Source of the DNA: Oscillospiraceae bacterium
GTDB taxonomy: Bacteria > Bacillota > Clostridia > Oscillospirales > Ruminococcaceae
DNA: 64,000 nt
Reading direction: 5' to 3'
Assembly (NCBI GenBank): GCA_031547945.1
Contig: JAVBRN010000002.1
Span: 15,736-79,735 of the forward strand
In this document: piece by piece, positions 1 through 64,000 of the stretch
Numbering within the stretch: position 1 is the first letter of the stretch
Layout of the letters: every line of letters starts with the position of its first letter
Notes under the pieces: model-generated
Seen by the model: the letters and a program-made list of their open reading frames with translations, nothing else
What the model was told of the DNA's origin: nothing
The model's database searches: none
Translations under genes and position numbers: made by a program

Positions 1-32
1 AGTAGCGTTCGGCTTTTTGATATGTAACATAA

Positions 33-68
33 AAGAACGGGTATTTGTTTTTGCAGATACCCGTTCTT
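33..68. terminator. perfect 12-bp-stem hairpin, possible terminator of the gene left of the window (or bidirectional)
   Basis: AAGAACGGGTAT (33-44) pairs with ATACCCGTTCTT (57-68) across a 12-nt loop. An A-run lies before it and a short T-run after; the T-run is better when read on the minus strand. Confidence 0.35.
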
Positions 69-113
69 AATGATACGAGATAGAAAACACTAGTGATGGA
101 AGGAGGAACGATT

Positions 114-1523
114 TTGAAAGCTTTGGATTTGCAGCCTACATACGAGAATATAAAAGAAACCTTTCTAAATGACAGCATCGATCGGAATAATGAAGTCATG
201 TATTTTTGTGAACTCCTTCATGAAATCGAGGGAAGTTGTTCGATTGCAGTGGACGGGAAATGGGGATGCGGAAAAACTTTTTTTGTAAAACAGGTCAAAT
301 TTGTGTTGGATACATATAACGAATTTCGCGGGGTTCCCATCGACGGTGGAGATGCACAAAAAGTCAAGGCAAAGGTTAAGGCATATTACAATGGAAACGA
401 CGATGCAAACTACGAAAACAAAAAGCAGGTTTGCGTGTATTACGATGCTTGGGAAAACGACAATGACCAAGATCCGATGTTGTCATTGATTTATGCAATA
501 TTGCAAAGCGACGACATAAACATAAGCAAAATTAAAAACGACCGCAATTTTCTAGGGATTGTGGGGAGCATTGCAGATGTAATAACAGGAAGAAATGTTT
601 TAAAACTGTTTGAAGAAGTGAAAGGCATAAATCCACTTGACACAATCAAAACGAAAAAATCAGCACATACGCTCGTGAATGAACTTTTTGACCAGCTGTT
701 GATTGAGCATGGCAACCGCCTTGTTGTTTTTGTGGACGAATTGGATCGCTGCAAACCGAGTTACGCAGTGCAAGTGTTAGAGCGAATCAAGCATTATTTC
801 TCAGATGAAAGGGTCACGTTTGTTTTCGCGGTGAATATGGAACAACTGCAGCATACGATTAAGAAATTTTATGGGTACGGGTATGAGGCAACACGCTATC
901 TCGATCGGTTTTTCGATTTACGCGTATCGCTTTCTCCTGTCAGTAGAGAGAAGTATGCAAAATTAGTTTTCCACAACAAAAGATCCTTCATATATAACGA
1001 TATGTGTTTGGCGGTAATAGACAACTATCGTTTTGAGTTGCGAGAAATAGCGAAGTATTTCAGATTAACCAGAATTGCGTACACCCCAGGAAGCGGGAAA
1101 AGTTTGACTTCTGGAAGGAGCGAAAGAAATGCGGAAGATTTTTCCAACGCCTATATTCTTCCAATTCTAATTGGATTGAAAATGGTGGATGAATCAAAAT
1201 ATGCTGCTTTTATTGCTGGGAAAAATAGCGAACCACTTCTCGAATTTTTAGATTTTTTGAATAGCGAATGGCTTTTAAATGGGAATGAATCCTATAATGA
1301 AAAAGAGTGCAAAAAACTTGCAATAGCAGGCGAAAAAGAAGAAGAGTGCAAAAGACTTGTAACAATAGACGCAAAAGTCGAACAAGTGTACAAAGCACTG
1401 TTTGGGCGAATGGATCGAAATGACAGAGACCTACATGTTGGACAACTAACGTTTACCGCAAATATTAGAAAACACCTGATGAAAACCGTGAGCTTACTGT
1501 CCAATCAGGCAGACTACCGTTAA
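114..1523 (+). CDS. KAP family P-loop NTPase
   Basis: ORF 93..1523. Walker A is GKWGCGKTFF and Walker B-like is LVVFVDELDRCKP, the typical KAP layout. A strong GGAGGA sits 7 nt before the in-frame TTG at 114, so 114 is preferred over GTG 93 or ATG 96. The gene is visibly AT-rich. Confidence 0.8.
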   Translation: MKALDLQPTYENIKETFLNDSIDRNNEVMYFCELLHEIEGSCSIAVDGKWGCGKTFFVKQVKFVLDTYNEFRGVPIDGGDAQKVKAKVKAYYNGNDDANYENKKQVCVYYDAWENDNDQDPMLSLIYAILQSDDINISKIKNDRNFLGIVGSIADVITGRNVLKLFEEVKGINPLDTIKTKKSAHTLVNELFDQLLIEHGNRLVVFVDELDRCKPSYAVQVLERIKHYFSDERVTFVFAVNMEQLQHTIKKFYGYGYEATRYLDRFFDLRVSLSPVSREKYAKLVFHNKRSFIYNDMCLAVIDNYRFELREIAKYFRLTRIAYTPGSGKSLTSGRSERNAEDFSNAYILPILIGLKMVDESKYAAFIAGKNSEPLLEFLDFLNSEWLLNGNESYNEKECKKLAIAGEKEEECKRLVTIDAKVEQVYKALFGRMDRNDRDLHVGQLTFTANIRKHLMKTVSLLSNQADYR

Positions 1524-1597
1524 AATACAAAATTTAGTGATGCCGAATTTTCGCAGTCTATTCTCTTAACTGGAAAATGATGTTTCCGATTTAGCAC

Positions 1598-1626
1598 TTT
1601 ACGAATGGACTACAGTAAAGTATAAT
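1598..1626 (+). promoter_or_regulatory. putative sigma-A promoter of the amino-acid ABC operon
   Basis: TTTACG (1598-1603), 17-nt spacer, TATAAT (1621-1626), about 45 nt upstream of the ATG at 1670. Confidence 0.45.
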
Positions 1627-1669
1627 CAGAGACGTAGTATGTACTTTACAAAGAAACAGGAGAAAAAGA

Positions 1670-2482
1670 ATGAAACAAACACTTCAAAAAATAATGGCGC
1701 TGACCTTTGCGCTGTTGATGCTGCTTTCGCTGGGCGCCTGCGCACCCAAGCCTGCAGCAGAAGGCGACGGGACCGAGACCGATACCGCGGAAAAGACGAT
1801 CATTGTCGGTTTGGACGACACCTTTGCGCCGATGGGATTCCGCGATGAAAATGGTACACTGGTCGGATTTGATATCGACCTTGCCAACGCTGTCGCTGAA
1901 GCAATCGGCTATCAGGTTGTCTTCCAGCCAATCGATTGGGATTCCAAAGAACTCGAGCTCAGCAGCGGCAAAATCGACTGCATCTGGAACGGCATGTCCG
2001 CCACGCCTGAGCGCAAGGAAACCATGCTGCTGTCGCGCGCGTATCTCAACAACAAGATCATTATTATGACAAACGAAGGCGTTGAGATTGCGACAAAGGA
2101 AGATCTTGCCAACTACAATATCGGCACACAGGCAAAGAGCGCGGCCCTCGAGGTGCTGGAGGCGGACGATATCTATGAGACAATCAAAGATAAAGTGACA
2201 ACCTACCGCAACTATGACGAAGTGATCATGGATATGCAGGCGGGTCGCATCGACGTCATGATCGTCGACGAAGTGCTTGGCTTTTATAAAAACACACAGT
2301 TGGACAACGTATTTGGCGTTGCGCCCGTTGATTTTGGCGAAGATCTCTTTGTCATTGGTTTCCGCAAGGATGACACCGAGCTGAAAAATCTGGTCGAACA
2401 AGGGTTGGACAAAGTGATCGAAAGCGGCAAAGCGGCCGAAATTTCCCAAAAATGGTTTGGCAAGGATATCGTAATTCAGTAG
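1670..2482 (+). CDS. polar amino-acid ABC transporter substrate-binding lipoprotein (family 3 SBP)
   Basis: Signal peptide with lipobox LSLGAC. SBP_bac_3-like blocks GLDDTFAPMGF, GFDIDLANAVA and IDCIWNGMSATPERK. Confidence 0.9.
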   Translation: MKQTLQKIMALTFALLMLLSLGACAPKPAAEGDGTETDTAEKTIIVGLDDTFAPMGFRDENGTLVGFDIDLANAVAEAIGYQVVFQPIDWDSKELELSSGKIDCIWNGMSATPERKETMLLSRAYLNNKIIIMTNEGVEIATKEDLANYNIGTQAKSAALEVLEADDIYETIKDKVTTYRNYDEVIMDMQAGRIDVMIVDEVLGFYKNTQLDNVFGVAPVDFGEDLFVIGFRKDDTELKNLVEQGLDKVIESGKAAEISQKWFGKDIVIQ

Positions 2483-2628
2483 AAAAAGCATAGACAGGAG
2501 CAGAACGGGATTCAGAGCCGGCGCGACTTCACAGACTGTGCTGTGCCGTTGCTAGCATCGTTTGCCGCGCCGCTTTATCCCGCAACGTTTCACGTTGAAC
2601 GACCTTGTGTATTGCATGCGAATGCCTG

Positions 2629-2680
2629 CCGCCCCGGTGCTCATCCTTTCCGCAAAAGATAAGGTCAGAGCGCCGGGCGG
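2629..2680 (+). other. strong GC-rich hairpin inside the SBP-permease intercistronic gap
   Basis: CCGCCCCGGTGCTC (2629-2642) pairs with GAGCGCCGGGCGG (2668-2680), giving 13 bp with one bulge. No T-run follows. Confidence 0.4.
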
Positions 2681-2832
2681 CTTGGAAACGCGCGTCAGCT
2701 GATGTATTGGCCGTCATGGGTTTGGCGCACGCGAGCCCCTGCCTGCGAGCCTTTGTGCGCTGCCTTCAGTGCGATACCTTATGCAATGGCATAATTTGTA
2801 TGTTTTGATTTTTGCTGGAAAGCGAGACCATT

Positions 2833-3525
2833 ATGAACCTGAGTCCGGACTATATTGCAATTTTGCTGCCGACGCTGGCCAGGGGCGCGCTCGAGACGAT
2901 CAAAGTCTTTGGGTTGACGCTCGCTCTGGCGCTGCCGCTGGGGCTCCCGATTGCGCTTGGCAGTATGTCGCGCATCCCGCCGCTGCGCTGGCTTTGTAAG
3001 CTCTATGTGTGGGTGTTTCGCGGCACGCCGCTCATGTTGCAGCTGTTCTTCTTTTACTATGGCCTCGGCATCATCGGCAATAATGCAGGCATCGATTTTC
3101 TGCGTATGGAGCGATTTACGGCGGCGATCCTGACGTTCGTGCTCAACTATGCTGCTTATTTTTCCGAGATCTACCGCGGCGGCATCGAATCGATCGACCG
3201 CGGCCAGCACGAAGCCGCGAAAACCTTGGGGTTTACGCGCTGGCAGACAATGCGCATGATTATCATTCCACAGACAATCAAGCGGATCTTGCCGCCGATT
3301 TCCAACGAGACGATTACGCTTGTGAAGGACACGGCGCTCGTGATGGTCATTGCGCTGCCCGAACTGATCAAAGCGGCGAGCGACGCGGCCAACCGCGATG
3401 TCAATACGACAGCCTATCTGCTGGCGGCGCTGTTCTATTTATTGTTCACACTTTTGCTGACGCTGCTGTCGGGTTGGCTCGAAAAGCGGTTTTCGCGCTT
3501 TGAAGCAAAGGAGAACGCCGCATGA
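2833..3525 (+). CDS. amino-acid ABC transporter permease (His/Glu/Gln/Arg/opine family)
   Basis: ORF 2812..3525. Multi-TM protein with EAA-loop-like motif [21 protein letters not shown]. The ATG at 2833 is preferred over the TTG at 2812. Confidence 0.9.
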
Positions 3526-4277
3526 GCATCGTTTCGATTGAAAATGTATACAAGCACTTCGGCGCGGTAGAGGCGATCAACGGCGTTTCGCTGGAAGTGC
3601 AACAGGGCGAAGCCGTTGCGATTATCGGCGCGTCCGGTTCGGGCAAATCGACCTTGCTGCGATGCGTGAACCGGCTGGAGCGTGTGACGTCGGGCGCGAT
3701 CGCGATCGACGGGGAATACATTGTCCGCACGACCGACGGCCAGCCCAACTATGTCAGGGAAACAGAACTGCGGCGCATCTGCGGAAAGACCTGTATGGTG
3801 TTCCAGCATTTCAACCTGTTTCCGCACCTGACCTGTTTGGAAAATATTACAATTACCCCGATCAGGATTCGACGTGAGAACGCGGCGGATGCCCAGCAAC
3901 GTGCGCGTGCGTTGCTGGAGACAGTGGGACTGTCTGCCAAAGCGGATGCCTATCCATCGCAGCTTTCGGGCGGCCAACAGCAGCGTGTGGCAATTGCCCG
4001 CGCGCTGGCGCTCAACCCGCAGGTGATGCTGTTTGACGAGCCGACATCAGCGCTTGACCCGGAGATCACGGGCGAGGTGTTGAATGTGATCCGCAAACTG
4101 GCCGCGCAGAATATGACGATGCTGATTGTGACACATGAGATGACCTTTGCGCGCGAGGTGTCCAACCGCGTGATATTTATGGACGCGGGCGCGATTGTGG
4201 AAGCAGGTGCGCCGGAAGTGATATTTCAGCAGCCAAAGAGCGAACGGCTGCAGGTCTTTTTGAACTCTATCTTGTAG
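3522..4277 (+). CDS. amino-acid ABC transporter ATP-binding protein (GlnQ-like)
   Basis: Walker [10 protein letters not shown], signature [15 protein letters not shown], Walker [12 protein letters not shown]. The start overlaps the permease stop by 4 nt. Confidence 0.95.
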
Positions 4278-4367
4278 GAAAAGTATTCCAGGCTGTCTAA
4301 AAATTGCAGCCGGACACGTGGATTTGCTGAAAGAGCAGCGCAATTTGGTGTAAGAAATGAAAGATCA

Positions 4368-4396
4368 TTGACATTTCTAAAAGAAAATGGTAAGCT
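4368..4396 (+). promoter_or_regulatory. putative promoter of the cold-shock gene (extended -10)
   Basis: TTGACA (4368-4373), 17-nt spacer, TGgTAAGCT (TAAGCT at 4391-4396). This leaves a 5'UTR of about 125 nt, which is typical for csp genes. Confidence 0.5.
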
Positions 4397-4527
4397 ATAC
4401 ACGTAATTTTGATGAACCATTGCTTCACATGCTTATGTAAGTCATTGATTCGTGATGATTTACACAAGCATGTGATTTTGTTTGGGATTCCGTCAAAATC
4501 ACGCACAATTATTTTCGGAGGTTCAGA

Positions 4528-4740
4528 ATGAACAACGGCACAGTCAAATGGTTTAACGCAGACAAGGGATATGGTTTTATCTCGAATGATGATGGCGGCG
4601 AGGATGTTTTTGTGCATTTCTCGGCGATCATGACAGATGGATTTAAAACGCTCAGCGAAGGTCAAAAAGTGACTTTCGATACAGAGCCGGATCCCAAAGA
4701 CGGCAAGAAATTGCGTGCGGTTAACGTACAGTCCGCGTAA
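4528..4740 (+). CDS. cold-shock protein (CspA family)
   Basis: 70 aa. RNP1 is KGYGFI and RNP2 is VFVHF; N-terminus reads [10 protein letters not shown]. Confidence 0.97.
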
Positions 4741-4750
4741 AATGCATTTG

Positions 4751-4782
4751 AAAAAGCGCAGCCAACCGGCTGCGCTTTTTTG
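4751..4782 (+). terminator. intrinsic terminator of csp
   Basis: AGCGCAGCC / GGCTGCGCT stem followed by TTTTTTG. Confidence 0.85.
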
Positions 4783-4938
4783 TTAGCACTTTAACGGAGC
4801 AGCTGTCGTTTGAGGCGAGGATTCCTGACCCGGAGTGAAATGTACGCTTGAACGCAGGGGAAACTGAAACAAACGAAAAAATAGGTTACCGCGTTGCATA
4901 GAAAGCATTTCGTCTTGCCGAAATAGGACGCCGACTTG

Positions 4939-5100
4939 CAGGCTGTCAAAGAATCAAAGGTGTGAAAAAAAGGGCACAAAATATTCGACGGCCTAAAAGA
5001 TACCCACCCCTGCCGCCCAATAACGCGGGAATTTCGCCCCAACCCACATGGAAGAACATAAAATGCCGTCGGGTGCAGGAAACTGCGGATCAAGCGATGG
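4939..5100 (-). repeat. half-copy (one arm only) of the multi-copy palindromic intergenic element (copy R1)
   Basis: CAGGCTGTCAAAGAATC...CACAAAATATTCGACGGCC...CCCCTGCCGCCCAATAACGCGGGAATTTCGCCCCAACCC...GCCGTCGGGTGCAGGAAACTGCGGATCAAGCG aligns with the same arm of the copies at 20441, 24685, 26196 and 44489. The second arm is missing. Confidence 0.65.
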
Positions 5101-5175
5101 ATAAAATATCCCGAAAAGAACAGGAAGCTCCCTTTAGGGGTAAGCGCTAGGTAATCCACCCACTGGGGCTAGAAC

Positions 5176-5208
5176 GAAGTGAAAGCCCAGCGTCCTTTAG
5201 GCGCTGGG
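5176..5208 (-). terminator. probable terminator after ilvB
   Basis: On the minus strand, CCCAGCG / CGCTGGG hairpin about 20 nt after the ilvB stop, followed by CTTTCACTT (a weak U-tract). Confidence 0.45.
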
Positions 5209-5229
5209 CAGTGTTTACCCTTATAGGAC

Positions 5230-6912
5230 TTATGGCGTTTCTTCCATGAAATTGTCGATGCGCACACCGGAGGGAATCATCGGGAATACCTTGTCGTCCG
5301 CGCCGATCTCCACATTGATGACCGCTGGTTTGCCGAGCGCGAGCGCCGCCTTGAGCGTTGGCTCGACCTCTTCTTTTGTGGTGACATTGAATGCGTCGAT
5401 GTGATAGGCCTCGGCCAAGCGCACAAAGTCAACGGTCTCTTCGCTGGAACCTAGATTGGTAGCGGAATAGCGCTGTTCATAGAAATGGGTCTGCCACTGC
5501 CGCACCATGCCGAGCACGTGGTTGTTCATGATAACGACAATCACATTGGCGCCCGCACGTTTCGCGGTCGCGAGTTCGATGTTGTTCATGCGGAAACAGC
5601 CGTCGCCCGTGATATCAAACACGACTTTGTCGGGGTTGGCGAGCGCCGCGCCGATGCTTGCGCCCAGGCCGAATCCCATCGTGCCAAGTCCGCCGGACGT
5701 GACAAAATGCCGCGGATGGATGTGTGGGATATATTGGCAAGCAAACATCTGGTGCTGGCCAACATCGGTTGCGACAATCGCCTCGCCTTTCGTGAGTTCG
5801 CCAATTTTCTCCATAACATACTGCGGCCGAATCACAGCATCCTCTTTTGGATAGGAAAGCGGATGTTTTTGCTTCAGTGCTGAGATTTCGTCCATCCAGG
5901 CCGCATGGGACTGCTGTTCGAGCTGCGCGTTGAGCAAGCGCAAAACCGCGCGTAGATCGCCAAGCACGGAACTGTAAGCGCCAACGTTTTTGTTGATCTC
6001 GGCGGGGTCGATGTCAATGTGCAGAATGTGCGCTTTCTCTGCAAAGTGTGCCGCGCTGCCGGTCACGCGGTCGGAAAACCGCACACCCAGCGCAATTAAA
6101 AGATCGCAGTTCATTACGGCCAGGTTAGAGGCGCGCGCGCCATGCATGCCAATCATACCGGTGTAGCGCGGATTGGTGCTTGGAAATCCGCCCAGGCCCA
6201 TTGTGGTCAATGTGACGGGCGCGTCTACCAGATCGACAAACTGTGCGAACTCTGCGGACGCGTCGGAAATAATGAGTCCGCCGCCCGCAATGACAACCGG
6301 CTTTTTGCTCGCGCGGATCAATTCCAGTGCGTTTTGCAAATCGCTTTCCCGCAACCGGTCCATCCGCGGCTCGACTGCACGCGGCGTCTGCGGGACATAG
6401 TCCGCAAACGCGGCTGTGACATCTTTAGTGATGTCAACAAGCACCGGCCCTGGACGGCCTTCCTGCGCGATGTAAAACGCGCGGCGCACAGTGTCCGCCA
6501 GTTCATTGATATCATCGATGATAAAATTATGCTTTGTAATCGGCAGCGTGACGCCGGTAATGTCAATTTCCTGAAAGCTGTCCTTGCCGAGCAGCGGTTT
6601 GGCAACATTGCCGGTGATCGCCACGAGCGGCGAGGAATCCATATAGGCGGTCGCGATGCCGGTGACCAGATTGGTCGCGCCCGGGCCGCTGGTCGCGAGA
6701 CACACGCCGACGTTTCCGGTGCTGCGCGCGTAGCCGTCTGCGGCGTGTGCCGCGCCCTGCTCGTGCGATGTCAAAACATGACGTATTTTGTCCTGATATT
6801 TATACAAAGCGTCATATATATTGAGCACGGTGCCGCCGGGGTATCCGAAAATAGTGGTTACCCCTTGTTCGAGCAGGCATTCAAGCAAAATTTCTGAGCC
6901 GTTCAATTTCAT
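5230..6912 (-). CDS. ilvB: acetolactate synthase (acetohydroxy-acid synthase) large subunit
   Basis: ORF 5230..7107. ThDP-enzyme blocks FGYPGG, GPGATNLVTGIA and GGLGTMGFGLGASIGA. The true start is MKLNGSEILLE at 6912, preceded by GGAAGGAG; the upstream 65 codons look non-coding. Confidence 0.93.
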   Translation of the reverse strand: MKLNGSEILLECLLEQGVTTIFGYPGGTVLNIYDALYKYQDKIRHVLTSHEQGAAHAADGYARSTGNVGVCLATSGPGATNLVTGIATAYMDSSPLVAITGNVAKPLLGKDSFQEIDITGVTLPITKHNFIIDDINELADTVRRAFYIAQEGRPGPVLVDITKDVTAAFADYVPQTPRAVEPRMDRLRESDLQNALELIRASKKPVVIAGGGLIISDASAEFAQFVDLVDAPVTLTTMGLGGFPSTNPRYTGMIGMHGARASNLAVMNCDLLIALGVRFSDRVTGSAAHFAEKAHILHIDIDPAEINKNVGAYSSVLGDLRAVLRLLNAQLEQQSHAAWMDEISALKQKHPLSYPKEDAVIRPQYVMEKIGELTKGEAIVATDVGQHQMFACQYIPHIHPRHFVTSGGLGTMGFGLGASIGAALANPDKVVFDITGDGCFRMNNIELATAKRAGANVIVVIMNNHVLGMVRQWQTHFYEQRYSATNLGSSEETVDFVRLAEAYHIDAFNVTTKEEVEPTLKAALALGKPAVINVEIGADDKVFPMIPSGVRIDNFMEETP

Positions 6913-7208
6913 GGAAAAGGTCTCCTTCCAGGGATCGGTTGGGGATCGCGTGATCTGCCAAGGCAGCATTCTATATAGGGGTAACACGCATCCATGCCAA
7001 CTGTGCTGTAATCGCGGTTGGCTTGCAGAGACAGCCGGACACCGCGCCGCTTTGCCGCGCCTTGTCCTACGAAGCTTCGCATTGCAAAAGCCATTCATTA
7101 CGCGCATCCTGCAAACGGGCCTGTTCTCGCGTTGTTGGCGAACACTCCGGTTGCGGTGTGCCGACAGTATGTCTTCGGGAATGCAGACGCGCGAGGCGCG
7201 CCCTCAGA

Positions 7209-8915
7209 TTAAAATTCTAGCAATTTATCTGCGGCAAGACCGTTGCCGGCCAGAACGGCGCCGCGGTCCGCGCCGGTCACGAGTTTCGCGTAGCGCGCAA
7301 GATAGCCGCTTATCACATGCGGGGCGGGTGCCTGCCAGGCTGCGCGGCGCGCGGCCAGCTCCGCGTCGTCGACCGCAAGGTAAATGCTGCCTGCCGGGAT
7401 GTCGATCTCGATCACGTCGCCTTCGGCGACAAGCGCGATCGGGCCGCCGACCATCGCTTCCGGTGAGATATGCCCGATACTCGCGCCGCGCGACGCGCCT
7501 GAGAACCGGCCATCCGTAATCAGTGCGACATCTTTGTCCAGCCCCATACCAGCGAGCGCGGAAGTGGGGGAGAGCATCTCGCGCATGCCGGGCCCGCCTT
7601 TGGGCCCTTCATAGCGGATGACGACACAGTCGCCCTTGACAATCTGCTGTGTGTAAATCGCCGCGATTGCCTGCTCTTCTGCGTCGAACACGCGCGCGCG
7701 CAGTTTGGATACCATCATCTCGGGCGCAACAGCTGAGCGTTTGACAACGCAGCCGTCGGGCGCCAGATTTCCTTTGAGCACGGCGATGCCGCCGGTTTCG
7801 CTGTATGGCGTCTCAATGGGACGCAGAACGTGGGGGTTGCGATTCACTGCCGTCTCGATCGTATCGCCGACTGTTTTGCCGGTGACTGTCGGCAGGTCGG
7901 TGCGGATCAGGTTGCGCTTCGCAAGTTCCTTCATCACGGCGGGGATGCCACCTGCGGCATCAAGCTCGGCAATGTGGTGCGGGCCGGCAGGTGCCAGTTT
8001 GCAGAGGTTAGGCGTGCGCGCGCTGATCTCGTTCGCGAGAGAGAGGTCAATCCGGACGCCGCATTCATTGGCAATCGCCGGCAGGTGCAGCATGCTGTTG
8101 GTGCTGCAGCCAAGCGCCATATCCACGGCCAGCGCGTTGTGAAACGCGGCTTCAGTCAGGATATCCAAAGGCTTGATATCACGCGCGACCAGCGCCATGA
8201 TCTGCATGCCTGCCTGCTTGGCGAGCCGAATGCGCGCCGCCATAACAGCGGGAATCGTCCCGTTGCCGGGCAGACCCATGCCGATCGCCTCGGTGAGGCA
8301 GTTCATGCTGTTGGCGGTGTACATGCCTGCACAGGAACCGCAGCTGGGGCAGGCGCTGTCTTCAAACTCTTTTAACCTGGCGTCGTCAATTTTCCCTGCC
8401 GCGTGCGCGCCAACTGCCTCGAACGTGTTCGAAAGGCTCAGCTGCCGGCAATCGTCGCCGTCGCCGATGGTGCCGGCCAGCATCGGACCGCCGCTGACAA
8501 AGATTGTTGGTATATTGATGCGCGCGGCCGCCATCAGCATGCCGGGCACAATTTTATCACAGTTGGGAATGAGCACCAGGCCGTCGAACCCGTGCGCCGT
8601 CGCCATCGTCTCGACGGAATCTGCGATCAACTCACGGCTCGCGAGCGAGTAGCGCATGCCGGTATGTCCCATGACAATCCCGTCGCACACACCGATCGAC
8701 GGAAACTCAATCGGCGTGCCGCCGGCAGCCAATACGCCGCGCTTGACAGCCTCGGTAATTTTATCCAGGTTAATGTGCCCGGGAATAATTTCATTGAACG
8801 CGTTACAGACACCGATAAGAGGGCGCTGCAATTCTTCATCCGTATAGCCCATCGCTTTAAACAGCGAGCGGTGGGGCATTCTTTCGGGACCGGCTTTTAC
8901 TTTATCACTGATCAT
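7209..8915 (-). CDS. ilvD: dihydroxy-acid dehydratase
   Basis: ORF 7209..8942. [27 protein letters not shown] and the [Fe-S] Cys motif [16 protein letters not shown]. The ATG at 8915 (MISDKVKAG) lies directly after the ilvE stop. Confidence 0.95.
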
Positions 8916-8916
8916 A

Positions 8917-9984
8917 TTAGCGCACCTCTTGTACCCAGCCAAACGGATCGTTGGCGTGGCCGGTTTGAATTGCGGTCAATGCGTCGTAGAGTTGCTGGGT
9001 CAATCGGCCAATCTGGCCGTCGTTGATTGTAATACGATTGCCCGCCCAGTTAAATTCGCCGATTGGCGAGATGACGGCGGCTGTCCCGCTGGCGAACGCC
9101 TCTTTTAAGGACCCAGACGCATGAGCATCGTATAGCTCTTGCACCGTGATGTGTCGCTCGACGACGTTGACTCCCCAGCTTCTTGCCAGTTGCATCACCG
9201 AATCACGCGTGACACCGCACAAAATGCTGCCGCCGCTGGCATCGGGCGTGACCAGCTCGTTGTCGATTACAAAAAACGCGTTGCTCGTTCCAACTTCCTC
9301 GATATACTTTCGCTCGATACCGTCCAGCCACAGCACCTGCGTATAGCCAAGGTCATGTGCCTTTACCTGTCCCTTCAGGCTGATTGCATAGTTCGCGGTC
9401 GCCTTGGTATAGCCGATGCCGCCGCGCACCGCGCGGACATATTCGTCTTCAATATAAATTTTTGTGGGCGCCAGGCCGTCAGGATAGTAGGAGCCGACCG
9501 GCGACAGAATGATCATAAATTTGTAAGTTTCAGAGGGGCGCACGCCCAGATGCGGCTCGGTTGCGAACGCAAACGGGCGGATATACAGCGAGGTGCCGGG
9601 TGCGGACGGAATCCAGTCGGCATCCATTTTTATCAGCGCGTGCAAGGCCTGCAACACAAAAGCCTCGTCGACCGGCGGAATGCAAAGACGCTCACTGGAG
9701 CGATTCATTCGCTTAAAATTCTGGTCAGGCCGGAAAAGCAGAATGCTGCCGCTTTCGGTTCGATAGGTTTTCAGCCCCTCAAACACCGCTTGGCCATAGT
9801 GCAGCACCATCGCGGCGGGGTCAAGCGCCAGCGGCGCATACGGGACAATCGAGGGATTGTGCCAGCCGGTGCCCTCCAGATACTCCATGACAAACATGTG
9901 GTCGGTAAAGTATTGGCCAAACCCCAAAGTTTCCATTGCCGGTTTTTGTTTTGGATTGGCGGTGCGCTCGATGCGAATGTCCAT
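8917..9984 (-). CDS. ilvE: branched-chain amino-acid aminotransferase (class IV)
   Basis: ORF 8917..10017. About 355 aa; [13 protein letters not shown] and [12 protein letters not shown] blocks. The start MDIRIERT at 9984 has a GAAGGGG RBS. Confidence 0.9.
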
Positions 9985-10281
9985 TTTCAGATGCCCCTTC
10001 TTATAGTCGTCAGTCAATGAGAATTGATAGCAGCCACATTTTTAAACGAAGCGTTGCTTTGTATTTCATGCAGAACAGCGATTGTCTTTGTTGGAGCGTG
10101 AGCCTGATGTATCATCAAAAATTGTGCGGTGAAGAAAAACGCGAAAGGCTGCGTGCTTTAACTTTGCCTTGCGTTTCAGAATCGAGTTTGCTTAAAACAA
10201 CTTCAAAACGCAACCGACTGCCAATCCAGCACAGTTCGCAATACACGGAGACGAGAATAATAGACATAGCACAAACAGGGT

Positions 10282-11355
10282 TTAAAGATTTTCCAGTATG
10301 AGATCGCCCATTTGCACGGTGCCGACTTTTGTTGTGCCCGCCGCGGAAATGTCGCCGGTGCGGTAACCCTTTGCGAGCACGGCGGCGACCGCGTTTTCAA
10401 TCGCTTTGGCCTCCGCTTCGAGCTTGAATGAGTACTGCAGCATCATCGCGGCAGAGAGAACGGTCGCGATGGGGTTGGCGATGTCTTTGCCCGCGATATC
10501 TGGCGCCGAGCCGTGCACTGGCTCGTACATGCCGAAACTGCCGCCTTGGCCCAGGCTGGCAGAGGGCAGCATACCGATCGAACCGGTGATTTGGCTGGCC
10601 TCATCCGAGAGGATATCGCCGAACATGTTCGAGGTGACAATAACGTCAAAGAAGTTGGGATCGCGAATGAGCTGCATGGACGCGTTGTCCACATAAAGGT
10701 GATCGAGTGTCACATCCGGATAGTTCTTTGCGACTTCGATCACAACGCTGCGCCACAGACGCGAGGACTCGAGGATATTTGCTTTGTCTACGCTGGTAAC
10801 GTGTTTTTTACGCGTCATTGCGGATTCAAACGCAACAACTGCGATGCGGCGCACTTCTTCTACGGCATACATCTCAGTATCCCAGGCGGCTTCGCCAAGC
10901 TCGGTTTGCTTGCGCCCTTTGTCGCCAAAGTACATGCCGCCGGTCAGTTCGCGGACAACGAGGATATCCAGGCCGTCCTTGACCAGGTCGGGCCGCAATA
11001 CGCAGGCGTCCTTAAGCGCGTCGAACAATACGGCGGGGCGCAGATTTGCATAGAGTCCCAGTTGGCCGCGCAGACCCAGCAACGCCTGTTCGGGGCGCTG
11101 GTTGCCGGGCAAAGTATCCCACTGCCAGCCGCCGACCGCGCCGAGCAGCACGCTGTCACTCGCTTTGCAGATGTCCACCGTTTTCTGCGGTAACGGCTCG
11201 CCGAACTGGTCGATGGCGCAGCCGCCCGCGGGCACCTCTGTAAAGGAAAACGTGTGGCCGAATTTGTTGCCGACCGCGTCCAAAACGCGCACGGCCTGCC
11301 CGATGACCTCGGGGCCGATGCCGTCCCCGGGGATGACTGCGATATTATAGTTCAT
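10282..11355 (-). CDS. leuB: 3-isopropylmalate dehydrogenase
   Basis: 357 aa. [21 protein letters not shown] and [11 protein letters not shown] motifs. Confidence 0.95.
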
Positions 11356-11597
11356 GGATAAATCCTTTTCTTATTTAAAAAGTATAATGTGCGCTGGTGG
11401 CAAGGCTCGGTTGCTTTATCCCATCCACGGCCACGCCCATTGCAATGGGGTTCACCCCATACCCACAGATGAAAGCAGGCCGGCATACCATAGATTCACA
11501 GCTACGCGCCAATCGCTGCGTATACAGCGGCCAAAATGGCATATTCCCAACAGAATGGATGAAACAATATTTGAGGTCGCACGAAACGATACGATCT

Positions 11598-12092
11598 CTA
11601 TTGTTTCAACTTTTCGCTGACCATGTTAATCAGGCCGTCTGCGTCCATGATGCGCTGCATAAATGCCGGGAACGCCTGCGCCTGGTAGGTTTCGCCTCTG
11701 GTCAAATTCTGAATGGCGCCGGTGGCAAAGTCCACCTGCAGCTTGTCGCCGGCCTGAATGCGCGCGGCAGCTTCTGAACATTCGAGAATCGGCAGACCGA
11801 TATTGATCGCGTTGCGGTAAAAGATGCGCGCAAATGTTTTGGCGATGACGCAGGAAACGCCAGACGCCTTGATTGCAAGCGGCGCGTGCTCGCGCGAGGA
11901 GCCGCAGCCAAAGTTTGCGCCCGCGACGATCATGTCGCCGGGCTGCACGCGGTTTACAAAGCCGCTGTCGATGTCCTCCATGCAGTGCTTTGCCAGTTCC
12001 TTCGGGTCGGACGAGTTGAGATAGCGGGCGGGAATGATGACGTCGGTGTCGACGTTGTCCTCGTATTTAAAAACGGTTCCGTTTGCAACCAT
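11598..12092 (-). CDS. leuD: 3-isopropylmalate dehydratase small subunit (short type)
   Basis: 164 aa. [12 protein letters not shown] motif; immediately downstream of leuC. Confidence 0.9.
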
Positions 12093-12103
12093 GATAGTCC
12101 TCC

Positions 12104-13363
12104 TTAAACCGTTTCCGGATCTGTGATTTTGCCGGTGAGCGCGGAAGCCGCGGCCACAGCGGGGCTTGCGAGATACACTTCGGACTCGGTGTGGCCCATA
12201 CGGCCCACAAAGTTGCGGTTGGTGGTCGAAACGGCGCGTTCACCTTTTGCGAGAATACCCATGTGTCCGCCGAGGCAAGGCCCGCAGGTCGGCGTGCTCA
12301 CAACGGCGCCGGCCTCTACAAAGGCTTCAATCAGGCCCTCGCGCAGCGCTTCGAGATAAATTTTTTGCGTACCCGGGAAGACAATTACGCGCAGACCGGG
12401 TGCGACTTTTCTGCCGCGCAGAATATCCGCCGCGATGCGCAGATCGGTCATGCGGCCGTTGGTGCAAGAGCCGATCACGACCTGGTCGACCTTGATCTCG
12501 CCAACCGCGTCGATCGTTTTTGTGTTTTCGGGCAGATGCGGAAACGCGACAGTTGGCCGCAATGTAGACAGATCGATTTCCATCACGCGGTCGTAAACGG
12601 CGTCCGCGTCGGGCTCGTAGATAGTATATGGCTTTTGGCTGTGCGCCTGCATATAGGCAATTGTCTGTTCATCTACGGGGAAGATGCCGTTTTTTGCGCC
12701 GGCCTCAATTGCCATGTTTGCGATGGTGAAGCGGTCGTCCATTGTCAGGTGTTGGACACCGTCACCGCAAAATTCCATCGACTGATAGAGCGCACCGTCC
12801 ACACCGATCATGCCGATGATATGCAAAATGACGTCTTTGCCGCTCACCCATTTTGCTGGCTTATTCCTTAATACAAACTGAATGGCGCCAGGCACCTTAA
12901 ACCACGCGGTGCCCGCTGCCATGCCGCACGCCATATCGGTGCTTCCGACACCGGTCGAAAACGCGCCGAGCGCGCCGTAGGTGCAGGTATGGGAATCGGC
13001 GCCGATCACAAGGTCGCCCGCAACCACAAGGCCTTTTTCGGGTAGCAGGCAGTGCTCAATACCCATCTCGCCGACATCAAAATAGTTTGTGATTTCTTTT
13101 TCGGCGGCAAAATCGCGGCACCGCTTGCAGTGCTCCGCAGATTTGATGTCTTTGTTGGGCGTAAAATGGTCCATGACCATCACGACTTTGTCTTTGTCAA
13201 AGACGCCATCCACACCTATCTTTTGAAATTCGCCAAGTGCGACCGGCGTTGTGACGTCGTTGCCCAGCACAAGGTCGAGCTTTGCCTCGATCAATTGGCC
13301 CGCGGCGACGCTTTCTAAACCTGCATGCGCGGCGAGTATTTTTTGGGTCATGGTCATGCCCAT
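12104..13363 (-). CDS. leuC: 3-isopropylmalate dehydratase large subunit
   Basis: ORF 12104..13378. Aconitase-family Cys ligands (GSCTNGR, CGPCLG). The ATG at 13363 ([10 protein letters not shown]) is preceded by GGAGGA. Confidence 0.93.
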
Positions 13364-13491
13364 GTTTTTGTCCTCCATTGCTTGCTTCTACTTATCTTTG
13401 GCTTCGCGTCAAGTGCGGACGTGCCGTCCGCTCCGCACGTTCGTGCGGATGCCGCGCATCGCGCGGTCTTGACGCGATCTTTTTCGTGGCG

Positions 13492-15081
13492 CTACTCTGC
13501 GCGTTGCGCGTTGTTTCGTTCCAGATCTTTGGTTAGCTTATATTCGATGGAATCGACGAGCGCAATCCAGCTGGCCTCAATAATATCCTGCGACACACCG
13601 ACCGTCGACCACGATTCGGTGCCGTCGCTCGATTCGATGAGCACGCGCACGGTCGAAGCGGTTGCGCTTGCACTGTCCATCACACGTACCTTAAAATCGA
13701 TCAGGCGCATCTCCGCAACCTGCGGATAAAAGACCTCAAGCGCCTTGCGCAGGGCTTTGTCGAGCGCGTTGACCGGGCCCTGCCCTTCGGCCGCCGTGAC
13801 TTCGGTTTGGCCATCCACCATGATCTTGATCAGAGCGGAGGCCGACATGCCCTCGCGGTAGGGCTGCTCGCCGATGATTTTGAAGTTAACGAGTTCAAAA
13901 AAAGGTTTGTATTTGCCGAGCTGCTTGCGGATAATCAGAGAAAGTGTGCCCTCCGCGCCCTCGAATTGGTAGCCCTGATGTTCCAGATCTTTGATGCGCT
14001 GGATGATCTGCTCAGCCTCGGGTGAAGATTTGGTCAGCGAGGGATCGATCTTTTGCAGATGAGAAAGAATCGCCATGCGGCCCGCGACTTCGCTTGTCAA
14101 CAGTTTGCGCGCATTCCCGATTGTTTCGGGATCCAGGTGCTCAAAACTGACCGCCGCTTTCGCAACGCCGTCCACGTGCATGCCGCCTTTATGTGAGAAC
14201 GCACTGCGGCCCACATAGGGCATTTTATCGAGCAAAATAACATTTGCCACTTCGGCGATATAGCGCGCGGTCTGCGTCAGCAGGTGCATAGTTTCGTCGG
14301 GAATGCAGTGATAACCAAGTTTCAACTGCAGATTCGGGATAATTGTCGAGAGATTGGCGTTGCCGCAGCGCTCGCCATAGCCGATAAACGTGCCCTGCAC
14401 AAGCATTGCGCCCGCTTGTACCGCCAGAATCGAGTTGGCGACCGCAAGGCCGCTGTCGTTGTGGGTATGGATGCCGACGATGTCGCCGAAACAGCGGTAA
14501 ACTTCCGCGACGATATCCGCAATTTCATTTGGAAAGCAGCCGCCGCGTGTATCGCAAAGTGTCAGGTTGTCGGCGCCCGCATCGGCTGCTGCCTGCAGGC
14601 ACTGCATCGCGTAATCCGGGTTGGCTTGATAGCCATCAAAAAAGTGCTCGCCGTCAAAGATCACTTCTTTGCCTTGCGCTTTCAGAAACGAAATTGTGTC
14701 CGCGATCATCGCGAGATTCTCATCAAGCGTCGTGTGGATGATGTCGGTGACGTGGAAATCCCAGCACTTGCCAAAAATCGCGACGGCGGACGTCTTTGCC
14801 TGCAGAAGAGACTGCAGATTTTTGTCATCCGCGGCGCTGATGCCTGGGCGGCGTGTACTGCCGAAAGCGGTCAGCTTGGCATGCTGCAAATTTAAGGTTT
14901 GCGCGCGCTCAAAAAATTCAAGATCCTTTGGGTTGGAACCAGGATTGCCGGCCTCAATATAGCCGACACCTAGCGCATCGAGCGCCTGCACAATTTTTAG
15001 CTTATCCGCAACGGAAAAGGAAATCCCTTCCGCCTGCGCGCCGTCCCGCAGCATCGAATCAAAGATGGTGACAGTTTTCAC
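13492..15081 (-). CDS. cimA: (R)-citramalate synthase (LeuA-related, CimA type)
   Basis: ORF 13492..15120. N-terminus VKTVTIFDSMLRDGAQAEGISFS, HTHNDSGLAVAN, and a C-terminal LeuA-dimer/regulatory domain; about 529 aa. GTG start at 15081 with AAGGGGG upstream. The CimA-versus-LeuA call rests on length and N-terminal pattern and is an inference. Confidence 0.75.
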   Translation of the reverse strand: MKTVTIFDSMLRDGAQAEGISFSVADKLKIVQALDALGVGYIEAGNPGSNPKDLEFFERAQTLNLQHAKLTAFGSTRRPGISAADDKNLQSLLQAKTSAVAIFGKCWDFHVTDIIHTTLDENLAMIADTISFLKAQGKEVIFDGEHFFDGYQANPDYAMQCLQAAADAGADNLTLCDTRGGCFPNEIADIVAEVYRCFGDIVGIHTHNDSGLAVANSILAVQAGAMLVQGTFIGYGERCGNANLSTIIPNLQLKLGYHCIPDETMHLLTQTARYIAEVANVILLDKMPYVGRSAFSHKGGMHVDGVAKAAVSFEHLDPETIGNARKLLTSEVAGRMAILSHLQKIDPSLTKSSPEAEQIIQRIKDLEHQGYQFEGAEGTLSLIIRKQLGKYKPFFELVNFKIIGEQPYREGMSASALIKIMVDGQTEVTAAEGQGPVNALDKALRKALEVFYPQVAEMRLIDFKVRVMDSASATASTVRVLIESSDGTESWSTVGVSQDIIEASWIALVDSIEYKLTKDLERNNAQRAE

Positions 15082-15235
15082 GGAAGGGAACCCCCTTTTA
15101 AAGATTAAAATGATAAGCACTGGTCGTTAGACGTCGGCAGCACAAATGTACGAAATGCTGCCAACAGAAAGGAGTTAGGATTAATGACAGTTTTAGAGAC
15201 CTGTCACATTAAAAATACTGAAAAAAACAATCTCC

Positions 15236-16228
15236 TTATTTTTTCTTCCAGATCATTTTCTCGCGCAGTTCGGCGCCGACTTTCTCGACGAGGTGTTCGC
15301 GCTCGATGCGGCGTGTGGCCAGGAAGTGCGGGCGGTTGGCCTGGTTTTCAAGGATCCATTTGGTCGCGAATGTACCGTCCTGAATCTCATCAAGTACCTT
15401 GCGCATTTCTTTTTTGGTCTCGGCGGTGATCAGGCGTTTTCCGACCTCATAATCGCCAAACTCGGCGGTATCGCTGATCGAATAGCGCATATAGCTCAAA
15501 CCGCCCTCGGCGACGAGGTCGATGATCAGCTTCATCTCATGAATGCATTCGAAATAGGCGCTTTCGGGCTGATAGCCAGCCTCTACAAGTGTTTCAAAGC
15601 CAGCTTTCATCAGTGCGCAAACGCCGCCGCAGAGAACAGCCTGCTCGCCGAACAGATCGGTCTCGGTTTCTTCCTGGAATGTGGTTTCCAGGATACCTGC
15701 CCTGGCGCCGCCGATGCCGGCTGCGTAAGCGAGCGCGATGTCATGCGTATTGCCCGATGGGTCCTGATAGACGGCGACGAGGCAGGGAACGCCGCGGCCT
15801 TCCTGGAACTGGCTGCGCACCGTATGGCCAGGGCCTTTGGGCGCGATCATAAAGACATTAACGTCCGCGGGCGGGACGATTTGGTTGTAATGGATATTAA
15901 AGCCGTGCGCAAACGCGAGGTATTTGCCCTTGCTGAGATGGGGCGCAATGCTCTCTTTATAAAGCTTTGCCTGTTTTTCATCATTGATCAAAACCATAAT
16001 GATGTCGGCCTGTTTTGCGGCGTCTGCCGCGGTTGCGACCTTGAGGCCGGCATTTTGCGCGATTTCCCAGGATTTGCTGCCTTCATAGAGTCCGACAACG
16101 ACATCGACGCCCGATTCGTGCAGGTTGAGCGCGTGCGCGTGTCCCTGGCTGCCATAGCCGATGATTGCGACGGTTTTTCCTTTCAAAAGATCCAGATTAC
16201 AGTTTTCTGCGTAAAATAACGTTGCCAT
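15236..16228 (-). CDS. ilvC: ketol-acid reductoisomerase (class I)
   Basis: 330 aa. [13 protein letters not shown] Rossmann motif and typical KARI C-terminus. Confidence 0.96.
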
Positions 16229-16497
16229 ACTCCATACTCCATTTCAAATGATATATATAATTCATGATAAACGCTTTGAACAAGCACCCAACAAAGTTAA
16301 ACGCGGGACTTTGCTGGCAGAGACCCTTTCCATGGCGCGACGCTTTCGCATGCATATTCGCGCCGCCGTCAACGCGTTTTTCACGAAAAGGGAATGGGGC
16401 CAACGGTTACAAAATGGTGAGGCGAGGACCAGAAAACATCAAAGCTTTTAAACCAATAAATAAGTTCTGTAATGGAGAGCGCTTTTGGCTCGAAAGA

Positions 16498-17016
16498 TTA
16501 CTCCACGTCTTCCTCGTCGCCCTCGCCCTTAATCCAGACGTCGCCGCGCTGGATCGCCGTCAGGCCGGTGCGCACAATCTCTCGGATGCCGAACGGTTCC
16601 ATGAGCTTAATAAACGCTTTGATTTTACCCTGTGTGCCCGTCACCTCTATCGTGAGCGCGTCGGTTGAGACATCGATGATGCTGGCGCGAAAGATCTCGG
16701 CGATGCTGACGATTTCCGCGCGCGTGGCGGAAGTCGATTGTACTTTAATAAGCGTCAGTTCCCGAAACACCGAAGTTTTTGGGCTCAATACCATAACCCG
16801 CTCGACGACAACCAGCTTTTCGACCTGGTTGCAGATCTGATCTACAATTTTATCATCGCCGCGCGTGACAATTGTGATGCGGGAAAATTGCGGATTTTCG
16901 GTCTCGCCGACACTGAGGCTATCAATGTTATAGCCGCGCCGGCTGAACAAACCGACCACGCGGCTCAGGACGCCGGCATTGTTCTCTACCAAAATCGAAA
17001 TGACGTGTTTATCCAT
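16498..17016 (-). CDS. ilvN: acetolactate synthase small (regulatory) subunit
   Basis: ORF 16498..17031. ACT-domain start HVISILVENNAGVLSRVVGLFSRRGYNI. The ATG at 17016 has GGAGG 8 nt upstream. Confidence 0.93.
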   Translation of the reverse strand: MDKHVISILVENNAGVLSRVVGLFSRRGYNIDSLSVGETENPQFSRITIVTRGDDKIVDQICNQVEKLVVVERVMVLSPKTSVFRELTLIKVQSTSATRAEIVSIAEIFRASIIDVSTDALTIEVTGTQGKIKAFIKLMEPFGIREIVRTGLTAIQRGDVWIKGEGDEEDVE

Positions 17017-17044
17017 TCCGGTGACCTCCAAGTATCAAAATTGC

Positions 17045-17345
17045 TGGAAGGAATAAAAAATGCCTCTCCCAAGCTTTATGAAAAGCCAGGGACGAGGCAT
17101 ACTACCACGTGTTACCACCCTTGTTTCTTTTCCGCCTCGCGGCGAAAAACTCTGCAGGTTCCAACAAACCTTCGCCGATAACGGGGCGGCCCGTTTTGCG
17201 CTTAATGAGCTGTGCAGCCGTTCAGCGAAAAAGCTCGTGAGTGACGCATTGTCCGCACCTCTATCGGTTTGCACCAACCACCGACTCGCTGAAAATGATG
17301 CGCGGATATACTTGTCTCAGTCAACGCTGTAGCAGTGTTTAGAAA
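17045..17345 (-). promoter_or_regulatory. T-box leader (tRNA-sensing riboswitch) of the ilvN...ilvB cluster
   Basis: On the minus strand: a Stem-I-like CAGCGAGTCGGTGGTTGGTGCAAACCGATAGAGG, the T-box sequence GGGTGGTAACACGTGGTAG (plus-strand 17101-17120), then the terminator ATGCCTCGTCCCTGGCTTT..AAAGCTTGGGAGAGGCAT plus TTTTTTA. The specifier is ambiguous: GUC-A (Val) or CUC-A (Leu) in GCGUCACUCACGAGC. Confidence 0.8.
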
Positions 17346-17354
17346 TTACAGTTG

Positions 17355-17383
17355 ATGGTATCACAATATGCCCTAATTGTCAA
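17355..17383 (-). promoter_or_regulatory. putative promoter of the ilv T-box leader
   Basis: Minus strand: TTGACA (17383-17378), 17-nt spacer, TGaTACCAT extended -10 (TACCAT at 17360-17355). Confidence 0.55.
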
Positions 17384-17405
17384 TATTGTTTTTGTGTATT
17401 TTGCC

Positions 17406-17458
17406 GCTCGTCGGCGCTCGTCGGCGCACCCTACGCTTCGTCGGCGCACCCTACGCTA
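17406..17458. repeat. short direct repeats (GCTCGTCGGC x2; TCGTCGGCGCACCCTACGCT x2)
   Basis: Read directly: ...GCTCGTCGGCGCTCGTCGGCGCACCCTACGCTTCGTCGGCGCACCCTACGCT... Confidence 0.8.
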
Positions 17459-17520
17459 ATCGCTTCCCCGCAGAAAGAGCCCTGCGGGAAAAGCTCACCG
17501 CTTCGGGGCGCCTCCTCTAC

Positions 17521-17547
17521 CGTTCACGACAAGTTCGGTCGTGAACG
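17521..17547. repeat. 10-bp perfect inverted repeat (hairpin)
   Basis: CGTTCACGAC aagttcg GTCGTGAACG. No U-tract on either strand. Confidence 0.7.
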
Positions 17548-17550
17548 GAT

Positions 17551-17675
17551 CAAGGTCAAGGGCAAGGTCAAGGGCAAGGTCAAGGGCAAGGTCAAGGGCA
17601 AGGTCAAGGGCAAGGTCAAGGGCAAGGGCAAGATCAAGGGCAAGGTCAAGGGCAAGGTCAAGGGCAAGGTCAAGG
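17551..17675. repeat. 12-bp minisatellite (CAAGGTCAAGGG)n, about 10.4 units
   Basis: Six perfect units, then a 6-bp half unit (CAAGGG), one variant (CAAGATCAAGGG), then nearly four more units. The minus strand reads CCCTTGACCTTG, so a TTGACC hexamer recurs every 12 bp. ORF 17541..17816 (SRARSRAR...) is its translation artefact. Confidence 0.95.
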
Positions 17676-17723
17676 AAAAATAATGGGATACAAATGATTC
17701 AGTTTTCGGGGAACAACGTTGCG

Positions 17724-19400
17724 TCAGTTCTGCTTGGCGAGCGGGTGCCCGGTGAGCGTCAGCATCCGGTTGAGCGCGCTCAGGACAGAGAGCAGCGAGG
17801 ATTTGCTGATGCTTGAGCTTACGCCGGCGCCAAAGAAGGAACGGCCGTTGTCGTCGTCAATCTGCAGGTAGGTGATCGCGCGGGATTTGGAGCCATATTC
17901 CAGCGAATGCTGGCTATAGTTGATAATTTCAAACCGCAAATCAAGCGATTCGCAGAGCGCCTCGCAGAACGCGCTGACGATGCCGTTCCCGTGCCCCTCA
18001 ATTTCACGCGCTTCGCCGTTGATGTTTATCGTTGCCGCCACCGAAAATGCGCCGTTGGTGGTTTCGTTGTACTTCACCAATTCGAGCGGTTGTTTGAGGT
18101 TGATATAGGTTTGGTCAAACAGTTCGTAAATCTGCGATGGAGACAAAACTGTTCCGGCGCGGTCGGAAAAATCGGTTGCGAGTGGGCCAAAATCCTGCTG
18201 CATCGCTTTTGGCATTTGAATGCTGTATTCCTGCTCAAGCACAAACGCCACACCGCCCTTGCCCGATTGGCTGTTCACGCGCACGATCTGGTTGTAGCTT
18301 CGACCGACATCGATTGGGTCGATGGGCAGATAGGGGACTTCCCAGTAGTCCGGGTGTTCCCGCAGCTTCGCGATGCCTTTTTTAATCGCGTCCTGGTGCG
18401 AGCCGGAAAACGCGGTAAACACAAGATCGCCCGCATATGGATGCCGCGGGTGCACCGCGAGCTCGGTGTAATTTTGATAGGTTTCAATGATGTCGTCGAT
18501 TTTGGTAAAATCGAGACTGGGATCGATGCCCTGTGTGTACATATTCATTGCGATTGTGAGGATATCAGCATTGCCGGTGCGCTCACCATTGCCGAACAGT
18601 GTACCCTCCACGCGCTGCGCGCCCGCGAGCATTGCTAGCTCGGACGCCGCGACGCCAGTGCCGCGGTCGTTGTGCGCATGCACGCTGACAATGACATTGT
18701 CGCGGCAGTGCAGGCAGCGGCTCATGTATTCAATCTGATCCGCATAGACGTTCGGCATCGTCATTTCCACGGTGTTGGGCAGGTTGATGATCACCTTACG
18801 GTCTGACGTTGGCTGCCAGACATCGATCACGGCGTTGCACACTTCGGCGGCGTAGTCCATTTCGGTGCCCGTAAAACTTTCGGGCGAATATTCAAACCAA
18901 AACCGCTCGCGGCCGTACTGTTCGGAAAGTTCATTCATGAGACCGGCGCCGTCAATCGCGATCTGCCTGATCTCGTCCTTGCTCTTGTTAAAAACGACAT
19001 CACGCTGCAACGTGGAGGTGGAATTATAAAGATGCACAACGGCCCGCTTGACGCCCTCGAGCGATTCGAACGTCCGTCGTATGATATGGTCGCGCGCCTG
19101 CGTGAGAACCTGAATGGTCACATCGTCCGGAATCAGGTTGCGCTCTATAAGCGTACGCACAAAGCTGAATTCGGTATCGGAAGCGGCCGGAAAACCGACC
19201 TCAATTTCCTTAAATCCAATCTCAACCAGCAGCCGAAAGAAATCCAATTTCTGTTCCAGCGTCATGGGATTGACGAGCGCCTGGTTGCCGTCGCGCAGGT
19301 CGACGCTGCACCAGATCGGCGCCTGGACAAGCTGCTGCATCGGCCAAGTACGGTCTGCAAGCTGGAAAAGCGGATAGGGTCGGTATTTTGTGAAATTCAT
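17724..19400 (-). CDS. leuA: 2-isopropylmalate synthase (long, LeuA type 2)
   Basis: 558 aa. N-terminus KYRPYPLFQLADRTWP...APIWCSVDLRDGNQAL, HAHNDRGTGVA, and a C-terminal regulatory domain. Confidence 0.93.
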   Translation of the reverse strand: MNFTKYRPYPLFQLADRTWPMQQLVQAPIWCSVDLRDGNQALVNPMTLEQKLDFFRLLVEIGFKEIEVGFPAASDTEFSFVRTLIERNLIPDDVTIQVLTQARDHIIRRTFESLEGVKRAVVHLYNSTSTLQRDVVFNKSKDEIRQIAIDGAGLMNELSEQYGRERFWFEYSPESFTGTEMDYAAEVCNAVIDVWQPTSDRKVIINLPNTVEMTMPNVYADQIEYMSRCLHCRDNVIVSVHAHNDRGTGVAASELAMLAGAQRVEGTLFGNGERTGNADILTIAMNMYTQGIDPSLDFTKIDDIIETYQNYTELAVHPRHPYAGDLVFTAFSGSHQDAIKKGIAKLREHPDYWEVPYLPIDPIDVGRSYNQIVRVNSQSGKGGVAFVLEQEYSIQMPKAMQQDFGPLATDFSDRAGTVLSPSQIYELFDQTYINLKQPLELVKYNETTNGAFSVAATININGEAREIEGHGNGIVSAFCEALCESLDLRFEIINYSQHSLEYGSKSRAITYLQIDDDNGRSFFGAGVSSSISKSSLLSVLSALNRMLTLTGHPLAKQN

Positions 19401-19842
19401 GATGGATAACCTCCTGCTTTGTTAGTAGACAACAGAAATTTGATATTGGTTAAACGGCAGAAAATAAGATAAGGGTGTACACATGCATTTCGCAGCCAAG
19501 GCACTTGCGAAAAACGCGAACCAAGCAGAAAACGGTTCCAAACGGCGGCCGTGGCACGCGCCACAAAAATAGTCATTCCGCCAGGCGGCAGATACCAATT
19601 TGGTCAAGAAACAGGTGGGCATCTTCGTTGCATCGGTTCCCGCAAAGCACAGCTTTGTGGAATAAAGTACGGGCAGCGAAGCGGTAGACGTAGGGCGGTC
19701 TTTTCGAACTGCATATAAAGATGGCGCGGTGGGAGACGCAGGCCGAAATCTATGGTCGCGAGTCGTTCGCTTATCACGGGAAAAAGGCATGCATCGATGA
19801 AGGTGGACAGCCTTGCCTTCAATGCGGTGTGCTGATAACAAG

Positions 19843-20150
19843 AAAAAAGCAATAACAAAAAAGCCTTCCGTCTCGATAAGAGACGAAAGGCGCTATGCTT
19901 TCCGCGGTACCACTCCAATTGCACAATATAACATTGTGCCCCTCTGCAGATACGGCGCAATGTATGCGCGATATCCTGTCCCATGCTAACGGCGGGCACC
20001 CGTCTTCACCTACTACAGCGCAAAACGCCTGTTCAGCAAGCCGCTCGGAGGCCAGTTCGGTTTCGCTGCGATGCTGCCTTGCACCAGCCGGCAACTCTCT
20101 GAAAACGCTTCCTGAAACGTACTATTCCTCGTCTTCGCGTTTGGTCATTG
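19843..20150 (-). promoter_or_regulatory. T-box leader upstream of leuA
   Basis: Minus strand: Stem I CAGAGAGTTGCCGGCTGGTGCAAGGC, T-box AATTGGAGTGGTACCGCGGAAAG (plus-strand 19898-19920), terminator CCTTTCGTCTC ttatc GAGACGGAAGG plus CTTTTTTGTT. The candidate Leu specifier is CUG or CUC in GAACUGGCCUCCGAGCGG. Confidence 0.85.
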
Positions 20151-20158
20151 TATAAAAT

Positions 20159-20187
20159 ACAGTATCATACAATATGTGGTTTGTCAA
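20159..20187 (-). promoter_or_regulatory. putative promoter of the leuA T-box leader
   Basis: Minus strand: TTGACA (20187-20182), 17-nt spacer, TACTGT (20164-20159). The -10 is weak. Confidence 0.4.
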
Positions 20188-20440
20188 GCAATTGCCACTT
20201 CGCTTGGCAATAGACAGTCTAAGGGAAACCAAAAGAAGAACACGGCTGGCCACAACGCATGGTTCTCTTATATCGGGAGCAACAACCATTGCAAAAGACG
20301 AAATCGCGCTGCGCCGAAAACGCATACATCGCTGCGCGGCTGTTCTCGATGTCACAGTCGTTTGCAAAAAGGAAAATGCTGCGAGATGAAACAAAGCGGC
20401 ATCATACTGAAACACAGGATCACAAAGAGTGACCAGTCGA

Positions 20441-20743
20441 CAGCGTGCAAAAAACATTTTATAAAAACGCGAGAGCGTCAAACTGCACAAGGCGTTCCGT
20501 TCGTCGACCTTTGTAATCCCGCCCCGGTTACCCGATTGACGCGGCGCTTCGCGCCCCGCCCCGGAGCGGAAATGACAGGTCAACGAGCGGGAACCAGCGT
20601 ATCAGCAATTTTCCGCACCGGCCGACTTTCTATTTTCTTCCAAGGGGGTTTGGGACGAAGCCCCAAGTGATTGGGCAGCTGTGTGCTAGGCAGTCGGCTA
20701 TTTTTGTGCGCTGCTTTCGCGGCCAGGGTTCTTTGACAGCCTG
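20441..20743 (+). repeat. full copy of the palindromic intergenic element (copy R2, MITE-like)
   Basis: Contains all shared blocks: GCGTGCAAAAAAC..., GCGTTCCGTTCGTCGACC, ATCCCGCCCCGG, TTGACGCGG..CTTCGCGCCCC, GGTCAACGAGCGGGAACCAGCGTA, TTTGGGACGAAGCCCCAAGTGATTGGGC, CGGCTATTTTTG and GGTTCTTTGACAGCCTG. Confidence 0.75.
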
Positions 20744-20910
20744 CAAGCAAATGCTTTTTTTGCAAAACACAAAACCTTGCGCAAGCAGCCCCATTTTCTC
20801 GCAGGGACAACTTGCGGGGAAAATTCGCACGCCCCGTCCGGCAATTGCAGCGTGGGAACGGACGGGGAGCTGCCCGATATGAATCGGAGTATCGCTAAAG
20901 GGGGGGCGTA

Positions 20911-21972
20911 TCAGCGCGTATATGCCGGAGCATCGAGCGGCATCGGGGTTGGATTTTGCAGCACCCAACGCACCGCAAGTTCGCACAGCCGCGCAGGTTC
21001 TTCGTCCCCGCTGCCGTCGCGCAGCGTATGGGTTAGGCGCGCAATCTCTTCCAAAGCTGCCGCATCCAGCGGCTTGCCTGTTGCGAGATAGCCGGGCAGG
21101 GCGGCGAGCATGGTTTTATAGTCCGCATCCCAGTTGCAGCCGCCGTTGTCTAAAAGTTCATGCGAGAGTTTGCCGGTTATGCGGATGACTTCGCCCTGCA
21201 CGGTTGCGGCGTGCCCGCTCGACGGGACAAGCAAGTCCCAAAGCTCGCCGTGCTGTGTCTGCCAGCGGTCGGTTTTTACCGTGATCGGCGCGCGGTCGTC
21301 GTGCATCGCCCGGCGCGGCACCGGTGGCACACCAAACAGCGCGTATACATGCGACAGGCCGGCGTCTGTGGCGTCCACATAGTCCGGATTATAACCGGCG
21401 CGGTGAAATTCAAATTCTGTGCCGACGCGTGTGACCGACTGCCGCATATCCGGCGTTATGGTATCGCCGGCCGCGAGCAGAAGGTCGGCCACTTCGGCCA
21501 TAGGTTTCAAATCGGCTGGCCGGCAATTAGCCAGGGCAAGCCCCAGCGGTGTGACGCCGCGGTTGTTCTTTGCGTGGACATTGGCGCCGTGGGCCAACAA
21601 CACCCGAACGGCCTCCGGTTTATAGGACGCCGCGGCCGCGTGCAACGGCGTGCTGCCATCATGGTCGACGGCTTCGATGTCCGCGCCCAGTTCCAAAAAC
21701 AGCGCCGCGTTTCCACACCAGCTGCGGGCATGCGCGTGCAGCGGCGTTTTGCCATAGTGATCCGCGGCGTTGATGTCGGCGCCCTGCGCCACAAGCCAGC
21801 GCACAAGTTCATCGGGTATCTGATGAAAACTGAGTGCTGTTGCCTTGCTGTAGCCGCCGCGCGCGTTAAGATCGCAAGTTTCAAAGACGGCTTTTAGCGC
21901 GGCGAGATCGCCAGCTTTGATCAGCGCGTCAAAGTTTTTCGGCAGGGTGATTCGCTGGTTCCCCATATGCAT
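20911..21972 (-). CDS. ankyrin-repeat protein with an uncharacterised C-terminal domain
   Basis: 353 aa. About four ANK repeats (GADINAADHYGKTPLHAHA; GADIEAVDHDGSTPLHAAA; GANVHAKNNRGVTPLGLA). I do not recognise the C-terminal ~170 aa. Confidence 0.8.
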   Translation of the reverse strand: MHMGNQRITLPKNFDALIKAGDLAALKAVFETCDLNARGGYSKATALSFHQIPDELVRWLVAQGADINAADHYGKTPLHAHARSWCGNAALFLELGADIEAVDHDGSTPLHAAAASYKPEAVRVLLAHGANVHAKNNRGVTPLGLALANCRPADLKPMAEVADLLLAAGDTITPDMRQSVTRVGTEFEFHRAGYNPDYVDATDAGLSHVYALFGVPPVPRRAMHDDRAPITVKTDRWQTQHGELWDLLVPSSGHAATVQGEVIRITGKLSHELLDNGGCNWDADYKTMLAALPGYLATGKPLDAAALEEIARLTHTLRDGSGDEEPARLCELAVRWVLQNPTPMPLDAPAYTR

Positions 21973-22001
21973 ACACTCCTATGGAAGCTGTATTGGCCAC
22001 A

Positions 22002-22586
22002 TTATTTTTTGTCTTGCAGACCCTTGCCCGCCAAGATCTGCTGGATACATTTTTGAATGCGCGCCTCCCGGGTTTTTGCCTGTTTGGGTTCTGCAAAATA
22101 ATAGAGATAGGCGCGCTGCCGACCCGGCGTTAACGCTTCGAACGCAGTTTTGAACGCAGGTTGTTCCGCCAAAATCGCCTGCAGTTCTTCCGGAACGGCG
22201 ATGTCAGAAGGCTCTTTTTGCGGCACCTCCAAACCGGCCTGTTCGATGGCGACCGCTGCTGCAATATACGCTTTTATCGTGGGCGCAAGCGCGGCAATGT
22301 CCGACTCGCCGGCAAACCGCAGCTGCCGCGCTGCCTGCACATTTTCAGTCTGCTGAATCAAAATCCCTTTGGGATCTTTTAGCAACGCGCCTTTTACAAA
22401 CAAAATCGCACAATAATCTTTAAAGTCCTGCAGAATCAGGACATTCTTGTCCATGACGGTATAACAGGGCTTTCCCCACTTTAAAGTTTCGGTTAGGCCG
22501 CATGTGCGTACAATCGCGCGCAGGCGCTCCAATTCCGCACGCCATTTTTTTACCGAACCAAAATAATCCTCTGCTGTGATCATCAC
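22002..22586 (-). CDS. DUF1801 / YdeI (OmpD-associated) family protein
   Basis: 194 aa. The C-terminal block FEALTPGRQRAYLYYFAEPKQAKTREARIQKCI is typical of the YdeI family. Confidence 0.7.
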   Translation of the reverse strand: MMITAEDYFGSVKKWRAELERLRAIVRTCGLTETLKWGKPCYTVMDKNVLILQDFKDYCAILFVKGALLKDPKGILIQQTENVQAARQLRFAGESDIAALAPTIKAYIAAAVAIEQAGLEVPQKEPSDIAVPEELQAILAEQPAFKTAFEALTPGRQRAYLYYFAEPKQAKTREARIQKCIQQILAGKGLQDKK

Positions 22587-22628
22587 GGGCGGCTCCTTTT
22601 TGTGTTTACATCGTGACGGTATAGATCG

Positions 22629-23645
22629 CTATTGATCTAGTGGAAGAGTCGAAAATATAGATCTATACGCGCCGTAGCCCTGCTTGTCCATCTCATCGTA
22701 CGGAATAAACCGCAGCGCGGCACTGTTGATACAATAACGCAGGCCGCCGCGGTCTTCGGGCCCGTCCGGAAAGACATGGCCCAGATGCGCGTTACTATTG
22801 CTGCCGCGCACTTCGGTTCGCCGCATGCCATAGCTCAAATCTTCGCGGCCAACGACAGCGGCCGGATCGATGGGTTTGGTAAAGCTGGGCCAGCCGCAGC
22901 CAGAATCGTATTTATCAACTGATAAAAAGAGTGGGTTGCCGCTGATGATATCGACATAAATCCCTTTGTCAAACACATCCCAATAGGCCCCGGTAAAGGG
23001 TGCTTCGGTGTCGCCGAGCTGGGTGACGCGATACTGTTCGGGTGTCAAACGACCGTGCAGTTCCTCGGTATTTGGCACCGGGGTTGTATGTTCGGACACT
23101 GCGAGATGTTGCAGTCCGGAAAAATCCACATGGCAATATCCGCCGGGATTTTTCTCCAGATAGTTTTGATGATACGCTTCCGCGGGATAAAAGCAAACAA
23201 GCGGCAGCAACTCGGTGACAACGGGATCGTCATGATACAGCTGCGCCGTAGCGAGCGCCGCTTCCAGAACGGATTTGTCTGCGTCGTCCACATAATAAAT
23301 ACCGGTGCGATACTGCGTGCCGACATCATTGCCTTGTCGATTGTATATGGTTGGATCAATAATCGTAAAAAACTGCTCGGTCAGGGAAGAAAGGCTGCAC
23401 TTTGTTGGGTCATATACAACGCGCACCGTTTCCGTGTGTCCGGTTGTTCCGGTGCACACTTGCTGGTAAGTTGGATTGGAAACGGTACCGTTTGCATAAC
23501 CGACCTCGGTTTCATACACGCCGGGAATCCGTGCCAAATAGGCTTGGACGCCCCAAAAACAACCGCCCGCAAAATAGACGGTTTTCAAGCTGTCGATTTG
23601 AAAGGTCAGCAACTTGTTTGGGTTTTCCGGCATAACATTGTTCAT
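22629..23645 (-). CDS. msrAB: bifunctional peptide-methionine sulfoxide reductase MsrA/MsrB
   Basis: 338 aa. MsrA motif [10 protein letters not shown] in the N-terminal half. MsrB motifs CGWPSF and RYCINS in the C-terminal half. Confidence 0.95.
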
Positions 23646-23982
23646 AAAATCATCTTCTTCCTATAATAGTATAGCAAAATATTAAAAGGAATCAGGATTT
23701 TCTTAAAAATCCGAGAAAAAACACGGCGCACGTTATGCTTCTTGGCAATGCTTACTGGTTGCTTCGCAGAATTGGGCTCGCGGCAAAGACTGCAGATGTG
23801 ATAGATCGGCAAACAACAAAATAACGATAAAGCTGGAACCGGTCTGTTTTATTTTTATGATATAGGAACGCCAAACAAAATTCAAATATGAAACGTATAT
23901 TTATTTCTATAAGTAGGCCTCGCGTTCCGCATTGACTTGACGGCTGTTTTTTGATACGATCGCACTAGAAAAACAAAAGGTT

Positions 23983-24660
23983 GTGATGAAAATGGAACCA
24001 TGGCTTATTATAGTCATTGTGATCTGTGTTGTGGCGATGATATGGCTTGCGAGCAGGCGTAAACCGGAAGAAGCTTACGAGGACGAAGCGGAGCTGTTTG
24101 AGACAGAGGAGGCCCCGCTTGAAGAGTACCGCGCGATGGTCGTTGAGATGCGCATTGAACCGAAAACTCGCACAAGTTACCAGGACAAAAGCGAGTTGAT
24201 GGCATTTCTGGTCGACTTTTTGCTCGAGGGCGAAAACGGGTTTCCCAAAACAGATGCATTGGACGCCGAACCCGACGAAGAAGACGATGCCGCAGCCGCG
24301 CTTTACGATGCGGAAGAGGACGACGAATGTGAGCGCCTTACCCTGGAAGTCCCGGCCGAAGTGTTTGAAGGTATTTCGCTGCACGAAGTAAACACGCTCG
24401 TACTGCAGGGCGACAGGTTTATCGATTTTGGCGACCGCTGTGTGGAACTGGTTGCTGGCAGCGAGGCGCAGGCAAAACGCAAAGCAAATGCGAAAAACGC
24501 GGATATGTTGGAAAAGGCGGGCGTCAAGCCGAGCACGCCCGCAAAAAAGAAGACATCGGCAACAAAAAGTGGCAAGCGGCAAGCTTCAACTACAAAAGCT
24601 TCCAACGCAAATACAAATCCAAACAAAATGCCGTCCGGCGGCACAAAGAAGAAATCTTAG
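23983..24660 (+). CDS. hypothetical membrane-anchored protein (acidic core, Lys-rich tail)
   Basis: 225 aa. N-terminal TM segment WLIIVIVICVVAMIWLA and low-complexity acidic and basic segments; no family recognised. The antisense ORF 23965..24582 is judged to be a shadow ORF. Confidence 0.55.
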   Translation: MMKMEPWLIIVIVICVVAMIWLASRRKPEEAYEDEAELFETEEAPLEEYRAMVVEMRIEPKTRTSYQDKSELMAFLVDFLLEGENGFPKTDALDAEPDEEDDAAAALYDAEEDDECERLTLEVPAEVFEGISLHEVNTLVLQGDRFIDFGDRCVELVAGSEAQAKRKANAKNADMLEKAGVKPSTPAKKKTSATKSGKRQASTTKASNANTNPNKMPSGGTKKKS

Positions 24661-24684
24661 AATGAACCCCGCAGAGTCTGCGGG

Positions 24685-24973
24685 CCGCGTGTCAAAAAAG
24701 TTCCCGATGCGAATCGTCAAACGGAACAACGCTTGTCGTCTGTCGACCGATGCCATCCCGTCCCAGCACCCGCTTGACGCAGGGCTTCGCCCCACACGCG
24801 GAGATGAGACAGGTCGACGAACGAAACCCAGCGTAGTATCGGCGTTCTGCATCCGGCGGCCTTTTATTTCCGTCAACGGTGTTTGGGGCGAAGCCCCAAT
24901 GTATTGGGCGGCAGGGGCGGATATTTTTTAGGCGACGGCTATTTTTTCGCCGACCGGGTTCTTTAACAGCCTG
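24685..24973 (+). repeat. full copy of the palindromic intergenic element (copy R3, reference copy)
   Basis: Same blocks as R2. The left-arm hairpin GGGCTTCGCCCC (24782-24793) and right-arm hairpin TTGGGGCGAAGCCCCAA (24883-24899) are reverse complements of each other. The copy is flanked on both sides by CCCCGCAG...CTGCGGG hairpins (24667-24684 and 24975-24994). Confidence 0.8.
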
Positions 24974-25051
24974 ACCCCGCAGTATTCTGCGGGGCTTGTG
25001 TTATACCGAAACGCGCACTGTGGCAAAGCGAGCGAAAAAGGGGAAAGAGAT

Positions 25052-25489
25052 GTGAAAGTGATTGTCGAGCAGTCGCTGGACTGCAAAGAGGCAGAGGTGA
25101 AAATTACCTGCGGCCTGCCGGATCATCGTCTGAAGCGTTTGATTGACTACGTGCGGCAGTATGCGTTTTCCATTACCGCAATAAAAGACAAGCAGGCAAT
25201 TTCTGTGGCGCTGGAGGATGTTTATTACTTTGACAGTGTCGACAACAAAACGTTTCTGTATGTAAAAAGAGATGTATATCAATGCGACCAGAAGCTGTAT
25301 CAACTCGAAGCGCTGCTGCGCGATACGCCGTTTGTGCGCATCAGCAAAAACTGCATTCTCAACACGGCAGTTGTCGTGCGTGTGCGGGCGTTGCTCAGCG
25401 GACAGATGGAAGTGAGCTTGAACAACGGGGAAAAGAATGTGGTATCCAGACGTTATTTACAACTGTTTCGCGAAAAATTTGATGTGTGA
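25052..25489 (+). CDS. LytTR-family DNA-binding protein
   Basis: ORF 24998..25489. The LytTR pattern YYFDSVDNKTFLY...FVRISKNCILN...NGEKNVVSRRY is present. GTG start at 25052 after AAAGGGGAAAGAG. Confidence 0.8.
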   Translation: MKVIVEQSLDCKEAEVKITCGLPDHRLKRLIDYVRQYAFSITAIKDKQAISVALEDVYYFDSVDNKTFLYVKRDVYQCDQKLYQLEALLRDTPFVRISKNCILNTAVVVRVRALLSGQMEVSLNNGEKNVVSRRYLQLFREKFDV

Positions 25490-25498
25490 GGTGAGAAC

Positions 25499-25945
25499 AT
25501 GAAACGGTTAAAGCCCATAGTTATTATCACCTGCGTCAGTTTTACAGTGGAACTCTTGCTGTATGTTGCAATTGCGCTGTTGGTTTTCAAAGCAGAATTA
25601 ACAGGATTGGCGGTGTATGCGCTCTTCGCAATGTCGCTGGGAATCGCTTTGCTTCTCAGCGTTGTGGACTGGCTGGGAGAACATGTTGAACTTTCTTTGT
25701 TTGTGGATAATCTGTTGCGCATTGCTGTTTGCTATGTGGTCGTGTTGGGGATTGGCTTTGCTGTTGGGATGTTCGCGTTTTCCTGGATGGCGCTGGTATA
25801 TGTCAGCCCCATTTTGCTGCCGGTTTACGTGGTGACCTATCTGGTTTCCTATTTTACGATTAAAGAATATACAAACAGTATCAATGCCGCGCTAGTACAC
25901 AGGCGCTCTGCAGCGCAAACAGAAGATTCTGTCGAAAATAAATAG
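25499..25945 (+). CDS. DUF3021-like small membrane protein (usual LytTR partner)
   Basis: 148 aa with 4 predicted TM segments, lying 9 nt after the LytTR gene. The family call rests on this context and topology and is an inference. Confidence 0.6.
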   Translation: MKRLKPIVIITCVSFTVELLLYVAIALLVFKAELTGLAVYALFAMSLGIALLLSVVDWLGEHVELSLFVDNLLRIAVCYVVVLGIGFAVGMFAFSWMALVYVSPILLPVYVVTYLVSYFTIKEYTNSINAALVHRRSAAQTEDSVENK

Positions 25946-26195
25946 AGAAAAAAACGCGATACAAAGACGACCGGCGATATGTTACCCGCATGCGCTGCCC
26001 GAATGGATATGGGACTGCGTCCAAACCGCTATACTGGAACATGAAAGGGCGCGGTTGTCCGACAAACGAGCGCTTCTATTCGCCGCCCTTTTACGTCGTT
26101 TTGGGTATGGAGTAAAGCTGTATAAAGAATCCGGACGGGTGGCGCGGGTTATAGAGAGCGTCGAACGTGTTCTTTACACAGAATGATCGGATCAA

Positions 26196-26487
26196 GACTT
26201 TTTTGACAGCCGAAACCGCAGGAGGCAAAAGCGCACAAAAATATCCGACGGCTTAAACTACCCACTCCTTGCCGCCCGGTCAACTGGGGCTTCGCCCCAA
26301 ACCCCATTGCGGAAAAAGGCCGTCGGATGCGGGGAGTGCCGATTCTACGCTGTTCCGCCAGATGATCTGCATTTCATTTCCGGGGTGTGGGGCGAAGGCC
26401 CACGTCAATCAAATGGATGGGGCGGGATGGCATGCGTTGACGAACGAAATTCCTTATGCATTTTGACGTTCTCGGGTTTTATATGAG
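26196..26487 (-). repeat. full copy of the palindromic intergenic element (copy R4, inverted relative to R3)
   Basis: GCGCACAAAAATATCCGACGGC..CCTTGCCGCCCGGTCAACTGGGGCTTCGCCCCAAACCCC..GGCCGTCGGATGCGG..CTACGCTG..GGGGTGTGGGGCGAAGGCCCACGTCAA..GGGGCGGGATGGCA..GTTGACGAACGAA..TTTTGACG. This is the reverse complement of the R2/R3 block order. Confidence 0.75.
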
Positions 26488-26499
26488 GATTGACATATT

Positions 26500-26530
26500 G
26501 AAACAGCCGACGGCATTGCCGTCGGCTGTT
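26500..26530. terminator. bidirectional intrinsic terminator
   Basis: AAACAGCCGACGGC att GCCGTCGGCTGTTT: a perfect 14-bp stem with A and T runs at its ends. Confidence 0.7.
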
Positions 26531-26652
26531 TGCCGCTTACCCGCACTTTTTTGCATCTTGAACTGAGAAACCTGCCGCTTACCGCAAAAAGTGTTGTGGT
26601 TCTCCCTTGGTCTGCTAAGATACGCATATCAGCAACAAAGGAGTGCAGAAAT

Positions 26653-27567
26653 GTGGAACACCTGATTGAAGTACAGGGCTTAAAAAAACGATATCAGTCA
26701 TTCGAAGCAGTCAAAGGCATTGACTTTTATGTGGAGGAAGGCAAGCTGTTTGCGTTTTTAGGACCGAACGGCGCCGGAAAATCCACAACGATCGATATTC
26801 TATGTACGTTGATTCGTTTCAACAGCGGCAACGTGACCATCAATGGGCATCAGCTTGGTAAAGAGGATACGGCAATCCGCAATGAAATCGGCGTGGTCTT
26901 TCAGGACAACGTGCTCGATCCGCTGTTGACCGTGCGGGAAAACCTGATGACACGCGCACGCTTCTACGAGCCGAACAAACAAAAGCGCAAACAGGCAGTG
27001 CAAACTGCGGCGGCAACGGCTGACGTCCTGGAATTTATCGATCGCCCCTATGGGAAACTGTCCGGCGGGCAGCGGCGCCGCGCGGATATTGCGCGGGCAC
27101 TCGTCCATACGCCCAAAATCCTGTTCTTGGATGAACCGACAACGGGGTTGGATCCAAAAACGAAGGAAACCCTTTGGCAAACCGTATATCAAATCCAGAA
27201 GAACACCGGAATGACTGTATTTTTGACCACGCACTATATGGAAGAAGCCGCACAGGCGGACTACATTATCATTTTGAATCACGGCGAAATTGTAGCGAAG
27301 GGAACGCCGTACAGCTTAAAATCCAAGTACACGTCAGATATCTTACGGATCAAGACCGCACAGCCAACAGCGGCAACCGAAATTTTGAAACAGTGGCAAA
27401 TCAGGTGTCGTACAGAGCAGGGGCTGCTTGTAGCAGAACTGCCCAACACAGCCGCCGCCATTCCGATTTTGGAACAGCTCAAACCGCTTGTCGAGAGCTT
27501 TGAAGTGGTGCACGGCACCATGAACGATGTCTTTCTGCATGTAACGGGAGGAGAATATTGTGTTTAA
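26653..27567 (+). CDS. ABC transporter ATP-binding protein (ABC-2 / DrrA-like exporter)
   Basis: ORF 26530..27567. Walker A GPNGAGKST, signature LSGGQRRRADIARAL, Walker B ILFLDEPTTGLD. GTG start at 26653 with AAGGAG 8 nt upstream. Confidence 0.92.
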   Translation: MEHLIEVQGLKKRYQSFEAVKGIDFYVEEGKLFAFLGPNGAGKSTTIDILCTLIRFNSGNVTINGHQLGKEDTAIRNEIGVVFQDNVLDPLLTVRENLMTRARFYEPNKQKRKQAVQTAAATADVLEFIDRPYGKLSGGQRRRADIARALVHTPKILFLDEPTTGLDPKTKETLWQTVYQIQKNTGMTVFLTTHYMEEAAQADYIIILNHGEIVAKGTPYSLKSKYTSDILRIKTAQPTAATEILKQWQIRCRTEQGLLVAELPNTAAAIPILEQLKPLVESFEVVHGTMNDVFLHVTGGEYCV

Positions 27568-28414
27568 CTTGGCAAGAAGAAACATTCGCATTTATTTCCG
27601 GCAGAAATCGGCCGTATTTATGTCCTTGTTGGGCGTTTTGATCATTATAGGGATCTACGCAGTATTTTTGGGCAATGTTTGGACCGGTAATTTTCCAGAT
27701 CTGCAGGCGGTGGAACAACTGCTCGACAGTTGGATTGTCGCCGGGATTGTGTCGGTCGCGTCAATTACCACAGCCATGGGTGCCGCGGGCATTATGGTGG
27801 AGGACCACAGTCAAAAAATCACAAAGGATTTCTATGCAGCGCCACTTAAGCGGTACCAGATCGTCGGCGGCTATGTGCTGGCCATCTTTGTCATTGGCTC
27901 GATTATGAGCCTGCTCTCGCTTATTGCGGGGGAAATCTTCATTCTTGTACGCGGCGGTTCGTTGATTCCTTTTTTAGATTTAGTGAAGATGCTTGGTATT
28001 CTGTCTGCCTCTGTGCTATCCTCCAGCGCCCTTGTGTTTTTTATCATCAGCTTTATCAAAAACATGGCCGCATTTTCCACCGCAAGCACGTTGATCGGCA
28101 CGCTGGTCGGGTTTCTCACCGGTATTTATCTGCCGATCGGCTCGCTGCCCGAAACGGTACAGTGGATTGTCAAATTGTTTCCGGTCTCACATGCCGCCGC
28201 GCTGCTCCGGCAGGTTCTGATGACACAGACGATCGCAACCAGTTTTGACGGGTTGCCGGAACAGGCATTGACCGAATTTAAAACGGCGGTCGGTGTGACT
28301 TTTTCCTACGGCGATGCCACGGCAACACCAATTGTACATCTGCTGGTATTGGCCGGCACGGCGATTCTGTTCTTTGGGCTCGCTATGCTCAACATTCGCA
28401 AAAAAGAAAAATAG
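27560..28414 (+). CDS. ABC-2 type transporter permease
   Basis: 284 aa with about 6 TM segments. The GTG start overlaps the ATPase stop, and GGGAGGAG lies upstream. Confidence 0.85.
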   Translation: MFNLARRNIRIYFRQKSAVFMSLLGVLIIIGIYAVFLGNVWTGNFPDLQAVEQLLDSWIVAGIVSVASITTAMGAAGIMVEDHSQKITKDFYAAPLKRYQIVGGYVLAIFVIGSIMSLLSLIAGEIFILVRGGSLIPFLDLVKMLGILSASVLSSSALVFFIISFIKNMAAFSTASTLIGTLVGFLTGIYLPIGSLPETVQWIVKLFPVSHAAALLRQVLMTQTIATSFDGLPEQALTEFKTAVGVTFSYGDATATPIVHLLVLAGTAILFFGLAMLNIRKKEK

Positions 28415-28440
28415 ACAACTGGAACGTAAGTACGAAAGTA

Positions 28441-28468
28441 AAAATCCCGCCATGAGGCGGGATGTTTA
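28441..28468. terminator. terminator between convergent genes
   Basis: AAAATCCCGCC atga GGCGGGAT GTTT. The T-run is better on the minus strand, where it would serve the aldo-keto reductase gene. Confidence 0.7.
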
Positions 28469-28518
28469 CCATGTCAAAGAAGTAGTTTCTGCACGTCTGA
28501 CAACGGCATTTGAAATTG

Positions 28519-29442
28519 CTACGGGAGCATATTCCCCGCCGCCATGTATACCTCGTACCACTCTTCGCGCGTTAGCGTGATCTCCGTGGCACGAACGCAG
28601 TCGAGCAATCGCGCTTCTTTTGTGGTGCCCACAACCGGCTGCATATTGGCGGGGTGCCGCAAAATCCAGGCGATGGCGATTGTGATGTCAGAGACGTTGT
28701 AGCGCGCGGCAATTTCGTCGATTTTCGCATTGAGCACTGGAAACGCCTCGCGGTCGAGCACCAGCTTGTGCGGTCGCAGCCCGCCTTGGAAGGGCGACCA
28801 CGGCTGAATCGTGATGTCGTTCAAACGGCAAAAGGACAGAATGCCGTCGTCTCGCATCAGCGCGGCGTCCTCGGCGCGGTTAACCATCAGTTCGGCGGAA
28901 ATCATGGATGCGTGTCCGATGCCAAACTGTACTTGGTTGGCAACAAGCGGTTGTTTTACATATTTTTGCAAAAACTGGATCTGGATCGGGTTAAAATTGG
29001 AGACACCGAACTGCCGCACTTTGCCGCTGGCGTGCAGCTGATCGAATACCTCGGCGACCACTTCGGGTTCCATGAGCGTGTCGGGACGATGCAGCAGCAG
29101 GACGTCCAGGTATTCTGTGCGCAGGCGCTGCAAAATGCCGTCCACGCCGCGCAGCAGATGCGCCTTGGAAAAATCGTAGGCAACACCCTTGCGAATGCCG
29201 CATTTGGATTGCAGGAAAATCGATTCGCGCACCGACGGCGACATACCAATGGCGTCGGCAAACAGCGATTCACACGCGCCGTCTCCATAAATGTCGGCGT
29301 GATCAAAAAAATTTGCGCCCGCCGCAAGCGCTGTCTGCAAAAATTTTGTGGCCGCGGGTTTGTCCAGCTCAATCATGCGCATACAACCTACGGCAACCGC
29401 CGGAACCTGCAGGCCGGATGTGCCAAGAGAAATGGTTTTCAT
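28519..29442 (-). CDS. aldo/keto reductase family oxidoreductase
   Basis: 307 aa. AKR-like blocks GTSGLQVPAVAVGCM, FFDHADIYG, LLLHRPD and FGVSNF. Confidence 0.88.
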   Translation of the reverse strand: MKTISLGTSGLQVPAVAVGCMRMIELDKPAATKFLQTALAAGANFFDHADIYGDGACESLFADAIGMSPSVRESIFLQSKCGIRKGVAYDFSKAHLLRGVDGILQRLRTEYLDVLLLHRPDTLMEPEVVAEVFDQLHASGKVRQFGVSNFNPIQIQFLQKYVKQPLVANQVQFGIGHASMISAELMVNRAEDAALMRDDGILSFCRLNDITIQPWSPFQGGLRPHKLVLDREAFPVLNAKIDEIAARYNVSDITIAIAWILRHPANMQPVVGTTKEARLLDCVRATEITLTREEWYEVYMAAGNMLP

Positions 29443-29573
29443 ATTGCGCCTCCGTTGTATAATGTCAGTAGCTTGATTTCATTGTAGCGGACTGCATGGC
29501 AGAAGAAAAGAAGAATTTCAAAAAGCTGCGGCGCATGATTGCGCGGGGAGCAGAGACACTATAAGCGAAAGGA

Positions 29574-30500
29574 ATGTTGAGGATGCAGCGGGCCAAACGC
29601 ATTTTCGCGCTGTGGTTGAAACGAATAAAAGAAAGCGATATAAACGCTGGGTCTGTGCGTATCGCTTACTTCGTCACGCTGTCGCTTTTCCCCATGCTGT
29701 TGACGGTGGGGACGCTGCTGCCCTATTTTCACATTTCTGCCGCCGTGCTGGATCCGCTGGTGAATAGCGTTGTGCCCGAGCCGCTGCTTGAGACTATCCG
29801 GCCCATTTTGGATCGCGCGCTCCAAACCGCAAACGGCGGATTGCTCACGTTGGGAATTGTTGTGACAATCTGGTCGGCGAGCGCGGGTATGAAACATGTG
29901 CAGGCAGGCGTCGACTGTGCCTATGGCATCTGCAAATCGCGCCGCTATCTTCCGGCGCGGTTCGCCTCAATCATATCGTTCATCGTGGTTATCCTGTTAC
30001 TCTTAATCTACATGGTCGCTTACAGCTTTGGCGAAGCGCTGATCCAGGACTGGATGGCCGCGTTCGACTGGACGGATCAGGTGGAACACAGTTTTCAGTC
30101 GCTTAAACTGGCAGTGCCTTTTTTAACGCTGTTTGTAATTTTCATATTAATCTATAAGTTTACGCCGAATATCAAACACCGGTTTCGCGATGTGCTGGCG
30201 GGATCGCTGTTTGCCACGCTGTGCGTGATTGCGCTGGTTCAAATCTATGCACTCTACCTGCGGTTTTCAACCAAAGCGCTGAGCGCCTATGGTATTTTGA
30301 GCGCGTTTTTTGTGCTGCTTATTTGGATTCGCTTGCTTGGGTATGTTATCCTGCTTGGGGCATCCCTCAACGCGGCGCTGTTCGAGCTAAAATATGGCCC
30401 GCCGCACAAGCGAAAGCGAAAGGTGGAATCCTGGCTGGACGCACAGATTGAACGCGTGTTGCAGTGGGCGCGGTCGATTGTTAAGAAAAAGTCAAACTAA
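29574..30500 (+). CDS. YihY/BrkB (virulence factor BrkB) family membrane protein
   Basis: 308 aa. AYFVTLSLFPMLL, IWSASAGM and multiple TM segments are typical of the YihY family. Confidence 0.85.
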   Translation: MLRMQRAKRIFALWLKRIKESDINAGSVRIAYFVTLSLFPMLLTVGTLLPYFHISAAVLDPLVNSVVPEPLLETIRPILDRALQTANGGLLTLGIVVTIWSASAGMKHVQAGVDCAYGICKSRRYLPARFASIISFIVVILLLLIYMVAYSFGEALIQDWMAAFDWTDQVEHSFQSLKLAVPFLTLFVIFILIYKFTPNIKHRFRDVLAGSLFATLCVIALVQIYALYLRFSTKALSAYGILSAFFVLLIWIRLLGYVILLGASLNAALFELKYGPPHKRKRKVESWLDAQIERVLQWARSIVKKKSN

Positions 30501-30520
30501 ACAAAAAGGCGTGGGTTCCG

Positions 30521-30565
30521 AAAAAATCCAGCCTGCCGGCAGTGACGCGGCAGGCTGGATTATCT
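30521..30565. terminator. terminator (best for the minus-strand ECF S-component gene)
   Basis: ATCCAGCCTGCCG (30526-30538) pairs with CGGCAGGCTGGAT (30548-60). The AAAAAA before it becomes a U-tract on the minus strand. Confidence 0.75.
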
Positions 30566-30625
30566 TCGCACAGGGCAGTTTAACGATAGGGAGAGGTTCT
30601 GGCGCGGCAAAGGCTCCGGCGGGAA

Positions 30626-31144
30626 CTAGTTGATTAATTTTGCTTTTTTCAAGAGCAGCACGAGCGCGGGCAGCACGACCAGTTGCGCGGCAATCCCCGG
30701 AAGCGCAGTAATAAAAGAAGTTGTCAACCAGGCCTGCAGCGAATATGCGCCTGCACTGAAGAACAGCGCATTCACAAGCCCGCTGACCAACCGGCCGCAT
30801 ACCATGGCGCCGATCAGAGAAAGATAGAGGTTGGCGACGGTACTTTTGGTTTTGATCGTTTGAATCAGGATGCCGGCGACCAGGCCATAGACCGCCAGTT
30901 CGCACAGCATGCCCGGCAGTTTGGCCATCGGTGGCATGCTTGTGAGGAGCGAGGACAAAAGCGGCGTGACAATGCCGCACACGAATCCCGCTTGCCAGCC
31001 GCAGATCAGGCCGCACAACAGAATGGGCAGATGCATTGGCAGGAAGATCATGCCCGCGTTGGGGATCTGGTGAAAAGCGAGCGGCAGCGCGATGCCGGCC
31101 GCAATGCAAAGGGCAGTAAAAACAAGTTTTTTTGTTGTATGCAA
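30626..31144 (-). CDS. ECF transporter S component (substrate unknown)
   Basis: ORF 30626..31357. About 172 aa with 5-6 TM segments (ALCIAAGIALPLAFH, LPILLCGLICGW...). TTG start at 31144 with GGAGG 7 nt upstream; the ORF's upstream part looks non-coding. Confidence 0.7.
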   Translation of the reverse strand: MHTTKKLVFTALCIAAGIALPLAFHQIPNAGMIFLPMHLPILLCGLICGWQAGFVCGIVTPLLSSLLTSMPPMAKLPGMLCELAVYGLVAGILIQTIKTKSTVANLYLSLIGAMVCGRLVSGLVNALFFSAGAYSLQAWLTTSFITALPGIAAQLVVLPALVLLLKKAKLIN

Positions 31145-31276
31145 GAGAAACCTCCGTAAACAAAAGAAGAAGGCGCCGGCTTTCTGCAGAAAGCGGATAC
31201 CTTCTTGGTATAATAACGAAACTATAAAATAGAAACGACTGCTGTCTTGCTGCTGCCGGCTGGACCGGCCAAAATC

Positions 31277-31305
31277 AGTATAAAAAAAGCCATGCTGTTT
31301 GTCAA
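31277..31305 (-). promoter_or_regulatory. putative promoter of the ECF S-component gene
   Basis: Minus strand: TTGACA (31305-31300), 17-nt spacer, TATACT (31282-31277). It is followed by a leader of about 125 nt that ends in a terminator-like AAGAAGG...CCTTCTTCTTTTG. Confidence 0.55.
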
Positions 31306-31612
31306 TGACAGAAAATCTACAGCAGCGCATCTTTTTTATAAGGACAATATCGAGCACAAGCGCAGAAAAGAAAGAGAGCCATAATCCTGTGTGACTGGCA
31401 GGCTGATACTAAAATGCGACAAACGGCAAGCGAAATTTTGTAATAGACGCCGCGCTATAGATTTCCAGATGTGTCTGTGATAGTATTATCGTATCTTCCC
31501 CGGAAGACAGATTCGTGATTCAGGGGGCCGCTTGCAATCGGCTTAACCAATTGCAACGTAAAAAGAAACTGTCGCGGATGCGAAAATCTGTAGAAACCGG
31601 GGAGCGTTCCAG

Positions 31613-32239
31613 ATGGAGCAAAAGCAAACAAAGCAGGAGATTTTTGTCGCGGCGATTGAAATGTTTTCCACAGTAGGCTATACCGAAAGTACAATGCGGG
31701 AACTTGCAAAACGGGTTGGGATCAAAGCGGCAAGCCTGTATTACTATTATCCCAGCAAAGATGCCCTCCTGGATGAGGTTTTTGATTATTTTATTATCAA
31801 CGATGCTGCCTATCGCACGCCGACAAACCAGATTGTTGATGCAGCGCGCAACAGGAGTCCCGCAGAGATTTTGGCGATGTCAGTGATCACCTATAAAAAA
31901 GATACGCAGTTTATGTTAATGAGTAAAATTCTGCGCATTGCAATCGGCTATCAATTTGAAAATAAGCGGGCGCGGGAGGTTTTCAACTGGATCTATTATG
32001 ACCTGGCATTGCGCAAACGGGAAGACCTTTTTATGGAATTGATTCGGCAGAGCATTCTCGAGTCGTTTAACTATAAAGCGGTTGCCTATATTATTACGTC
32101 CTATTCCCTGGGCCTTTTTATGCAGTGTGCCAACCGCGAATTGCCGATTGAAGAATTCACCGATATCTATAACACGGGTATGTTGGAAATGACCGAGACA
32201 ATAGCGCCGCTGCTGCACAGATGTGCCGACAAGGCATGA
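31613..32239 (+). CDS. TetR/AcrR family transcriptional regulator
   Basis: 208 aa. The N-terminal HTH reads IFVAAIEMFSTVGYTESTMRELAKRVGIKAASLYYYYPSKDALL. Confidence 0.9.
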   Translation: MEQKQTKQEIFVAAIEMFSTVGYTESTMRELAKRVGIKAASLYYYYPSKDALLDEVFDYFIINDAAYRTPTNQIVDAARNRSPAEILAMSVITYKKDTQFMLMSKILRIAIGYQFENKRAREVFNWIYYDLALRKREDLFMELIRQSILESFNYKAVAYIITSYSLGLFMQCANRELPIEEFTDIYNTGMLEMTETIAPLLHRCADKA

Positions 32240-32493
32240 GAAAAACCGAAAATGCAGCATGCAGCGGTTTTGTCTTGTCATGATGGAGACACCGTTAGCA
32301 CAGTAGAATCGATCCATACTCATAAACATGTGTTTGATAGTATCGATACGACATGAGGGAGACTACTGTCGTTGAAATGTCGGCACAGTAGTATGCAGTA
32401 TTCCTTTTCCAACAGCAAACGGCTGACAACATTGCCAAACAAGCCGACGGGGATATTCGGAAATTGTAGTCATAAGCATATACGTTTGACGCG

Positions 32494-32632
32494 GCGTGTC
32501 ATACGCTTATATAAAACGCGAGATCGAAAAAATGCACAAAGCGTTCCGTTCGTCGACCGATGCTATCCCGCCCCGGCCGTCGGCTATTTTTGCACTTTTT
32601 TCACTGCCTGGAGTTGTTTGACTACAAACAGC
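32494..32632 (+). repeat. internally deleted copy of the palindromic element (copy R5)
   Basis: The left end (GCGTGTCA..ATAAAACGCGAGATCG..CACAAAGCGTTCCGTTCGTCGACCGATGCTATCCCGCCCCGG) joins directly to the right end (CCGTCGGCTATTTTTGCAC...GTTGTTTGACTACAAACAGC). The central ~170 bp is absent. Confidence 0.7.
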
Positions 32633-33058
32633 TCAAAAGAAGTTCGAACAGAAATTGCGCCGGGCGATTGCCCGGCGCTTTGCTTTGGCAATGAGCTGAT
32701 TGACAGAGCGATACAAGCAGGTTGTCAGCACCAAACTGGCGCAAATATTGGCGTCGCCGGTGCGATCGTCTCTATAAAGCCATCATTTTCTAGCACAACC
32801 GGCAGACTCTTTTGTGCGTATACGGACGACAGGGTGGCGAAATTGCGAGAAGAATTGTTGAAGAATGCCCGCGCGCGAGGCTTCTTCCAGGGTTTACCGG
32901 AAACCGCGCCGCAACAACAGAGCAAAGTGTGCATTGGTCAACAGAAATCGGTCTTGCTTCCCGATCTGCCTTAGCTATCGAATGGTGCTGCATAAGGTAT
33001 TTTCAAAACATGGCAATCGGAACATCACAAAGGGAACTGACAGCAGAAAGGAAAAGCG

Positions 33059-33781
33059 CTATGGTTTCAGCAAAAGGTTTAGCATGCCTTCCGGATGGTT
33101 GAGAAATTGTTTTGTAAGCTGGTAATGTTCCGTTTCCAGGTAGGGTGTCAGGCGGATGCCGTCCTCGCCGAACACATAGATTTGCGCGCTTGGATAGGAA
33201 AGCAATATCGGCGAGTGGGTTGCGATTACAAATTGCGACTGCTGCTGCACAAGCGCATGCATCCGGGACAGCAGCGCCATCTGCCGCGCCGGCGAGAGCG
33301 CGGCTTCGGGCTCGTCCAGCAGATAGAGGCCACGGCCGTAAAAGCGCTCGAGCACCAATGTCAACACACTTTCCCCATGTGACCGCTGGTGCAGCGATGT
33401 CCCGCCGTAGCTTGCGGCGACGTCAATGTTGTCAATCTCCGTTATGACGTTATAAAAGCTCTCGGCACGCAAAAAATAGCCGTCTTGCGGCTGATATGGC
33501 CCTTTTACGAGCGTGATTGCTTGATGGAGTGCTGAATGGGTCTCTGCTGTCGCAAAGTGGAAATTGCGCGAGCCGCCTTCCGGGTTAAAACCGTATGCAA
33601 CGGCAATCGCCTCCAGCAGGGTCGATTTCCCCGTGCCGTTTTCGCCCACAAAAAAGGTCACCGGCTGCTCCAATTGAATCGCGTCCATATGCAGCACAGC
33701 GGGCAGCGAAAAGGGATAGGCGGACCAATCAATTGTCAGCGTGGATTTGACAGAAGCGCCTGTCAGATACAGATCCGTCAT
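33059..33781 (-). CDS. AAA/ABC-like ATPase (COG3910-type predicted ATPase)
   Basis: 240 aa. Walker A GENGTGKSTLLEA, Walker B LYLLDEPEAALSP, H-loop-like IATHSP. No nuclease or TM domain is present. Confidence 0.8.
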   Translation of the reverse strand: MTDLYLTGASVKSTLTIDWSAYPFSLPAVLHMDAIQLEQPVTFFVGENGTGKSTLLEAIAVAYGFNPEGGSRNFHFATAETHSALHQAITLVKGPYQPQDGYFLRAESFYNVITEIDNIDVAASYGGTSLHQRSHGESVLTLVLERFYGRGLYLLDEPEAALSPARQMALLSRMHALVQQQSQFVIATHSPILLSYPSAQIYVFGEDGIRLTPYLETEHYQLTKQFLNHPEGMLNLLLKP

Positions 33782-33834
33782 GTTATCTTTTTCCGTCCAT
33801 TATAATTTCCGAGACACGGTGCGTATCCTGCTTG

Positions 33835-34179
33835 CTAGTTTCCGTAGATTAGCCGGTCAAATTCTTCGGCCTTGCACATCGCATCATCATCGATTTTAAA
33901 AAATGTCCCATTATATGTGATATTAGAGAAACCGAATAGAATGGTATCAACAGCGTCATCGCAGTAATAGAGTTTCAGGCGTTCTGCCGGTCTCCTGCAA
34001 TCTAAAAATGGCCGAAAAGCTGTCAAGTTTAGCGAACGGAAGAATGCCACAATCTTGCGGATTTGCCGGGCATCGTCAAACGTGATTACGATTCCGTCAT
34101 TTTCCGAGAGTGGTTTCAGCACTTCAATTTTATCGATCTTCTTTTTGTTTTGCAGTATTCTCACAGACGTCCCTCGCAC
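33835..34179 (-). CDS. hypothetical protein (low-GC orphan)
   Basis: 114 aa with no recognisable motif. It is visibly more AT-rich than both neighbours. Same strand, 53 nt upstream of the ATPase gene. Confidence 0.5.
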   Translation of the reverse strand: MRGTSVRILQNKKKIDKIEVLKPLSENDGIVITFDDARQIRKIVAFFRSLNLTAFRPFLDCRRPAERLKLYYCDDAVDTILFGFSNITYNGTFFKIDDDAMCKAEEFDRLIYGN

Positions 34180-34269
34180 AACAAAATAGCCGTACGCCGC
34201 CGCGATGCCGTTTATGTCACAGGCGCAACACGAGATCTACATGGCCGCACAACGAGTTCCCCCGCCAGT

Positions 34270-34713
34270 TTACTGCAGCAAAGACGCGATCATTGCGACA
34301 GCGTCGTCCACCAGGCGCGCAACCGAAAGGTCGTTGACACCGACGATTAGATTGTTGCAGCGGTTGACCGGAATCAGCACCTTTTTCGCCTGGCTTTGGC
34401 CAACGGCAAGCGCCATCGCGGGCGTTACTTCGCCGAGCAGGGAATCGGCGATCACGATACCAATCGGGCCAACGATAATGTCTGCTGTGCGGCTGGCGAC
34501 GACAACAGGGTTTTCGCCGGTGGCGCCGTTGTTCGCGCCGCCCTTCATCATCGTCGCGGTCGCCGTGGCATTGGTGCCAATGGCAGTAATCATGCTGTGC
34601 GGCAATGCCGCCTTGATTTTTTCGATCAACTGCTTGCCGAGTTTGCCGCCCTGGCCGTCGATAACAGTGATCTGCACGGAATTGTCCATAGGATGTCCTT
34701 TCAGCGATTGCAA
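34270..34713 (-). CDS. DUF3842-family protein
   Basis: 147 aa. The pattern QITVIDGQGGKLGKQLIEKIK...AIGTNATATATMMKGGANNGATGENPVVV matches my recollection of DUF3842. The overlapping ORFs 34205..34789 and 34217..34750 are rejected as shadow ORFs. Confidence 0.65.
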   Translation of the reverse strand: MQSLKGHPMDNSVQITVIDGQGGKLGKQLIEKIKAALPHSMITAIGTNATATATMMKGGANNGATGENPVVVASRTADIIVGPIGIVIADSLLGEVTPAMALAVGQSQAKKVLIPVNRCNNLIVGVNDLSVARLVDDAVAMIASLLQ

Positions 34714-35021
34714 AGAAATAAATGTGCCGAGTAGAAACGGAAATACGCAAACGGCAGATTCTGTGTTCTATGCCGCTGTTTTTAGATAATGCACTGCGTT
34801 CACTTTACACAGTTTTCCTCTTTTATTCAACCGTCTTTCCAATCGCCCGGCTGGTGGGTGCAAAAATAGCGGCTGTTTCCGCCGCGCGTGCGTATATAAT
34901 GCGCATAAAAAGAGAGAGGCGCAGTGACAGCCTAGCAGTCGGGGCGGAACAGAACCGCGCTTTGGAACGAAGTCTCTTTACGATTTTACGGTTTTGACTG
35001 TTTTGGAACCGTTGTTTGCGC

Positions 35022-35050
35022 TTGACATCTCCGGGAAAATTCGATACTAT
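35022..35050 (+). promoter_or_regulatory. putative promoter of the metY-metA leader
   Basis: TTGACA (35022-35027), 17-nt spacer, TACTAT (35045-35050). Confidence 0.6.
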
Positions 35051-35088
35051 GAACTACACAAAGTACGCAAAGAGGGAGGGCCATCACA

Positions 35089-35190
35089 ATGCGACTGTCG
35101 GTCAATGTATACAATATGATGATGCCCATGGGTGAGATGATGCGTCTCACATCTTTTTGCGTGCAGCGAATGCCCGCCATGGGCAAATGA
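35089..35190 (+). CDS. putative Met-rich leader peptide MRLSVNVYNMMMPMGEMMRLTSFCVQRMPAMGK (33 aa)
   Basis: My own translation; the ORF is too short for the ORF track. The SD-like AGAGGGAGGG ends about 8 nt before the ATG at 35089. Nine of 33 codons are ATG, including ATGATGATG-CCC-ATG (35116-35130) and ATGATG (35037+100: 35137-35142). The stop TGA is at 35188-35190, 24 nt before the terminator stem. Confidence 0.5.
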   Translation: MRLSVNVYNMMMPMGEMMRLTSFCVQRMPAMGK

Positions 35191-35214
35191 ATAGATAGGC
35201 ACTAGAGGAATTCT

Positions 35215-35250
35215 GCCTGTCTCGCGCACGCGGGGCAGGCTTTTTGTTTG
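35215..35250 (+). terminator. intrinsic terminator (attenuator) in the metY leader
   Basis: GCCTGTCTCGC gcac GCGGGGCAGGC: an 11-bp stem including G-U pairs, followed by TTTTTGTTTG, 65 nt upstream of the metY ATG. Confidence 0.8.
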
Positions 35251-35314
35251 CGAAGATTGATGTTCCACACACAAATGTATATACTAAATCCATATAACGA
35301 AAGGGAAACAGAAC

Positions 35315-36601
35315 ATGGACAAAAATTACGGGTTTGAGACCATTCAGGTACACGGGGGGTTCAACTACGACACGCGCACCGGCGCGCATGCGGTACCCAT
35401 TTATCAAACAAACGCCTACGTGTTTGAAGATACGCAGGATGCGGCTGAACAATTTATGCTCAAGAAACCGGGCAGCATCTATACCCGCCTGAGCAATCCG
35501 ACCGTGAATGTGCTTGAGGAGCGCATTGCGCGGCTCGAGGGCGGCGTCGGCACCGTGTGCTTTGCCTCCGGCATGGCCGCGATTATGGCCGCGATTACAA
35601 ATATTGCGGAATCGGGCAGCGAAATCATATCGCTGTCGTCGGTATACGGCGGCACCTATACGCTGCTGTTCCAGCGGTTTGCCTACCATTACGGTATCAA
35701 AGTGCACAATATCGATGACGACGATCTCGACGGCCTGCGCGCCGCGATCAACGAGAAAACACGCTGCATTTATTTTGAGACGATCGGCAACCCGCACACC
35801 AACATTCCCGAAATCGAGCAAGTGGTCAAAATCGCGCACGAGCACGGTCTGCCGACCATTGTGGACAATACCTTTGGCACGCCGTATCTAATTGACTGCA
35901 AAGCGCTGGGTGTGGATTTTACGATTCACTCGCTCACCAAATTTATCGGCGGGCACGGCAACAGCGTCGGCGGTTCTGTGACCGATCTCGGCAACTTTGA
36001 CTTTAAAGGAAATCCGCGCTTTGCGATGATGAACGAACCGGACGCGGCCTATCAGGGTGCTGTTTATGCCGATTTTGGCCCGGCAGGCTATCTCGTAAAA
36101 CTGCGGGCGGCGATCCTGCGCGATACCGGCGCATGCCTTTCGCCGTTCAATGCGTTTTTGATTTTGCAGGGGCTGGAGACGCTCAGCCTGCGTATGGAAC
36201 GAAACACGGCCAACGCGGCGCGTTTGGCGAACTATCTCAACAGCCATCCGGCGGTTGCCTGGGTGAACTATCCGGGGCTTGAGGGCGACAAATATCACGG
36301 CCGCGCGCAAAAGTATTTTCCGAAGGGCGTGGGAAGCATCTTCGCGTTTGGCGTCAAGGGCGGCGTGGAGGCCTGCAAGAAATTTATCAATGCCCTTGGG
36401 CTGTTTTCGTTCGTGGCAAACGTGTCAGACGTGCGCTCGCTGGTCACGCATCCCGCGAGCATGACCCATTCCCAGCTCGACGACGAAGGGCTTAAGGCGG
36501 CGGGCGTCAGCGGCGACCTCATTCGTATCTCGGTGGGCATCGAGACGGTCGAAGATCTGATTGCCGACCTCGACCAGGCGCTCGCGGCTTCCCAAAAATA
36601 A
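35315..36601 (+). CDS. metY: O-acetylhomoserine aminocarboxypropyltransferase / sulfhydrylase
   Basis: 428 aa. Cys/Met-metabolism PLP enzyme; PLP-lysine block HSLTKFIGGHGNSVGG. Confidence 0.93.
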   Translation: MDKNYGFETIQVHGGFNYDTRTGAHAVPIYQTNAYVFEDTQDAAEQFMLKKPGSIYTRLSNPTVNVLEERIARLEGGVGTVCFASGMAAIMAAITNIAESGSEIISLSSVYGGTYTLLFQRFAYHYGIKVHNIDDDDLDGLRAAINEKTRCIYFETIGNPHTNIPEIEQVVKIAHEHGLPTIVDNTFGTPYLIDCKALGVDFTIHSLTKFIGGHGNSVGGSVTDLGNFDFKGNPRFAMMNEPDAAYQGAVYADFGPAGYLVKLRAAILRDTGACLSPFNAFLILQGLETLSLRMERNTANAARLANYLNSHPAVAWVNYPGLEGDKYHGRAQKYFPKGVGSIFAFGVKGGVEACKKFINALGLFSFVANVSDVRSLVTHPASMTHSQLDDEGLKAAGVSGDLIRISVGIETVEDLIADLDQALAASQK

Positions 36602-36613
36602 GGGGGGATCATT

Positions 36614-37567
36614 ATGCCGGTTAAAATACCAAACGGCCTGCCGGCTGCTGAAATTCTGGCGAAAGAAAATATCTTTTTGATGACGGATACGCGCGCTGTG
36701 AAGCAGGATATCCGTCCGCTGCAGATCGCTGTGTTCAATCTGATGCCGACCAAGCTCGCGACCGAGACCCAGTTGCTGCGCGTCCTAAGCAACTCGCCGC
36801 TGCAGGTGGAGGTCACGCTGCTGCATACCGCGACCTATGAGTCGCGCAACACCGACCGTGACCATCTTGCGGCGTTTTACCGGACGTTCGACGACATCAA
36901 AGACGCGCAGTTTGACGGCCTGATCATCACGGGCGCGCCGGTGGAACAGATGGACTTTGAACAAGTCTACTATTGGCAAGAATTGTGCAATGTCATGGAT
37001 TGGGCAGAAACGAACGTCTTTTCGACGATGTATATCTGCTGGGCGGCGCAGGCTGCGCTCTATCATCATTATGGTATCGGTAAATATCCGCTGGCAGATA
37101 AGATCTTTGGCATCTATCCGCACAAACGATTGCGCTATGATCATCTGCTAATCCGCGGGTTTGACGATATCTTTTATGCGCCGCACAGCCGGCACACAGC
37201 TATCGACGTCGACCATGTCGCCGCGCAGCCGGCGCTGGAAGTGCTCGCAACGTCGGAAGAGGCGGGTCTCTACCTCGCCGCTAGCAAAGACGGCAGCCAG
37301 GTTTTTGTCACCGGACACAGCGAATACGGCGCCGAGACGCTGGAGCTGGAATACCAGCGCGATGTGGCGGCTGGCAAACCGATCGCTGTCCCCAAAAACT
37401 ACTACCCGAACGATGATCCGACCAAACCGCCGCTTGTCTCCTGGCGCGCGCATGGCAACCTGCTGTTTGGCAACTGGCTCAACTATTTTGTCTATCAGGA
37501 GACACCATACGATATCACGCATGTCGCCGCGGAAAAATCGGCGCACAAAGCGCGAACAAAAGGATAA
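36614..37567 (+). CDS. metA: homoserine O-acyltransferase (MetA type)
   Basis: 317 aa. N-terminus MPVKIPNGLPAAEILAKENIF, LQIAVFNLMP and GLIITGAP are typical MetA blocks. Confidence 0.93.
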   Translation: MPVKIPNGLPAAEILAKENIFLMTDTRAVKQDIRPLQIAVFNLMPTKLATETQLLRVLSNSPLQVEVTLLHTATYESRNTDRDHLAAFYRTFDDIKDAQFDGLIITGAPVEQMDFEQVYYWQELCNVMDWAETNVFSTMYICWAAQAALYHHYGIGKYPLADKIFGIYPHKRLRYDHLLIRGFDDIFYAPHSRHTAIDVDHVAAQPALEVLATSEEAGLYLAASKDGSQVFVTGHSEYGAETLELEYQRDVAAGKPIAVPKNYYPNDDPTKPPLVSWRAHGNLLFGNWLNYFVYQETPYDITHVAAEKSAHKARTKG

Positions 37568-37620
37568 CATACCAATCCGTTTCGTTTGGGTTTTGCGATC
37601 CCAAATAGCGGCATTCTCCA

Positions 37621-37651
37621 AAAAAGAACCCGATTGTATCGGGTTCTTTTT
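37621..37651 (+). terminator. intrinsic terminator of metA
   Basis: AAAAAGAACCCGAT tgt ATCGGGTTCTTTTT. Confidence 0.85.
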
Positions 37652-38016
37652 GCATGGTCTTTTTTGGGAAATACGCAGGAGGAACGGCGCTAATATGGCC
37701 ACAAGGTAAAGGATAAAGCGCTGAAAAAAAGCGAAACTGAAAAAGGTGAGGCAGGGTGTTAACGCCACAAACAATAAAATTCCGCACAAAAAGCAAAAAT
37801 TTTTTTCATCGCTATTGTCATTTAATAATAAAAGTCTTTTATCAGTATTAAATATAATAAAACAGTCGAAAGATGAGGAGAGTGGTGCAATCTATGTGAT
37901 CGGCTTGTTATTGATTTTGATATGATATTAGAAATAGCGACGACCAAAATTGACCAAATTCGACAAAAGCAAACAAAACTCAACACTTGTACGTGTTAAC
38001 CGAAAAAGGAAACGTC

Positions 38017-38544
38017 ATGAAGCAGATACTTGCTCTCGCGGCTACCATGATGTTGCTGTTTGTGTTTGTGCAGTCCAACCAATCTGCCGGGTTTTCCGCA
38101 AATACAGTTCGGTCAGGTATAAAAGCGCAAGATGATACAGCGACAATTTTTCTGCTGCCAAACGGCGCGGCAAGATATGAAACCGGCACCGGATGCCAAG
38201 CTCGAAAAATGACGGCTACTTCCGAATCCGACCTGTTTTCTGAGGACAATCTTAACGAAGAGAGACAGTATCGGGAACAGCAGAGAACTGAGCGGGACAA
38301 ACGACTAAAAGATGCGTTTGATAATTATGGTGGAGCGACAGAGGATCGCAGTGATGCGTTACAGAACAGAGTCGCCGAGCTTTTTGCAACGCCTTCGACG
38401 TATTACGGAAATAGCCGTGTTGCGGAACAAGCGAACACGACTGCAACCGTGTTATTGGTCGTCCTATTCTTAACGCTTGCGGCGGCGAGTTACCTTGTGA
38501 CGCTGTCTGTCCGTAAGGCAATGCAGAAGAGGCAGGAAAAGTGA
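38017..38544 (+). CDS. EssA-like T7SSb membrane protein (tentative)
   Basis: ORF 37987..38544; start MKQILALAATMMLLFVFV at 38017 after AAAAAGGAAAC. It has an N-terminal signal/TM segment and a C-terminal TM segment (VLLVVLFLTLAAASYLVTL) followed by a basic tail. It sits directly before esaB-essB-essC, as essA does in Staphylococcus. The call rests on position and topology only. Confidence 0.4.
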   Translation: MKQILALAATMMLLFVFVQSNQSAGFSANTVRSGIKAQDDTATIFLLPNGAARYETGTGCQARKMTATSESDLFSEDNLNEERQYREQQRTERDKRLKDAFDNYGGATEDRSDALQNRVAELFATPSTYYGNSRVAEQANTTATVLLVVLFLTLAAASYLVTLSVRKAMQKRQEK

Positions 38545-38771
38545 TGTACATCACAGTGACAATCACGACAACGGAACAGCAATACCACATTCAAATTGAC
38601 AACAAACAGCGTGTTGCTGCAGGCATTGAAATTTTGGCAGCCACCGGGAAGACGACCGCGAAGCCAGTGGACTATTACCGATCGAAAATGCAAAAACGTA
38701 TTGTCAGTGCCTATAATACTTTTGAGCAAGAACACATCCAAAGCGGCGATGAGCTTACATTGCTGGTTTAA
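38544..38771 (+). CDS. esaB: EsaB/YukD-like ubiquitin-fold T7SS protein
   Basis: 75 aa. The pattern YITVTI...IQID...I...GDELTLLV resembles YukD/EsaB. The start overlaps the upstream stop (GTGATG). Confidence 0.65.
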   Translation: MYITVTITTTEQQYHIQIDNKQRVAAGIEILAATGKTTAKPVDYYRSKMQKRIVSAYNTFEQEHIQSGDELTLLV

Positions 38772-38785
38772 AACCACAAAGGGAA

Positions 38786-40000
38786 TTGGCAGTGGGAAAA
38801 CAAATTGAAAGAACGTATTTGAATGGCGAATCAAGGCTAAAACCAGATCAACGCCATTTTTTAACCTATCCAAATGCACATCTTGTGCCGTGTGCACTCA
38901 AACAGGGCAAGGATGGATTCACACTGACGTTTGATACCGAAGGGCTCGTTCCCTTCACGATGATGCGTGAAGTAGAAGAGGCTACGGAGATTTATCGCGC
39001 CTTGGCGAATATCGCGGCGTTTCAATCTTTACAACAGGAATATGCGTTTATCCTTTCGCCGGACAACTTGATGATAGACATCAATCTTGTGCCCAGGATT
39101 TTAGAACGGGACGCAGAGGATGGGCCGCAGCCCTTCGTAGAAATGTATAAAGCGCTCATTGGGACAACAGTTCTGCCGACATATACCTATCAGGATTTTC
39201 TAAACGGCGGCGAAGACTTCTATGGGAAAAACCAGTTCTTAGCGTCGATTCGTGATTTAAAGACAGTGGAAGAAATTGAAACCACATTGTTGGACAAATA
39301 TTTTGCGTGTAGGGAACGCGACCAGAAAAAACTCGTGCGCGTCCGCAAAAGCACGCTGAAATTCAGCCGAATTTTTATGCCGATCCTGGCGCTTTTAACC
39401 GTGCTGGCGCTTGTCGCGGCTGGCTGGCTATTTTTTTATCGCTTTCCGTTCGATGAGGCTGTAACGGCTGCGTATGCTTTTTATGAACAATATGATTATT
39501 ATAACGTACAAAAGCAATTGGCGCCCTATACATTGGAACAAATTCCATATGATGTCAAATATATTCTGGCGCGATCTTACATTTACACAGATGCCATATT
39601 AGAACAGCAATATCGGGAAAATGTGTTGGAAACAATCGATACAAATACCGATGAACGGCAGCTTAATTACTGGATTGAGGTCGGCCGCGAACAGTATCGC
39701 AATGCCATCGATTATGCGGAACAGCTGCAAGATGACCCATTGCTGCTGTACGCTCTGGTACTTTACCGAGATTGGACGGAAAAGGATACCGAGCTATCTG
39801 GCGCCGACAAAACAGCCTTGCTCACGGAATTAGATGCGCGCATCAAGCAAATGGATGAGGCGAAGAAGGCGCGGGAGAAAGCCGAGGAAGAGGCAAAGCA
39901 ACAAGAAGAACAGCAGACACAGAACGACGAAGAAGAGCAAGAACAGAACGACGAAGAAGACTCAAATAGCTCTGAAAACGCAGAAAGTAATTCGCAATAA
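38786..40000 (+). CDS. essB: T7SSb membrane component EssB/YukC-like
   Basis: 404 aa. An N-terminal ~200-aa pseudokinase-like region, a single central TM segment (IFMPILALLTVLALVAAGWLFFY), an extracytoplasmic domain and an acidic low-complexity tail. Confidence 0.7.
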   Translation: MAVGKQIERTYLNGESRLKPDQRHFLTYPNAHLVPCALKQGKDGFTLTFDTEGLVPFTMMREVEEATEIYRALANIAAFQSLQQEYAFILSPDNLMIDINLVPRILERDAEDGPQPFVEMYKALIGTTVLPTYTYQDFLNGGEDFYGKNQFLASIRDLKTVEEIETTLLDKYFACRERDQKKLVRVRKSTLKFSRIFMPILALLTVLALVAAGWLFFYRFPFDEAVTAAYAFYEQYDYYNVQKQLAPYTLEQIPYDVKYILARSYIYTDAILEQQYRENVLETIDTNTDERQLNYWIEVGREQYRNAIDYAEQLQDDPLLLYALVLYRDWTEKDTELSGADKTALLTELDARIKQMDEAKKAREKAEEEAKQQEEQQTQNDEEEQEQNDEEDSNSSENAESNSQ

Positions 40001-40027
40001 GGGTAACCATCAGCGCGGTATAGAATA

Positions 40028-43000
40028 ATGTTTGCAACAGAACAAAAGACGGCCCCGGTTAATACGGGGAAGCCAACAGCATATAAAATTCTCCTGTTTC
40101 GAGGAAACCGGTATGTCGAGACGCAAGTGGTTGATGCAATGCGGCTTGGCACAGGCGCGCGTGTTTTTTTGCAGGACAACACGGTAAAGCTCAATGACGA
40201 GACATGGAAACTATACAATTACATGAAATTGCCGTCGGGCGACAAAGCCATGTTGTTGCCGACCGAGGGGAAAATCTTTTCTATTCTCAACCGGCCTGTC
40301 ATCCGGATTGGGAAAGACCGGGCCGACGATATCTTTTTGAAATACTCCAAAGCTTCCCTTGTTCTGTGTGATGCTGTTTTGACGATTTACGAGGGGACGG
40401 TTTATTTAGATGGCGTATTGCGGGAACCTGGCCGCTATTTGCTGCAGCCGGGCGACACCATTTTTCTGGACAGCACCGAGATTTGTTTTGGGGGCGATTT
40501 TGTCACCTGCATTGGCGGTGTGTATCAATGCCTTTTGAATGAGTACTTTTCCAAACGGCAGCTGGCAGAGGATTTCCCAAACTACGCGCGTTCGCCGCGC
40601 ATTATCAAGCGGGAGCCGACGGCAACGGTAGAACTAAAAGATCCGCCAAAAAAAGAGGCGCCCAAAAAGGGCGCGTTGGTTCGGTTGATTCTTCCGCCGC
40701 TCGTCATGATGTCGTTGACCATAGGCGTCAGTTTGATGATGGGGCGCGGTATTTATATGATTGTGATGGCCGCCGGAACATTGGTTTCGACGGTTGTATC
40801 GGTCACGAACTATTTTCAGGATAAAAAAGACCGCAAACAAAAAGAGACCGAGAGCGCGACCTCTTATCAAGAATATCTGCTGCGGCAGCGCAAGATGCTT
40901 CACCGGTTTCGCAGCCAGTTTATCGACGCGAAAACGTACCACAACCCATCTGTACAAGAGATTGCGGAGTTGGTGGACCGATATTCCAACCGCATTTATG
41001 AGCGTCGGTCGAGCGACGCGGACTTTTTGCAGATCTCCTTGGGATCGGCCGACTGTGAACCGTCCTACAAAGTGCAATGTAAATTAGACGATTTTGAAGC
41101 CAACAAAGATCCGCTTTATCTGGAAATGCTGGATGTATACAAATCGTTTACGATGATTCGGGATATACCAAAAGTAATCGATCTGAAAAATGCACATCTA
41201 GGGATTGTCGGAGAATCAAGTTTCATACATACGCAATTAAAAGCACTTCTTGCGCAGCTTGCTTTTATGCACAGCTATCGCGATATCGAAATTGTGCTGT
41301 TGACCGATCCGCAGTCGCGCGAAGAATTTGAATGGGTGCGCTGGTATCCGCATTGCCGCATCGCAAGCATTAACGTCTCCGGTCTGATCAGCAGTGAGAA
41401 CCAGCGCGACCAGGTATTGGGCAATATTTCCCAAATGCTCAAACAGCGCAAACAATATTTGGACGAATCAAAACGGGACGCGCGCTTTACACCGCACTAT
41501 GTTTTTGTCATCGACAACCCTAATTTGGTGTTGAGCCACAGCATTATGGAGTTCCTGCAGGAAGAAGATACAGAACTTGGGTTCAGTATCATCTATACTA
41601 CACATCTGTTGTCCAACCTGCCGGAAAATATCAAAACGATTTTGATGCTTGATACCAAGGACAAAGGCACCCTGCTGTTGGACGAAGGACTCCTTGTCGA
41701 CCAGCCAATTCAATTGCATAACATAGAAAATGTTGATTTGGAGGCGATGTCGCGCGCGTTGGCGCCCCTGATTCACAATCAGGGAGTCACAACGCAAATT
41801 CCGGAGAGCATCTCTTTCTTTGAACTGTACAATGTCAAGCATCCAACCGAACTGCCGATCGAGCGTCTGTGGGCGAGCAACGCTTCCCACAAGTCATTGG
41901 CGGTGCCGCTCGGCGTGCGCGGCAAAGATGACATCGTCTATCTGAATTTGCATGAAAAATCTCACGGGCCGCACGGCTTGGTTGCCGGCACAACCGGCTC
42001 GGGAAAATCTGAGATTTTGCAGTCCTTTATTCTGTCGCTCGCGGTCAATTTTCATCCGCATGAGGTCGGATTTCTGCTGATTGACTACAAAGGCGGCGGC
42101 ATGGCAAACCTGTTTAAAGATCTGCCGCATCTGCTTGGCACGATCACCAACCTGGATGGCAGCGAGAGCATGCGCGCGCTCGCCTCTATCAAAAGCGAGC
42201 TGGCGCGCCGACAGCGTATTTTTAACGAGCACGACGTGAACGCAATCAACCAGTATACAAAACTGTTTAAAGAGGGCAAAGCAAAAGAGCCGCTGCCGCA
42301 CCTGTTTTTGATTTCTGATGAGTTTGCCGAACTGAAAAAAGAACAACCGGAGTTTATGCGCGAGCTGGTCAGCGCCGCGCGCATTGGCCGAAGCCTCGGG
42401 GTACACTTGATTTTGGCGACGCAAAAACCGTCCGGTGTTGTAGATGACCAAATCTGGAGCAACTCCAAGTTTAAGCTGGCACTGAAAGTGCAAAATGAGT
42501 CGGACAGCCGCGAGGTTATCAAAACACCTGATGCCGCGCGTATCATCCAACCGGGGCGCGCGTATCTGCAGGTGGGCAATAACGAGATATATGAATTGTT
42601 CCAGTCTGCCTGGAGCGGCGCAGCCTATAGCAAGGAGCATGAGGACCGCGCGTTTGACAGCCGCGTCTACCTGGTCAACGACCTGGGGCAGGGCGTGCTG
42701 CTCAATGACGATCTGAGCGATATGGCAAGCGCGGAGGACACGGGCGTGACGCAGCTGGATGCAACGGTTGCGGAGATACAGAAAGTGTATTTGCGCAAAC
42801 GCGCGGTAGCGGTGGCAAAGCCATGGCTGCCGCCGCTGGAGGAGCAGATTGTCTCTCCGCACATCGACGCGGTGCGCGCGGGCGACGTCGGCCAGCTGCG
42901 CAAACAAGACATGACCGTGCAGCTTGGCAGGGTGGATTTGCCGGAAAGCCAGTCGCAAATAGAATATGTCCATGATTTCTTTAAGGACGGGAACCTGGCG

Positions 43001-44425
43001 ATCTTTGGTGCGTCCGGATTTGGCAAGTCGACCACCGCTATGACGATTGCGCTCTCGCTTGCAATGAAAAACGCGCCGGATCTGCTGCAATTTTATATTA
43101 TGGATTTTGGCAATGCCTCGCTGATTCCGTTAAAAGGCTTGCCGCAAACGGCGGATTACCTAAGTTTTGATGACACGGACAAGCATGACAAACTGTATAA
43201 GCTGCTTCTGAGTGAGGTTGCCACACGCAAAAAGTTGTTTGCACGTGAAAACGCAATCAACTTTAACATGTATAATACCGTTGCAAAGCAAAAACTGCCG
43301 GTGATTTTGCTTGTTATCGACAACTACGACGTCATCAAAGAGCTTGGTTATGAAACAGAGGAAGTTCTCACAAAGATTACGCGCGACGGCGTCGGTCTTG
43401 GTATCTATACGGTGATTGCGGCGACGCGCCAGTCGGCTGTGCGCTATGCTGTGCTCAACAACTTTAAGGATAAGATTGTACATTTCATGCATGAATCCAG
43501 CGATATTTACGCGCTTGTCGGCCGCAGCGATTATACGCTGCCGGAAATTCGCGGGCGCGCTATGGTTCGCATGGAGGATGTCAGTTTGATGCAGGTCTAT
43601 CTGCCGCTTGCATTTACCGACGAGATGCAATATACCGCCGGGCTGCGCAACACGATTGATGCCATTGCGCGCAACTGTTCGGTCAGCGGCGCCAACGGAA
43701 TTCCGGTGTTGCCGGATATCCTGACCATTCCCGATTTGCTGCGCGCCGCAGGGCCGGACAAGCGCAAGCGAATTGTACTTGGCCTGGATACCGAGTCGGT
43801 GCGGCCGCAGTTCTTTGACAGTTCCGCGCAGGTACAACTGATTGTGGGAACTGCGCAGACCGGCAAGAGCAATCTGCTGAAGCTTATTTTGGGACAGCTG
43901 GCTGGTGAGACCGTATTCATCGCCGACTCCAAAACCTGCGATTTGCAGAATGCGGCGGAGCGGCCGAACACGGTCTATATGAGCAACGCTGCCCAGGCCA
44001 GTGTTTTTGTTGCGCGTTTGAAACAGGTGATTGAAGAACGTAAAGCGTTGTTGGAGCAGCAGGGCGGCCGGCGGCGGCCCAAAGACTTTTATGCTGCATT
44101 GCCGCGCGTTTCTATCTTAATTGACGACGCGGACTATTTTGTGGAATGCTGTGCCGGTTGTGCGAAAGAAATGGAAGCGCTATTGCCCGAGGCGCTTGTG
44201 GTTGGGGTATATATCTATTCCACGACTGCGCCAAGCAAGATGCGCGGATACGACCCGGTGACCAAGCTCTTGAAGGATACCACGCACGGGGTTCTCTTGG
44301 GGAATCCAAGTGACCAGTCGATCTTTATTGTACCGTCCATACGTGGCTATAAACCGCAAGTGGATATGGGCATGATCGCACGCATGGGCCAGCAGGTCAT
44401 GATCAAAATTCCGCAGGTGGAATAG
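40028..44425 (+). CDS. essC: type VII secretion FtsK/SpoIIIE-family ATPase EssC
   Basis: 1465 aa. N-terminal FHA-like region, two TM segments (LILPPLVMMSLTIGVSLMM...), then three P-loop domains. Long near-identical blocks to staphylococcal EssC are present (LVAGTTGSGKSEILQSFILSLAVNFHPHEV, IDYKGGGMANLFKDLPHL, LFLISDEFAELK, ARIGRSLGVHLILATQKPSGVVDDQIWSNSKFKLALKV). Confidence 0.95.
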   Translation: MFATEQKTAPVNTGKPTAYKILLFRGNRYVETQVVDAMRLGTGARVFLQDNTVKLNDETWKLYNYMKLPSGDKAMLLPTEGKIFSILNRPVIRIGKDRADDIFLKYSKASLVLCDAVLTIYEGTVYLDGVLREPGRYLLQPGDTIFLDSTEICFGGDFVTCIGGVYQCLLNEYFSKRQLAEDFPNYARSPRIIKREPTATVELKDPPKKEAPKKGALVRLILPPLVMMSLTIGVSLMMGRGIYMIVMAAGTLVSTVVSVTNYFQDKKDRKQKETESATSYQEYLLRQRKMLHRFRSQFIDAKTYHNPSVQEIAELVDRYSNRIYERRSSDADFLQISLGSADCEPSYKVQCKLDDFEANKDPLYLEMLDVYKSFTMIRDIPKVIDLKNAHLGIVGESSFIHTQLKALLAQLAFMHSYRDIEIVLLTDPQSREEFEWVRWYPHCRIASINVSGLISSENQRDQVLGNISQMLKQRKQYLDESKRDARFTPHYVFVIDNPNLVLSHSIMEFLQEEDTELGFSIIYTTHLLSNLPENIKTILMLDTKDKGTLLLDEGLLVDQPIQLHNIENVDLEAMSRALAPLIHNQGVTTQIPESISFFELYNVKHPTELPIERLWASNASHKSLAVPLGVRGKDDIVYLNLHEKSHGPHGLVAGTTGSGKSEILQSFILSLAVNFHPHEVGFLLIDYKGGGMANLFKDLPHLLGTITNLDGSESMRALASIKSELARRQRIFNEHDVNAINQYTKLFKEGKAKEPLPHLFLISDEFAELKKEQPEFMRELVSAARIGRSLGVHLILATQKPSGVVDDQIWSNSKFKLALKVQNESDSREVIKTPDAARIIQPGRAYLQVGNNEIYELFQSAWSGAAYSKEHEDRAFDSRVYLVNDLGQGVLLNDDLSDMASAEDTGVTQLDATVAEIQKVYLRKRAVAVAKPWLPPLEEQIVSPHIDAVRAGDVGQLRKQDMTVQLGRVDLPESQSQIEYVHDFFKDGNLAIFGASGFGKSTTAMTIALSLAMKNAPDLLQFYIMDFGNASLIPLKGLPQTADYLSFDDTDKHDKLYKLLLSEVATRKKLFARENAINFNMYNTVAKQKLPVILLVIDNYDVIKELGYETEEVLTKITRDGVGLGIYTVIAATRQSAVRYAVLNNFKDKIVHFMHESSDIYALVGRSDYTLPEIRGRAMVRMEDVSLMQVYLPLAFTDEMQYTAGLRNTIDAIARNCSVSGANGIPVLPDILTIPDLLRAAGPDKRKRIVLGLDTESVRPQFFDSSAQVQLIVGTAQTGKSNLLKLILGQLAGETVFIADSKTCDLQNAAERPNTVYMSNAAQASVFVARLKQVIEERKALLEQQGGRRRPKDFYAALPRVSILIDDADYFVECCAGCAKEMEALLPEALVVGVYIYSTTAPSKMRGYDPVTKLLKDTTHGVLLGNPSDQSIFIVPSIRGYKPQVDMGMIARMGQQVMIKIPQVE

Positions 44426-44456
44426 CCGCAGCGACAACATAGGAATCCGATTCAAA

Positions 44457-44493
44457 CCGAAGAAGACCGCGGCAGCGCTGCGGTCTTCTTCAG
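44457..44493 (+). terminator. hairpin after essC (weak terminator)
   Basis: GAAGAAGACCGC ggcagcgc TGCGGTCTTCTTC with no clean U-tract. It abuts repeat copy R6. Confidence 0.45.
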
Positions 44494-44787
44494 CTGTTCA
44501 AAAAATCCGGGTAGCGAAAAAGGTGCGCCAAAATAGCCGACGGCCGAAAGATGCCACCCCTGCCGCCCAATCAATTGGGGCTTGGCCCCAAACTCCATAA
44601 AAGAAAAAAGGCCGTTGGGTGCAGGCAACTGCCGAAACTACGCTCGTTTTCGCTCGCTGCCTTGTCATGTTACCTCCGGCGTGTGGGGCGAAGCCCCCTG
44701 CGTTAATCGTGTGGCTGGGGCGGGATTGCCAAGGCCGACGAGCGGAATGCCCTGGCAGTTTGACATTCCACGATTTTTCCACGGGGG
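44489..44787 (-). repeat. full copy of the palindromic intergenic element (copy R6)
   Basis: CAGCTGTTCAAAAAATCCGGG..CCAAAATAGCCGACGGCC..CCCCTGCCGCCCAATCAATTGGGGCTTGGCCCCAAACTCC..GGCCGTTGGGTGCAGG..CTACGCTCG..GCGTGTGGGGCGAAGCCCCCTGCGTTAA..GGGGCGGGATTGCC..GCCGACGAGCGGAA..GTTTGACATTCC. Confidence 0.75.
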
Positions 44788-44896
44788 TGTGCGGCGTAAC
44801 TTCTAAAAACGCTGGAGGCTGCGGCGGGAAACAGGATCGACAAACATAGTGTCGCAGATGCAGGTTGTTCTTGCTTAAGTGAGGCTTTCGCGCGGA

Positions 44897-44925
44897 AAAG
44901 GTTCACAGTAAAACTGTGAACCTTT
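44897..44925 (-). terminator. terminator after pyrI (bidirectional hairpin)
   Basis: AAAGGTTCACAG taaaa CTGTGAACCTTT, 16 nt beyond the pyrI stop. Confidence 0.7.
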
Positions 44926-44940
44926 GTTTCGCAACAAACG

Positions 44941-45354
44941 CTATTTTTTTGCTTCGCAATATGCGCAGCGGTATGCGTGGGTTTCTATATCTGTAAGATA
45001 AAAGATCTGGTCGATCGCGTGCTCTGTGCTCGTGATGCAGCGCGGATTGGAACAGGTGAGCACGTTGATCAGCCTTTTTGGCAGCGCAAGCTGTTTCTTT
45101 TCTACCAGATTGCCGTTTTGAATGATATTGACCGTAGCGCCGGGATCGATATAGCCCAGCACATCCAGATCGATATCAATCGTCTCATCAATTTTGATAA
45201 TGTCCTTGCGCCCCATCTTTTTGCTCTTGACGTTGCGGATCATCGCGACGGTACAATCGAGCTCGTCCAGATGCAGATATTTATAGATCTCCATGCCTTT
45301 TTTGGCGGTGATATGGTCGAGCACAATGCCGCTTTGGACGCTGTCGATATTCAT
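44941..45354 (-). CDS. pyrI: aspartate carbamoyltransferase regulatory subunit
   Basis: 137 aa. Zn-domain Cys pairs CSNPRC and CAYC. The start overlaps the pyrB stop (ATGA). Confidence 0.93.
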
Positions 45355-46265
45355 AGCCGCACCTCCAGCAAGTTCAAAATGAGCGCCATGCGCACAAATT
45401 TGCCATACTGCACCTGCTTGAAGTAACAGGCGCGTGGGTCGTCATCAACAGATTTGTCAATTTCATTGACGCGCGGCAGCGGGTGCATGACACAAAGGTC
45501 TTGTTTTGCGTTTGCAAGCTTTTGCCGGTCTAAAATGTAGCTGTCTTTCAACCGAATATAGTCCGCTTCGTTGAAAAAACGTTCTTTTTGCACACGCGTC
45601 ATATAGAGGATATCAAGCTGCGGCATGACCGCGTCCATGCGGTCGGTTTCCAAAAAAGAAATGCCGCCGCGCGTCAGATTGGCGCGAATGTAGTCGGGAA
45701 TCTGCAATTCTTCGGGCGAGATCAATACAAACGAAGTTTCGGGATAGCGGGACATCGCGTTGATCAGCGAATGCACCGTACGGCCAAACATCAAGTCTCC
45801 GCACAGACCGACGGTCAGATGGTCGAGCCGGCCTTTTTCGCGCCGAATCGTCAGTAGGTCAGTCAATGTCTGGGTGGGGTGGTTATGGCCGCCGTCGCCT
45901 GCGTTGATAATCGGCACTGTGCTCACCTGCGCAGCGACATTTGGGGCGCCCTCTTTGGGATGGCGCATGGCGATGATATCCGCATAAGCGGAAACCACCC
46001 GAATGGTGTCGGATACGCTCTCACCTTTGGATGCCGAACTGGACGCCGCCTCGGAAAACCCAAGCACAGCGCCGCCAAGACCGAGCATCGCGGACTCAAA
46101 GCTCAAGCGCGTGCGGGTGCTGGGCTCAAAAAAAAGCGTGGCCAGCTGTTTGTGCCGGCAAGTTTCCTGATAGCGCTCCGGCTGTGCGATGATATCGTTC
46201 GCGGTCTCTAACATCTCGTCGATTTCTTCTACCGAAAGATCGGTACTGTCAATCAAATGGCGCAT
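45351..46265 (-). CDS. pyrB: aspartate carbamoyltransferase catalytic subunit
   Basis: 304 aa. Motifs [13 protein letters not shown] and HPLPR. Confidence 0.96.
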
Positions 46266-46833
46266 AGAATCTCCTTTTTCCTGCTATGTAAGTGCAGAAG
46301 TTGTTGGCAGCGTCCTGCTTTTCCCCAAAACTGGCGCACGCTACCGCAAACTGCGCTGTGTTGCCGTGAGCGATACCAGTCTTATATTGGCCAAACCGAA
46401 CAACGGCTGCATGCATTTGACGGCGCATACGCTGCCGCACAACTGTTTTAACAGAATGTGAGGATAAATAAGCCGCGCGAACTGTTTTGCAAGAGACTGG
46501 GCTTCTTGATCACGATGTTTTCTTCGGGTCGTTACTGCGCGGAGCCATTGCGGGACAATCCGGGCAGGCGCGGATGCAATCAATAAACCAAAGAATGCGC
46601 GATTATACCCCTGTTCGCAACTGCCGATTCCCCTGAAAAGGTCTTGGGGGCAACCCCATTTTAAATTGGGGCTGGGGTGGAAAATAAGAACAGCTGCCAT
46701 TTAAGCACCGGTTACCCAGCCGCTGGTTTTTGTTGACTTTAGCTTCCGAAAAAGCGCGAACAATATTTTTTGATCGCGCCCGCTCGCATTGACATGTCCT
46801 CTGAACAGATACGGGCGGAATTGTGAAAAAAGA

Positions 46834-47469
46834 TTAAATAGCCTGCATCCAGCTCTCATCCGCAGGATTGGCGCGAAAGGCAAGCAGCCGCGCGCGGTCG
46901 TCGTCGGCGATATAACCGTCCGCGGCGGCAACGTCGACGAGTGTATCAAAATCGGTAAGACTGTGGCTCGCGACGTTGGCAGCCGCCATGCGGTCGAGAC
47001 CTTTTTGCATGCCGTAGGTAAAGATGCTCGCGATGCCAAGTACGTTTGCGCCAGCTTCGCGCAGTGCCTCGACAACCTCGATGACGCTGCCGCCGGTTGA
47101 AATCAAATCCTCGATGACGACGACATTCTGGCCCGGCTCCAGTTTTCCTTCGATGCGGTTTTCGCGGCCGTGATCTTTGGCGCCGCCGCGCACATATCCC
47201 ATTGGCAGACCAAGCAAATGCGCAGTGATCGCCGCGTGTGCGATACCGGCGGTACTTGTGCCCATCAAAACTTCGGCGCCGGGATAGCGCGTTTGTATCA
47301 GGGAAGCGAGCGCCTGCTCTACCTCTGTACGGACACTGGGTGCCGTGAGAATTAGGCGGTTGTCGCAATAGATCGGGCTTTTGATACCGCTTGCCCAGAT
47401 AAACGGATCATCCGGACGCAAAAATACAGCCTGGATAGACAGAAGGGCACGTGCAATCTCTTGTTTCAT
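46834..47469 (-). CDS. pyrE: orotate phosphoribosyltransferase
   Basis: 211 aa. PRPP-binding motif VVVIEDLISTGGS. Confidence 0.93.
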   Translation of the reverse strand: MKQEIARALLSIQAVFLRPDDPFIWASGIKSPIYCDNRLILTAPSVRTEVEQALASLIQTRYPGAEVLMGTSTAGIAHAAITAHLLGLPMGYVRGGAKDHGRENRIEGKLEPGQNVVVIEDLISTGGSVIEVVEALREAGANVLGIASIFTYGMQKGLDRMAAANVASHSLTDFDTLVDVAAADGYIADDDRARLLAFRANPADESWMQAI

Positions 47470-47513
47470 ATGAAGCCTCGTATTTGTTATTAGATAATTG
47501 GTATTAGATATTC

Positions 47514-47950
47514 GTTAAGAGCAGCTTGCGCAAAACTGCTTCAGCTTGGTGTCATTTGGCTGCCAGAAAAGGAAGGAAGAAGTAGAGGAACGTGCTTGGC
47601 ATAAACGGTTTTTCTAGCTACAGAATATCAGAAAACTAGTTAAGAGCAGTTTGGCGTAAATCTGCCTCTGTTTGGGCATCGTATGGCCGTTAGAAAAGAG
47701 GTGCCTTAACTAGCCGGAGCTTGCTTGATATTAAACTGGTTTTTTAGCTACAGAATATCAGAAAACTAGTTAAGAGCAGCTTGGCGTAAAATTGTTTCTG
47801 CTCGGGCATCGTAGGGCTGTCAGAAAAGAGCGAGCAGAAAAAGCGGGAGCTTGCCTGACATAAGCTGATTTTCAGGCTGTAGACTTTCAGCAAAATAGAT
47901 AGCAGCCAAAGGCAAACCTGTTTCTGGCAGGGCATCGTATGGCTGTTGAA
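47514..47950. repeat. tandem array of a ~130-bp unit (about 3.4 copies) in the pyrE-pyrF spacer
   Basis: Unit starts (GTTAAGAGCAG) at 47514, 47639 and 47769. The landmark GGGCATCGTA recurs at 47674, 47804 and 47930. TAGCTACAGAATATCAGAAAACTAGTTAAGAGCAG is identical at 47615 and 47745. The remaining parts have diverged. Confidence 0.9.
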
Positions 47951-48051
47951 ACTTGGCTGAGACGGCTGGCGAAATCAGGCGGAACATTTCCTCCGCTTGG
48001 CCAATGTCGTGTTGTATGCGTGCCCTGGAACCGATTCGGGGGCGGGAGCTG

Positions 48052-48765
48052 TCATCTTTCAATATCGGCGCCAAATTCCTGCAAACAGCGCCGATAGGCC
48101 GCCTCCGGGTCTTCGGCTGCGGTAATTGGCCGGCCGACGACAATATAGTCAGAGCCCAAAGTCCTGGCCAGTTCCGGCGTTGTGACGCGAACCTGGTCAC
48201 CTTTGTTGCCGTCAGCAAAGCGTACGCCGGGTGTGACAGCCAGAAAATCTGCGCCGCATACGGTTTTGACGAGTTCGGATTCGAGCGGGGAGCACACGAC
48301 GCCGTCAAGGCCAGCGGTCTGCGCGTTCTTCGCGTAGTGCGCGACGGTGTCGTTTAGTGATGCGCCGATCAGCAGTTCTTCCTGCATACGCTGTTCGCTT
48401 GTGGAGGTCAACTGGGTTACGGCGATTAGCAGGGGACGGGTGCCGTCCGGCCGCGTCAGGCCCTCCAGCGCGGCACGCATCATATCGATGGTGCCCGCAG
48501 CGTGCACATTGCACATGTCAACATCCAGTTTCGAAAGGTTTGCCATCGCCTTTTTCACGGTGTTTGGGATATCATGCAGTTTTAAATCGAGAAAAATGCG
48601 GTGGCCGCGCGCTTTGAGCGTGCGTACAATGTCCGGCCCTTCCGCGTAAAACAATTCCATGCCGATTTTGACAAATGGCTTTTGGTCGTGAAACCGGGAC
48701 AGAAACGAGAGAGTATCCGCGCCCGTTGCAAAGTCGCAAGCAATGATGACATCACGTTTGTGCAT
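48052..48765 (-). CDS. pyrF: orotidine 5'-phosphate decarboxylase
   Basis: ORF 48052..48801. Motifs IIACDF, KIGMELF, FLDLKLHDIPNT and VGRPIT. Start MHKRDVII at 48765. Confidence 0.93.
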   Translation of the reverse strand: MHKRDVIIACDFATGADTLSFLSRFHDQKPFVKIGMELFYAEGPDIVRTLKARGHRIFLDLKLHDIPNTVKKAMANLSKLDVDMCNVHAAGTIDMMRAALEGLTRPDGTRPLLIAVTQLTSTSEQRMQEELLIGASLNDTVAHYAKNAQTAGLDGVVCSPLESELVKTVCGADFLAVTPGVRFADGNKGDQVRVTTPELARTLGSDYIVVGRPITAAEDPEAAYRRCLQEFGADIER

Positions 48766-49214
48766 AACAGTGTCCTTTTCTTTTGATTTCCGGGTAACCA
48801 ACGCGCAAATCGCAACTACCCTGGTTTTCCACAGCAGCCACGCAGATGAAAGGGCGGCTGCGTGCCCAACCCCGCCTTTTTAATGGAGACGCGGGGCGGG
48901 TGAACAGGGGTATGATCGCGCACGCGTTGGCTTACGATTCATTAGCGGTTACCTGGCTTCTATGAAAGCAGAAAATATGGATCATATGTCTGTGCTGCCG
49001 CTGCCCATATGCTTGTTCTTCAACCATGCTTGTTGCAAGCAACGTGTCGTAAACCTGCTTGCGCAAAGGGACAGCCGTCACCAGGCAGCGTAGCGGTGGC
49101 CTTTACGCAGGCGACCAGCAGCGATTCCGGCAGGTAACGGGTGACTGAAAAAGCGGGGTCAGGGGATCTGCCTTTTGCGCACGTCCGCCGCACTGGCAGG
49201 CGAAAGAGAGAGCA

Positions 49215-50126
49215 CTATTTGCAGGCGCCAATCAAATCCGAAAGCCGGCCCACGCCAAGCGATTCGAGCAGCGCAGGCAGTGCTTCCAGGATCGTTTTGC
49301 AGCAATAAGGATCGACAAGATTCGCCGCGCCGATCTGCACCGCCGTCGCGCCGGCAAGCAGCATCTCTACAACGTCTTCGGCTGTGCTGACGCCGCCCAT
49401 GCCCATAACTGGAACCGAGACGGACTGCGCTACCTGGTGTACCATGCGCAGCGCAATCGGGAAGATCGCCGGGCCGGACAGGCCGCCGTAGGTGTTGGCG
49501 AGAATGGGTTTGCGCGTTTTGATGTCAATGCGCATGCCAAGTACCGTGTTGATAAGCGAGAGGCCGTCCGCACCCGCCTTTTCGCATGCTGATGCGATAG
49601 AAACGATATCGGTCACGTTTGGGCTGAGTTTAATGAAAACCGGCTTCGACGTGACACCTTTGACTTCGCGGGTGATTTCGGCGGCGCTGGCGGCGTCGGT
49701 CCCAAAACTCATACCGCCGTGCTTGACGTTTGGGCAGCTGATGTTGACTTCGATGATGCCAACCTGCGGCTGTGCGTCCATCGCCGCGGCGCAGGCAATA
49801 TATTCGTCCACTGAAAACCCGCTGATGTTCGCGATCACCGGTTTGTGGAAAAAAGCGCCCAGCCGCGGGAGTTCTTCCGCAAGGACTGCCGCAAGCCCCG
49901 GGTTTTGCAACCCGACGGCATTGAGCATACCGGAAGGGGTTTCCGCGATGCGTGGCAGGTCGTTGCCATAGCGCGGATCTTTTGTGGTACCTTTGCATAC
50001 AAAAGAACCCAGCAGATTCGGGTCGTAAAAATCAACAAATTCCCCGCCAAAGCCGAAGGTGCCGCTGGCCGGGATAATCGGGTTGTCCAGCCGCAGACCG
50101 CAGAGCGAGACAGAAAGATCTACCAT
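49215..50126 (-). CDS. pyrD: dihydroorotate dehydrogenase, class 1B catalytic subunit
   Basis: ORF 49215..50225. Motifs [19 protein letters not shown] and GGVSTAEDV. Start MVDLSVSL at 50126, overlapping the pyrK stop. Confidence 0.93.
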
Positions 50127-50848
50127 ACAATCTCCTCCTTGCGCAAAACCGGCCCATCCTTGCAGATGCGCTTGGAGCCAGTGATTGTCTGACAGGAGCA
50201 GCCCATACATGCGCCGAATCCGCATGCCATCCGCGCCTCAAAACTCAGTTGGCCGGGTGTGGGGCAGGCGTGATAAACTGCTTTGAGCATTGGCTCCGGC
50301 CCGCAGGCATAATAGTAACCGTAGTCATCGACCCGGCCGAGCAGATCGGTGACAAACCCCTGGGTATAGTTGCTCGGCATAACCGTTGCGATAAAAACGT
50401 CGCAGCCGAGCGCCGTAAACTCGTTTTTATAAAAAACATCGTCCGCTTCGTTAAAGCCGAGCAGGACGGTGACCGGTTTGCCTGCGCCGCGCAAGGATTT
50501 GGCGAGCGCGTAGAGGGGCGGAACGCCCACGCCGCCGCCGAGCAGCAGTGGCTTTTCGCACATGCTTATGTCATAGCCGTTGCCAAGCCCGGTTAAAATA
50601 TCGAGATCGGTGCCGGCGGGGAGTTTAGAGAGTGCCGCGGTGCCGCCGCCGACCACCTTATATATCAGCGTGAACCCGCCGGCGTTAAAATCGCAGACGG
50701 AGATTGGACGGCGCAGAAAGAAGCCGTCCAGCTTGATGTTGACAAACTGGCCGGGCGCGGTGATCGCGTGCGGGCCGACCAGGCGCATTCGATAGACATG
50801 ATTTGCAATGCGCTCGTGCTGTACAATTGTGAAGTCACCCTGCTGCAA
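50120..50848 (-). CDS. pyrK: dihydroorotate dehydrogenase electron-transfer subunit
   Basis: ORF 50120..50905. FAD/NAD-binding fold plus the C-terminal 2Fe-2S motif [14 protein letters not shown] start at 50848 after AAGAGGA; the start is tentative. Confidence 0.88.
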
Positions 50849-51311
50849 TGGTTGTTCCTCTTTTTTGATGTTTATCTGGATAATACACGCGATTTTGAAC
50901 CGCAATGCTCACTTGCCGCGCAGTCCGCCCAGCGGGACGCTAATCATGTCAAAAGAGAAAGAAATCGATCGGCAAATTGGACTGATCGTACGGGTGCGGA
51001 ATGCACCGAAACCGTCCTTTTTCACCACATTGTTCTAAATCCGGGTAAAAGAAAAGCTGCCGGCAACGTGCGCTGTCAAAACAGGCACGGGGGCGTTGCC
51101 CGTTATGAGGCAAGGACGCCGCGCGTTAAAAGCCGCAAGGGTAAAGCAGAGGCGCGGCGCGAAGACACAACTGTTGGTTTGGGACAATTGCAAAAGTACT
51201 GCGCGGCGGCGCGGTGCAAGGAGAAGCAAGGCACTTTCGACGAAACCAGTACGAATCAAAAAATGAGATAATTTATACACAAAGCAATCGATATACAATT
51301 ACGAGATACGC

Positions 51312-54300
51312 CTATTTATCCGCGTCGATCGTCGAGATACCGAGCGTGATCTCCTCAAGCACATCGAGCAGCGCGCTGACGGTGTCGAGCGAAGTAAACA
51401 TGGTCACATTATTCTCTACGGCGCAGCGGCGTATCGCATAGCCGTCGGTTGCCTGCGTTGTGTCGTCGATGTCGCGCGTGCTGATGACATAGTTGACATG
51501 CCCCATGCGCAGCGATTCCAAAATCTCCTCGCTGCCCTCGCTCAACTTGCGTTTTACGCGCGTTTTGATACCATGGTTTTTAAAAAACGCAGCGGTGCCG
51601 CAAGTGGCTTCGATGTTAAATCCGAGGTTGTAGAACCGACGGATAAGCGGCAGTGCTTCGGTCTTGTCCTTGTCGGAAATCGTCACAAATATTGTACCAT
51701 AGTTTGCGACGTTCATGCCAGACGACTGCAGCGCTTTGTAAAGCGCGCGGGTATAGCTGGCGTCATAGCCGATCGCTTCGCCGGTCGATTTCATCTCGGG
51801 CGAGAGATAGGCATCTGAGCCGCGCAGCTTCGAAAACGAAAACGCGGGCGCCTTGACATACCAGCGTGTTTTGTCGGGCGGGTACAGTTCGGTGATGCCC
51901 TGGTCTTTCAGGCTGTGTCCGAGGATGACGCGCGTCGCAGTGTCTGCGAGCGAAAACCCGGTCGCTTTGGAGAGGAAGGGCACAGTGCGCGACGAGCGCG
52001 GATTGACCTCGATGATATAGACATCGTCGTGTTCGTCCACAATGAATTGGATGTTGTACAGCCCGATAATACCGATGCCGAGCCCAAGCCGCACGGTGTA
52101 GTCGCGGATCACGGTTTTGACCTTCTCGCTGATGCTGAAGGTCGGATAGACGCTGATGCTGTCGCCCGAATGTACGCCGGTGCGCTCGATGTGCTGCATG
52201 ATGCCGGGAATGAATACATCGGTGCCGTCGCACACAGCGTCGACCTCCAGCTCCTTGCCGCTGATATATTTGTCGACCAGAACCGGCTGTTCCACGTTGA
52301 CCGCCACCGCGTTTTTCAGGTAATGCCGTAGGTTTTGCTCGTTGGATACAATTTGCATTGCGCGCCCGCCGAGCACGTAGCTCGGACGTACAAGCACAGG
52401 ATAGCCGATCTCATTTGCCGCCAGTACGCCGTCCTCAATGTTGGTGACCGCGCGGCCCTTGGGCTGCGGGATGCCAAGCTTGTGCAGAATCTTTTCAAAA
52501 CAATCGCGGTTCTCGGCGTTTTCAATCGCCTGCATGTCGGTGCCGATGAGCGGTACCCCCAAAGCATGCAGCGGCTGTGCGAGGTTGATCGCGGTTTGCC
52601 CGCCCAGCGTGACAATTACGCCGAACGGCTGCTCGAGTGTGATGATATTCATCACGTCCTCGACGGTAAGCGGCTCGAAATAGAGCTTGTCGCTTGTCGT
52701 GTAATCGGTGGATACTGTCTCTGGATTGTTGTTGATGATAATCGCCTCGTAGCCAGCGTCGCGGATTGTCCACACGGCGTGCACCGTGCAGTAGTCAAAC
52801 TCCACGCCCTGCCCGATGCGAATCGGGCCAGAGCCAAGGACAATGACCTTTTTCTTGCCGCTCACACGAGATTCATTCTCGTCCTCGTAGGTCGAGTAGA
52901 AATAGGGGACATAGCTCTCGAATTCGCTGGCGCAGGTATCGATCATTTTATAGACCGGTAGAATGCCGTTGTCTTTGCGCAGCCGGAATAGGTCCGACTC
53001 TCCTATGCCCCAGACCTGGCCGATATATTTGTCGCTGAGGCCAAGCCGCTTGGCTGCGCGCAGGATTTCCAGATCGTCTTTGTTTGCCATAAGCTCGGCT
53101 TCGAAATCGACCACGTTTTTAATTTTATCCAGAAAGAGTGTATCAATGCGGGTCGCGTTGTAAAGCAGGCCGATATCTTCGCCCAGGCGGAAAAGCTGGG
53201 CGATCGCGAACAGGCGGTCGTCGGTCGCGTCGGCGACATACGCGAGCAGCTCATCTGCCGACATGTCGTCAAATTTCGGATGATAGAGATGGCAGACGCC
53301 GGTCTCGAGCGACCGCACCGCCTTGAGCAGGCTCTCCTCGAGCGTGCGGCCGATACTCATGACCTCGCCGGTCGCCTTCATCTGGGTCGAAAGCTTGTTC
53401 GAAGCGGTCGTGAGCTTGTCAAACGGGAAGCGTGCGACCTTGGTCACAACGTAGTCAAGCGTCGGCTCAAAGCTTGCGGGCGTGTTCGCGAGCGGAATCT
53501 CGTCCAGCCGCAAGCCGACCGCCACTTTCGCGGAGACGCGCGCGATCGGGTAGCCACTGGCCTTTGAGGCGAGCGCCGACGAGCGGGATACGCGCGGGTT
53601 CACCTCGATCAGATAGTATTGGAACGAGTAAGGGTCGAGCGCGAACTGCACGTTGCAGCCGCCCTCTATTTTGAGTTCGCGGATGATCTTGAGCGCGCTG
53701 TCGCGCAGCAGCTGGCACTCCTTGTTTGTGAGCGTCTGGCAGGGCGCAACAACGATCGAGTCCCCGGTGTGCACACCAATCGGGTCGATGTTTTCCATGT
53801 TGCAGATCGTGATTGCGGTGTCGTTGCCGTCCCGCATCACTTCGTACTCGATTTCTTTGTAGCCCTTGACACTCTTTTCTACGAGCACCTGTTTGACCGG
53901 CGACAGTTTGAGCGCGTTTTTCATAATTGCGCGCAACTCGTCCTCGTCATCTGCAAAGCCGCCGCCAGTGCCGCCGAGCGTAAACGCTGGCCGCAGCACA
54001 ACCGGGTAGCCGATGGTGTCGGCCGCTTTGATGGCTTCATCGATCGAGTGGGTGGTCAGAGACGGCAGCACCGGCTCGCCGATGCGCTCGCACATTTCCT
54101 TAAATAATTCGCGGTCCTCGGCCATTTCGATGCTCTCAAAACTGGTGCCGAGAATCTCCACCTGGCACTCCTGCAGAATGCCCTTTTTGGCAAGCTGCAT
54201 CGCGAGATTGAGGCCGGTCTGGCCGCCCAGACCAGGCAGTATCGCGTCGGGGCGCTCATACCGCACAATTTTCGCGACATATTCGAGTGTCAGCGGTTCC

Positions 54301-54497
54301 ATGTAAACCTTATCCGCCATCGAGGTATCGGTCATAATCGTCGCTGGGTTGGAGTTGACGAGAATGACTTCGTAGCCTTCCTCGCGCAGCGCGAGGCAAG
54401 CCTGCGTGCCAGCATAGTCGAACTCGGCTGCCTGACCGATCACGATCGGGCCGGAGCCGATGACGAGTATTTTTTTGATATCTTTGCGTTTTGGCAT
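51312..54497 (-). CDS. carB: carbamoyl-phosphate synthase large subunit
   Basis: 1061 aa. Duplicated ATP-grasp halves and an MGS-like C-terminal domain; N-terminus [28 protein letters not shown]. Confidence 0.98.
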
Positions 54498-54498
54498 G

Positions 54499-55590
54499 CT
54501 ACCGCACCTCCTGTTCCATCATCTCGATAAACCGCCCGAACAGATGCAGGCTGTCCTGCGGGCCGGGCGCGCTTTCGGGATGATACTGCACCGCGAGCAC
54601 GCGGTCTTTTTTGCACGCTACGCCCTCTGCCGTGCTGTCGAGCAGGTTGACATGCGTCAGAGTCAGATCCGTATTGTCCAGCGAGGGAATGTCCACCGCA
54701 TAACTGTGATTCTGGCCGGTGATTTCAATCGTACCGGTCGCAATTTCTTTCACCGGGTGGTTGCCGCCGCGGTGTCCGAATTTCATTTTATAGGTTTTTG
54801 CGCCGTAGGCGAGGCAGACCGCCTGATAGCCAAGGCAGATGCCAAAAATGGGAAGCCGTCCACGCAGCTGTTTGACAAGTTCAATCACTTCGGGCACATC
54901 CTCCGGGTTGCCCGGGCCGTTGGAAACGAACAGGCCGTCCGGCTTCAGCGCGAGCACTTCATCCACGGTAGCATTGTAGGGCACAACGGTGACATTGCAG
55001 CCGAAATGATTGAATTTGCGCACAATGCCGAGTTTGATGCCGCAGTCGATCGCGACGACATTAAAGCGCGGGTTCGCGGTACGCGCATACCAGCGTTTTT
55101 TGCAGCTGACGCGCGCAACGGCATCGCGCGGCAGGGTATACGCTTTGATTTGAGCCAAGGCCGCATCGTCCGAGACATCGGGCGTGGTGAGCATCGCTTT
55201 CTGCGCGCCTTCGCTGCGGATCATCCGCGTTATGCGGCGGGTATCGACGCCCGCAATGCCGGGAATATTGTTTTCCTCCAGCACTTCGCCGAGCGTTTTG
55301 GTCCAGCGAAAGTTGCTGGGGCTGTCGTTGTATTCGCGCACAACCAGCCCGCCGATTGTCGGCACCTTTGATTCAAAGTCGTCGTCAGTGATGCCGTAGT
55401 TGCCGATGAGCGGATAGGTCATCACGAACATCTGGCCGGTGGACGATGGGTCGGATATGATTTCCTGGTAACCGGCCATGGCCGTGTTAAACACAATTTC
55501 ATGGATGGCGTCATGCCGTGCGCCAAAGGCGGTGCCGTAAAATGCGGCGCCATTTTCCAATACTAGTTTGCGATCAATTTGTCTTGCCAT
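54499..55590 (-). CDS. carA: carbamoyl-phosphate synthase small (glutaminase) subunit
   Basis: ORF 54499..55608. GATase catalytic motif ICLGYQ and HRGGNHPV. Start [14 protein letters not shown] at 55590. Confidence 0.95.
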
Positions 55591-56840
55591 ACAATATTGC
55601 CTCCACAAATGGTTAGAATGCTGTCACCGACGGTTTGCAAGCCGTCGAACGGCGTGCTGTGTCCCTTTGAGAAAAAGAGATCCGTCTGAATGGTTGTCCT
55701 CTTGTCGGGATCGATGACAACGAGGTCGGCCGCCGCGCCTTCGGCGAGCGGCCCGCCCAGTTGAAAGATACGGCGCGGCGTTGCGGCGAGTTTGTCCAAA
55801 AGCTGTTCCAGTTTGAGCACCCCTGTGCGCACAAGACCGGTGTGCAGCGCCCGAAACGCGGTTTCCAGACCGACAACGCCCATCAGGCTTTTTTCCAGGC
55901 CGCCGCTCTTTTCTGCGGCACTGTGCGGCGCGTGGTCGGTCGCAATCACATCGATTGTGTCGTCGAGCAGACCCTCGCGCAGGGCGTCGCGGTCCGCGGA
56001 CGCGCGGATGGGCGGATTCATCTTGAACCGGCCGTCCTCCTGCAGATCGGCGTCGCAGAGCAAAAGATAGTGCGGCGCGGTCTCACAAGTCACGGGCAGC
56101 CCGTCCCGCTTGGCGGCGCGCAGCAGCGCGACGCTTTCTTTCGTTGATACATGACATACATGGTAGCGGCAGCCGGTGTCCCGCACGAGTTCAAGGTCCC
56201 GTTCCACTTGCTTGTACTCTGAGGCCGACGAGATGCCGCGGTGGCCGTGCATCCGCGCGTAGTTGCCGTCGTGAATATAGCCGCCGTGCAATAGGCTGTC
56301 ATCCTCGCAGTGTGCTGCCAGAATCGAATCCGCAGCCGCAATGCGCGCCATCGCCTCGCGCATAAGCGAGCGGTCCTGCACACCGCGCCCATCGTCCGAA
56401 AACCCGCAGACAAGCGGCGCGAGCGCCTCAATATCCGAGAGTTGCCGACCCTGTTCGCCAACTGAAATGGCCGCGAAGGGATAGACGTGTATGCAGGCAT
56501 CGCGTTCAATTATTGCCCGTTGCGCCTGCAGATATTCGATGCTGTCAGGGACGGGGTTCAGGTTGGGCATCGCGCAAACGGCGGTATACCCGCCGCGCGC
56601 GGCTGCGCGTGTGCCGGAGGTGATCGTTTCTTTATACGAAAAACCGGGTTCCCTGAGATGTACGTGGACATCTGCAAAACCCGGTGAAATGAAACACTGA
56701 TTCAATTGAAAAATAAGGTCGAACCCTGCAGGATCGATGTTGGGGGAAAGGCTGCTGATCTGCGGACCATCGATGGCGACATCAAGGCGGTAAAAATTGC
56801 CCGCCTGATAGACCAATCCGTCTGCCAAAAGCAATCGCAC
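55563..56840 (-). CDS. pyrC: dihydroorotase
   Basis: ORF 55563..56867. Metal ligands DVHVHLREPG and TDHAPH. GTG start at 56840 after GGGAGGTG. Confidence 0.93.
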   Translation of the reverse strand: MRLLLADGLVYQAGNFYRLDVAIDGPQISSLSPNIDPAGFDLIFQLNQCFISPGFADVHVHLREPGFSYKETITSGTRAAARGGYTAVCAMPNLNPVPDSIEYLQAQRAIIERDACIHVYPFAAISVGEQGRQLSDIEALAPLVCGFSDDGRGVQDRSLMREAMARIAAADSILAAHCEDDSLLHGGYIHDGNYARMHGHRGISSASEYKQVERDLELVRDTGCRYHVCHVSTKESVALLRAAKRDGLPVTCETAPHYLLLCDADLQEDGRFKMNPPIRASADRDALREGLLDDTIDVIATDHAPHSAAEKSGGLEKSLMGVVGLETAFRALHTGLVRTGVLKLEQLLDKLAATPRRIFQLGGPLAEGAAADLVVIDPDKRTTIQTDLFFSKGHSTPFDGLQTVGDSILTICGGNIVWQDKLIAN

Positions 56841-56869
56841 GCAACACACCTCCCAAATATATCTCAAAA

Positions 56870-56898
56870 AGTATAATACACAACAGGGTGGATGTCAA
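56870..56898 (-). promoter_or_regulatory. putative promoter of the pyr cluster
   Basis: Minus strand: TTGACA (56898-56893), 17-nt spacer, TATACT (56875-56870). This leaves a leader of only about 20-25 nt before pyrC. Confidence 0.55.
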
Positions 56899-57098
56899 CG
56901 GAAATTTTACCCGGAATTCTTGCGGACAAAACGCATAAAAGCATTAAAACGCTTGTTTTATTTCAAAAAACAGAAGATTGTTTTTGGTATTCAGAATGTT
57001 ATCTGCGCAGACAAAAACACAGAAACAGCTGGTAGATTTTATAGCAAAAATATACTATAATGAATACAACGCGTGCATGTATTCGAGGTGGACAGCAG

Positions 57099-57584
57099 AT
57101 GGCAAATAACTATGAAAGCGCTTTTATCGGTTTGCGCAAGGCAGTGCTCAATTTAAGACGAAGTGAAGTCCATGCAAAAACAACGGGACATCCTGTATAC
57201 GCTGCGGTTGTGGATATGTGCCTTGGCGCCGTGACGGTTTCGCTGACCTGTGTTGCGGACGGCAAGACAAATCTCTACTATTCCAACGGCGGCGCCATGC
57301 ACGCCCTGGAACAGCGCAGCAAAGAGATCTATCACGCGACGCTGGAGTTTTTATATAGCGCCGAACAGGTTTTGGACGTGTTGCGCCCTGCGAAAGTGTT
57401 TGACCTGCCTTCCGAAGGCGAACACAATATTTATCTGGTCACCGACGAAGGCATTTATAAAGAGACGCTGGCTATTCGCAATATCGCCGCCTATCAGCGC
57501 GAACAGCAATTTTTAAATTTTTTATATGAAAACGTCCTGACAAAAATTAATATCTATGCGACGATTACCGAAAGTGACGGATAA
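57099..57584 (+). CDS. hypothetical protein
   Basis: ORF 57060..57584. The ATG at 57099 (MANNYESAF) is preceded by GAGGTGG. 161 aa; no motif recognised. Confidence 0.6.
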   Translation: MANNYESAFIGLRKAVLNLRRSEVHAKTTGHPVYAAVVDMCLGAVTVSLTCVADGKTNLYYSNGGAMHALEQRSKEIYHATLEFLYSAEQVLDVLRPAKVFDLPSEGEHNIYLVTDEGIYKETLAIRNIAAYQREQQFLNFLYENVLTKINIYATITESDG

Positions 57585-57595
57585 TACGATAGAAT

Positions 57596-57624
57596 AAAAA
57601 AAGACCGCTGTGCGGTCTTTTTTT
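57596..57624 (+). terminator. intrinsic terminator
   Basis: AAAAAAGACCGC tgt GCGGTCTTTTTTT. Confidence 0.85.
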
Positions 57625-57833
57625 GTGGCATGACGCAGGATATGTTATTCATGTTTTGCAAAAATAGCAACAATAATATAGTATTTATAGTGTTTGCCAA
57701 ATTTGTTTCATGGCTCGACTGTATAAATACAGCAAAATATGGTAAGATTGCACACAGGCGTCAAAGAGTACCAGTTGAAAGAAATTTAGCGTTAGCTTCG
57801 TTATATCAATGGCTGCAACCGCTGTAATCGCGG

Positions 57834-59645
57834 TTGGGAAATGATGTCCACAGGTGGTCAAACGTGGGATTTTTACAAGATTTATTGCCAGACTCCACCT
57901 CCGCACAGGAAGCGCTCGCGCAGGCGATGCAGGAGCATCCGGTTTTTTTTGATTACTTTACCGCGATTTCGCGCATTGTACTGGCGCTGCTTGCGGTGGT
58001 GATTGTGGTGCGTTGCGGCCTGTCGCTGCTCAGCACCAAAACCGAGGCGGAACTTTGGGGTTATTTAAAATTAAAAGCAGGCAGTTTGAAACTGCCGATT
58101 ACACACTGGGAAAACACGATTGGGCGCTCGAAAAACAGCGACATCGTGATTAATTTTCCGACAGTTTCGCGCAGCCATGCCGCGCTGATCCGCTCGGAGA
58201 ATTTGTGGTACCTCAGCGACCTTGGTTCCAAGGGCGGCACAAACCTGAACGGCAAACCTGTGGAGCAGCGTGAGCGGGTCAAGTTCGGGGATGTGATTGA
58301 AATCGGCGGCGTGGAGACGACGCTCACCGCGCTGACCGACGAAGAAAAAGAGATCAATATGAACCGCACGCCGCCGGGCATCGATATCCGGCCGTCCATG
58401 ACGATTTATCTGCTCACCATTTTTCAAATTGTGATTGCGACGCAGCTTTCGCTTGCCGCTGGACCGCAGTTTCAGTGGGCGGTTCCCATTTGCTTTGTTT
58501 TGTTCATTGCAATCACCTGGGGTTACTTTTTGTTCTTCCGGATACAGAACCGGCGCGGGTTTGAGGTGGATACCATCGCGTTCTTCCTCGCGACAATTGG
58601 GTTTTCGATTACATCTTCCTCCGAGCCGGAGGGCGTTTTGATGCAGTTTATTGCGCTGGCAATCGGCGTGGTGTTCTTTGTCGCGATCGGGTGGTTTGTG
58701 CGCGACTTAACACGCGCGCAGAAACTGCGCTGGCCGATGGCTGCGGCCGCGATTGGGCTGCTGCTGTTTACCGTGGTGTTTGGCAGCGTTGTCTATGGCG
58801 CGCAGAATTGGGTATTTATCGGCGGGCTTTCCATCCAGCCGTCCGAGATTGCAAAAGTGGCGTTTGTCTATGCGGGGGCCGCGTCGCTCGACCGGCTGTT
58901 TGCCAAACGAAATATTCTATTGTATCTGATGCTCTCGGTTATCTGCGTCGGCGCGCTGGCATGGATGAGCGATTTTGGCGCGGTTTTGTTGTTTTTTGTC
59001 GCCTTTTTGGTGGTCGCATATCTGCGGTCGGGCGACCTGAAAACGATTTTTTTCGCAATTGCGTCCGCGGGGTTTGCGGGCCTGATTGTAATACGCTTCC
59101 GACCATACATCGCAGAGCGGTTTGAATCATGGATGCACGCGTGGGAGTATGCGCACAGCGGCGGCTTTCAGCAAACGCGCACAATGTCCGCCGCCGCGAG
59201 CGGCGGCTTGTTCGGCGTCGGCGCGGGCGAGGGATGGCTCAAGCACATCCCCGCGGCCGATACCGATCTTGTGTTTGGCATGGTGTGCGAAGAGCTGGGA
59301 TTGATTGTTGCAATCTGCGCGGTCGCATGCATCTGCATTCTCGCGGTGTTTGCCACGAAAAGCACGGTGACAAGTCGATCGGCGTTTTATTCGATCGCGG
59401 CTTGCGCGGCAACTGCGATGCTCGTGTTTCAAATGACGCTCAATGTATTGGGATCGGTGGATATCCTGCCGCTCACCGGCGTGACCTTCCCGTTTGTGTC
59501 CAACGGCGGCTCGAGTATCGTGTCCAGCTTTGGTTTGCTCGCGTTTATTAAGGCCGCCGACACGCGGCAAAACGCCAGCTTTGCGACGTTGCCGCAGCAA
59601 AAAGTTTTTAAAAGGGGAGAACACGCGCATGAAAAGACTCGCTAA
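57834..59645 (+). CDS. FHA-domain / FtsW-RodA-SpoVE (SEDS) fusion protein
   Basis: 603 aa. An N-terminal TM segment, then an FHA domain (IGRSKNSDIVINFPTVSRSHAALI...WYLSDLGSKGGTNLNGKPV...GDVIEIGG), then a SEDS core (SIQPSEIAKVAFV, DTDLVFGMVCEELG, PLTGVTFPFVSNGGSS). The exact start is uncertain. Confidence 0.88.
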   Translation: MGNDVHRWSNVGFLQDLLPDSTSAQEALAQAMQEHPVFFDYFTAISRIVLALLAVVIVVRCGLSLLSTKTEAELWGYLKLKAGSLKLPITHWENTIGRSKNSDIVINFPTVSRSHAALIRSENLWYLSDLGSKGGTNLNGKPVEQRERVKFGDVIEIGGVETTLTALTDEEKEINMNRTPPGIDIRPSMTIYLLTIFQIVIATQLSLAAGPQFQWAVPICFVLFIAITWGYFLFFRIQNRRGFEVDTIAFFLATIGFSITSSSEPEGVLMQFIALAIGVVFFVAIGWFVRDLTRAQKLRWPMAAAAIGLLLFTVVFGSVVYGAQNWVFIGGLSIQPSEIAKVAFVYAGAASLDRLFAKRNILLYLMLSVICVGALAWMSDFGAVLLFFVAFLVVAYLRSGDLKTIFFAIASAGFAGLIVIRFRPYIAERFESWMHAWEYAHSGGFQQTRTMSAAASGGLFGVGAGEGWLKHIPAADTDLVFGMVCEELGLIVAICAVACICILAVFATKSTVTSRSAFYSIAACAATAMLVFQMTLNVLGSVDILPLTGVTFPFVSNGGSSIVSSFGLLAFIKAADTRQNASFATLPQQKVFKRGEHAHEKTR

Positions 59646-60999
59646 GCGCACGGTCGCGACGATGCTGGTTGTCGTGTTGTTTCTCGTCGGATTTGGTTTT
59701 TACATGGTTCGGTATTGTTTGCGGGGCGCGGACTGGGTCTCGTTTCCGGTGAATAGCCATGTCTACAACGAAGGGATTCTCGCCACTGGCTCGGTGGTAG
59801 ACCGCAACGGCGTGCCGCTCGCATTTATCGAGGACGGTGCGCGCGCGTATAACAGCAGCGGCAGCATCCGGCGCGCCACACTGCATGTTGTGGGCGACGC
59901 GGCCGGCAACATCGGCACCGGTATGCTGTCCGCTTATGATACCGTGCTGATGGGCTACAATATATTCGACGGCGTCTATTCGCTTTCACACGAGGGCAAC
60001 ACCGTGCACACAACGATTGACGCCGACCTCTGTGTCACGGCATATAATGCGCTGAACGGGCAAAACGGCGCGGTTGTGGTCTACAACTATGAGACCGGCG
60101 ATGTGGTATGCATGGTGAGCGCGCCCGGTTTTGATCCGACTGATCCGCCGGATTTAAGCGAAGACGAGAGCGGAACGGACTATGAGGGCGCCTATATCAA
60201 CCGCGCGATCTCTTCTACATTTACACCGGGATCGACTTTTAAGGCGGTGACGCTGGCGGCGGCCATCGAGACGGTGCCCGAGCTTTGGGAGATGCAGTTC
60301 GAATGTCCTGGTGAGATTACGGTAAACGGCGATGTGATTCGCTGTACGGCGGAACACGGCACGCTGGACATCAATGACGCGTTTGCGCGCTCGTGCAACT
60401 GCGCGTTTGCGCAACTGGCGTTGCGCGTGGGCGGCGAAACGATTCGGAAGTATGCGGAAAAAGCGGGTCTGCTTGATGCGTTTACGGCGAGCGGGATTCC
60501 GGTTGCGGCGGGCAGCTTTGCGGTTGCCTCGGAAGGCTCTTCCGATCTTGCGTGGTCGGGAATTGGGCAGTATAACGATTTGGTCAATCCGCTGGCGGCC
60601 GCGCGGTTTATGGGCGCAATCGCGTCGGGCGGCAGCGCTGTCGACCCGCGGCTTGTCTATAAAGTCACAACGCCTCTGGGCTTGCCGGCGGGTGCCTACG
60701 GTGCGGGCGCAAAGCACCGTTTCTTGTCAAAGGACACGGCCGAGACACTGAAGGCGATGCTGCGTTACAACGTGACCTCTTATTACGGCGACGGCCGGTT
60801 CTGGGGACTCAATCTCTGCGCAAAATCCGGCACTGCGGAAGTCGCGGAGGGCAAAACCCCGCACGCCTGGTTTATCGGCTTTATGGATGATCCCAACAAC
60901 CCCTACGCCTTTGCGGTTTTTGTGGAGCACGGCGGCTGGGGTGTTTCGGTGGCAGGCGAGGTCGCCAACCGCGTGTTACAGCAACTGGTGAACGGGTAA
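59629..60999 (+). CDS. class B penicillin-binding protein (PbpA-like transpeptidase)
   Basis: ORF 59494..60999. The ATG at 59629 (MKRLAKRTV, TM anchor) follows AAAGGGGAGA. Active-site motifs STFK, SCN (SxN) and KSGT. It overlaps the SEDS gene's 3' end. Confidence 0.9.
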   Translation: MKRLAKRTVATMLVVVLFLVGFGFYMVRYCLRGADWVSFPVNSHVYNEGILATGSVVDRNGVPLAFIEDGARAYNSSGSIRRATLHVVGDAAGNIGTGMLSAYDTVLMGYNIFDGVYSLSHEGNTVHTTIDADLCVTAYNALNGQNGAVVVYNYETGDVVCMVSAPGFDPTDPPDLSEDESGTDYEGAYINRAISSTFTPGSTFKAVTLAAAIETVPELWEMQFECPGEITVNGDVIRCTAEHGTLDINDAFARSCNCAFAQLALRVGGETIRKYAEKAGLLDAFTASGIPVAAGSFAVASEGSSDLAWSGIGQYNDLVNPLAAARFMGAIASGGSAVDPRLVYKVTTPLGLPAGAYGAGAKHRFLSKDTAETLKAMLRYNVTSYYGDGRFWGLNLCAKSGTAEVAEGKTPHAWFIGFMDDPNNPYAFAVFVEHGGWGVSVAGEVANRVLQQLVNG

Positions 61000-61019
61000 C
61001 TATTTTTTGCCTTAAACGA

Positions 61020-61060
61020 AGACGTAGATGCAAAGACATGCCTCGACGTCTCTTGTTTTG
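61020..61060 (+). terminator. possible terminator after the PBP gene
   Basis: Imperfect hairpin AGACGTAGATGCA..TGCCTCGACGTCT followed by CTTGTTTTG. Confidence 0.35.
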
Positions 61061-61528
61061 CACAACTCGCTCTTTCTAAAAAAATCACGCGGCGTCTCGA
61101 TATGGAAGATTGGATCTCTAACCGCTGATTCAATTGTTCGCGGTAGACTTTTATGTTTGTTTGACGCGATTCAAAGGGGCGACTGTCCCACGACCTGCAA
61201 AGAAAGTAAGGGCGCGGATTGGTTTTCTTTTAGGTTTGGGGGCTATTTTATGTTTTGAGGCGCAGAAATCGTGCAGGAATCGTAGGTCTGCCTGCAATGG
61301 GTGTACACAAGTCAGTAAATGGGCAACAGGAATAGCGTGAATATGGCAGCCACAGGTGCTATAAATCTGTACAGCAATGTTTGTGATGACATTCAGACGT
61401 GAATGGAACCAGTACAATAATATTGTTGCGTTATAAAGCGGTGTATGGGTATTACAAATATTTTCAAATAGTGGCAGGCAGCGGCAAATGGATATAGAAT
61501 AACAAAGTGGGTTTGGAGGAATATTACC

Positions 61529-62110
61529 ATGAAAAGAATGATTGGCATGTTGCTTATTTTATGCGTTGCGATCGGATTTGCGTCTTGCGCAAAAAAATTG
61601 CCCGACCCGGTTCCGGTCGCGGAAGCGTTTGTGAAGGGCTTAAAAGACCCCGAAGGCGAATTGGCGCAATCGGTGTTGCAGGAGACCGCGAAGGAACTGC
61701 ATATTACGGAGGAGGAAGAAGACGCGGCGCTGATGGCGTTGGTGCAGAAATACGTGGAAGCATTGACGGAGCAGATGCGGTTTACGGTCATGAAAGACCC
61801 AGTCGAACTCGACCAAAAAGAAAAGACCGCTGTCTGCGAGGTTTCGATTGATACCTTTAACAACGATTCGTACAAAGAGTTGTACGAGGCGGGCCTTCAA
61901 ACCTGGCTCGATGAAAATATGGCCAAGGGCAATATGCCGTCTGAACAAGAGAAACTGACGTTTGCGCTGGAACTGATGGCCGAGACGATGCGAGATCCCG
62001 CGCTGAAACGCCATATTTTTAATATGTACATTCTGTTGGACTATGACGAAGCGGCCGGCGCCTGGACGATCACAAACAAAAATGAATTCACGGTTGATTT
62101 TGTTATCTAA
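61529..62110 (+). CDS. hypothetical lipoprotein
   Basis: 193 aa. Signal peptide with lipobox IGFASC; acidic mature part; no family recognised. Confidence 0.7.
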   Translation: MKRMIGMLLILCVAIGFASCAKKLPDPVPVAEAFVKGLKDPEGELAQSVLQETAKELHITEEEEDAALMALVQKYVEALTEQMRFTVMKDPVELDQKEKTAVCEVSIDTFNNDSYKELYEAGLQTWLDENMAKGNMPSEQEKLTFALELMAETMRDPALKRHIFNMYILLDYDEAAGAWTITNKNEFTVDFVI

Positions 62111-62448
62111 AGCCGCAAAGACCAAGACGGTTGCGTTGGCAGCCGAGTTATACGCGGCCACAAACGGACAAACGATACCAAAAGTCGCCTTGTTAGTTCC
62201 GACCCCAACCAACCATTTTGGTATGGGGCATTCGTCATACCTGCTTAAAGGAAATAAAAGGCGACGGGGTGAAAAGCGCATAAGCGCCGCACCTGCGGCA
62301 CCCAACGGCTTTCTCAATTGTGTTTAGCGCCAACATGAGTTGTTGCTGGTAAAAGTCGTCAGATGCCAGTTCGTTTAAAGGCAAAGGGATTTTGAAAGAC
62401 GCAGTTCGCGATGATGTGCGAAGCACAGCGTTCCAGCAGAGCGTGCTT

Positions 62449-62697
62449 TCAGCCGTGCAAAACCCTGTCAAAAAGTGCACAAATGCCCGACGGTCTCAAA
62501 ATACCCGCCGCATCCCCCAAAATGTTGTGCCGATACTACGCTGGTTTCCGTTTGTCGATCTGTCGTTTCATCTCCGGGGTGTGAGGCGCATCCCACGTGA
62601 ATCGGGTGGCTGGAGCGGAAGGAATGGGTCGACGAACAACAAGCTTTGTCGTTTGACAATTCGATCAGGGACTTTTTTTGACACACGGAAGGCTCCC
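62449..62697 (-). repeat. copy of the palindromic intergenic element lacking one arm hairpin (copy R7)
   Basis: CAGCCGTGCAAAACCC..GCACAAATGCCCGACGG..GCCGATACTACGCTGG..GGGGTGTGAGGCGCATCCCACGTGAA..GGGTCGACGAACAAC..CGTTTGACAATTCGATCAGGGACTTTTTTTGACACACGG. The TTGGGGCTTCGCCCCAA block is missing. Confidence 0.65.
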
Positions 62698-62884
62698 GCA
62701 AAGCACAGCTTGCGGGAAAAGGGAAGCGCGGGCTTTTTTTAAGCCCTACGGATCAACGCGCGGCTCGTAGGGCCGCGGGGCGGGAATGATGAGATCGCTT
62801 CGCAATTGCTCCCTGTTCAGGGAAGATTTTGACCGACAGAACCAGGCGATACCATGTAGCCTGCTGTATCCAAAGGAGACCGCT

Positions 62885-63109
62885 ATGAAACCACCGATTC
62901 CATATGAAAAGCTGTCCAAACGGCAGCAACGCACCCTTGATCGACGGCGGCGCAATGACTGGGGACCATTTCGGCCGGTCACACGCGTTGTTAAAAACAA
63001 AAAGGGGTTTGACCGAACCCGGCAACGGAATGAAGATTCCACGCCGGGTTTTTTCATGCAACTGTTTTTTCGGGTGACGAATGAATGCTGCGCTTGCGGA
63101 CAGAAGTAA
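62885..63109 (+). CDS. small basic hypothetical protein
   Basis: ORF 62786..63109. The ATG at 62885 (MKPPIPYEKLSKRQQRTLDRRRRNDWG) follows AAAGGAG. 74 aa, Arg/Lys-rich. Confidence 0.45.
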   Translation: MKPPIPYEKLSKRQQRTLDRRRRNDWGPFRPVTRVVKNKKGFDRTRQRNEDSTPGFFMQLFFRVTNECCACGQK

Positions 63110-63317
63110 ATCATAAAGCGTTGCGCTTTTTTGCACTATTTATCGATGCCGGCACATATGTTTTTCACATGCACAAGGTTGCGGTTCTATTGCGATTTGT
63201 AGGGATTGCGTAATATTTTTTAGCAAATCACACAAACATTGTCGGGAATATTGCATCAGAATATACAACATGCTACAATATTCCCAGGGAGTGCATGCAT
63301 AGAAAGGAAAAGATGAG

Positions 63318-64000
63318 ATGGTAGTACGAACAGATCCTCAAATACAAGCTTGGGTGGATAGCTACGGCGATTGGTTCAATCGACCAGGTGCGCTTGACCA
63401 TGCGGCGATGACCGATGCATTATACCCATATGCGCACATGTTTTCGCCGATTCAGGTGAATCGCACGACAATTAAAAATCGTGTGGTGATGGCGCCGATG
63501 GGCAATATCAGTATGTGCGATGAGACCGGACGCCCAAATGACAAAATGCTGCAATACTTCTTTGCGCGCGCAAAGGGCGGCGTGGGTCTGATCACGACGG
63601 GTCTGGTGCCGGTAAGCCATAAGCTTGACAATTCGATCTCAGAGCTTGGAGATCTCACATATTTTCCGCGCATCGACCGTTCCCGCACGGTTCTGGCCGG
63701 CTGGCGCGACCTGGCACAGGGCGTGCACGCCTATGGCGCCAAAATTTTTGTGCAGCTGACGCCGGGTCTAGGGAGAGTGGGAAACCCACAGTGCCTGCTT
63801 ACAAAGCTGAAATTGCCCAACTCTGCGTCCTGGAACTCGAACTTTTATATCCCGCAGATTCCGTGCGCGCCGTTGAGCGGCGGCAAAATCCGTAAAATTG
63901 TCAAAAACATGGGACAGGGCACGGCCGATGCAAAGGCGATGGGGCTGGACGGCGCCTATCTGCACGGCCACGAGGGCTATCTGCTCGAACAATTCACCAA
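63318..64000 (+). CDS. NADH:flavin oxidoreductase, Old-Yellow-Enzyme / 2-enoate reductase family (5' partial, runs off the window)
   Basis: My own translation from the ATG at 63318. The ORF is absent from the track because no stop lies inside the window. MVVRTDPQIQ...FSPIQVNRTTIKNRVVMAPMGN...GGVGLITTG...AKIFVQLTPGLGR...GLDGAYLHGHEGYLLEQF are typical OYE N-terminal blocks. GAAAGGAAAAG lies upstream. Confidence 0.8.
   Translation, partial: MVVRTDPQIQAWVDSYGDWFNRPGALDHAAMTDALYPYAHMFSPIQVNRTTIKNRVVMAPMGNISMCDETGRPNDKMLQYFFARAKGGVGLITTGLVPVSHKLDNSISELGDLTYFPRIDRSRTVLAGWRDLAQGVHAYGAKIFVQLTPGLGRVGNPQCLLTKLKLPNSASWNSNFYIPQIPCAPLSGGKIRKIVKNMGQGTADAKAMGLDGAYLHGHEGYLLEQFT

Follow-up and report, generated by a model that had tools for sequence, protein, structure and literature searches.

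IS1397 and ISKpn1 insert into the loops of REP sequences, and the insertion sites of class C group II introns of bacteria lie immediately after intrinsic terminators. Small repeats that encode no protein are described in several forms. Prokaryotic miniature inverted-repeat elements (MITEs), such as Chunjie in Geobacter, QMITE1/2 in Coxiella and Correia in Neisseria, are shorter than 500 bp, carry terminal inverted repeats of ~4-30 bp, are flanked by a target-site duplication and are AT-rich (PMC10969869). REPINs and BIMEs are REP doublets mobilised by RAYT/TnpA-REP, and in the GII REPINs of Pseudomonas fluorescens SBW25 the spacing is 107-112 nt (PMC3337134, PMC6006769). The canonical REP hairpin stands on a 5' GT[AG]G foot (PMC6006769), and group 1 RAYTs have been reported in Clostridia (PMC5581495).

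Here we describe a repeat family with 8-9 copies at seven loci in a 64-kb stretch of bacterial DNA, which is the whole stretch analysed and is referred to below as the window. We read the element as a lineage-restricted, non-coding and non-autonomous mobile repeat, probably selfish DNA that is now old and decaying, and we put the probability of this reading at roughly 0.6.

Results

Copies and their surroundings

The first-pass annotation of this DNA had pointed to a multi-copy repeat of about 290 bp with at least seven copies, and all seven places were recovered, both by blastn with 24640-25010 as query against the window (E 1e-4 to 3e-32) and with an nhmmer profile built from the copies, to which family copies match at E 2e-77 to 7e-11. 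Five copies are near-full, one is a right half, one is internally deleted and one or two are degenerate (Table 1). Two matches, at 25946-26200 and 62156-62342, come in addition to the places listed earlier, the second of them only as a possible copy. The unit is ~290 bp long, individual copies span 129-309 bp, and together they cover ~3.1% of the window. Copies are 57-75% identical to one another when aligned over their full length; local blastn alignments give 70-78%. The GC content of the element is 50-58% and that of the window 52.7%, so the element is not rich in AT.

Table 1. Coordinates of the repeat copies and associated features in the window
Feature	Coordinates	Strand	Description
Right module only	4939-5100	-	Homology begins at the element centre
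Full copy	20441-20743	+	Antisense to both adjoining genes
Direct repeat, left member	24666-24692	+	Terminator-like hairpin CCCGCAGAGTCTGCGGG (24668-24684)
Full copy	24685-24973	+	Left module 24712-24830, right module 24828-24950, termini TGTCAAAAAAG...CTTTAACA
Left module of the 24685 copy	24712-24830		Helix CGTCTGTCGACC/GGTCGACGAACG, hairpin GGGCTTCGCCC
Right module of the 24685 copy	24828-24950		Hairpin GGGGCGAAGCCCC, plus GACGGCTATTTTTT
Direct repeat, right member	24974-25001	+	Hairpin CCCCGCAGTATTCTGCGGGG (24975-24994) then CTTGTGTTAT, terminator-like
Degenerate copy	25946-26200	-	nhmmer E 4e-6; tandem with the 26212 copy; starts TGTCAAAAAAGTC
Full copy	26212-26503	-	Left terminus abuts the 31-bp palindromic terminator 26501-26531
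Perfect 14-bp-stem palindrome	26501-26531		Orthologous terminator of the LytTR-DUF3021 operon
Internally deleted copy	32492-32620	+	Left ~100 nt fused to right ~45 nt at the junction of CCCCGG with CCGTCGGC
Full copy, left end divergent	44493-44801	-	Between the convergent genes essC and pyrI
Possible degenerate copy	62156-62342	+	nhmmer E 4.5e-4
Near-full copy	62452-62688	-	~55 nt deleted, right hairpin gone

The window comes from an ordinary part of the chromosome of a Bacillota/Clostridia-like organism. It holds an ilv-leu cluster, msrAB, a pyr operon, ABC transporters and a cold-shock gene (Pfam), together with the type VII secretion genes YukC/EssB and EssC; two T-box leaders lie elsewhere in it (Rfam). 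The neighbours of the copies are ordinary chromosomal genes: the 4939 copy, for example, is flanked by cspA (4528-4740) and ilvB (5230-7107), and the 20441 copy, upstream of the T-box/leuA promoter, has the stop of an ankyrin-repeat gene (20911, - strand) on one side and a weak hairpin (20418-20434) on the other. The copies lie in either direction relative to their neighbours: the 24685 copy is sense and the 20441 and 26212 copies are antisense.

All copies had been described as intergenic, and this stands. The ORFs that overlap them belong to no Pfam family and no reading frame is common to the copies, so that we regard the copies as both intergenic and non-coding. A type I toxin-antitoxin system or a small protein was considered and rejected: a GGAG...ATG arrangement is present, but the frames differ and would give unrelated products of 10 to ~75 aa. 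The earlier statement that the window holds no transposase likewise agrees with the Pfam search, in which none of the ~60 window ORFs matched a transposase or Y1_Tnp.

Two modules, each with a GC-rich palindrome

The copies share the termini 5'-TGTCA(AAAAAG)... and ...(CTTT)GACA-3', with the consensus G.TGTCAAA.AA..CCC at both ends. Between them lie two modules. In the left module a C-rich block, ATCCCGCCCC, and the hairpin GGGGC-TTC-GCCCC lie within a helix, CGTTCGTCGACC/GGTCGACGAACG. In the right module the helix CCGACGGCC/GGCCGTCGG surrounds both the hairpin GGGGC-GAA-GCCCC and a block rich in G, and TATTTT comes next. Each module has one GC-rich imperfect palindrome, either GTGT-GGGGC-GAA-GCCCC or its complement with a TTC loop; its foot reads G(G/T)GTTT in the right unit and, on the complementary strand, GTGT in the left one. 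Both hairpins are present in all four intact copies, with their centres 102-108 nt apart. GC-rich hairpins with GAA/UUC loops had been described for each unit, and these TTC- and GAA-loop hairpins proved to be real and confined to the copies, the motif occurring nowhere else in the window. Conserved sequence reaches ~100 nt outward from each palindrome.

The larger-scale symmetry is weaker. The first-pass annotation held that the two halves of a unit are imperfect reverse complements. This survives in part: the profile also matches every copy on the opposite strand (nhmmer, E 7e-8 to 2e-3), but identity between a copy and its own reverse complement is only ~53-59% and clearly exceeds that of shuffled sequences in just two or three of five copies. 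GGGCTTCGCCCCACAC and GTTTGGGGCGAAGCCC, which are 94% complementary, represent the one strong complementary stretch. A palindrome maintained over the whole element within copies was rejected, as complementarity within a copy is not above that between copies. The terminal inverted repeats are short. When the left end is compared with the reverse-complemented right end, the match rises barely above shuffles in three copies (p 0.03-0.15) and in none of the remaining ones. TTGAC(A/G) hexamers, thought to mark both ends of every unit, are found as TTGACA or TTGACT at some ends and are missing from the rest.

An empty site in two relatives

Two relatives, L030 (GCA_016841205.1) and L031, have the gene order LytTR, DUF3021-like, ABC ATPase, ABC permease, as in the window. 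In these relatives the DUF3021-ABC spacer is 155 bp long and consists of the stop codon, 10-25 nt, a terminator hairpin and then a promoter and ribosome-binding site (RBS). The same spacer in the window measures 707 bp (25946 to ~26652). Its last ~150 bp, from the palindrome 26501-26531 to the ABC start at ~26653, are colinear with the relatives and include CTTTT(T/C)TGCATCTTG, a TAAGAT -10 region and an AAAGGAG RBS, while the extra ~555 bp, located between the stop codon and the hairpin, are two tandem copies (25946-26200 and 26212-26503). The far end of the 25946 copy overlaps the last codons and the stop of the DUF3021 gene, whose product has a C-terminal tail 4-12 residues longer than in the relatives. 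At least at this one locus, the element is inserted DNA.

The LytTR and DUF3021 genes lie in the window between copies, and a composite transposon carrying them was also considered; it was rejected, as the relatives have the same gene order without any copies.

Copies adjoin terminator hairpins

Typically, a copy lies 0-11 nt from the hairpin of an intrinsic terminator, either between stop codon and hairpin or just past the hairpin. We counted a hairpin as strong when its stem was perfect and had 6 bp or more, 4 or more of them GC pairs. Four of the five full copies have an end 0-5 nt from a strong hairpin; by comparison, a mere 8.2% of intergenic positions fall within one or no more than 10 nt away. 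The fifth full copy (20441) is 6 nt from a weaker hairpin. At 44493 it is the right terminus that lies 1-3 nt from a hairpin (44459-44491), and at 62452 the left terminus lies 5-10 nt from one (62694-62717).

The 24685 copy has a hairpin on each side. That near-identical hairpins flank this copy had been seen earlier, and they are part of an imperfect direct repeat of 27/28 nt with a score of 17, where the best of 500 shuffles reached 13. The left member follows directly on the stop codon of the upstream gene (24658-24660), and when the two flanks are joined they yield a normal intrinsic terminator for that gene. Weaker flank repeats that contain hairpin sequence occur at 44493 and 62452 (p ~0.07-0.08 each), and none at the other copies. 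In the search for target-site duplications that the first-pass annotation had suggested, the one clear flanking repeat is the atypical 27/28-nt one at 24685, and no short duplication is recognisable beside the TGTCA/TGACA termini. We cannot account for so long a repeat by a standard transposase.

Distribution beyond the window

No match was found by blastn in plasmid and phage records. In GTDB species genomes, JGI metagenomes and viral contigs a pattern scan did hit the short hairpin motif, but a check of these hits with nhmmer left none that went beyond chance. An alignment of two spurious ORFs of the element, run against a collection of 5.8 billion proteins, returned eight word candidates, none of which scored. 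Contigs of the Logan run SRR23967709 are identical to the window, one of them stopping inside a copy. The nearest relatives share ~80% (PyrB) or 65-73% (LytTR) amino-acid identity, and ~60 kb of their contigs (L026, L028-L033) hold no copies. As far as these collections show, the family is restricted to the lineage of the source genome. That lineage is sampled by one NCBI contig and one sequencing run.

Conservation and the question of a host role

Conservation along the unit is blocky, the observed variance being reached in none of 2000 permutations. The two GC hairpins and a few internal blocks (GCCGTCGGCTATTT, TGCCATCCCGCCCC) are best conserved and the termini are the least conserved windows, and the block GCCGTCGG.TATTT is retained in seven of seven copies, both deletion derivatives included. 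Some internal blocks could therefore be under selection. This pattern bears on an alternative in which the copies are elements of the REP/BIME kind retained by the host, with the palindromes and the hairpin/T-run serving as protein sites, as stabilisers of mRNA 3' ends or as back-up terminators. Such a role would sit well with conservation of internal blocks rather than termini and with a block that persists even in deletion derivatives. It would also suit the position of the copies at gene 3' ends beside terminators, and the layout itself, with palindromes ~105 bp apart in each full copy, is like that of REP doublets with TT and AA centres (PMC3337134).

We nevertheless consider host retention unlikely. 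The nearest relatives lack the family at the same and at other loci, so that no conserved host role is visible. Modules and hairpins have been freely lost (4939, 32492, 62452), the pairing is not maintained by compensatory change, and the mini-copy at 32492 folds unstably (z 0.19). In addition, poor alignment of the indel-rich ends may be part of the cause of the blocky conservation.

Pairing follows sequence conservation

The repeat had also been called structured-RNA-like, and a long-range stem was said to vary between copies while largely keeping its pairing. Neither claim held up. The Rfam search proposed at the same time produced no match to the element at the gathering threshold, and a permissive search (E up to 10) of the region 20300-26600 produced no credible one. 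Folding energies are ordinary: z-scores for a single copy are -2.0 and -1.7 on the two strands, those for modules range from -1.8 to +1.2, and the 32492 mini-copy, as noted above, has no stable fold. The RNAalifold consensus reaches -11.5 kcal/mol over 321 columns, with a covariation term that is positive (+1.99). Structures predicted from one copy retain 62-64% of their pairs in the others, equally on both strands and alike for local and long-range pairing.

Covariation, the other check that had been proposed, was assessed on the four best candidate helices, which were compared with slid registers and with shuffles of partners among sequences. The cells of these helices pair in 81.6% of cases and those of slid registers in 26-47%, which indicates that the hairpins are real features of the ancestral sequence. 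The shuffle mean is 81.7%, however; the covariation score is 0.104 where shuffles average 0.103, and changes on both sides are seen in 2 pairs where 2.1 are expected. Pairing thus persists only as far as the sequence does, and nothing goes beyond the shuffles. For the long-range stem, the 78.7% of cells that pair is the level given by sequence conservation alone, with no covariation. The pairing pattern is that of decaying repeated DNA and not of RNA under structural selection, and a structured-RNA reading is not supported on present evidence.

These results weigh on the proposal that the copies form a family of small-RNA genes or other structured non-coding RNA, transcribed from a promoter at the left end, ending at the right-module hairpin and U-run, and using the C-rich AUCCCGCCCC as a seed against ribosome-binding sites. 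A -35/-10-like pair does point into the element in the 20441, 26212 and 32492 copies (TTGACG/TCGACA, ~17 nt, TATAAA/TATATA), a stem followed by TATTTT is found near the right end of all copies, and the C-rich block is conserved. The 24685, 62452 and 44493 copies, however, are without such a pair, and a consensus scan called no promoter inside any copy; the promoter-like pairs escape that scan because their -10 lacks the final T. With no Rfam match even at E up to 10, folding z-scores of -2.0 to +1.2, a weak consensus fold with its positive covariation term, covariation equal to that of shuffles, no strand preference and no conserved small ORF, we regard this proposal as highly improbable.

Local duplication or recombination (segmental duplication, gene conversion) in place of transposition, to which the tandem pair at 25946-26503 and the long flanking direct repeat at 24685 might point, can be given hardly any weight, since the copies occupy at least seven unrelated loci with unrelated flanks and in both orientations, and a self-comparison of the window shows no flanks duplicated along with them.

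Discussion

A mobile, non-autonomous repeat that is now decaying accounts best for a family with an empty site in two relatives and with recognisable decay products, among them a copy that has lost its interior but kept both ends, a copy reduced to one module and one with a 55-nt deletion, as well as a tandem pair. The copies landed in intergenic DNA, as the empty site shows directly at one locus, with hairpin-forming terminators as the probable preferred landing site, and have since picked up point changes, lost internal stretches or shed a module. Movement would depend on an enzyme encoded elsewhere in the genome. This may be a DDE transposase that recognises the TG...CA ends or, alternatively, a RAYT/IS200-like enzyme of the single-strand-DNA HUH/Y1 type, for which the two conserved hairpins would be the recognition sites. 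The latter agrees better with the conservation, as the hairpins are best kept and the termini worst. As the copies are only 57-75% identical, there is no sign of recent activity. Effects on neighbouring genes, such as a longer 3' UTR, stray -35 hexamers or the right-module hairpin with its T-run, would be a by-product.

It is tempting to speculate further that the family is a large, Clostridia-specific counterpart of the REPIN-RAYT system, in which a domesticated Y1/HUH enzyme mobilises a 290-bp two-hairpin unit in single-stranded form, the unit homing to intrinsic-terminator hairpins and duplicating the hairpin on insertion. A hairpin-duplicating insertion would account for the 27/28-nt repeat at 24685 as well as for the weaker flank repeats of the 44493 and 62452 copies. 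It would also leave the host gene with its own terminator and insulate the element to its left and right. As a whole, we think this specific scheme decidedly unlikely.

Should the copies indeed be inserted DNA, they would represent a family of non-autonomous repeats not described before, from a Clostridia-like lineage of which very little has been sampled, making up ~3% of a stretch of chromosome and residing in 3' untranslated regions beside terminators. In practical terms, the repeat breaks short-read assemblies, as the Logan contig that ends within a copy illustrates, and it creates spurious ORFs; it could also serve as a strain marker. Its scientific interest is confined to two oddities, namely the tight association with terminator hairpins, one of them duplicated, and a conservation pattern that would make the internal palindromes rather than the ends the recognised part. 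It has no bearing on any long-standing open question and is a fairly ordinary kind of bacterial repeat, of modest interest.

Compared with known systems, the description as MITE-like in the first-pass annotation is partly supported. The element is below 500 bp, non-coding, multi-copy and intergenic, with copies that range from full-length to truncated and deleted, and it shares with MITEs a stem-loop potential, inverted similarity of its ends, TG...CA termini and an empty orthologous site. The deletion derivatives, the tandem pair and the occurrence in both orientations likewise speak for inserted DNA. The classic marks of a MITE are weak, however: the terminal repeats are short, weak and least conserved, which is the opposite of the termini described for MITEs (PMC10969869), no short duplication is visible, and the element is not AT-rich. 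Moreover, no related insertion sequence is known and, unlike MITEs, the copies adjoin terminator hairpins.

The likeness to REPINs lies in the internal architecture. Both have two inverted GC-rich imperfect palindromes, here with TT(C) at the centre of the left one and (G)AA at that of the right one, on a short GTGT foot, and the distance of ~105 nt between them is close to the 107-112 nt of the GII REPINs; in both the palindromes are best conserved and the unit can fold back. The copies are extragenic and lie at gene ends, and the copy reduced to one module is reminiscent of the REP singlets that decay leaves behind. However, at ~290 bp the element is three times larger than a REPIN, which has REPs as its ends and a unit of ~90-120 bp. 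Its foot, GTGT or GKGT(TT), is similar to GT[AG]G but not the same. No lone palindrome occurs outside the elements in the window, no RAYT/Y1_Tnp is encoded among the ~60 window ORFs, and REPIN populations are usually far more uniform than the identity found here.

SPRITE, BOX and RUP of Streptococcus pneumoniae are likewise small interspersed repeats of Bacillota, which cluster and insert beside or into each other, and SPRITE resembles a rho-independent terminator (PMC3049150, as cited in PMC10969869); they are shorter (~100-200 bp) and have other architectures, and no sequence similarity to the present family is seen. Here, in contrast, the terminator hairpins belong to the target and not to the element. 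IS1397/ISKpn1 and class C group II introns share with this family an insertion tied to GC-rich stem-loops or terminators; unlike IS1397/ISKpn1, the element inserts beside the hairpin, on either side, and not in the loop.

Two further identities were considered and rejected. A group II intron fragment does not fit an element that is non-coding, far too short and without a domain V/VI match in Rfam. A PATE derived from IS200/IS605 would have subterminal hairpins in the same orientation and no inverted repeats, whereas the hairpins here lie ~100 nt from the ends and are inverted (TTC/GAA).

The family thus works like a MITE or a REPIN while being a proven member of neither, and we therefore file it as a new family of non-autonomous interspersed repeats.

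Probable rearrangement in the pyr operon

The pyrE-like gene and pyrF are separated by 582 bp in the window, compared with only ~150 bp in L028, a contig from one of the nearest PyrB/LytTR relatives. Within the window's gap lies a tandem repeat (47514-47946) with a period of ~125-130 bp, scored by TRF as 2.2 copies at 81% and by self-blastn as ~3.4 copies, for which Rfam returned no match. In L029, a second such contig, the pyrE-like gene is missing between pyrF and pyrB and an 810-bp gap takes its place (L029 2518-3328 against L028 9191-10001), which suggests that the pyr operon has been rearranged in this group.

Genes and RNA features in the window

The branched-chain amino-acid cluster has two T-box leaders, upstream of its ilvH/ilvC and leuA parts, and a second HMGL/LeuA-like gene that is possibly a citramalate synthase. 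Between the leuA-like gene and the next T-box leader sits an array of ~21 TCAAGG hexamers (83-88% matches), which reads as repeated CCUUGA on the transcribed strand. The hexamers may serve as a series of sites for an RNA-binding regulator, or they may be no more than a microsatellite.

The internally deleted copy of the intergenic repeat element is followed, 36 nt downstream, by a strong terminator, GCGCCGGGCGATTGCCCGGCGC then TTTGCTTTGG, which has no annotated gene upstream. Together with a promoter-like TTGACG...TATATA, this terminator could frame a putative transcript of ~170 nt. Another copy of the element directly adjoins a gene for an ankyrin-repeat protein on this bacterial chromosome, with the gene upstream.

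The stretch at 93-2491 has a GC content of 41%, against 53% for the window, and may be foreign or defence-related DNA. It encodes a KAP-family P-loop NTPase and a 281-aa ORF to which no Pfam family could be assigned. Type VII (WXG100) secretion genes occupy 38786-44425. Elsewhere, an FHA domain is fused to an FtsW/RodA/SpoVE domain in a single protein, a fusion also present in L028.

Features by window position
Feature	Position	Strand	Detail
KAP-family P-loop NTPase	93-1523		within low-GC stretch
HMGL/LeuA-like gene	13492-15120
T-box leader	17085-17333	-	123 bits
TCAAGG array	17550-17675
leuA-like gene	17724-19400	-
T-box leader	19876-20144	-	95 bits
Ankyrin-repeat protein	20911-21972	-	353 aa
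Promoter-like sequence	32476-32505
Terminator	32657-32678
Small ORFs	37987-38771		upstream of type VII genes
YukC/EssB	38786-40000
EssC, FtsK/SpoIIIE	40028-44425		1465 aa
FHA-FtsW/RodA/SpoVE fusion	57834-59645		603 aa
Transpeptidase	59494-60999		adjoins fusion gene

Follow-up and report, generated by a model that had tools for sequence, protein, structure and literature searches.

A conserved Met-codon-rich leader upstream of metY-metA in an Oscillospiraceae bacterium: a candidate ribosome-mediated transcription attenuator

The metY-metA locus and its leader

The DNA analyzed, referred to here as the window, is a 64,000 nt stretch of an Oscillospiraceae bacterium (assembly GCA_031547945.1, contig JAVBRN010000002.1, positions 15,736-79,735 of the forward strand). 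It carries on its plus strand metY (O-acetylhomoserine sulfhydrylase, 35315-36601) and metA (homoserine O-acetyltransferase, 36614-37567), which are proposed to be the first and second genes regulated by the leader described below, and their naming in the initial annotation is borne out by matches to the NCBIfam models TIGR01326 (577 bits) and NF047918 (477 bits). A terminator-like hairpin lies downstream of metA, at 37626-37651.

Upstream of metY (all features are on the plus strand) there is a sigma-70-type promoter, TTGACA-17-TACTAT, at 35022-35050, with 10 of 12 consensus matches, which would place the start of the leader transcript near 35057; a TTGACA-16/18-TAnnAT sequence is found at the equivalent place in 14 of the 15 relatives scanned. 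The Shine-Dalgarno (SD) sequence AGAGGGAGGG (35071-35080) stands 8 nt ahead of the ATG of a leader ORF of 33 codons plus TGA (35089-35190; translation MRLSVNVYNMMMPMGEMMRLTSFCVQRMPAMGK), and nine of its codons are ATG (positions 1, 10, 11, 12, 14, 17, 18, 28 and 31). Eight internal Met codons among 32 is far above the background of 1.6% (P = 3e-8). They include Met cluster 1 (codons 10-14, ATG ATG ATG CCC ATG, 35116-35130), the proposed main stall site, and cluster 2 (codons 17-18, 35137-35142), which falls within the inner stem and loop of a hairpin, P1 (35132-35150), that is followed by the U-run ATCTTTTTG. An intrinsic terminator (35215-35250) begins 24 nt past the leader stop codon and consists of an 11-bp stem with eight GC pairs (35215-35240), the loop GCAC, and then TTTTTGTTTG. 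The promoter, the strong SD, the 33-codon ORF with its nine ATG codons, the hairpin plus U-run inside the ORF and the strong terminator between its stop codon and metY had all been read from the DNA in the initial annotation, and each was found to be present. The ORF corresponds to the recorded protein P0121, and public gene callers annotate the same small ORF in most of the related contigs. Between the terminator and metY is a further promoter-like site (35257-35285), the sequence of which is shared with one relative, L100, while another, L098, has a different promoter-like match in this interval.

None of the known RNA families accounts for the leader. A cmscan search of 34850-35400 against Rfam at E<=10 gave three noise matches (S10-Clostridia at 15.5 bits, BtsR1 and SNORD10), in agreement with the earlier reading that S-box and T-box consensus sequences are absent. 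At this threshold the leader in the window contained none of the SAM riboswitches (SAM-I/S-box, SAM-II to SAM-VI, SAM/SAH, SMK), and the amino-acid leader families (Trp_leader, His_leader, Leu_leader, Thr_leader, Leu/phe leader and others) likewise had no match within 34850-35400, nor did the T-box model (RF00230). As positive controls, RF00230 finds two T-boxes elsewhere in the window (123 and 95 bits), and the same search detects S-boxes in three metY loci that do not carry the element (L009, L010 and L018). Matches at the Rfam gathering level numbered zero among 15 homologous loci. With no covariance-model match, a T-box, a SAM riboswitch or any other Rfam family was ruled out as the identity of the element.

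Occurrence and conservation of the element

The element was found in 17 distinct versions (12 from look-ups of MetY relatives, three from GTDB MAGs and two from metagenome contigs), a number that represents perhaps 8-9 independent sublineages, this relatedness inflating shuffle statistics. Its distribution follows MetY similarity: it was present in 12 of 12 look-ups where MetY shares 64-85% identity, and in none of the loci with MetY at <=63% (L004-L080). A profile of the family (nhmmer) detected no second copy in the 64-kb window or in 77 non-member metY loci. A scan of metagenomes with the DNA pattern ATGATGN{8,24}TTGCGTNNNGCGAATGCC returned 17 stretches, two of them real (L081 and L084) and the remaining 15 dismissed as chance matches inside unrelated genes. 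The 33-aa peptide, when searched with phmmer against 1.84 billion representative sequences, matched only itself, the query being too short for a database of this size. The element always lies directly upstream of metY, while the genes on its other side change (gatB, DUF3842, polysaccharide deacetylase, Tim44-like, AraC), and in the sister lineages L010 and L018 an S-box leader is found upstream of metY instead.

Conservation in 17 of 17 relatives extends to the ORF with its SD and start codon, to the Met cluster and its frame, and to the terminator, the SD being of the GGAGG type and roughly 7-10 nt ahead of the ATG. The distance from this ATG to the first Met codon of the cluster varies (18, 24, 27, 30, 33 or 36 nt) and is always in frame, so that the reading frame has been preserved through at least five independent indels, every one a multiple of three. 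Internal Met codons make up 17-28% of codons across the 17 versions, compared to the 1.6% background (P from 3e-8 to 5e-4). Most of them retain an M-x-M-x-M core, with occasional single losses (L084, L100 and L104); R, Y, L, T or K takes the place of individual Met residues in the cluster, and the number of Met codons in cluster 2 ranges from one to three. The spacing from the last AUG of cluster 2 to the downstream A-arm (see below) is free of gaps in all 17. ORFs with at least three ATG in seven codons were found upstream of metY in four of 80 loci (three family members and L038), and in 0 of 78 reverse-complement controls.

The N-terminus of the leader peptide is unconserved, as is the peptide sequence outside the Met codons. 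Downstream of the Met cluster, the codons TGC GTG xxG CGA ATG show almost no synonymous variation in 15 versions (a single GTA), which argues for a constraint on the RNA rather than on the peptide. The covariation within P1 alters the encoded residues (GE/GG/CE/RG), and in the diverged L111 and L112 a Leu codon has become UAA or UAG while RNA pairing is kept through a compensatory change (ACGAA:UUCGU). Judged from these sequence comparisons, the peptide itself is not the conserved entity.

Alternative RNA helices

Three segments of the leader RNA are predicted to pair in alternative ways. Segment 1, or the 5' box (GUACGCAAAGAGG, 35063-35075), located at the RNA's 5' end and in part coinciding with the SD, pairs with 35152-35164 of segment 2 (35152-35169). 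This long-range helix was predicted by RNAalifold, unaided, from 15 sequences; 87% of its cells are paired, its duplex energy ranges from -11.8 to -22.4 kcal/mol, cognate partners pair better than non-cognate ones (p=0.0004), and it is retained in both L111 and L112. The folding predictions make the 5' box a candidate anti-antiterminator strand. Between the two segments, hairpin P1 (GUGAGAUG-AUG-CGUCUCAC) is paired in 97% of cells and shows compensatory changes at three pairs (CG/UA/GC, CG/UA and GC/AU); it may act as an RNA polymerase pause hairpin. The reading of P1 and its U-run as a first terminator was rejected since the U-run is not conserved, its place being taken by CCGCUUUG or CCAAUUUG in relatives.

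Segment 2 is the most conserved stretch of the element and includes the A-arm (GCGUGCAGCGA, 35159-35169), which pairs with 35222-35231 in the terminator to form helix A. The double pairing duty of segment 2, with segment 1 and with segment 3, accounts for its invariant stretch. It is followed by hairpin P2 (UGCCC-GCCAU-GGGCA, 35171-35185), the second arm of the antiterminator three-way junction, which nearly all versions form when each sequence is folded singly to its minimum energy; at position 16 the pair is C-G in five sequences and G-C in eight, and L101 has UGUGCU/AGCACA. The initial annotation had proposed instead that GCCCATGG (35124-35131) pairs with CCATGGGC (35177-35184); the two are indeed complementary, but their pairing exists in this window only and is not conserved in relatives, and it was rejected as part of the mechanism. 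The conserved structure at the CCATGGGC site is the local hairpin P2. The 5' strand of helix C (AGAUAGGCA, 35193-35201) pairs with 35214-35222, at the start of the 5' arm of the terminator, and covaries with that arm (AU/GC at one position, GC/AU/GU at another). Segment 3 (35214-35231) comprises the terminator 5' arm, the loop and the first 2 nt of the 3' arm, and has alternative partners: helix C and the A-arm in the antiterminator, or 35230-35240 in the terminator. The terminator, present in all versions, has six pairs with compensatory changes across the family.

Of the RNAalifold structure, which combines the 1:2 helix with P1 and the terminator, 92% is paired, against 36-57% in slid controls, and 13 of its pairs covary. 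Helix A is 95% paired (25-64% in slid controls), with only two covarying pairs, most of its pairs being invariant; its duplex z-score is about -3, and cognate strands again pair better than non-cognate ones (p=0.006). In the antiterminator region, RNAalifold on the MAFFT alignment recovered helix A only in part, because P2 and helix C lie in length-variable, misaligned stretches, and the evidence for these two comes from per-sequence folds and anchored pair counts in place of that alignment. Length and sequence both vary in the linkers of the junction, as they do in the P2 and helix C loops.

Taken together, the folds model the antiterminator as a three-way junction, A-P2-C, that spans 35159-35231, overlaps the 3' part of the ORF and sequesters the terminator 5' arm. 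An antiterminator had not been seen by eye in the initial annotation; it is found here, is conserved, and is mutually exclusive with the terminator. When the partial transcript is folded, the minimum-energy structure is this junction in 15 of 15 sequences, and also in L111; before the 3' arm of the terminator is transcribed it sequesters 11-17 of the 16-19 nt of segment 3 in all 15 homologues. For the full-length RNA, 13 of 15 sequences have the terminator as their minimum-energy fold. When ribosome footprints were masked, equilibrium folding gave no clean switch between a stalled and a terminating state: the helix between the 5' box and segment 2 forms with or without the Met clusters masked, because segment 1 is upstream of the SD and not under a stalled ribosome. 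Reliance is therefore placed on the kinetic picture given by the partial transcript. The leader stop codon falls inside the antiterminator in every family member (within the A-arm or P2, or just past P2), and in the window, L098, L100, L103 and L104 it is 15-20 nt beyond the A-arm.

Proposed mechanism and comparison with known leaders

The comparative and computational evidence supports the candidate put forward in the initial annotation, and on the strength of these sequences the element is quite likely a ribosome-mediated (leader-peptide) transcription attenuator of metY-metA that senses the charging of Met-tRNA. RNA synthesis would begin near 35057, and the strong SD would recruit a ribosome to translate the 33-codon leader. 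When methionine is plentiful, the ribosome would reach the stop codon inside the antiterminator and cover the region of the A-arm, P2 and helix C; with the junction at 35159-35231 blocked, the terminator (35215-35240 and its U-run) would fold and transcription would end. When methionine is scarce, the ribosome would stall on the AUG clusters at codons 10-14 and 17-18 with its leading edge at about 35152, barely short of segment 2, leaving the A-arm, P2 and helix C to fold first, trap the terminator 5' arm and allow read-through into metY-metA. Pairing of the 5' box (35063-35075) with segment 2 probably holds untranslated leaders in the terminating form. We infer that ribosome position selects the fold. 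Two details of the layout bear on this scheme as caveats: in members whose stop codon comes 15-20 nt after the A-arm, a ribosome terminating there would sit over P2 and helix C and leave the A-arm uncovered, and stalling at the two remaining Met codons, 28 and 31, would promote termination, given their position within or beyond segment 2.

A variant, rather unlikely in our estimation, is a two-ribosome ('queue') attenuator that would read both uses of methionine in translation. Since the 5' box overlaps the SD and not the coding region, this would need a second ribosome at the start site, which would bring about antitermination when trapped there by a leading one stalled on the Met cluster; a lack of fMet-tRNA would cause initiation to fail, freeing the 5' box and leading to termination. 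The spacer of 5-11 codons between the ATG and the cluster is about one ribosome footprint, and fits such an arrangement. If true, what the element senses would be ribosome traffic, and not where a single ribosome stands.

Explanations outside attenuation were also weighed. Conservation is strongest at the nucleotide and not the peptide level, a 19-nt stretch between the conserved hairpins P1 and P2 is almost invariant, and the fold z-score is -2.5, all of which would suit a riboswitch-like or protein- or tRNA-binding leader RNA in which the ORF is incidental, and where the invariant UUUGCGUGYWGCGAAUGCC and the AUG triplets of cluster 1 and of the P1 loop serve as recognition elements for a ligand or a trans-factor, in the manner of TRAP on triplet repeats. 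Such a binding RNA is nonetheless improbable, given that the SD, ATG and frame are kept through the multiple-of-three indels (at least five, independent), that the stop codon is always inside the antiterminator and that no Rfam model matches; the invariant stretch is accounted for by its double pairing (1:2 and 2:3), and the variable linkers of the junction and loops of P2 and helix C leave no conserved unpaired core of the aptamer kind. A nascent-peptide arrest sensor like TnaC or SpeFL, whose M-x-M-P-M...M peptide would halt the ribosome upon sensing a small molecule and not for want of charged tRNA-Met, would draw on M-x-M-(P/C/R)-M-x-(G/E)-x-M being the sole conserved part of the peptide, and on the frequent Pro within it. 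Yet the residues vary freely (MMMPM, MRMCM, MYMPM, MLMPM, MMMPT, MMMPK, KMMRM), cluster 2 has anywhere from one to three Met, and the regulatory logic is wrong, since a stall at the cluster gives read-through and one induced by methionine or SAM would switch the operon on when its product is abundant; we consider this quite improbable.

It is also conceivable that the ORF is an independent small gene, or the transcript an sRNA, in either case having a promoter and terminator of its own, with metY-metA transcribed from the promoter-like site at 35257-35285 and the adjacency of the two having no regulatory meaning. The occurrence of that site in L100, and of a different match in L098, would be in keeping with this, but in 14 of the 17 members the gap from the terminator to metY, only 35-60 nt, contains no promoter-like site. 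The constant position of the element directly upstream of metY as upstream neighbours change, the lack of peptide conservation outside the Met codons, and the covariation seen between each of two alternative partners and the terminator 5' arm, sensible only for a switch, all make this explanation very improbable indeed.

In textbooks the methionine genes of Firmicutes exemplify control by S-box riboswitches and T-boxes, and leader-peptide attenuation is the mechanism linked with Trp, His, Leu, Thr, Ile/Val and Phe. The proposed attenuator resembles trpL, hisL, leuL, thrL, ilvL and pheL of Proteobacteria in its short, SD-led ORF rich in codons for the end product, in the intrinsic terminator ahead of the first structural gene, in the mutually exclusive terminator and antiterminator helices, to which a candidate anti-antiterminator helix is added, and in a stop codon placed so that a finishing ribosome would block the antiterminator. 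It differs from these in that the codon sensed would be AUG (Met), in having no sequence or covariance-model similarity to the Rfam leaders, and in its host, an uncultured Clostridia (Oscillospiraceae-like) lineage. The antiterminator also differs, being modelled as a three-way junction, A-P2-C, that encloses the stop codon, and segment 1 is upstream of and overlapping the SD and not under the stalled ribosome. This odd layout, with the stop codon inside the junction and a competing strand at the SD, poses a testable question of how ribosome position is read out. In mycobacteria, leaderless sORFs with Cys codons act as attenuators in which ribosome stalling on a short ORF controls downstream sulphur or amino-acid genes, but these are actinobacterial, sense Cys and not Met, and their reported mechanism is not a canonical intrinsic-terminator switch.

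Within Firmicutes, His-leader attenuators have been predicted in the B. cereus group, Peptostreptococcaceae and Erysipelotrichales (PMC9413887), and they are similar in being restricted to certain lineages, in replacing the usual T-box or repressor control, and in having been found by comparative analysis; they differ in their His codons, their target (the his operon) and their unrelated sequence. A full-text search of the open literature found no described Met-codon attenuator, and the sole Met-codon leader it turned up was a single-genome annotation without structural support, the 'metL' leader peptide (MSTTSDRTPATEATTTPGARCMCRRMCAF) upstream of metNIQ in Streptomyces lividans TK24, which was proposed to be methionine-dependent (PMC8079986). 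Its C-terminal M/C/R-rich patch resembles MMMCMRGMM, but metL has only two internal Met codons, is leaderless, has no clear terminator according to its authors and no comparative support, and belongs to another phylum and another target operon (PMC8079986). What appears to be new here, from the sequences compared, is a conserved family of 17 Met-codon leaders with covarying alternative helices. If the proposal is true, ribosome-mediated attenuation has been recruited for methionine too, a new member joins the means by which met regulons are controlled, and the family would provide a compact natural sensor of tRNA-Met charging; it also draws attention to leaders of uncultured Clostridia from gut and digesters, a class that at present escapes annotation by covariance-model pipelines. 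Compared with the S-box and Met T-box leaders, the genes controlled and the terminator/antiterminator read-out would be the same, and like a Met T-box the metY leader would report the charging of tRNA-Met and not SAM, but the proposed sensor is the translating ribosome rather than an aptamer or a tRNA-binding RNA.

Leader features and phylogenetic distribution

All of the features that the initial annotation had listed around 35022–35250 of the window were found in place. On the plus strand, a sigma-70-like promoter site (TTGACA-17-TACTAT, 35022–35050) and an SD (AGAGGGAGGG, 35071–80, 8 nt 5' of the ATG) precede the leader ORF (35089–35190; product MRLSVNVYNMMMPMGEMMRLTSFCVQRMPAMGK), and these are followed by a terminator with an 11-bp stem (35215–35240) and then a T-run, metY (start 35315; NCBIfam TIGR01326, 577 bits) and metA (start 36614; NF047918, 477 bits). 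A hairpin (P1, 35132–35150), then AUCUUUUUG, lies within the ORF. ATG makes up 8 of the 32 internal leader codons (P = 3e-8, against a background of 1.6% Met in MetY + MetA). The leader peptide of the window is already recorded as a predicted protein, and public gene callers call the small leader ORF in most contigs.

Using MetY as the query against GTDB species genomes gave 80 loci, and an ORF with a Met cluster precedes metY only in the three closest (L001–L003, 68–72% identity, Bacillota/Oscillospiraceae MAGs). Contigs were next taken for MetY relatives spanning 85% to 64% identity, where the element was present in 12/12 look-ups, and a metagenome DNA-pattern scan found two further versions (L081 and L084). 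Distinct versions number 17, and the ORF, Met run, frame and terminator, the conservation of which had been proposed as a test of the attenuator, are retained in all of them. An nhmmer search with the family profile detected no second copy in the window and none in the remaining GTDB loci (L004–L080). The genes upstream of the element vary among contigs, while metY is always downstream, usually followed by metA, metF and metH; this ties the element to the met operon. As far as sampled, it appears confined to one clade of uncultured Clostridia.

In the window, a hairpin resembling a terminator (GAACCCGATTGTATCGGGTTC, then TTTTT) is found about 60 nt past metA (37626–37651), and so the operon would comprise metY-metA only; in most relatives it extends past metA to include metF, a Met_synt_B12-like gene and metH. 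Genes preceding the met leader encode a TetR-family regulator (31613–32239, plus strand) and a 240-aa AAA/ABC-type ATPase (33059–33781, minus strand) that is weakly similar to defence-system ATPases, its match to the PtuA model (E = 1e-11) being far under the model cutoff. A 147-aa ORF (34270–34713, minus strand) had zero NCBIfam matches, and at this position L100, a locus of a MetY relative, encodes a DUF3842 protein.

A second sigma-70-like site (TTGATG-17-TATACT, 35257–35285) is present between the attenuator terminator and metY. Its hexamers and part of its spacer recur in L100 (MetY 72%), a different match occurs in the related locus L098, and 14/17 family members have no promoter-like site in this interval. 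In the subgroup with L100, it might serve as a basal promoter through which the attenuator is bypassed.

Known RNA families

The initial annotation had found neither an S-box nor a T-box consensus at the met leader, and cmscan agreed, with no match there. At gathering score, the whole window returned two T-boxes only, both on the minus strand, at 17085–17333 (95 bits) and 19876–20144 (123 bits), ahead of ilvH-ilvC (16498–17031, 15236–16228) and leuA (17724–19400); a citramalate synthase gene is at 13492–15120. Thus, branched-chain amino-acid genes and metY would be under different control in one genome, by T-boxes and by a leader peptide, respectively. Scanning 34850–35400 permissively (E<=10) gave three noise matches (best 15.5 bits) and no membership in Rfam leader families, and 15 homologous loci had zero gathering-level matches. 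In two loci outside the family, L010 and L018, this tool did detect S-box riboswitches ahead of metY. Another locus, L030 (uncultured Oscillospiraceae MAG, MetY 57%), has a RAGATH-18 RNA motif (66.5 bits, 1823–1884) about 70 nt upstream of metY and a Clostridiales-2 RNA (74.4 bits, 3384–3478) directly downstream; both Rfam motifs are entered as sRNA genes.

Conservation of the leader and its alternative structures

A GGAGG-type SD lies ~7–10 nt ahead of an ATG in 17/17 versions. The spacer from this ATG to the first cluster Met is unconserved in sequence and has a length of 18, 24, 27, 30, 33 or 36 nt, all multiples of three, implying at least five indel events (chance ~0.004). Leaders are 22–34 codons long, with 4–8 internal Met (17–28%), and a core of M-x-M-x-M, two or three codons and one to three Met is retained in most versions, with single Met codons replaced by R, Y, L, T or K in some. 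Judged from the alignment, the conserved entity is the RNA, not the peptide. In the segment TGC GTG xxG CGA ATG, 3' of the Met clusters, synonymous variation is nearly nil across 15 versions (one GTA), the rare CGA included, and the variable positions are non-synonymous (first base of an F/L/I/V codon, middle base of a Q/L/P codon). Covariation in P1 also alters the encoded residues (GE, GG, CE, RG). In the most diverged members, L111 (2306–2447) and L112 (2312–2456), a Leu codon in the A-arm (35159–35169 in the window) has become UAA or UAG (GUG UAA CGA; GCG UAG CGA), a single base change that shortens the peptide by 5–10 residues, and pairing is retained by a compensatory change (ACGAA:UUCGU instead of GCGAA:UUCGC). 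The stop has apparently been gained without upsetting the RNA switch.

Unguided RNAalifold of 15 sequences returned three helices, formed by the 5' box beside the SD (35063–35075) with 35152–35164, by P1 and by the terminator; 92% of cells were paired, with both-sided changes at 13 pairs (slid controls, 36–57%). The antiterminator, which the initial annotation had not established, was identified as helix A, the A-arm paired with 35222–35231, a strand that takes in the 5' arm and loop of the terminator plus the first two bases of its 3' arm. Over the 17 sequences, pairing in helix A reaches 95% (25–64% when slid), and two of its pairs covary (UA in 10 vs CG in 5; GC in 15 vs AU in 1 and GU in 1). 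It has duplex energies of -9.7 to -15.8 kcal/mol (z ~ -3 vs shuffles), and its cognate partners are better than non-cognate ones (p=0.006). When each sequence was folded only up to the terminator loop, the minimum-energy fold was an identical three-way junction in 15/15 sequences, plus L111, with helix A enclosing P2 (35171–35185) and helix C (35193–35201 with 35214–35222). Of the 16–19 nt that make up the 5' arm and loop of the terminator, 11–17 are tied up in this junction. One position of P2 is C-G in 5 sequences and G-C in 8, and helix C and the terminator arm covary (AU/GC at one position, GC/AU/GU at another). Covariation of the terminator 5' arm is thus seen with two alternative partners, a hallmark of switches; the freely variable junction linkers and loops argue against an aptamer.

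Proposed mechanism and comparison with known attenuators

Between the last AUG of the second Met cluster (codons 17–18) and the A-arm there are zero indels in 17 sequences. A ribosome with this AUG in its A site would have its leading edge at ~35152 and leave the entire A-arm free, while one at the stop codon would cover the A-arm, P2 and the helix C region. All versions have their stop codon within the junction: nine carry it in P2, L111 and L112 carry it in the A-arm, and in the window (19 nt beyond the A-arm) and five others it comes just 3' of P2. Met codons 28 and 31 are at sites where a stall would favour termination. At full length, the minimum-energy fold is the terminator, by 4–20 kcal/mol, so the antiterminator must win kinetically, like classical attenuators; equilibrium folds with masked ribosome footprints did not reproduce the switch. 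The competing 5'-box strand is upstream of the SD and outside the reach of a ribosome stalled on the Met codons. We infer that a trailing ribosome trapped on the start site might block this helix, or alternatively steric exclusion might; the ATG-to-cluster spacer, 5–11 codons, is about one ribosome footprint.

A different-looking Met-cluster leader, missed by the family profile, occurs upstream of metY in L038 (Eubacteriales MAG, MetY 56%; 2274–2470), with a TTGACA-17-TATTCT promoter, an SD, an ORF (MCQVFMMRMSMQRVDFSPCLA, 5 Met in 21 codons) and then two terminator-like hairpins, the first with the stop codon in its loop. It may represent a second Met-leader attenuator, either independent or very diverged.

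The comparative evidence supports the attenuator interpretation of the initial annotation, and on sequence grounds the element quite probably attenuates the metY operon through a leader peptide rich in methionine codons. Full-text searching of the open literature for Met-related leader peptides found only 'metL', annotated ahead of metNIQ in a single genome, that of Streptomyces lividans; it contains two internal Met and lacks a clear terminator (PMC8079986). Predictions of lineage-restricted His-leader attenuators exist for Firmicutes (PMC9413887), and the element described here is proposed to work like the leader-peptide attenuators of the trp/his/leu type.
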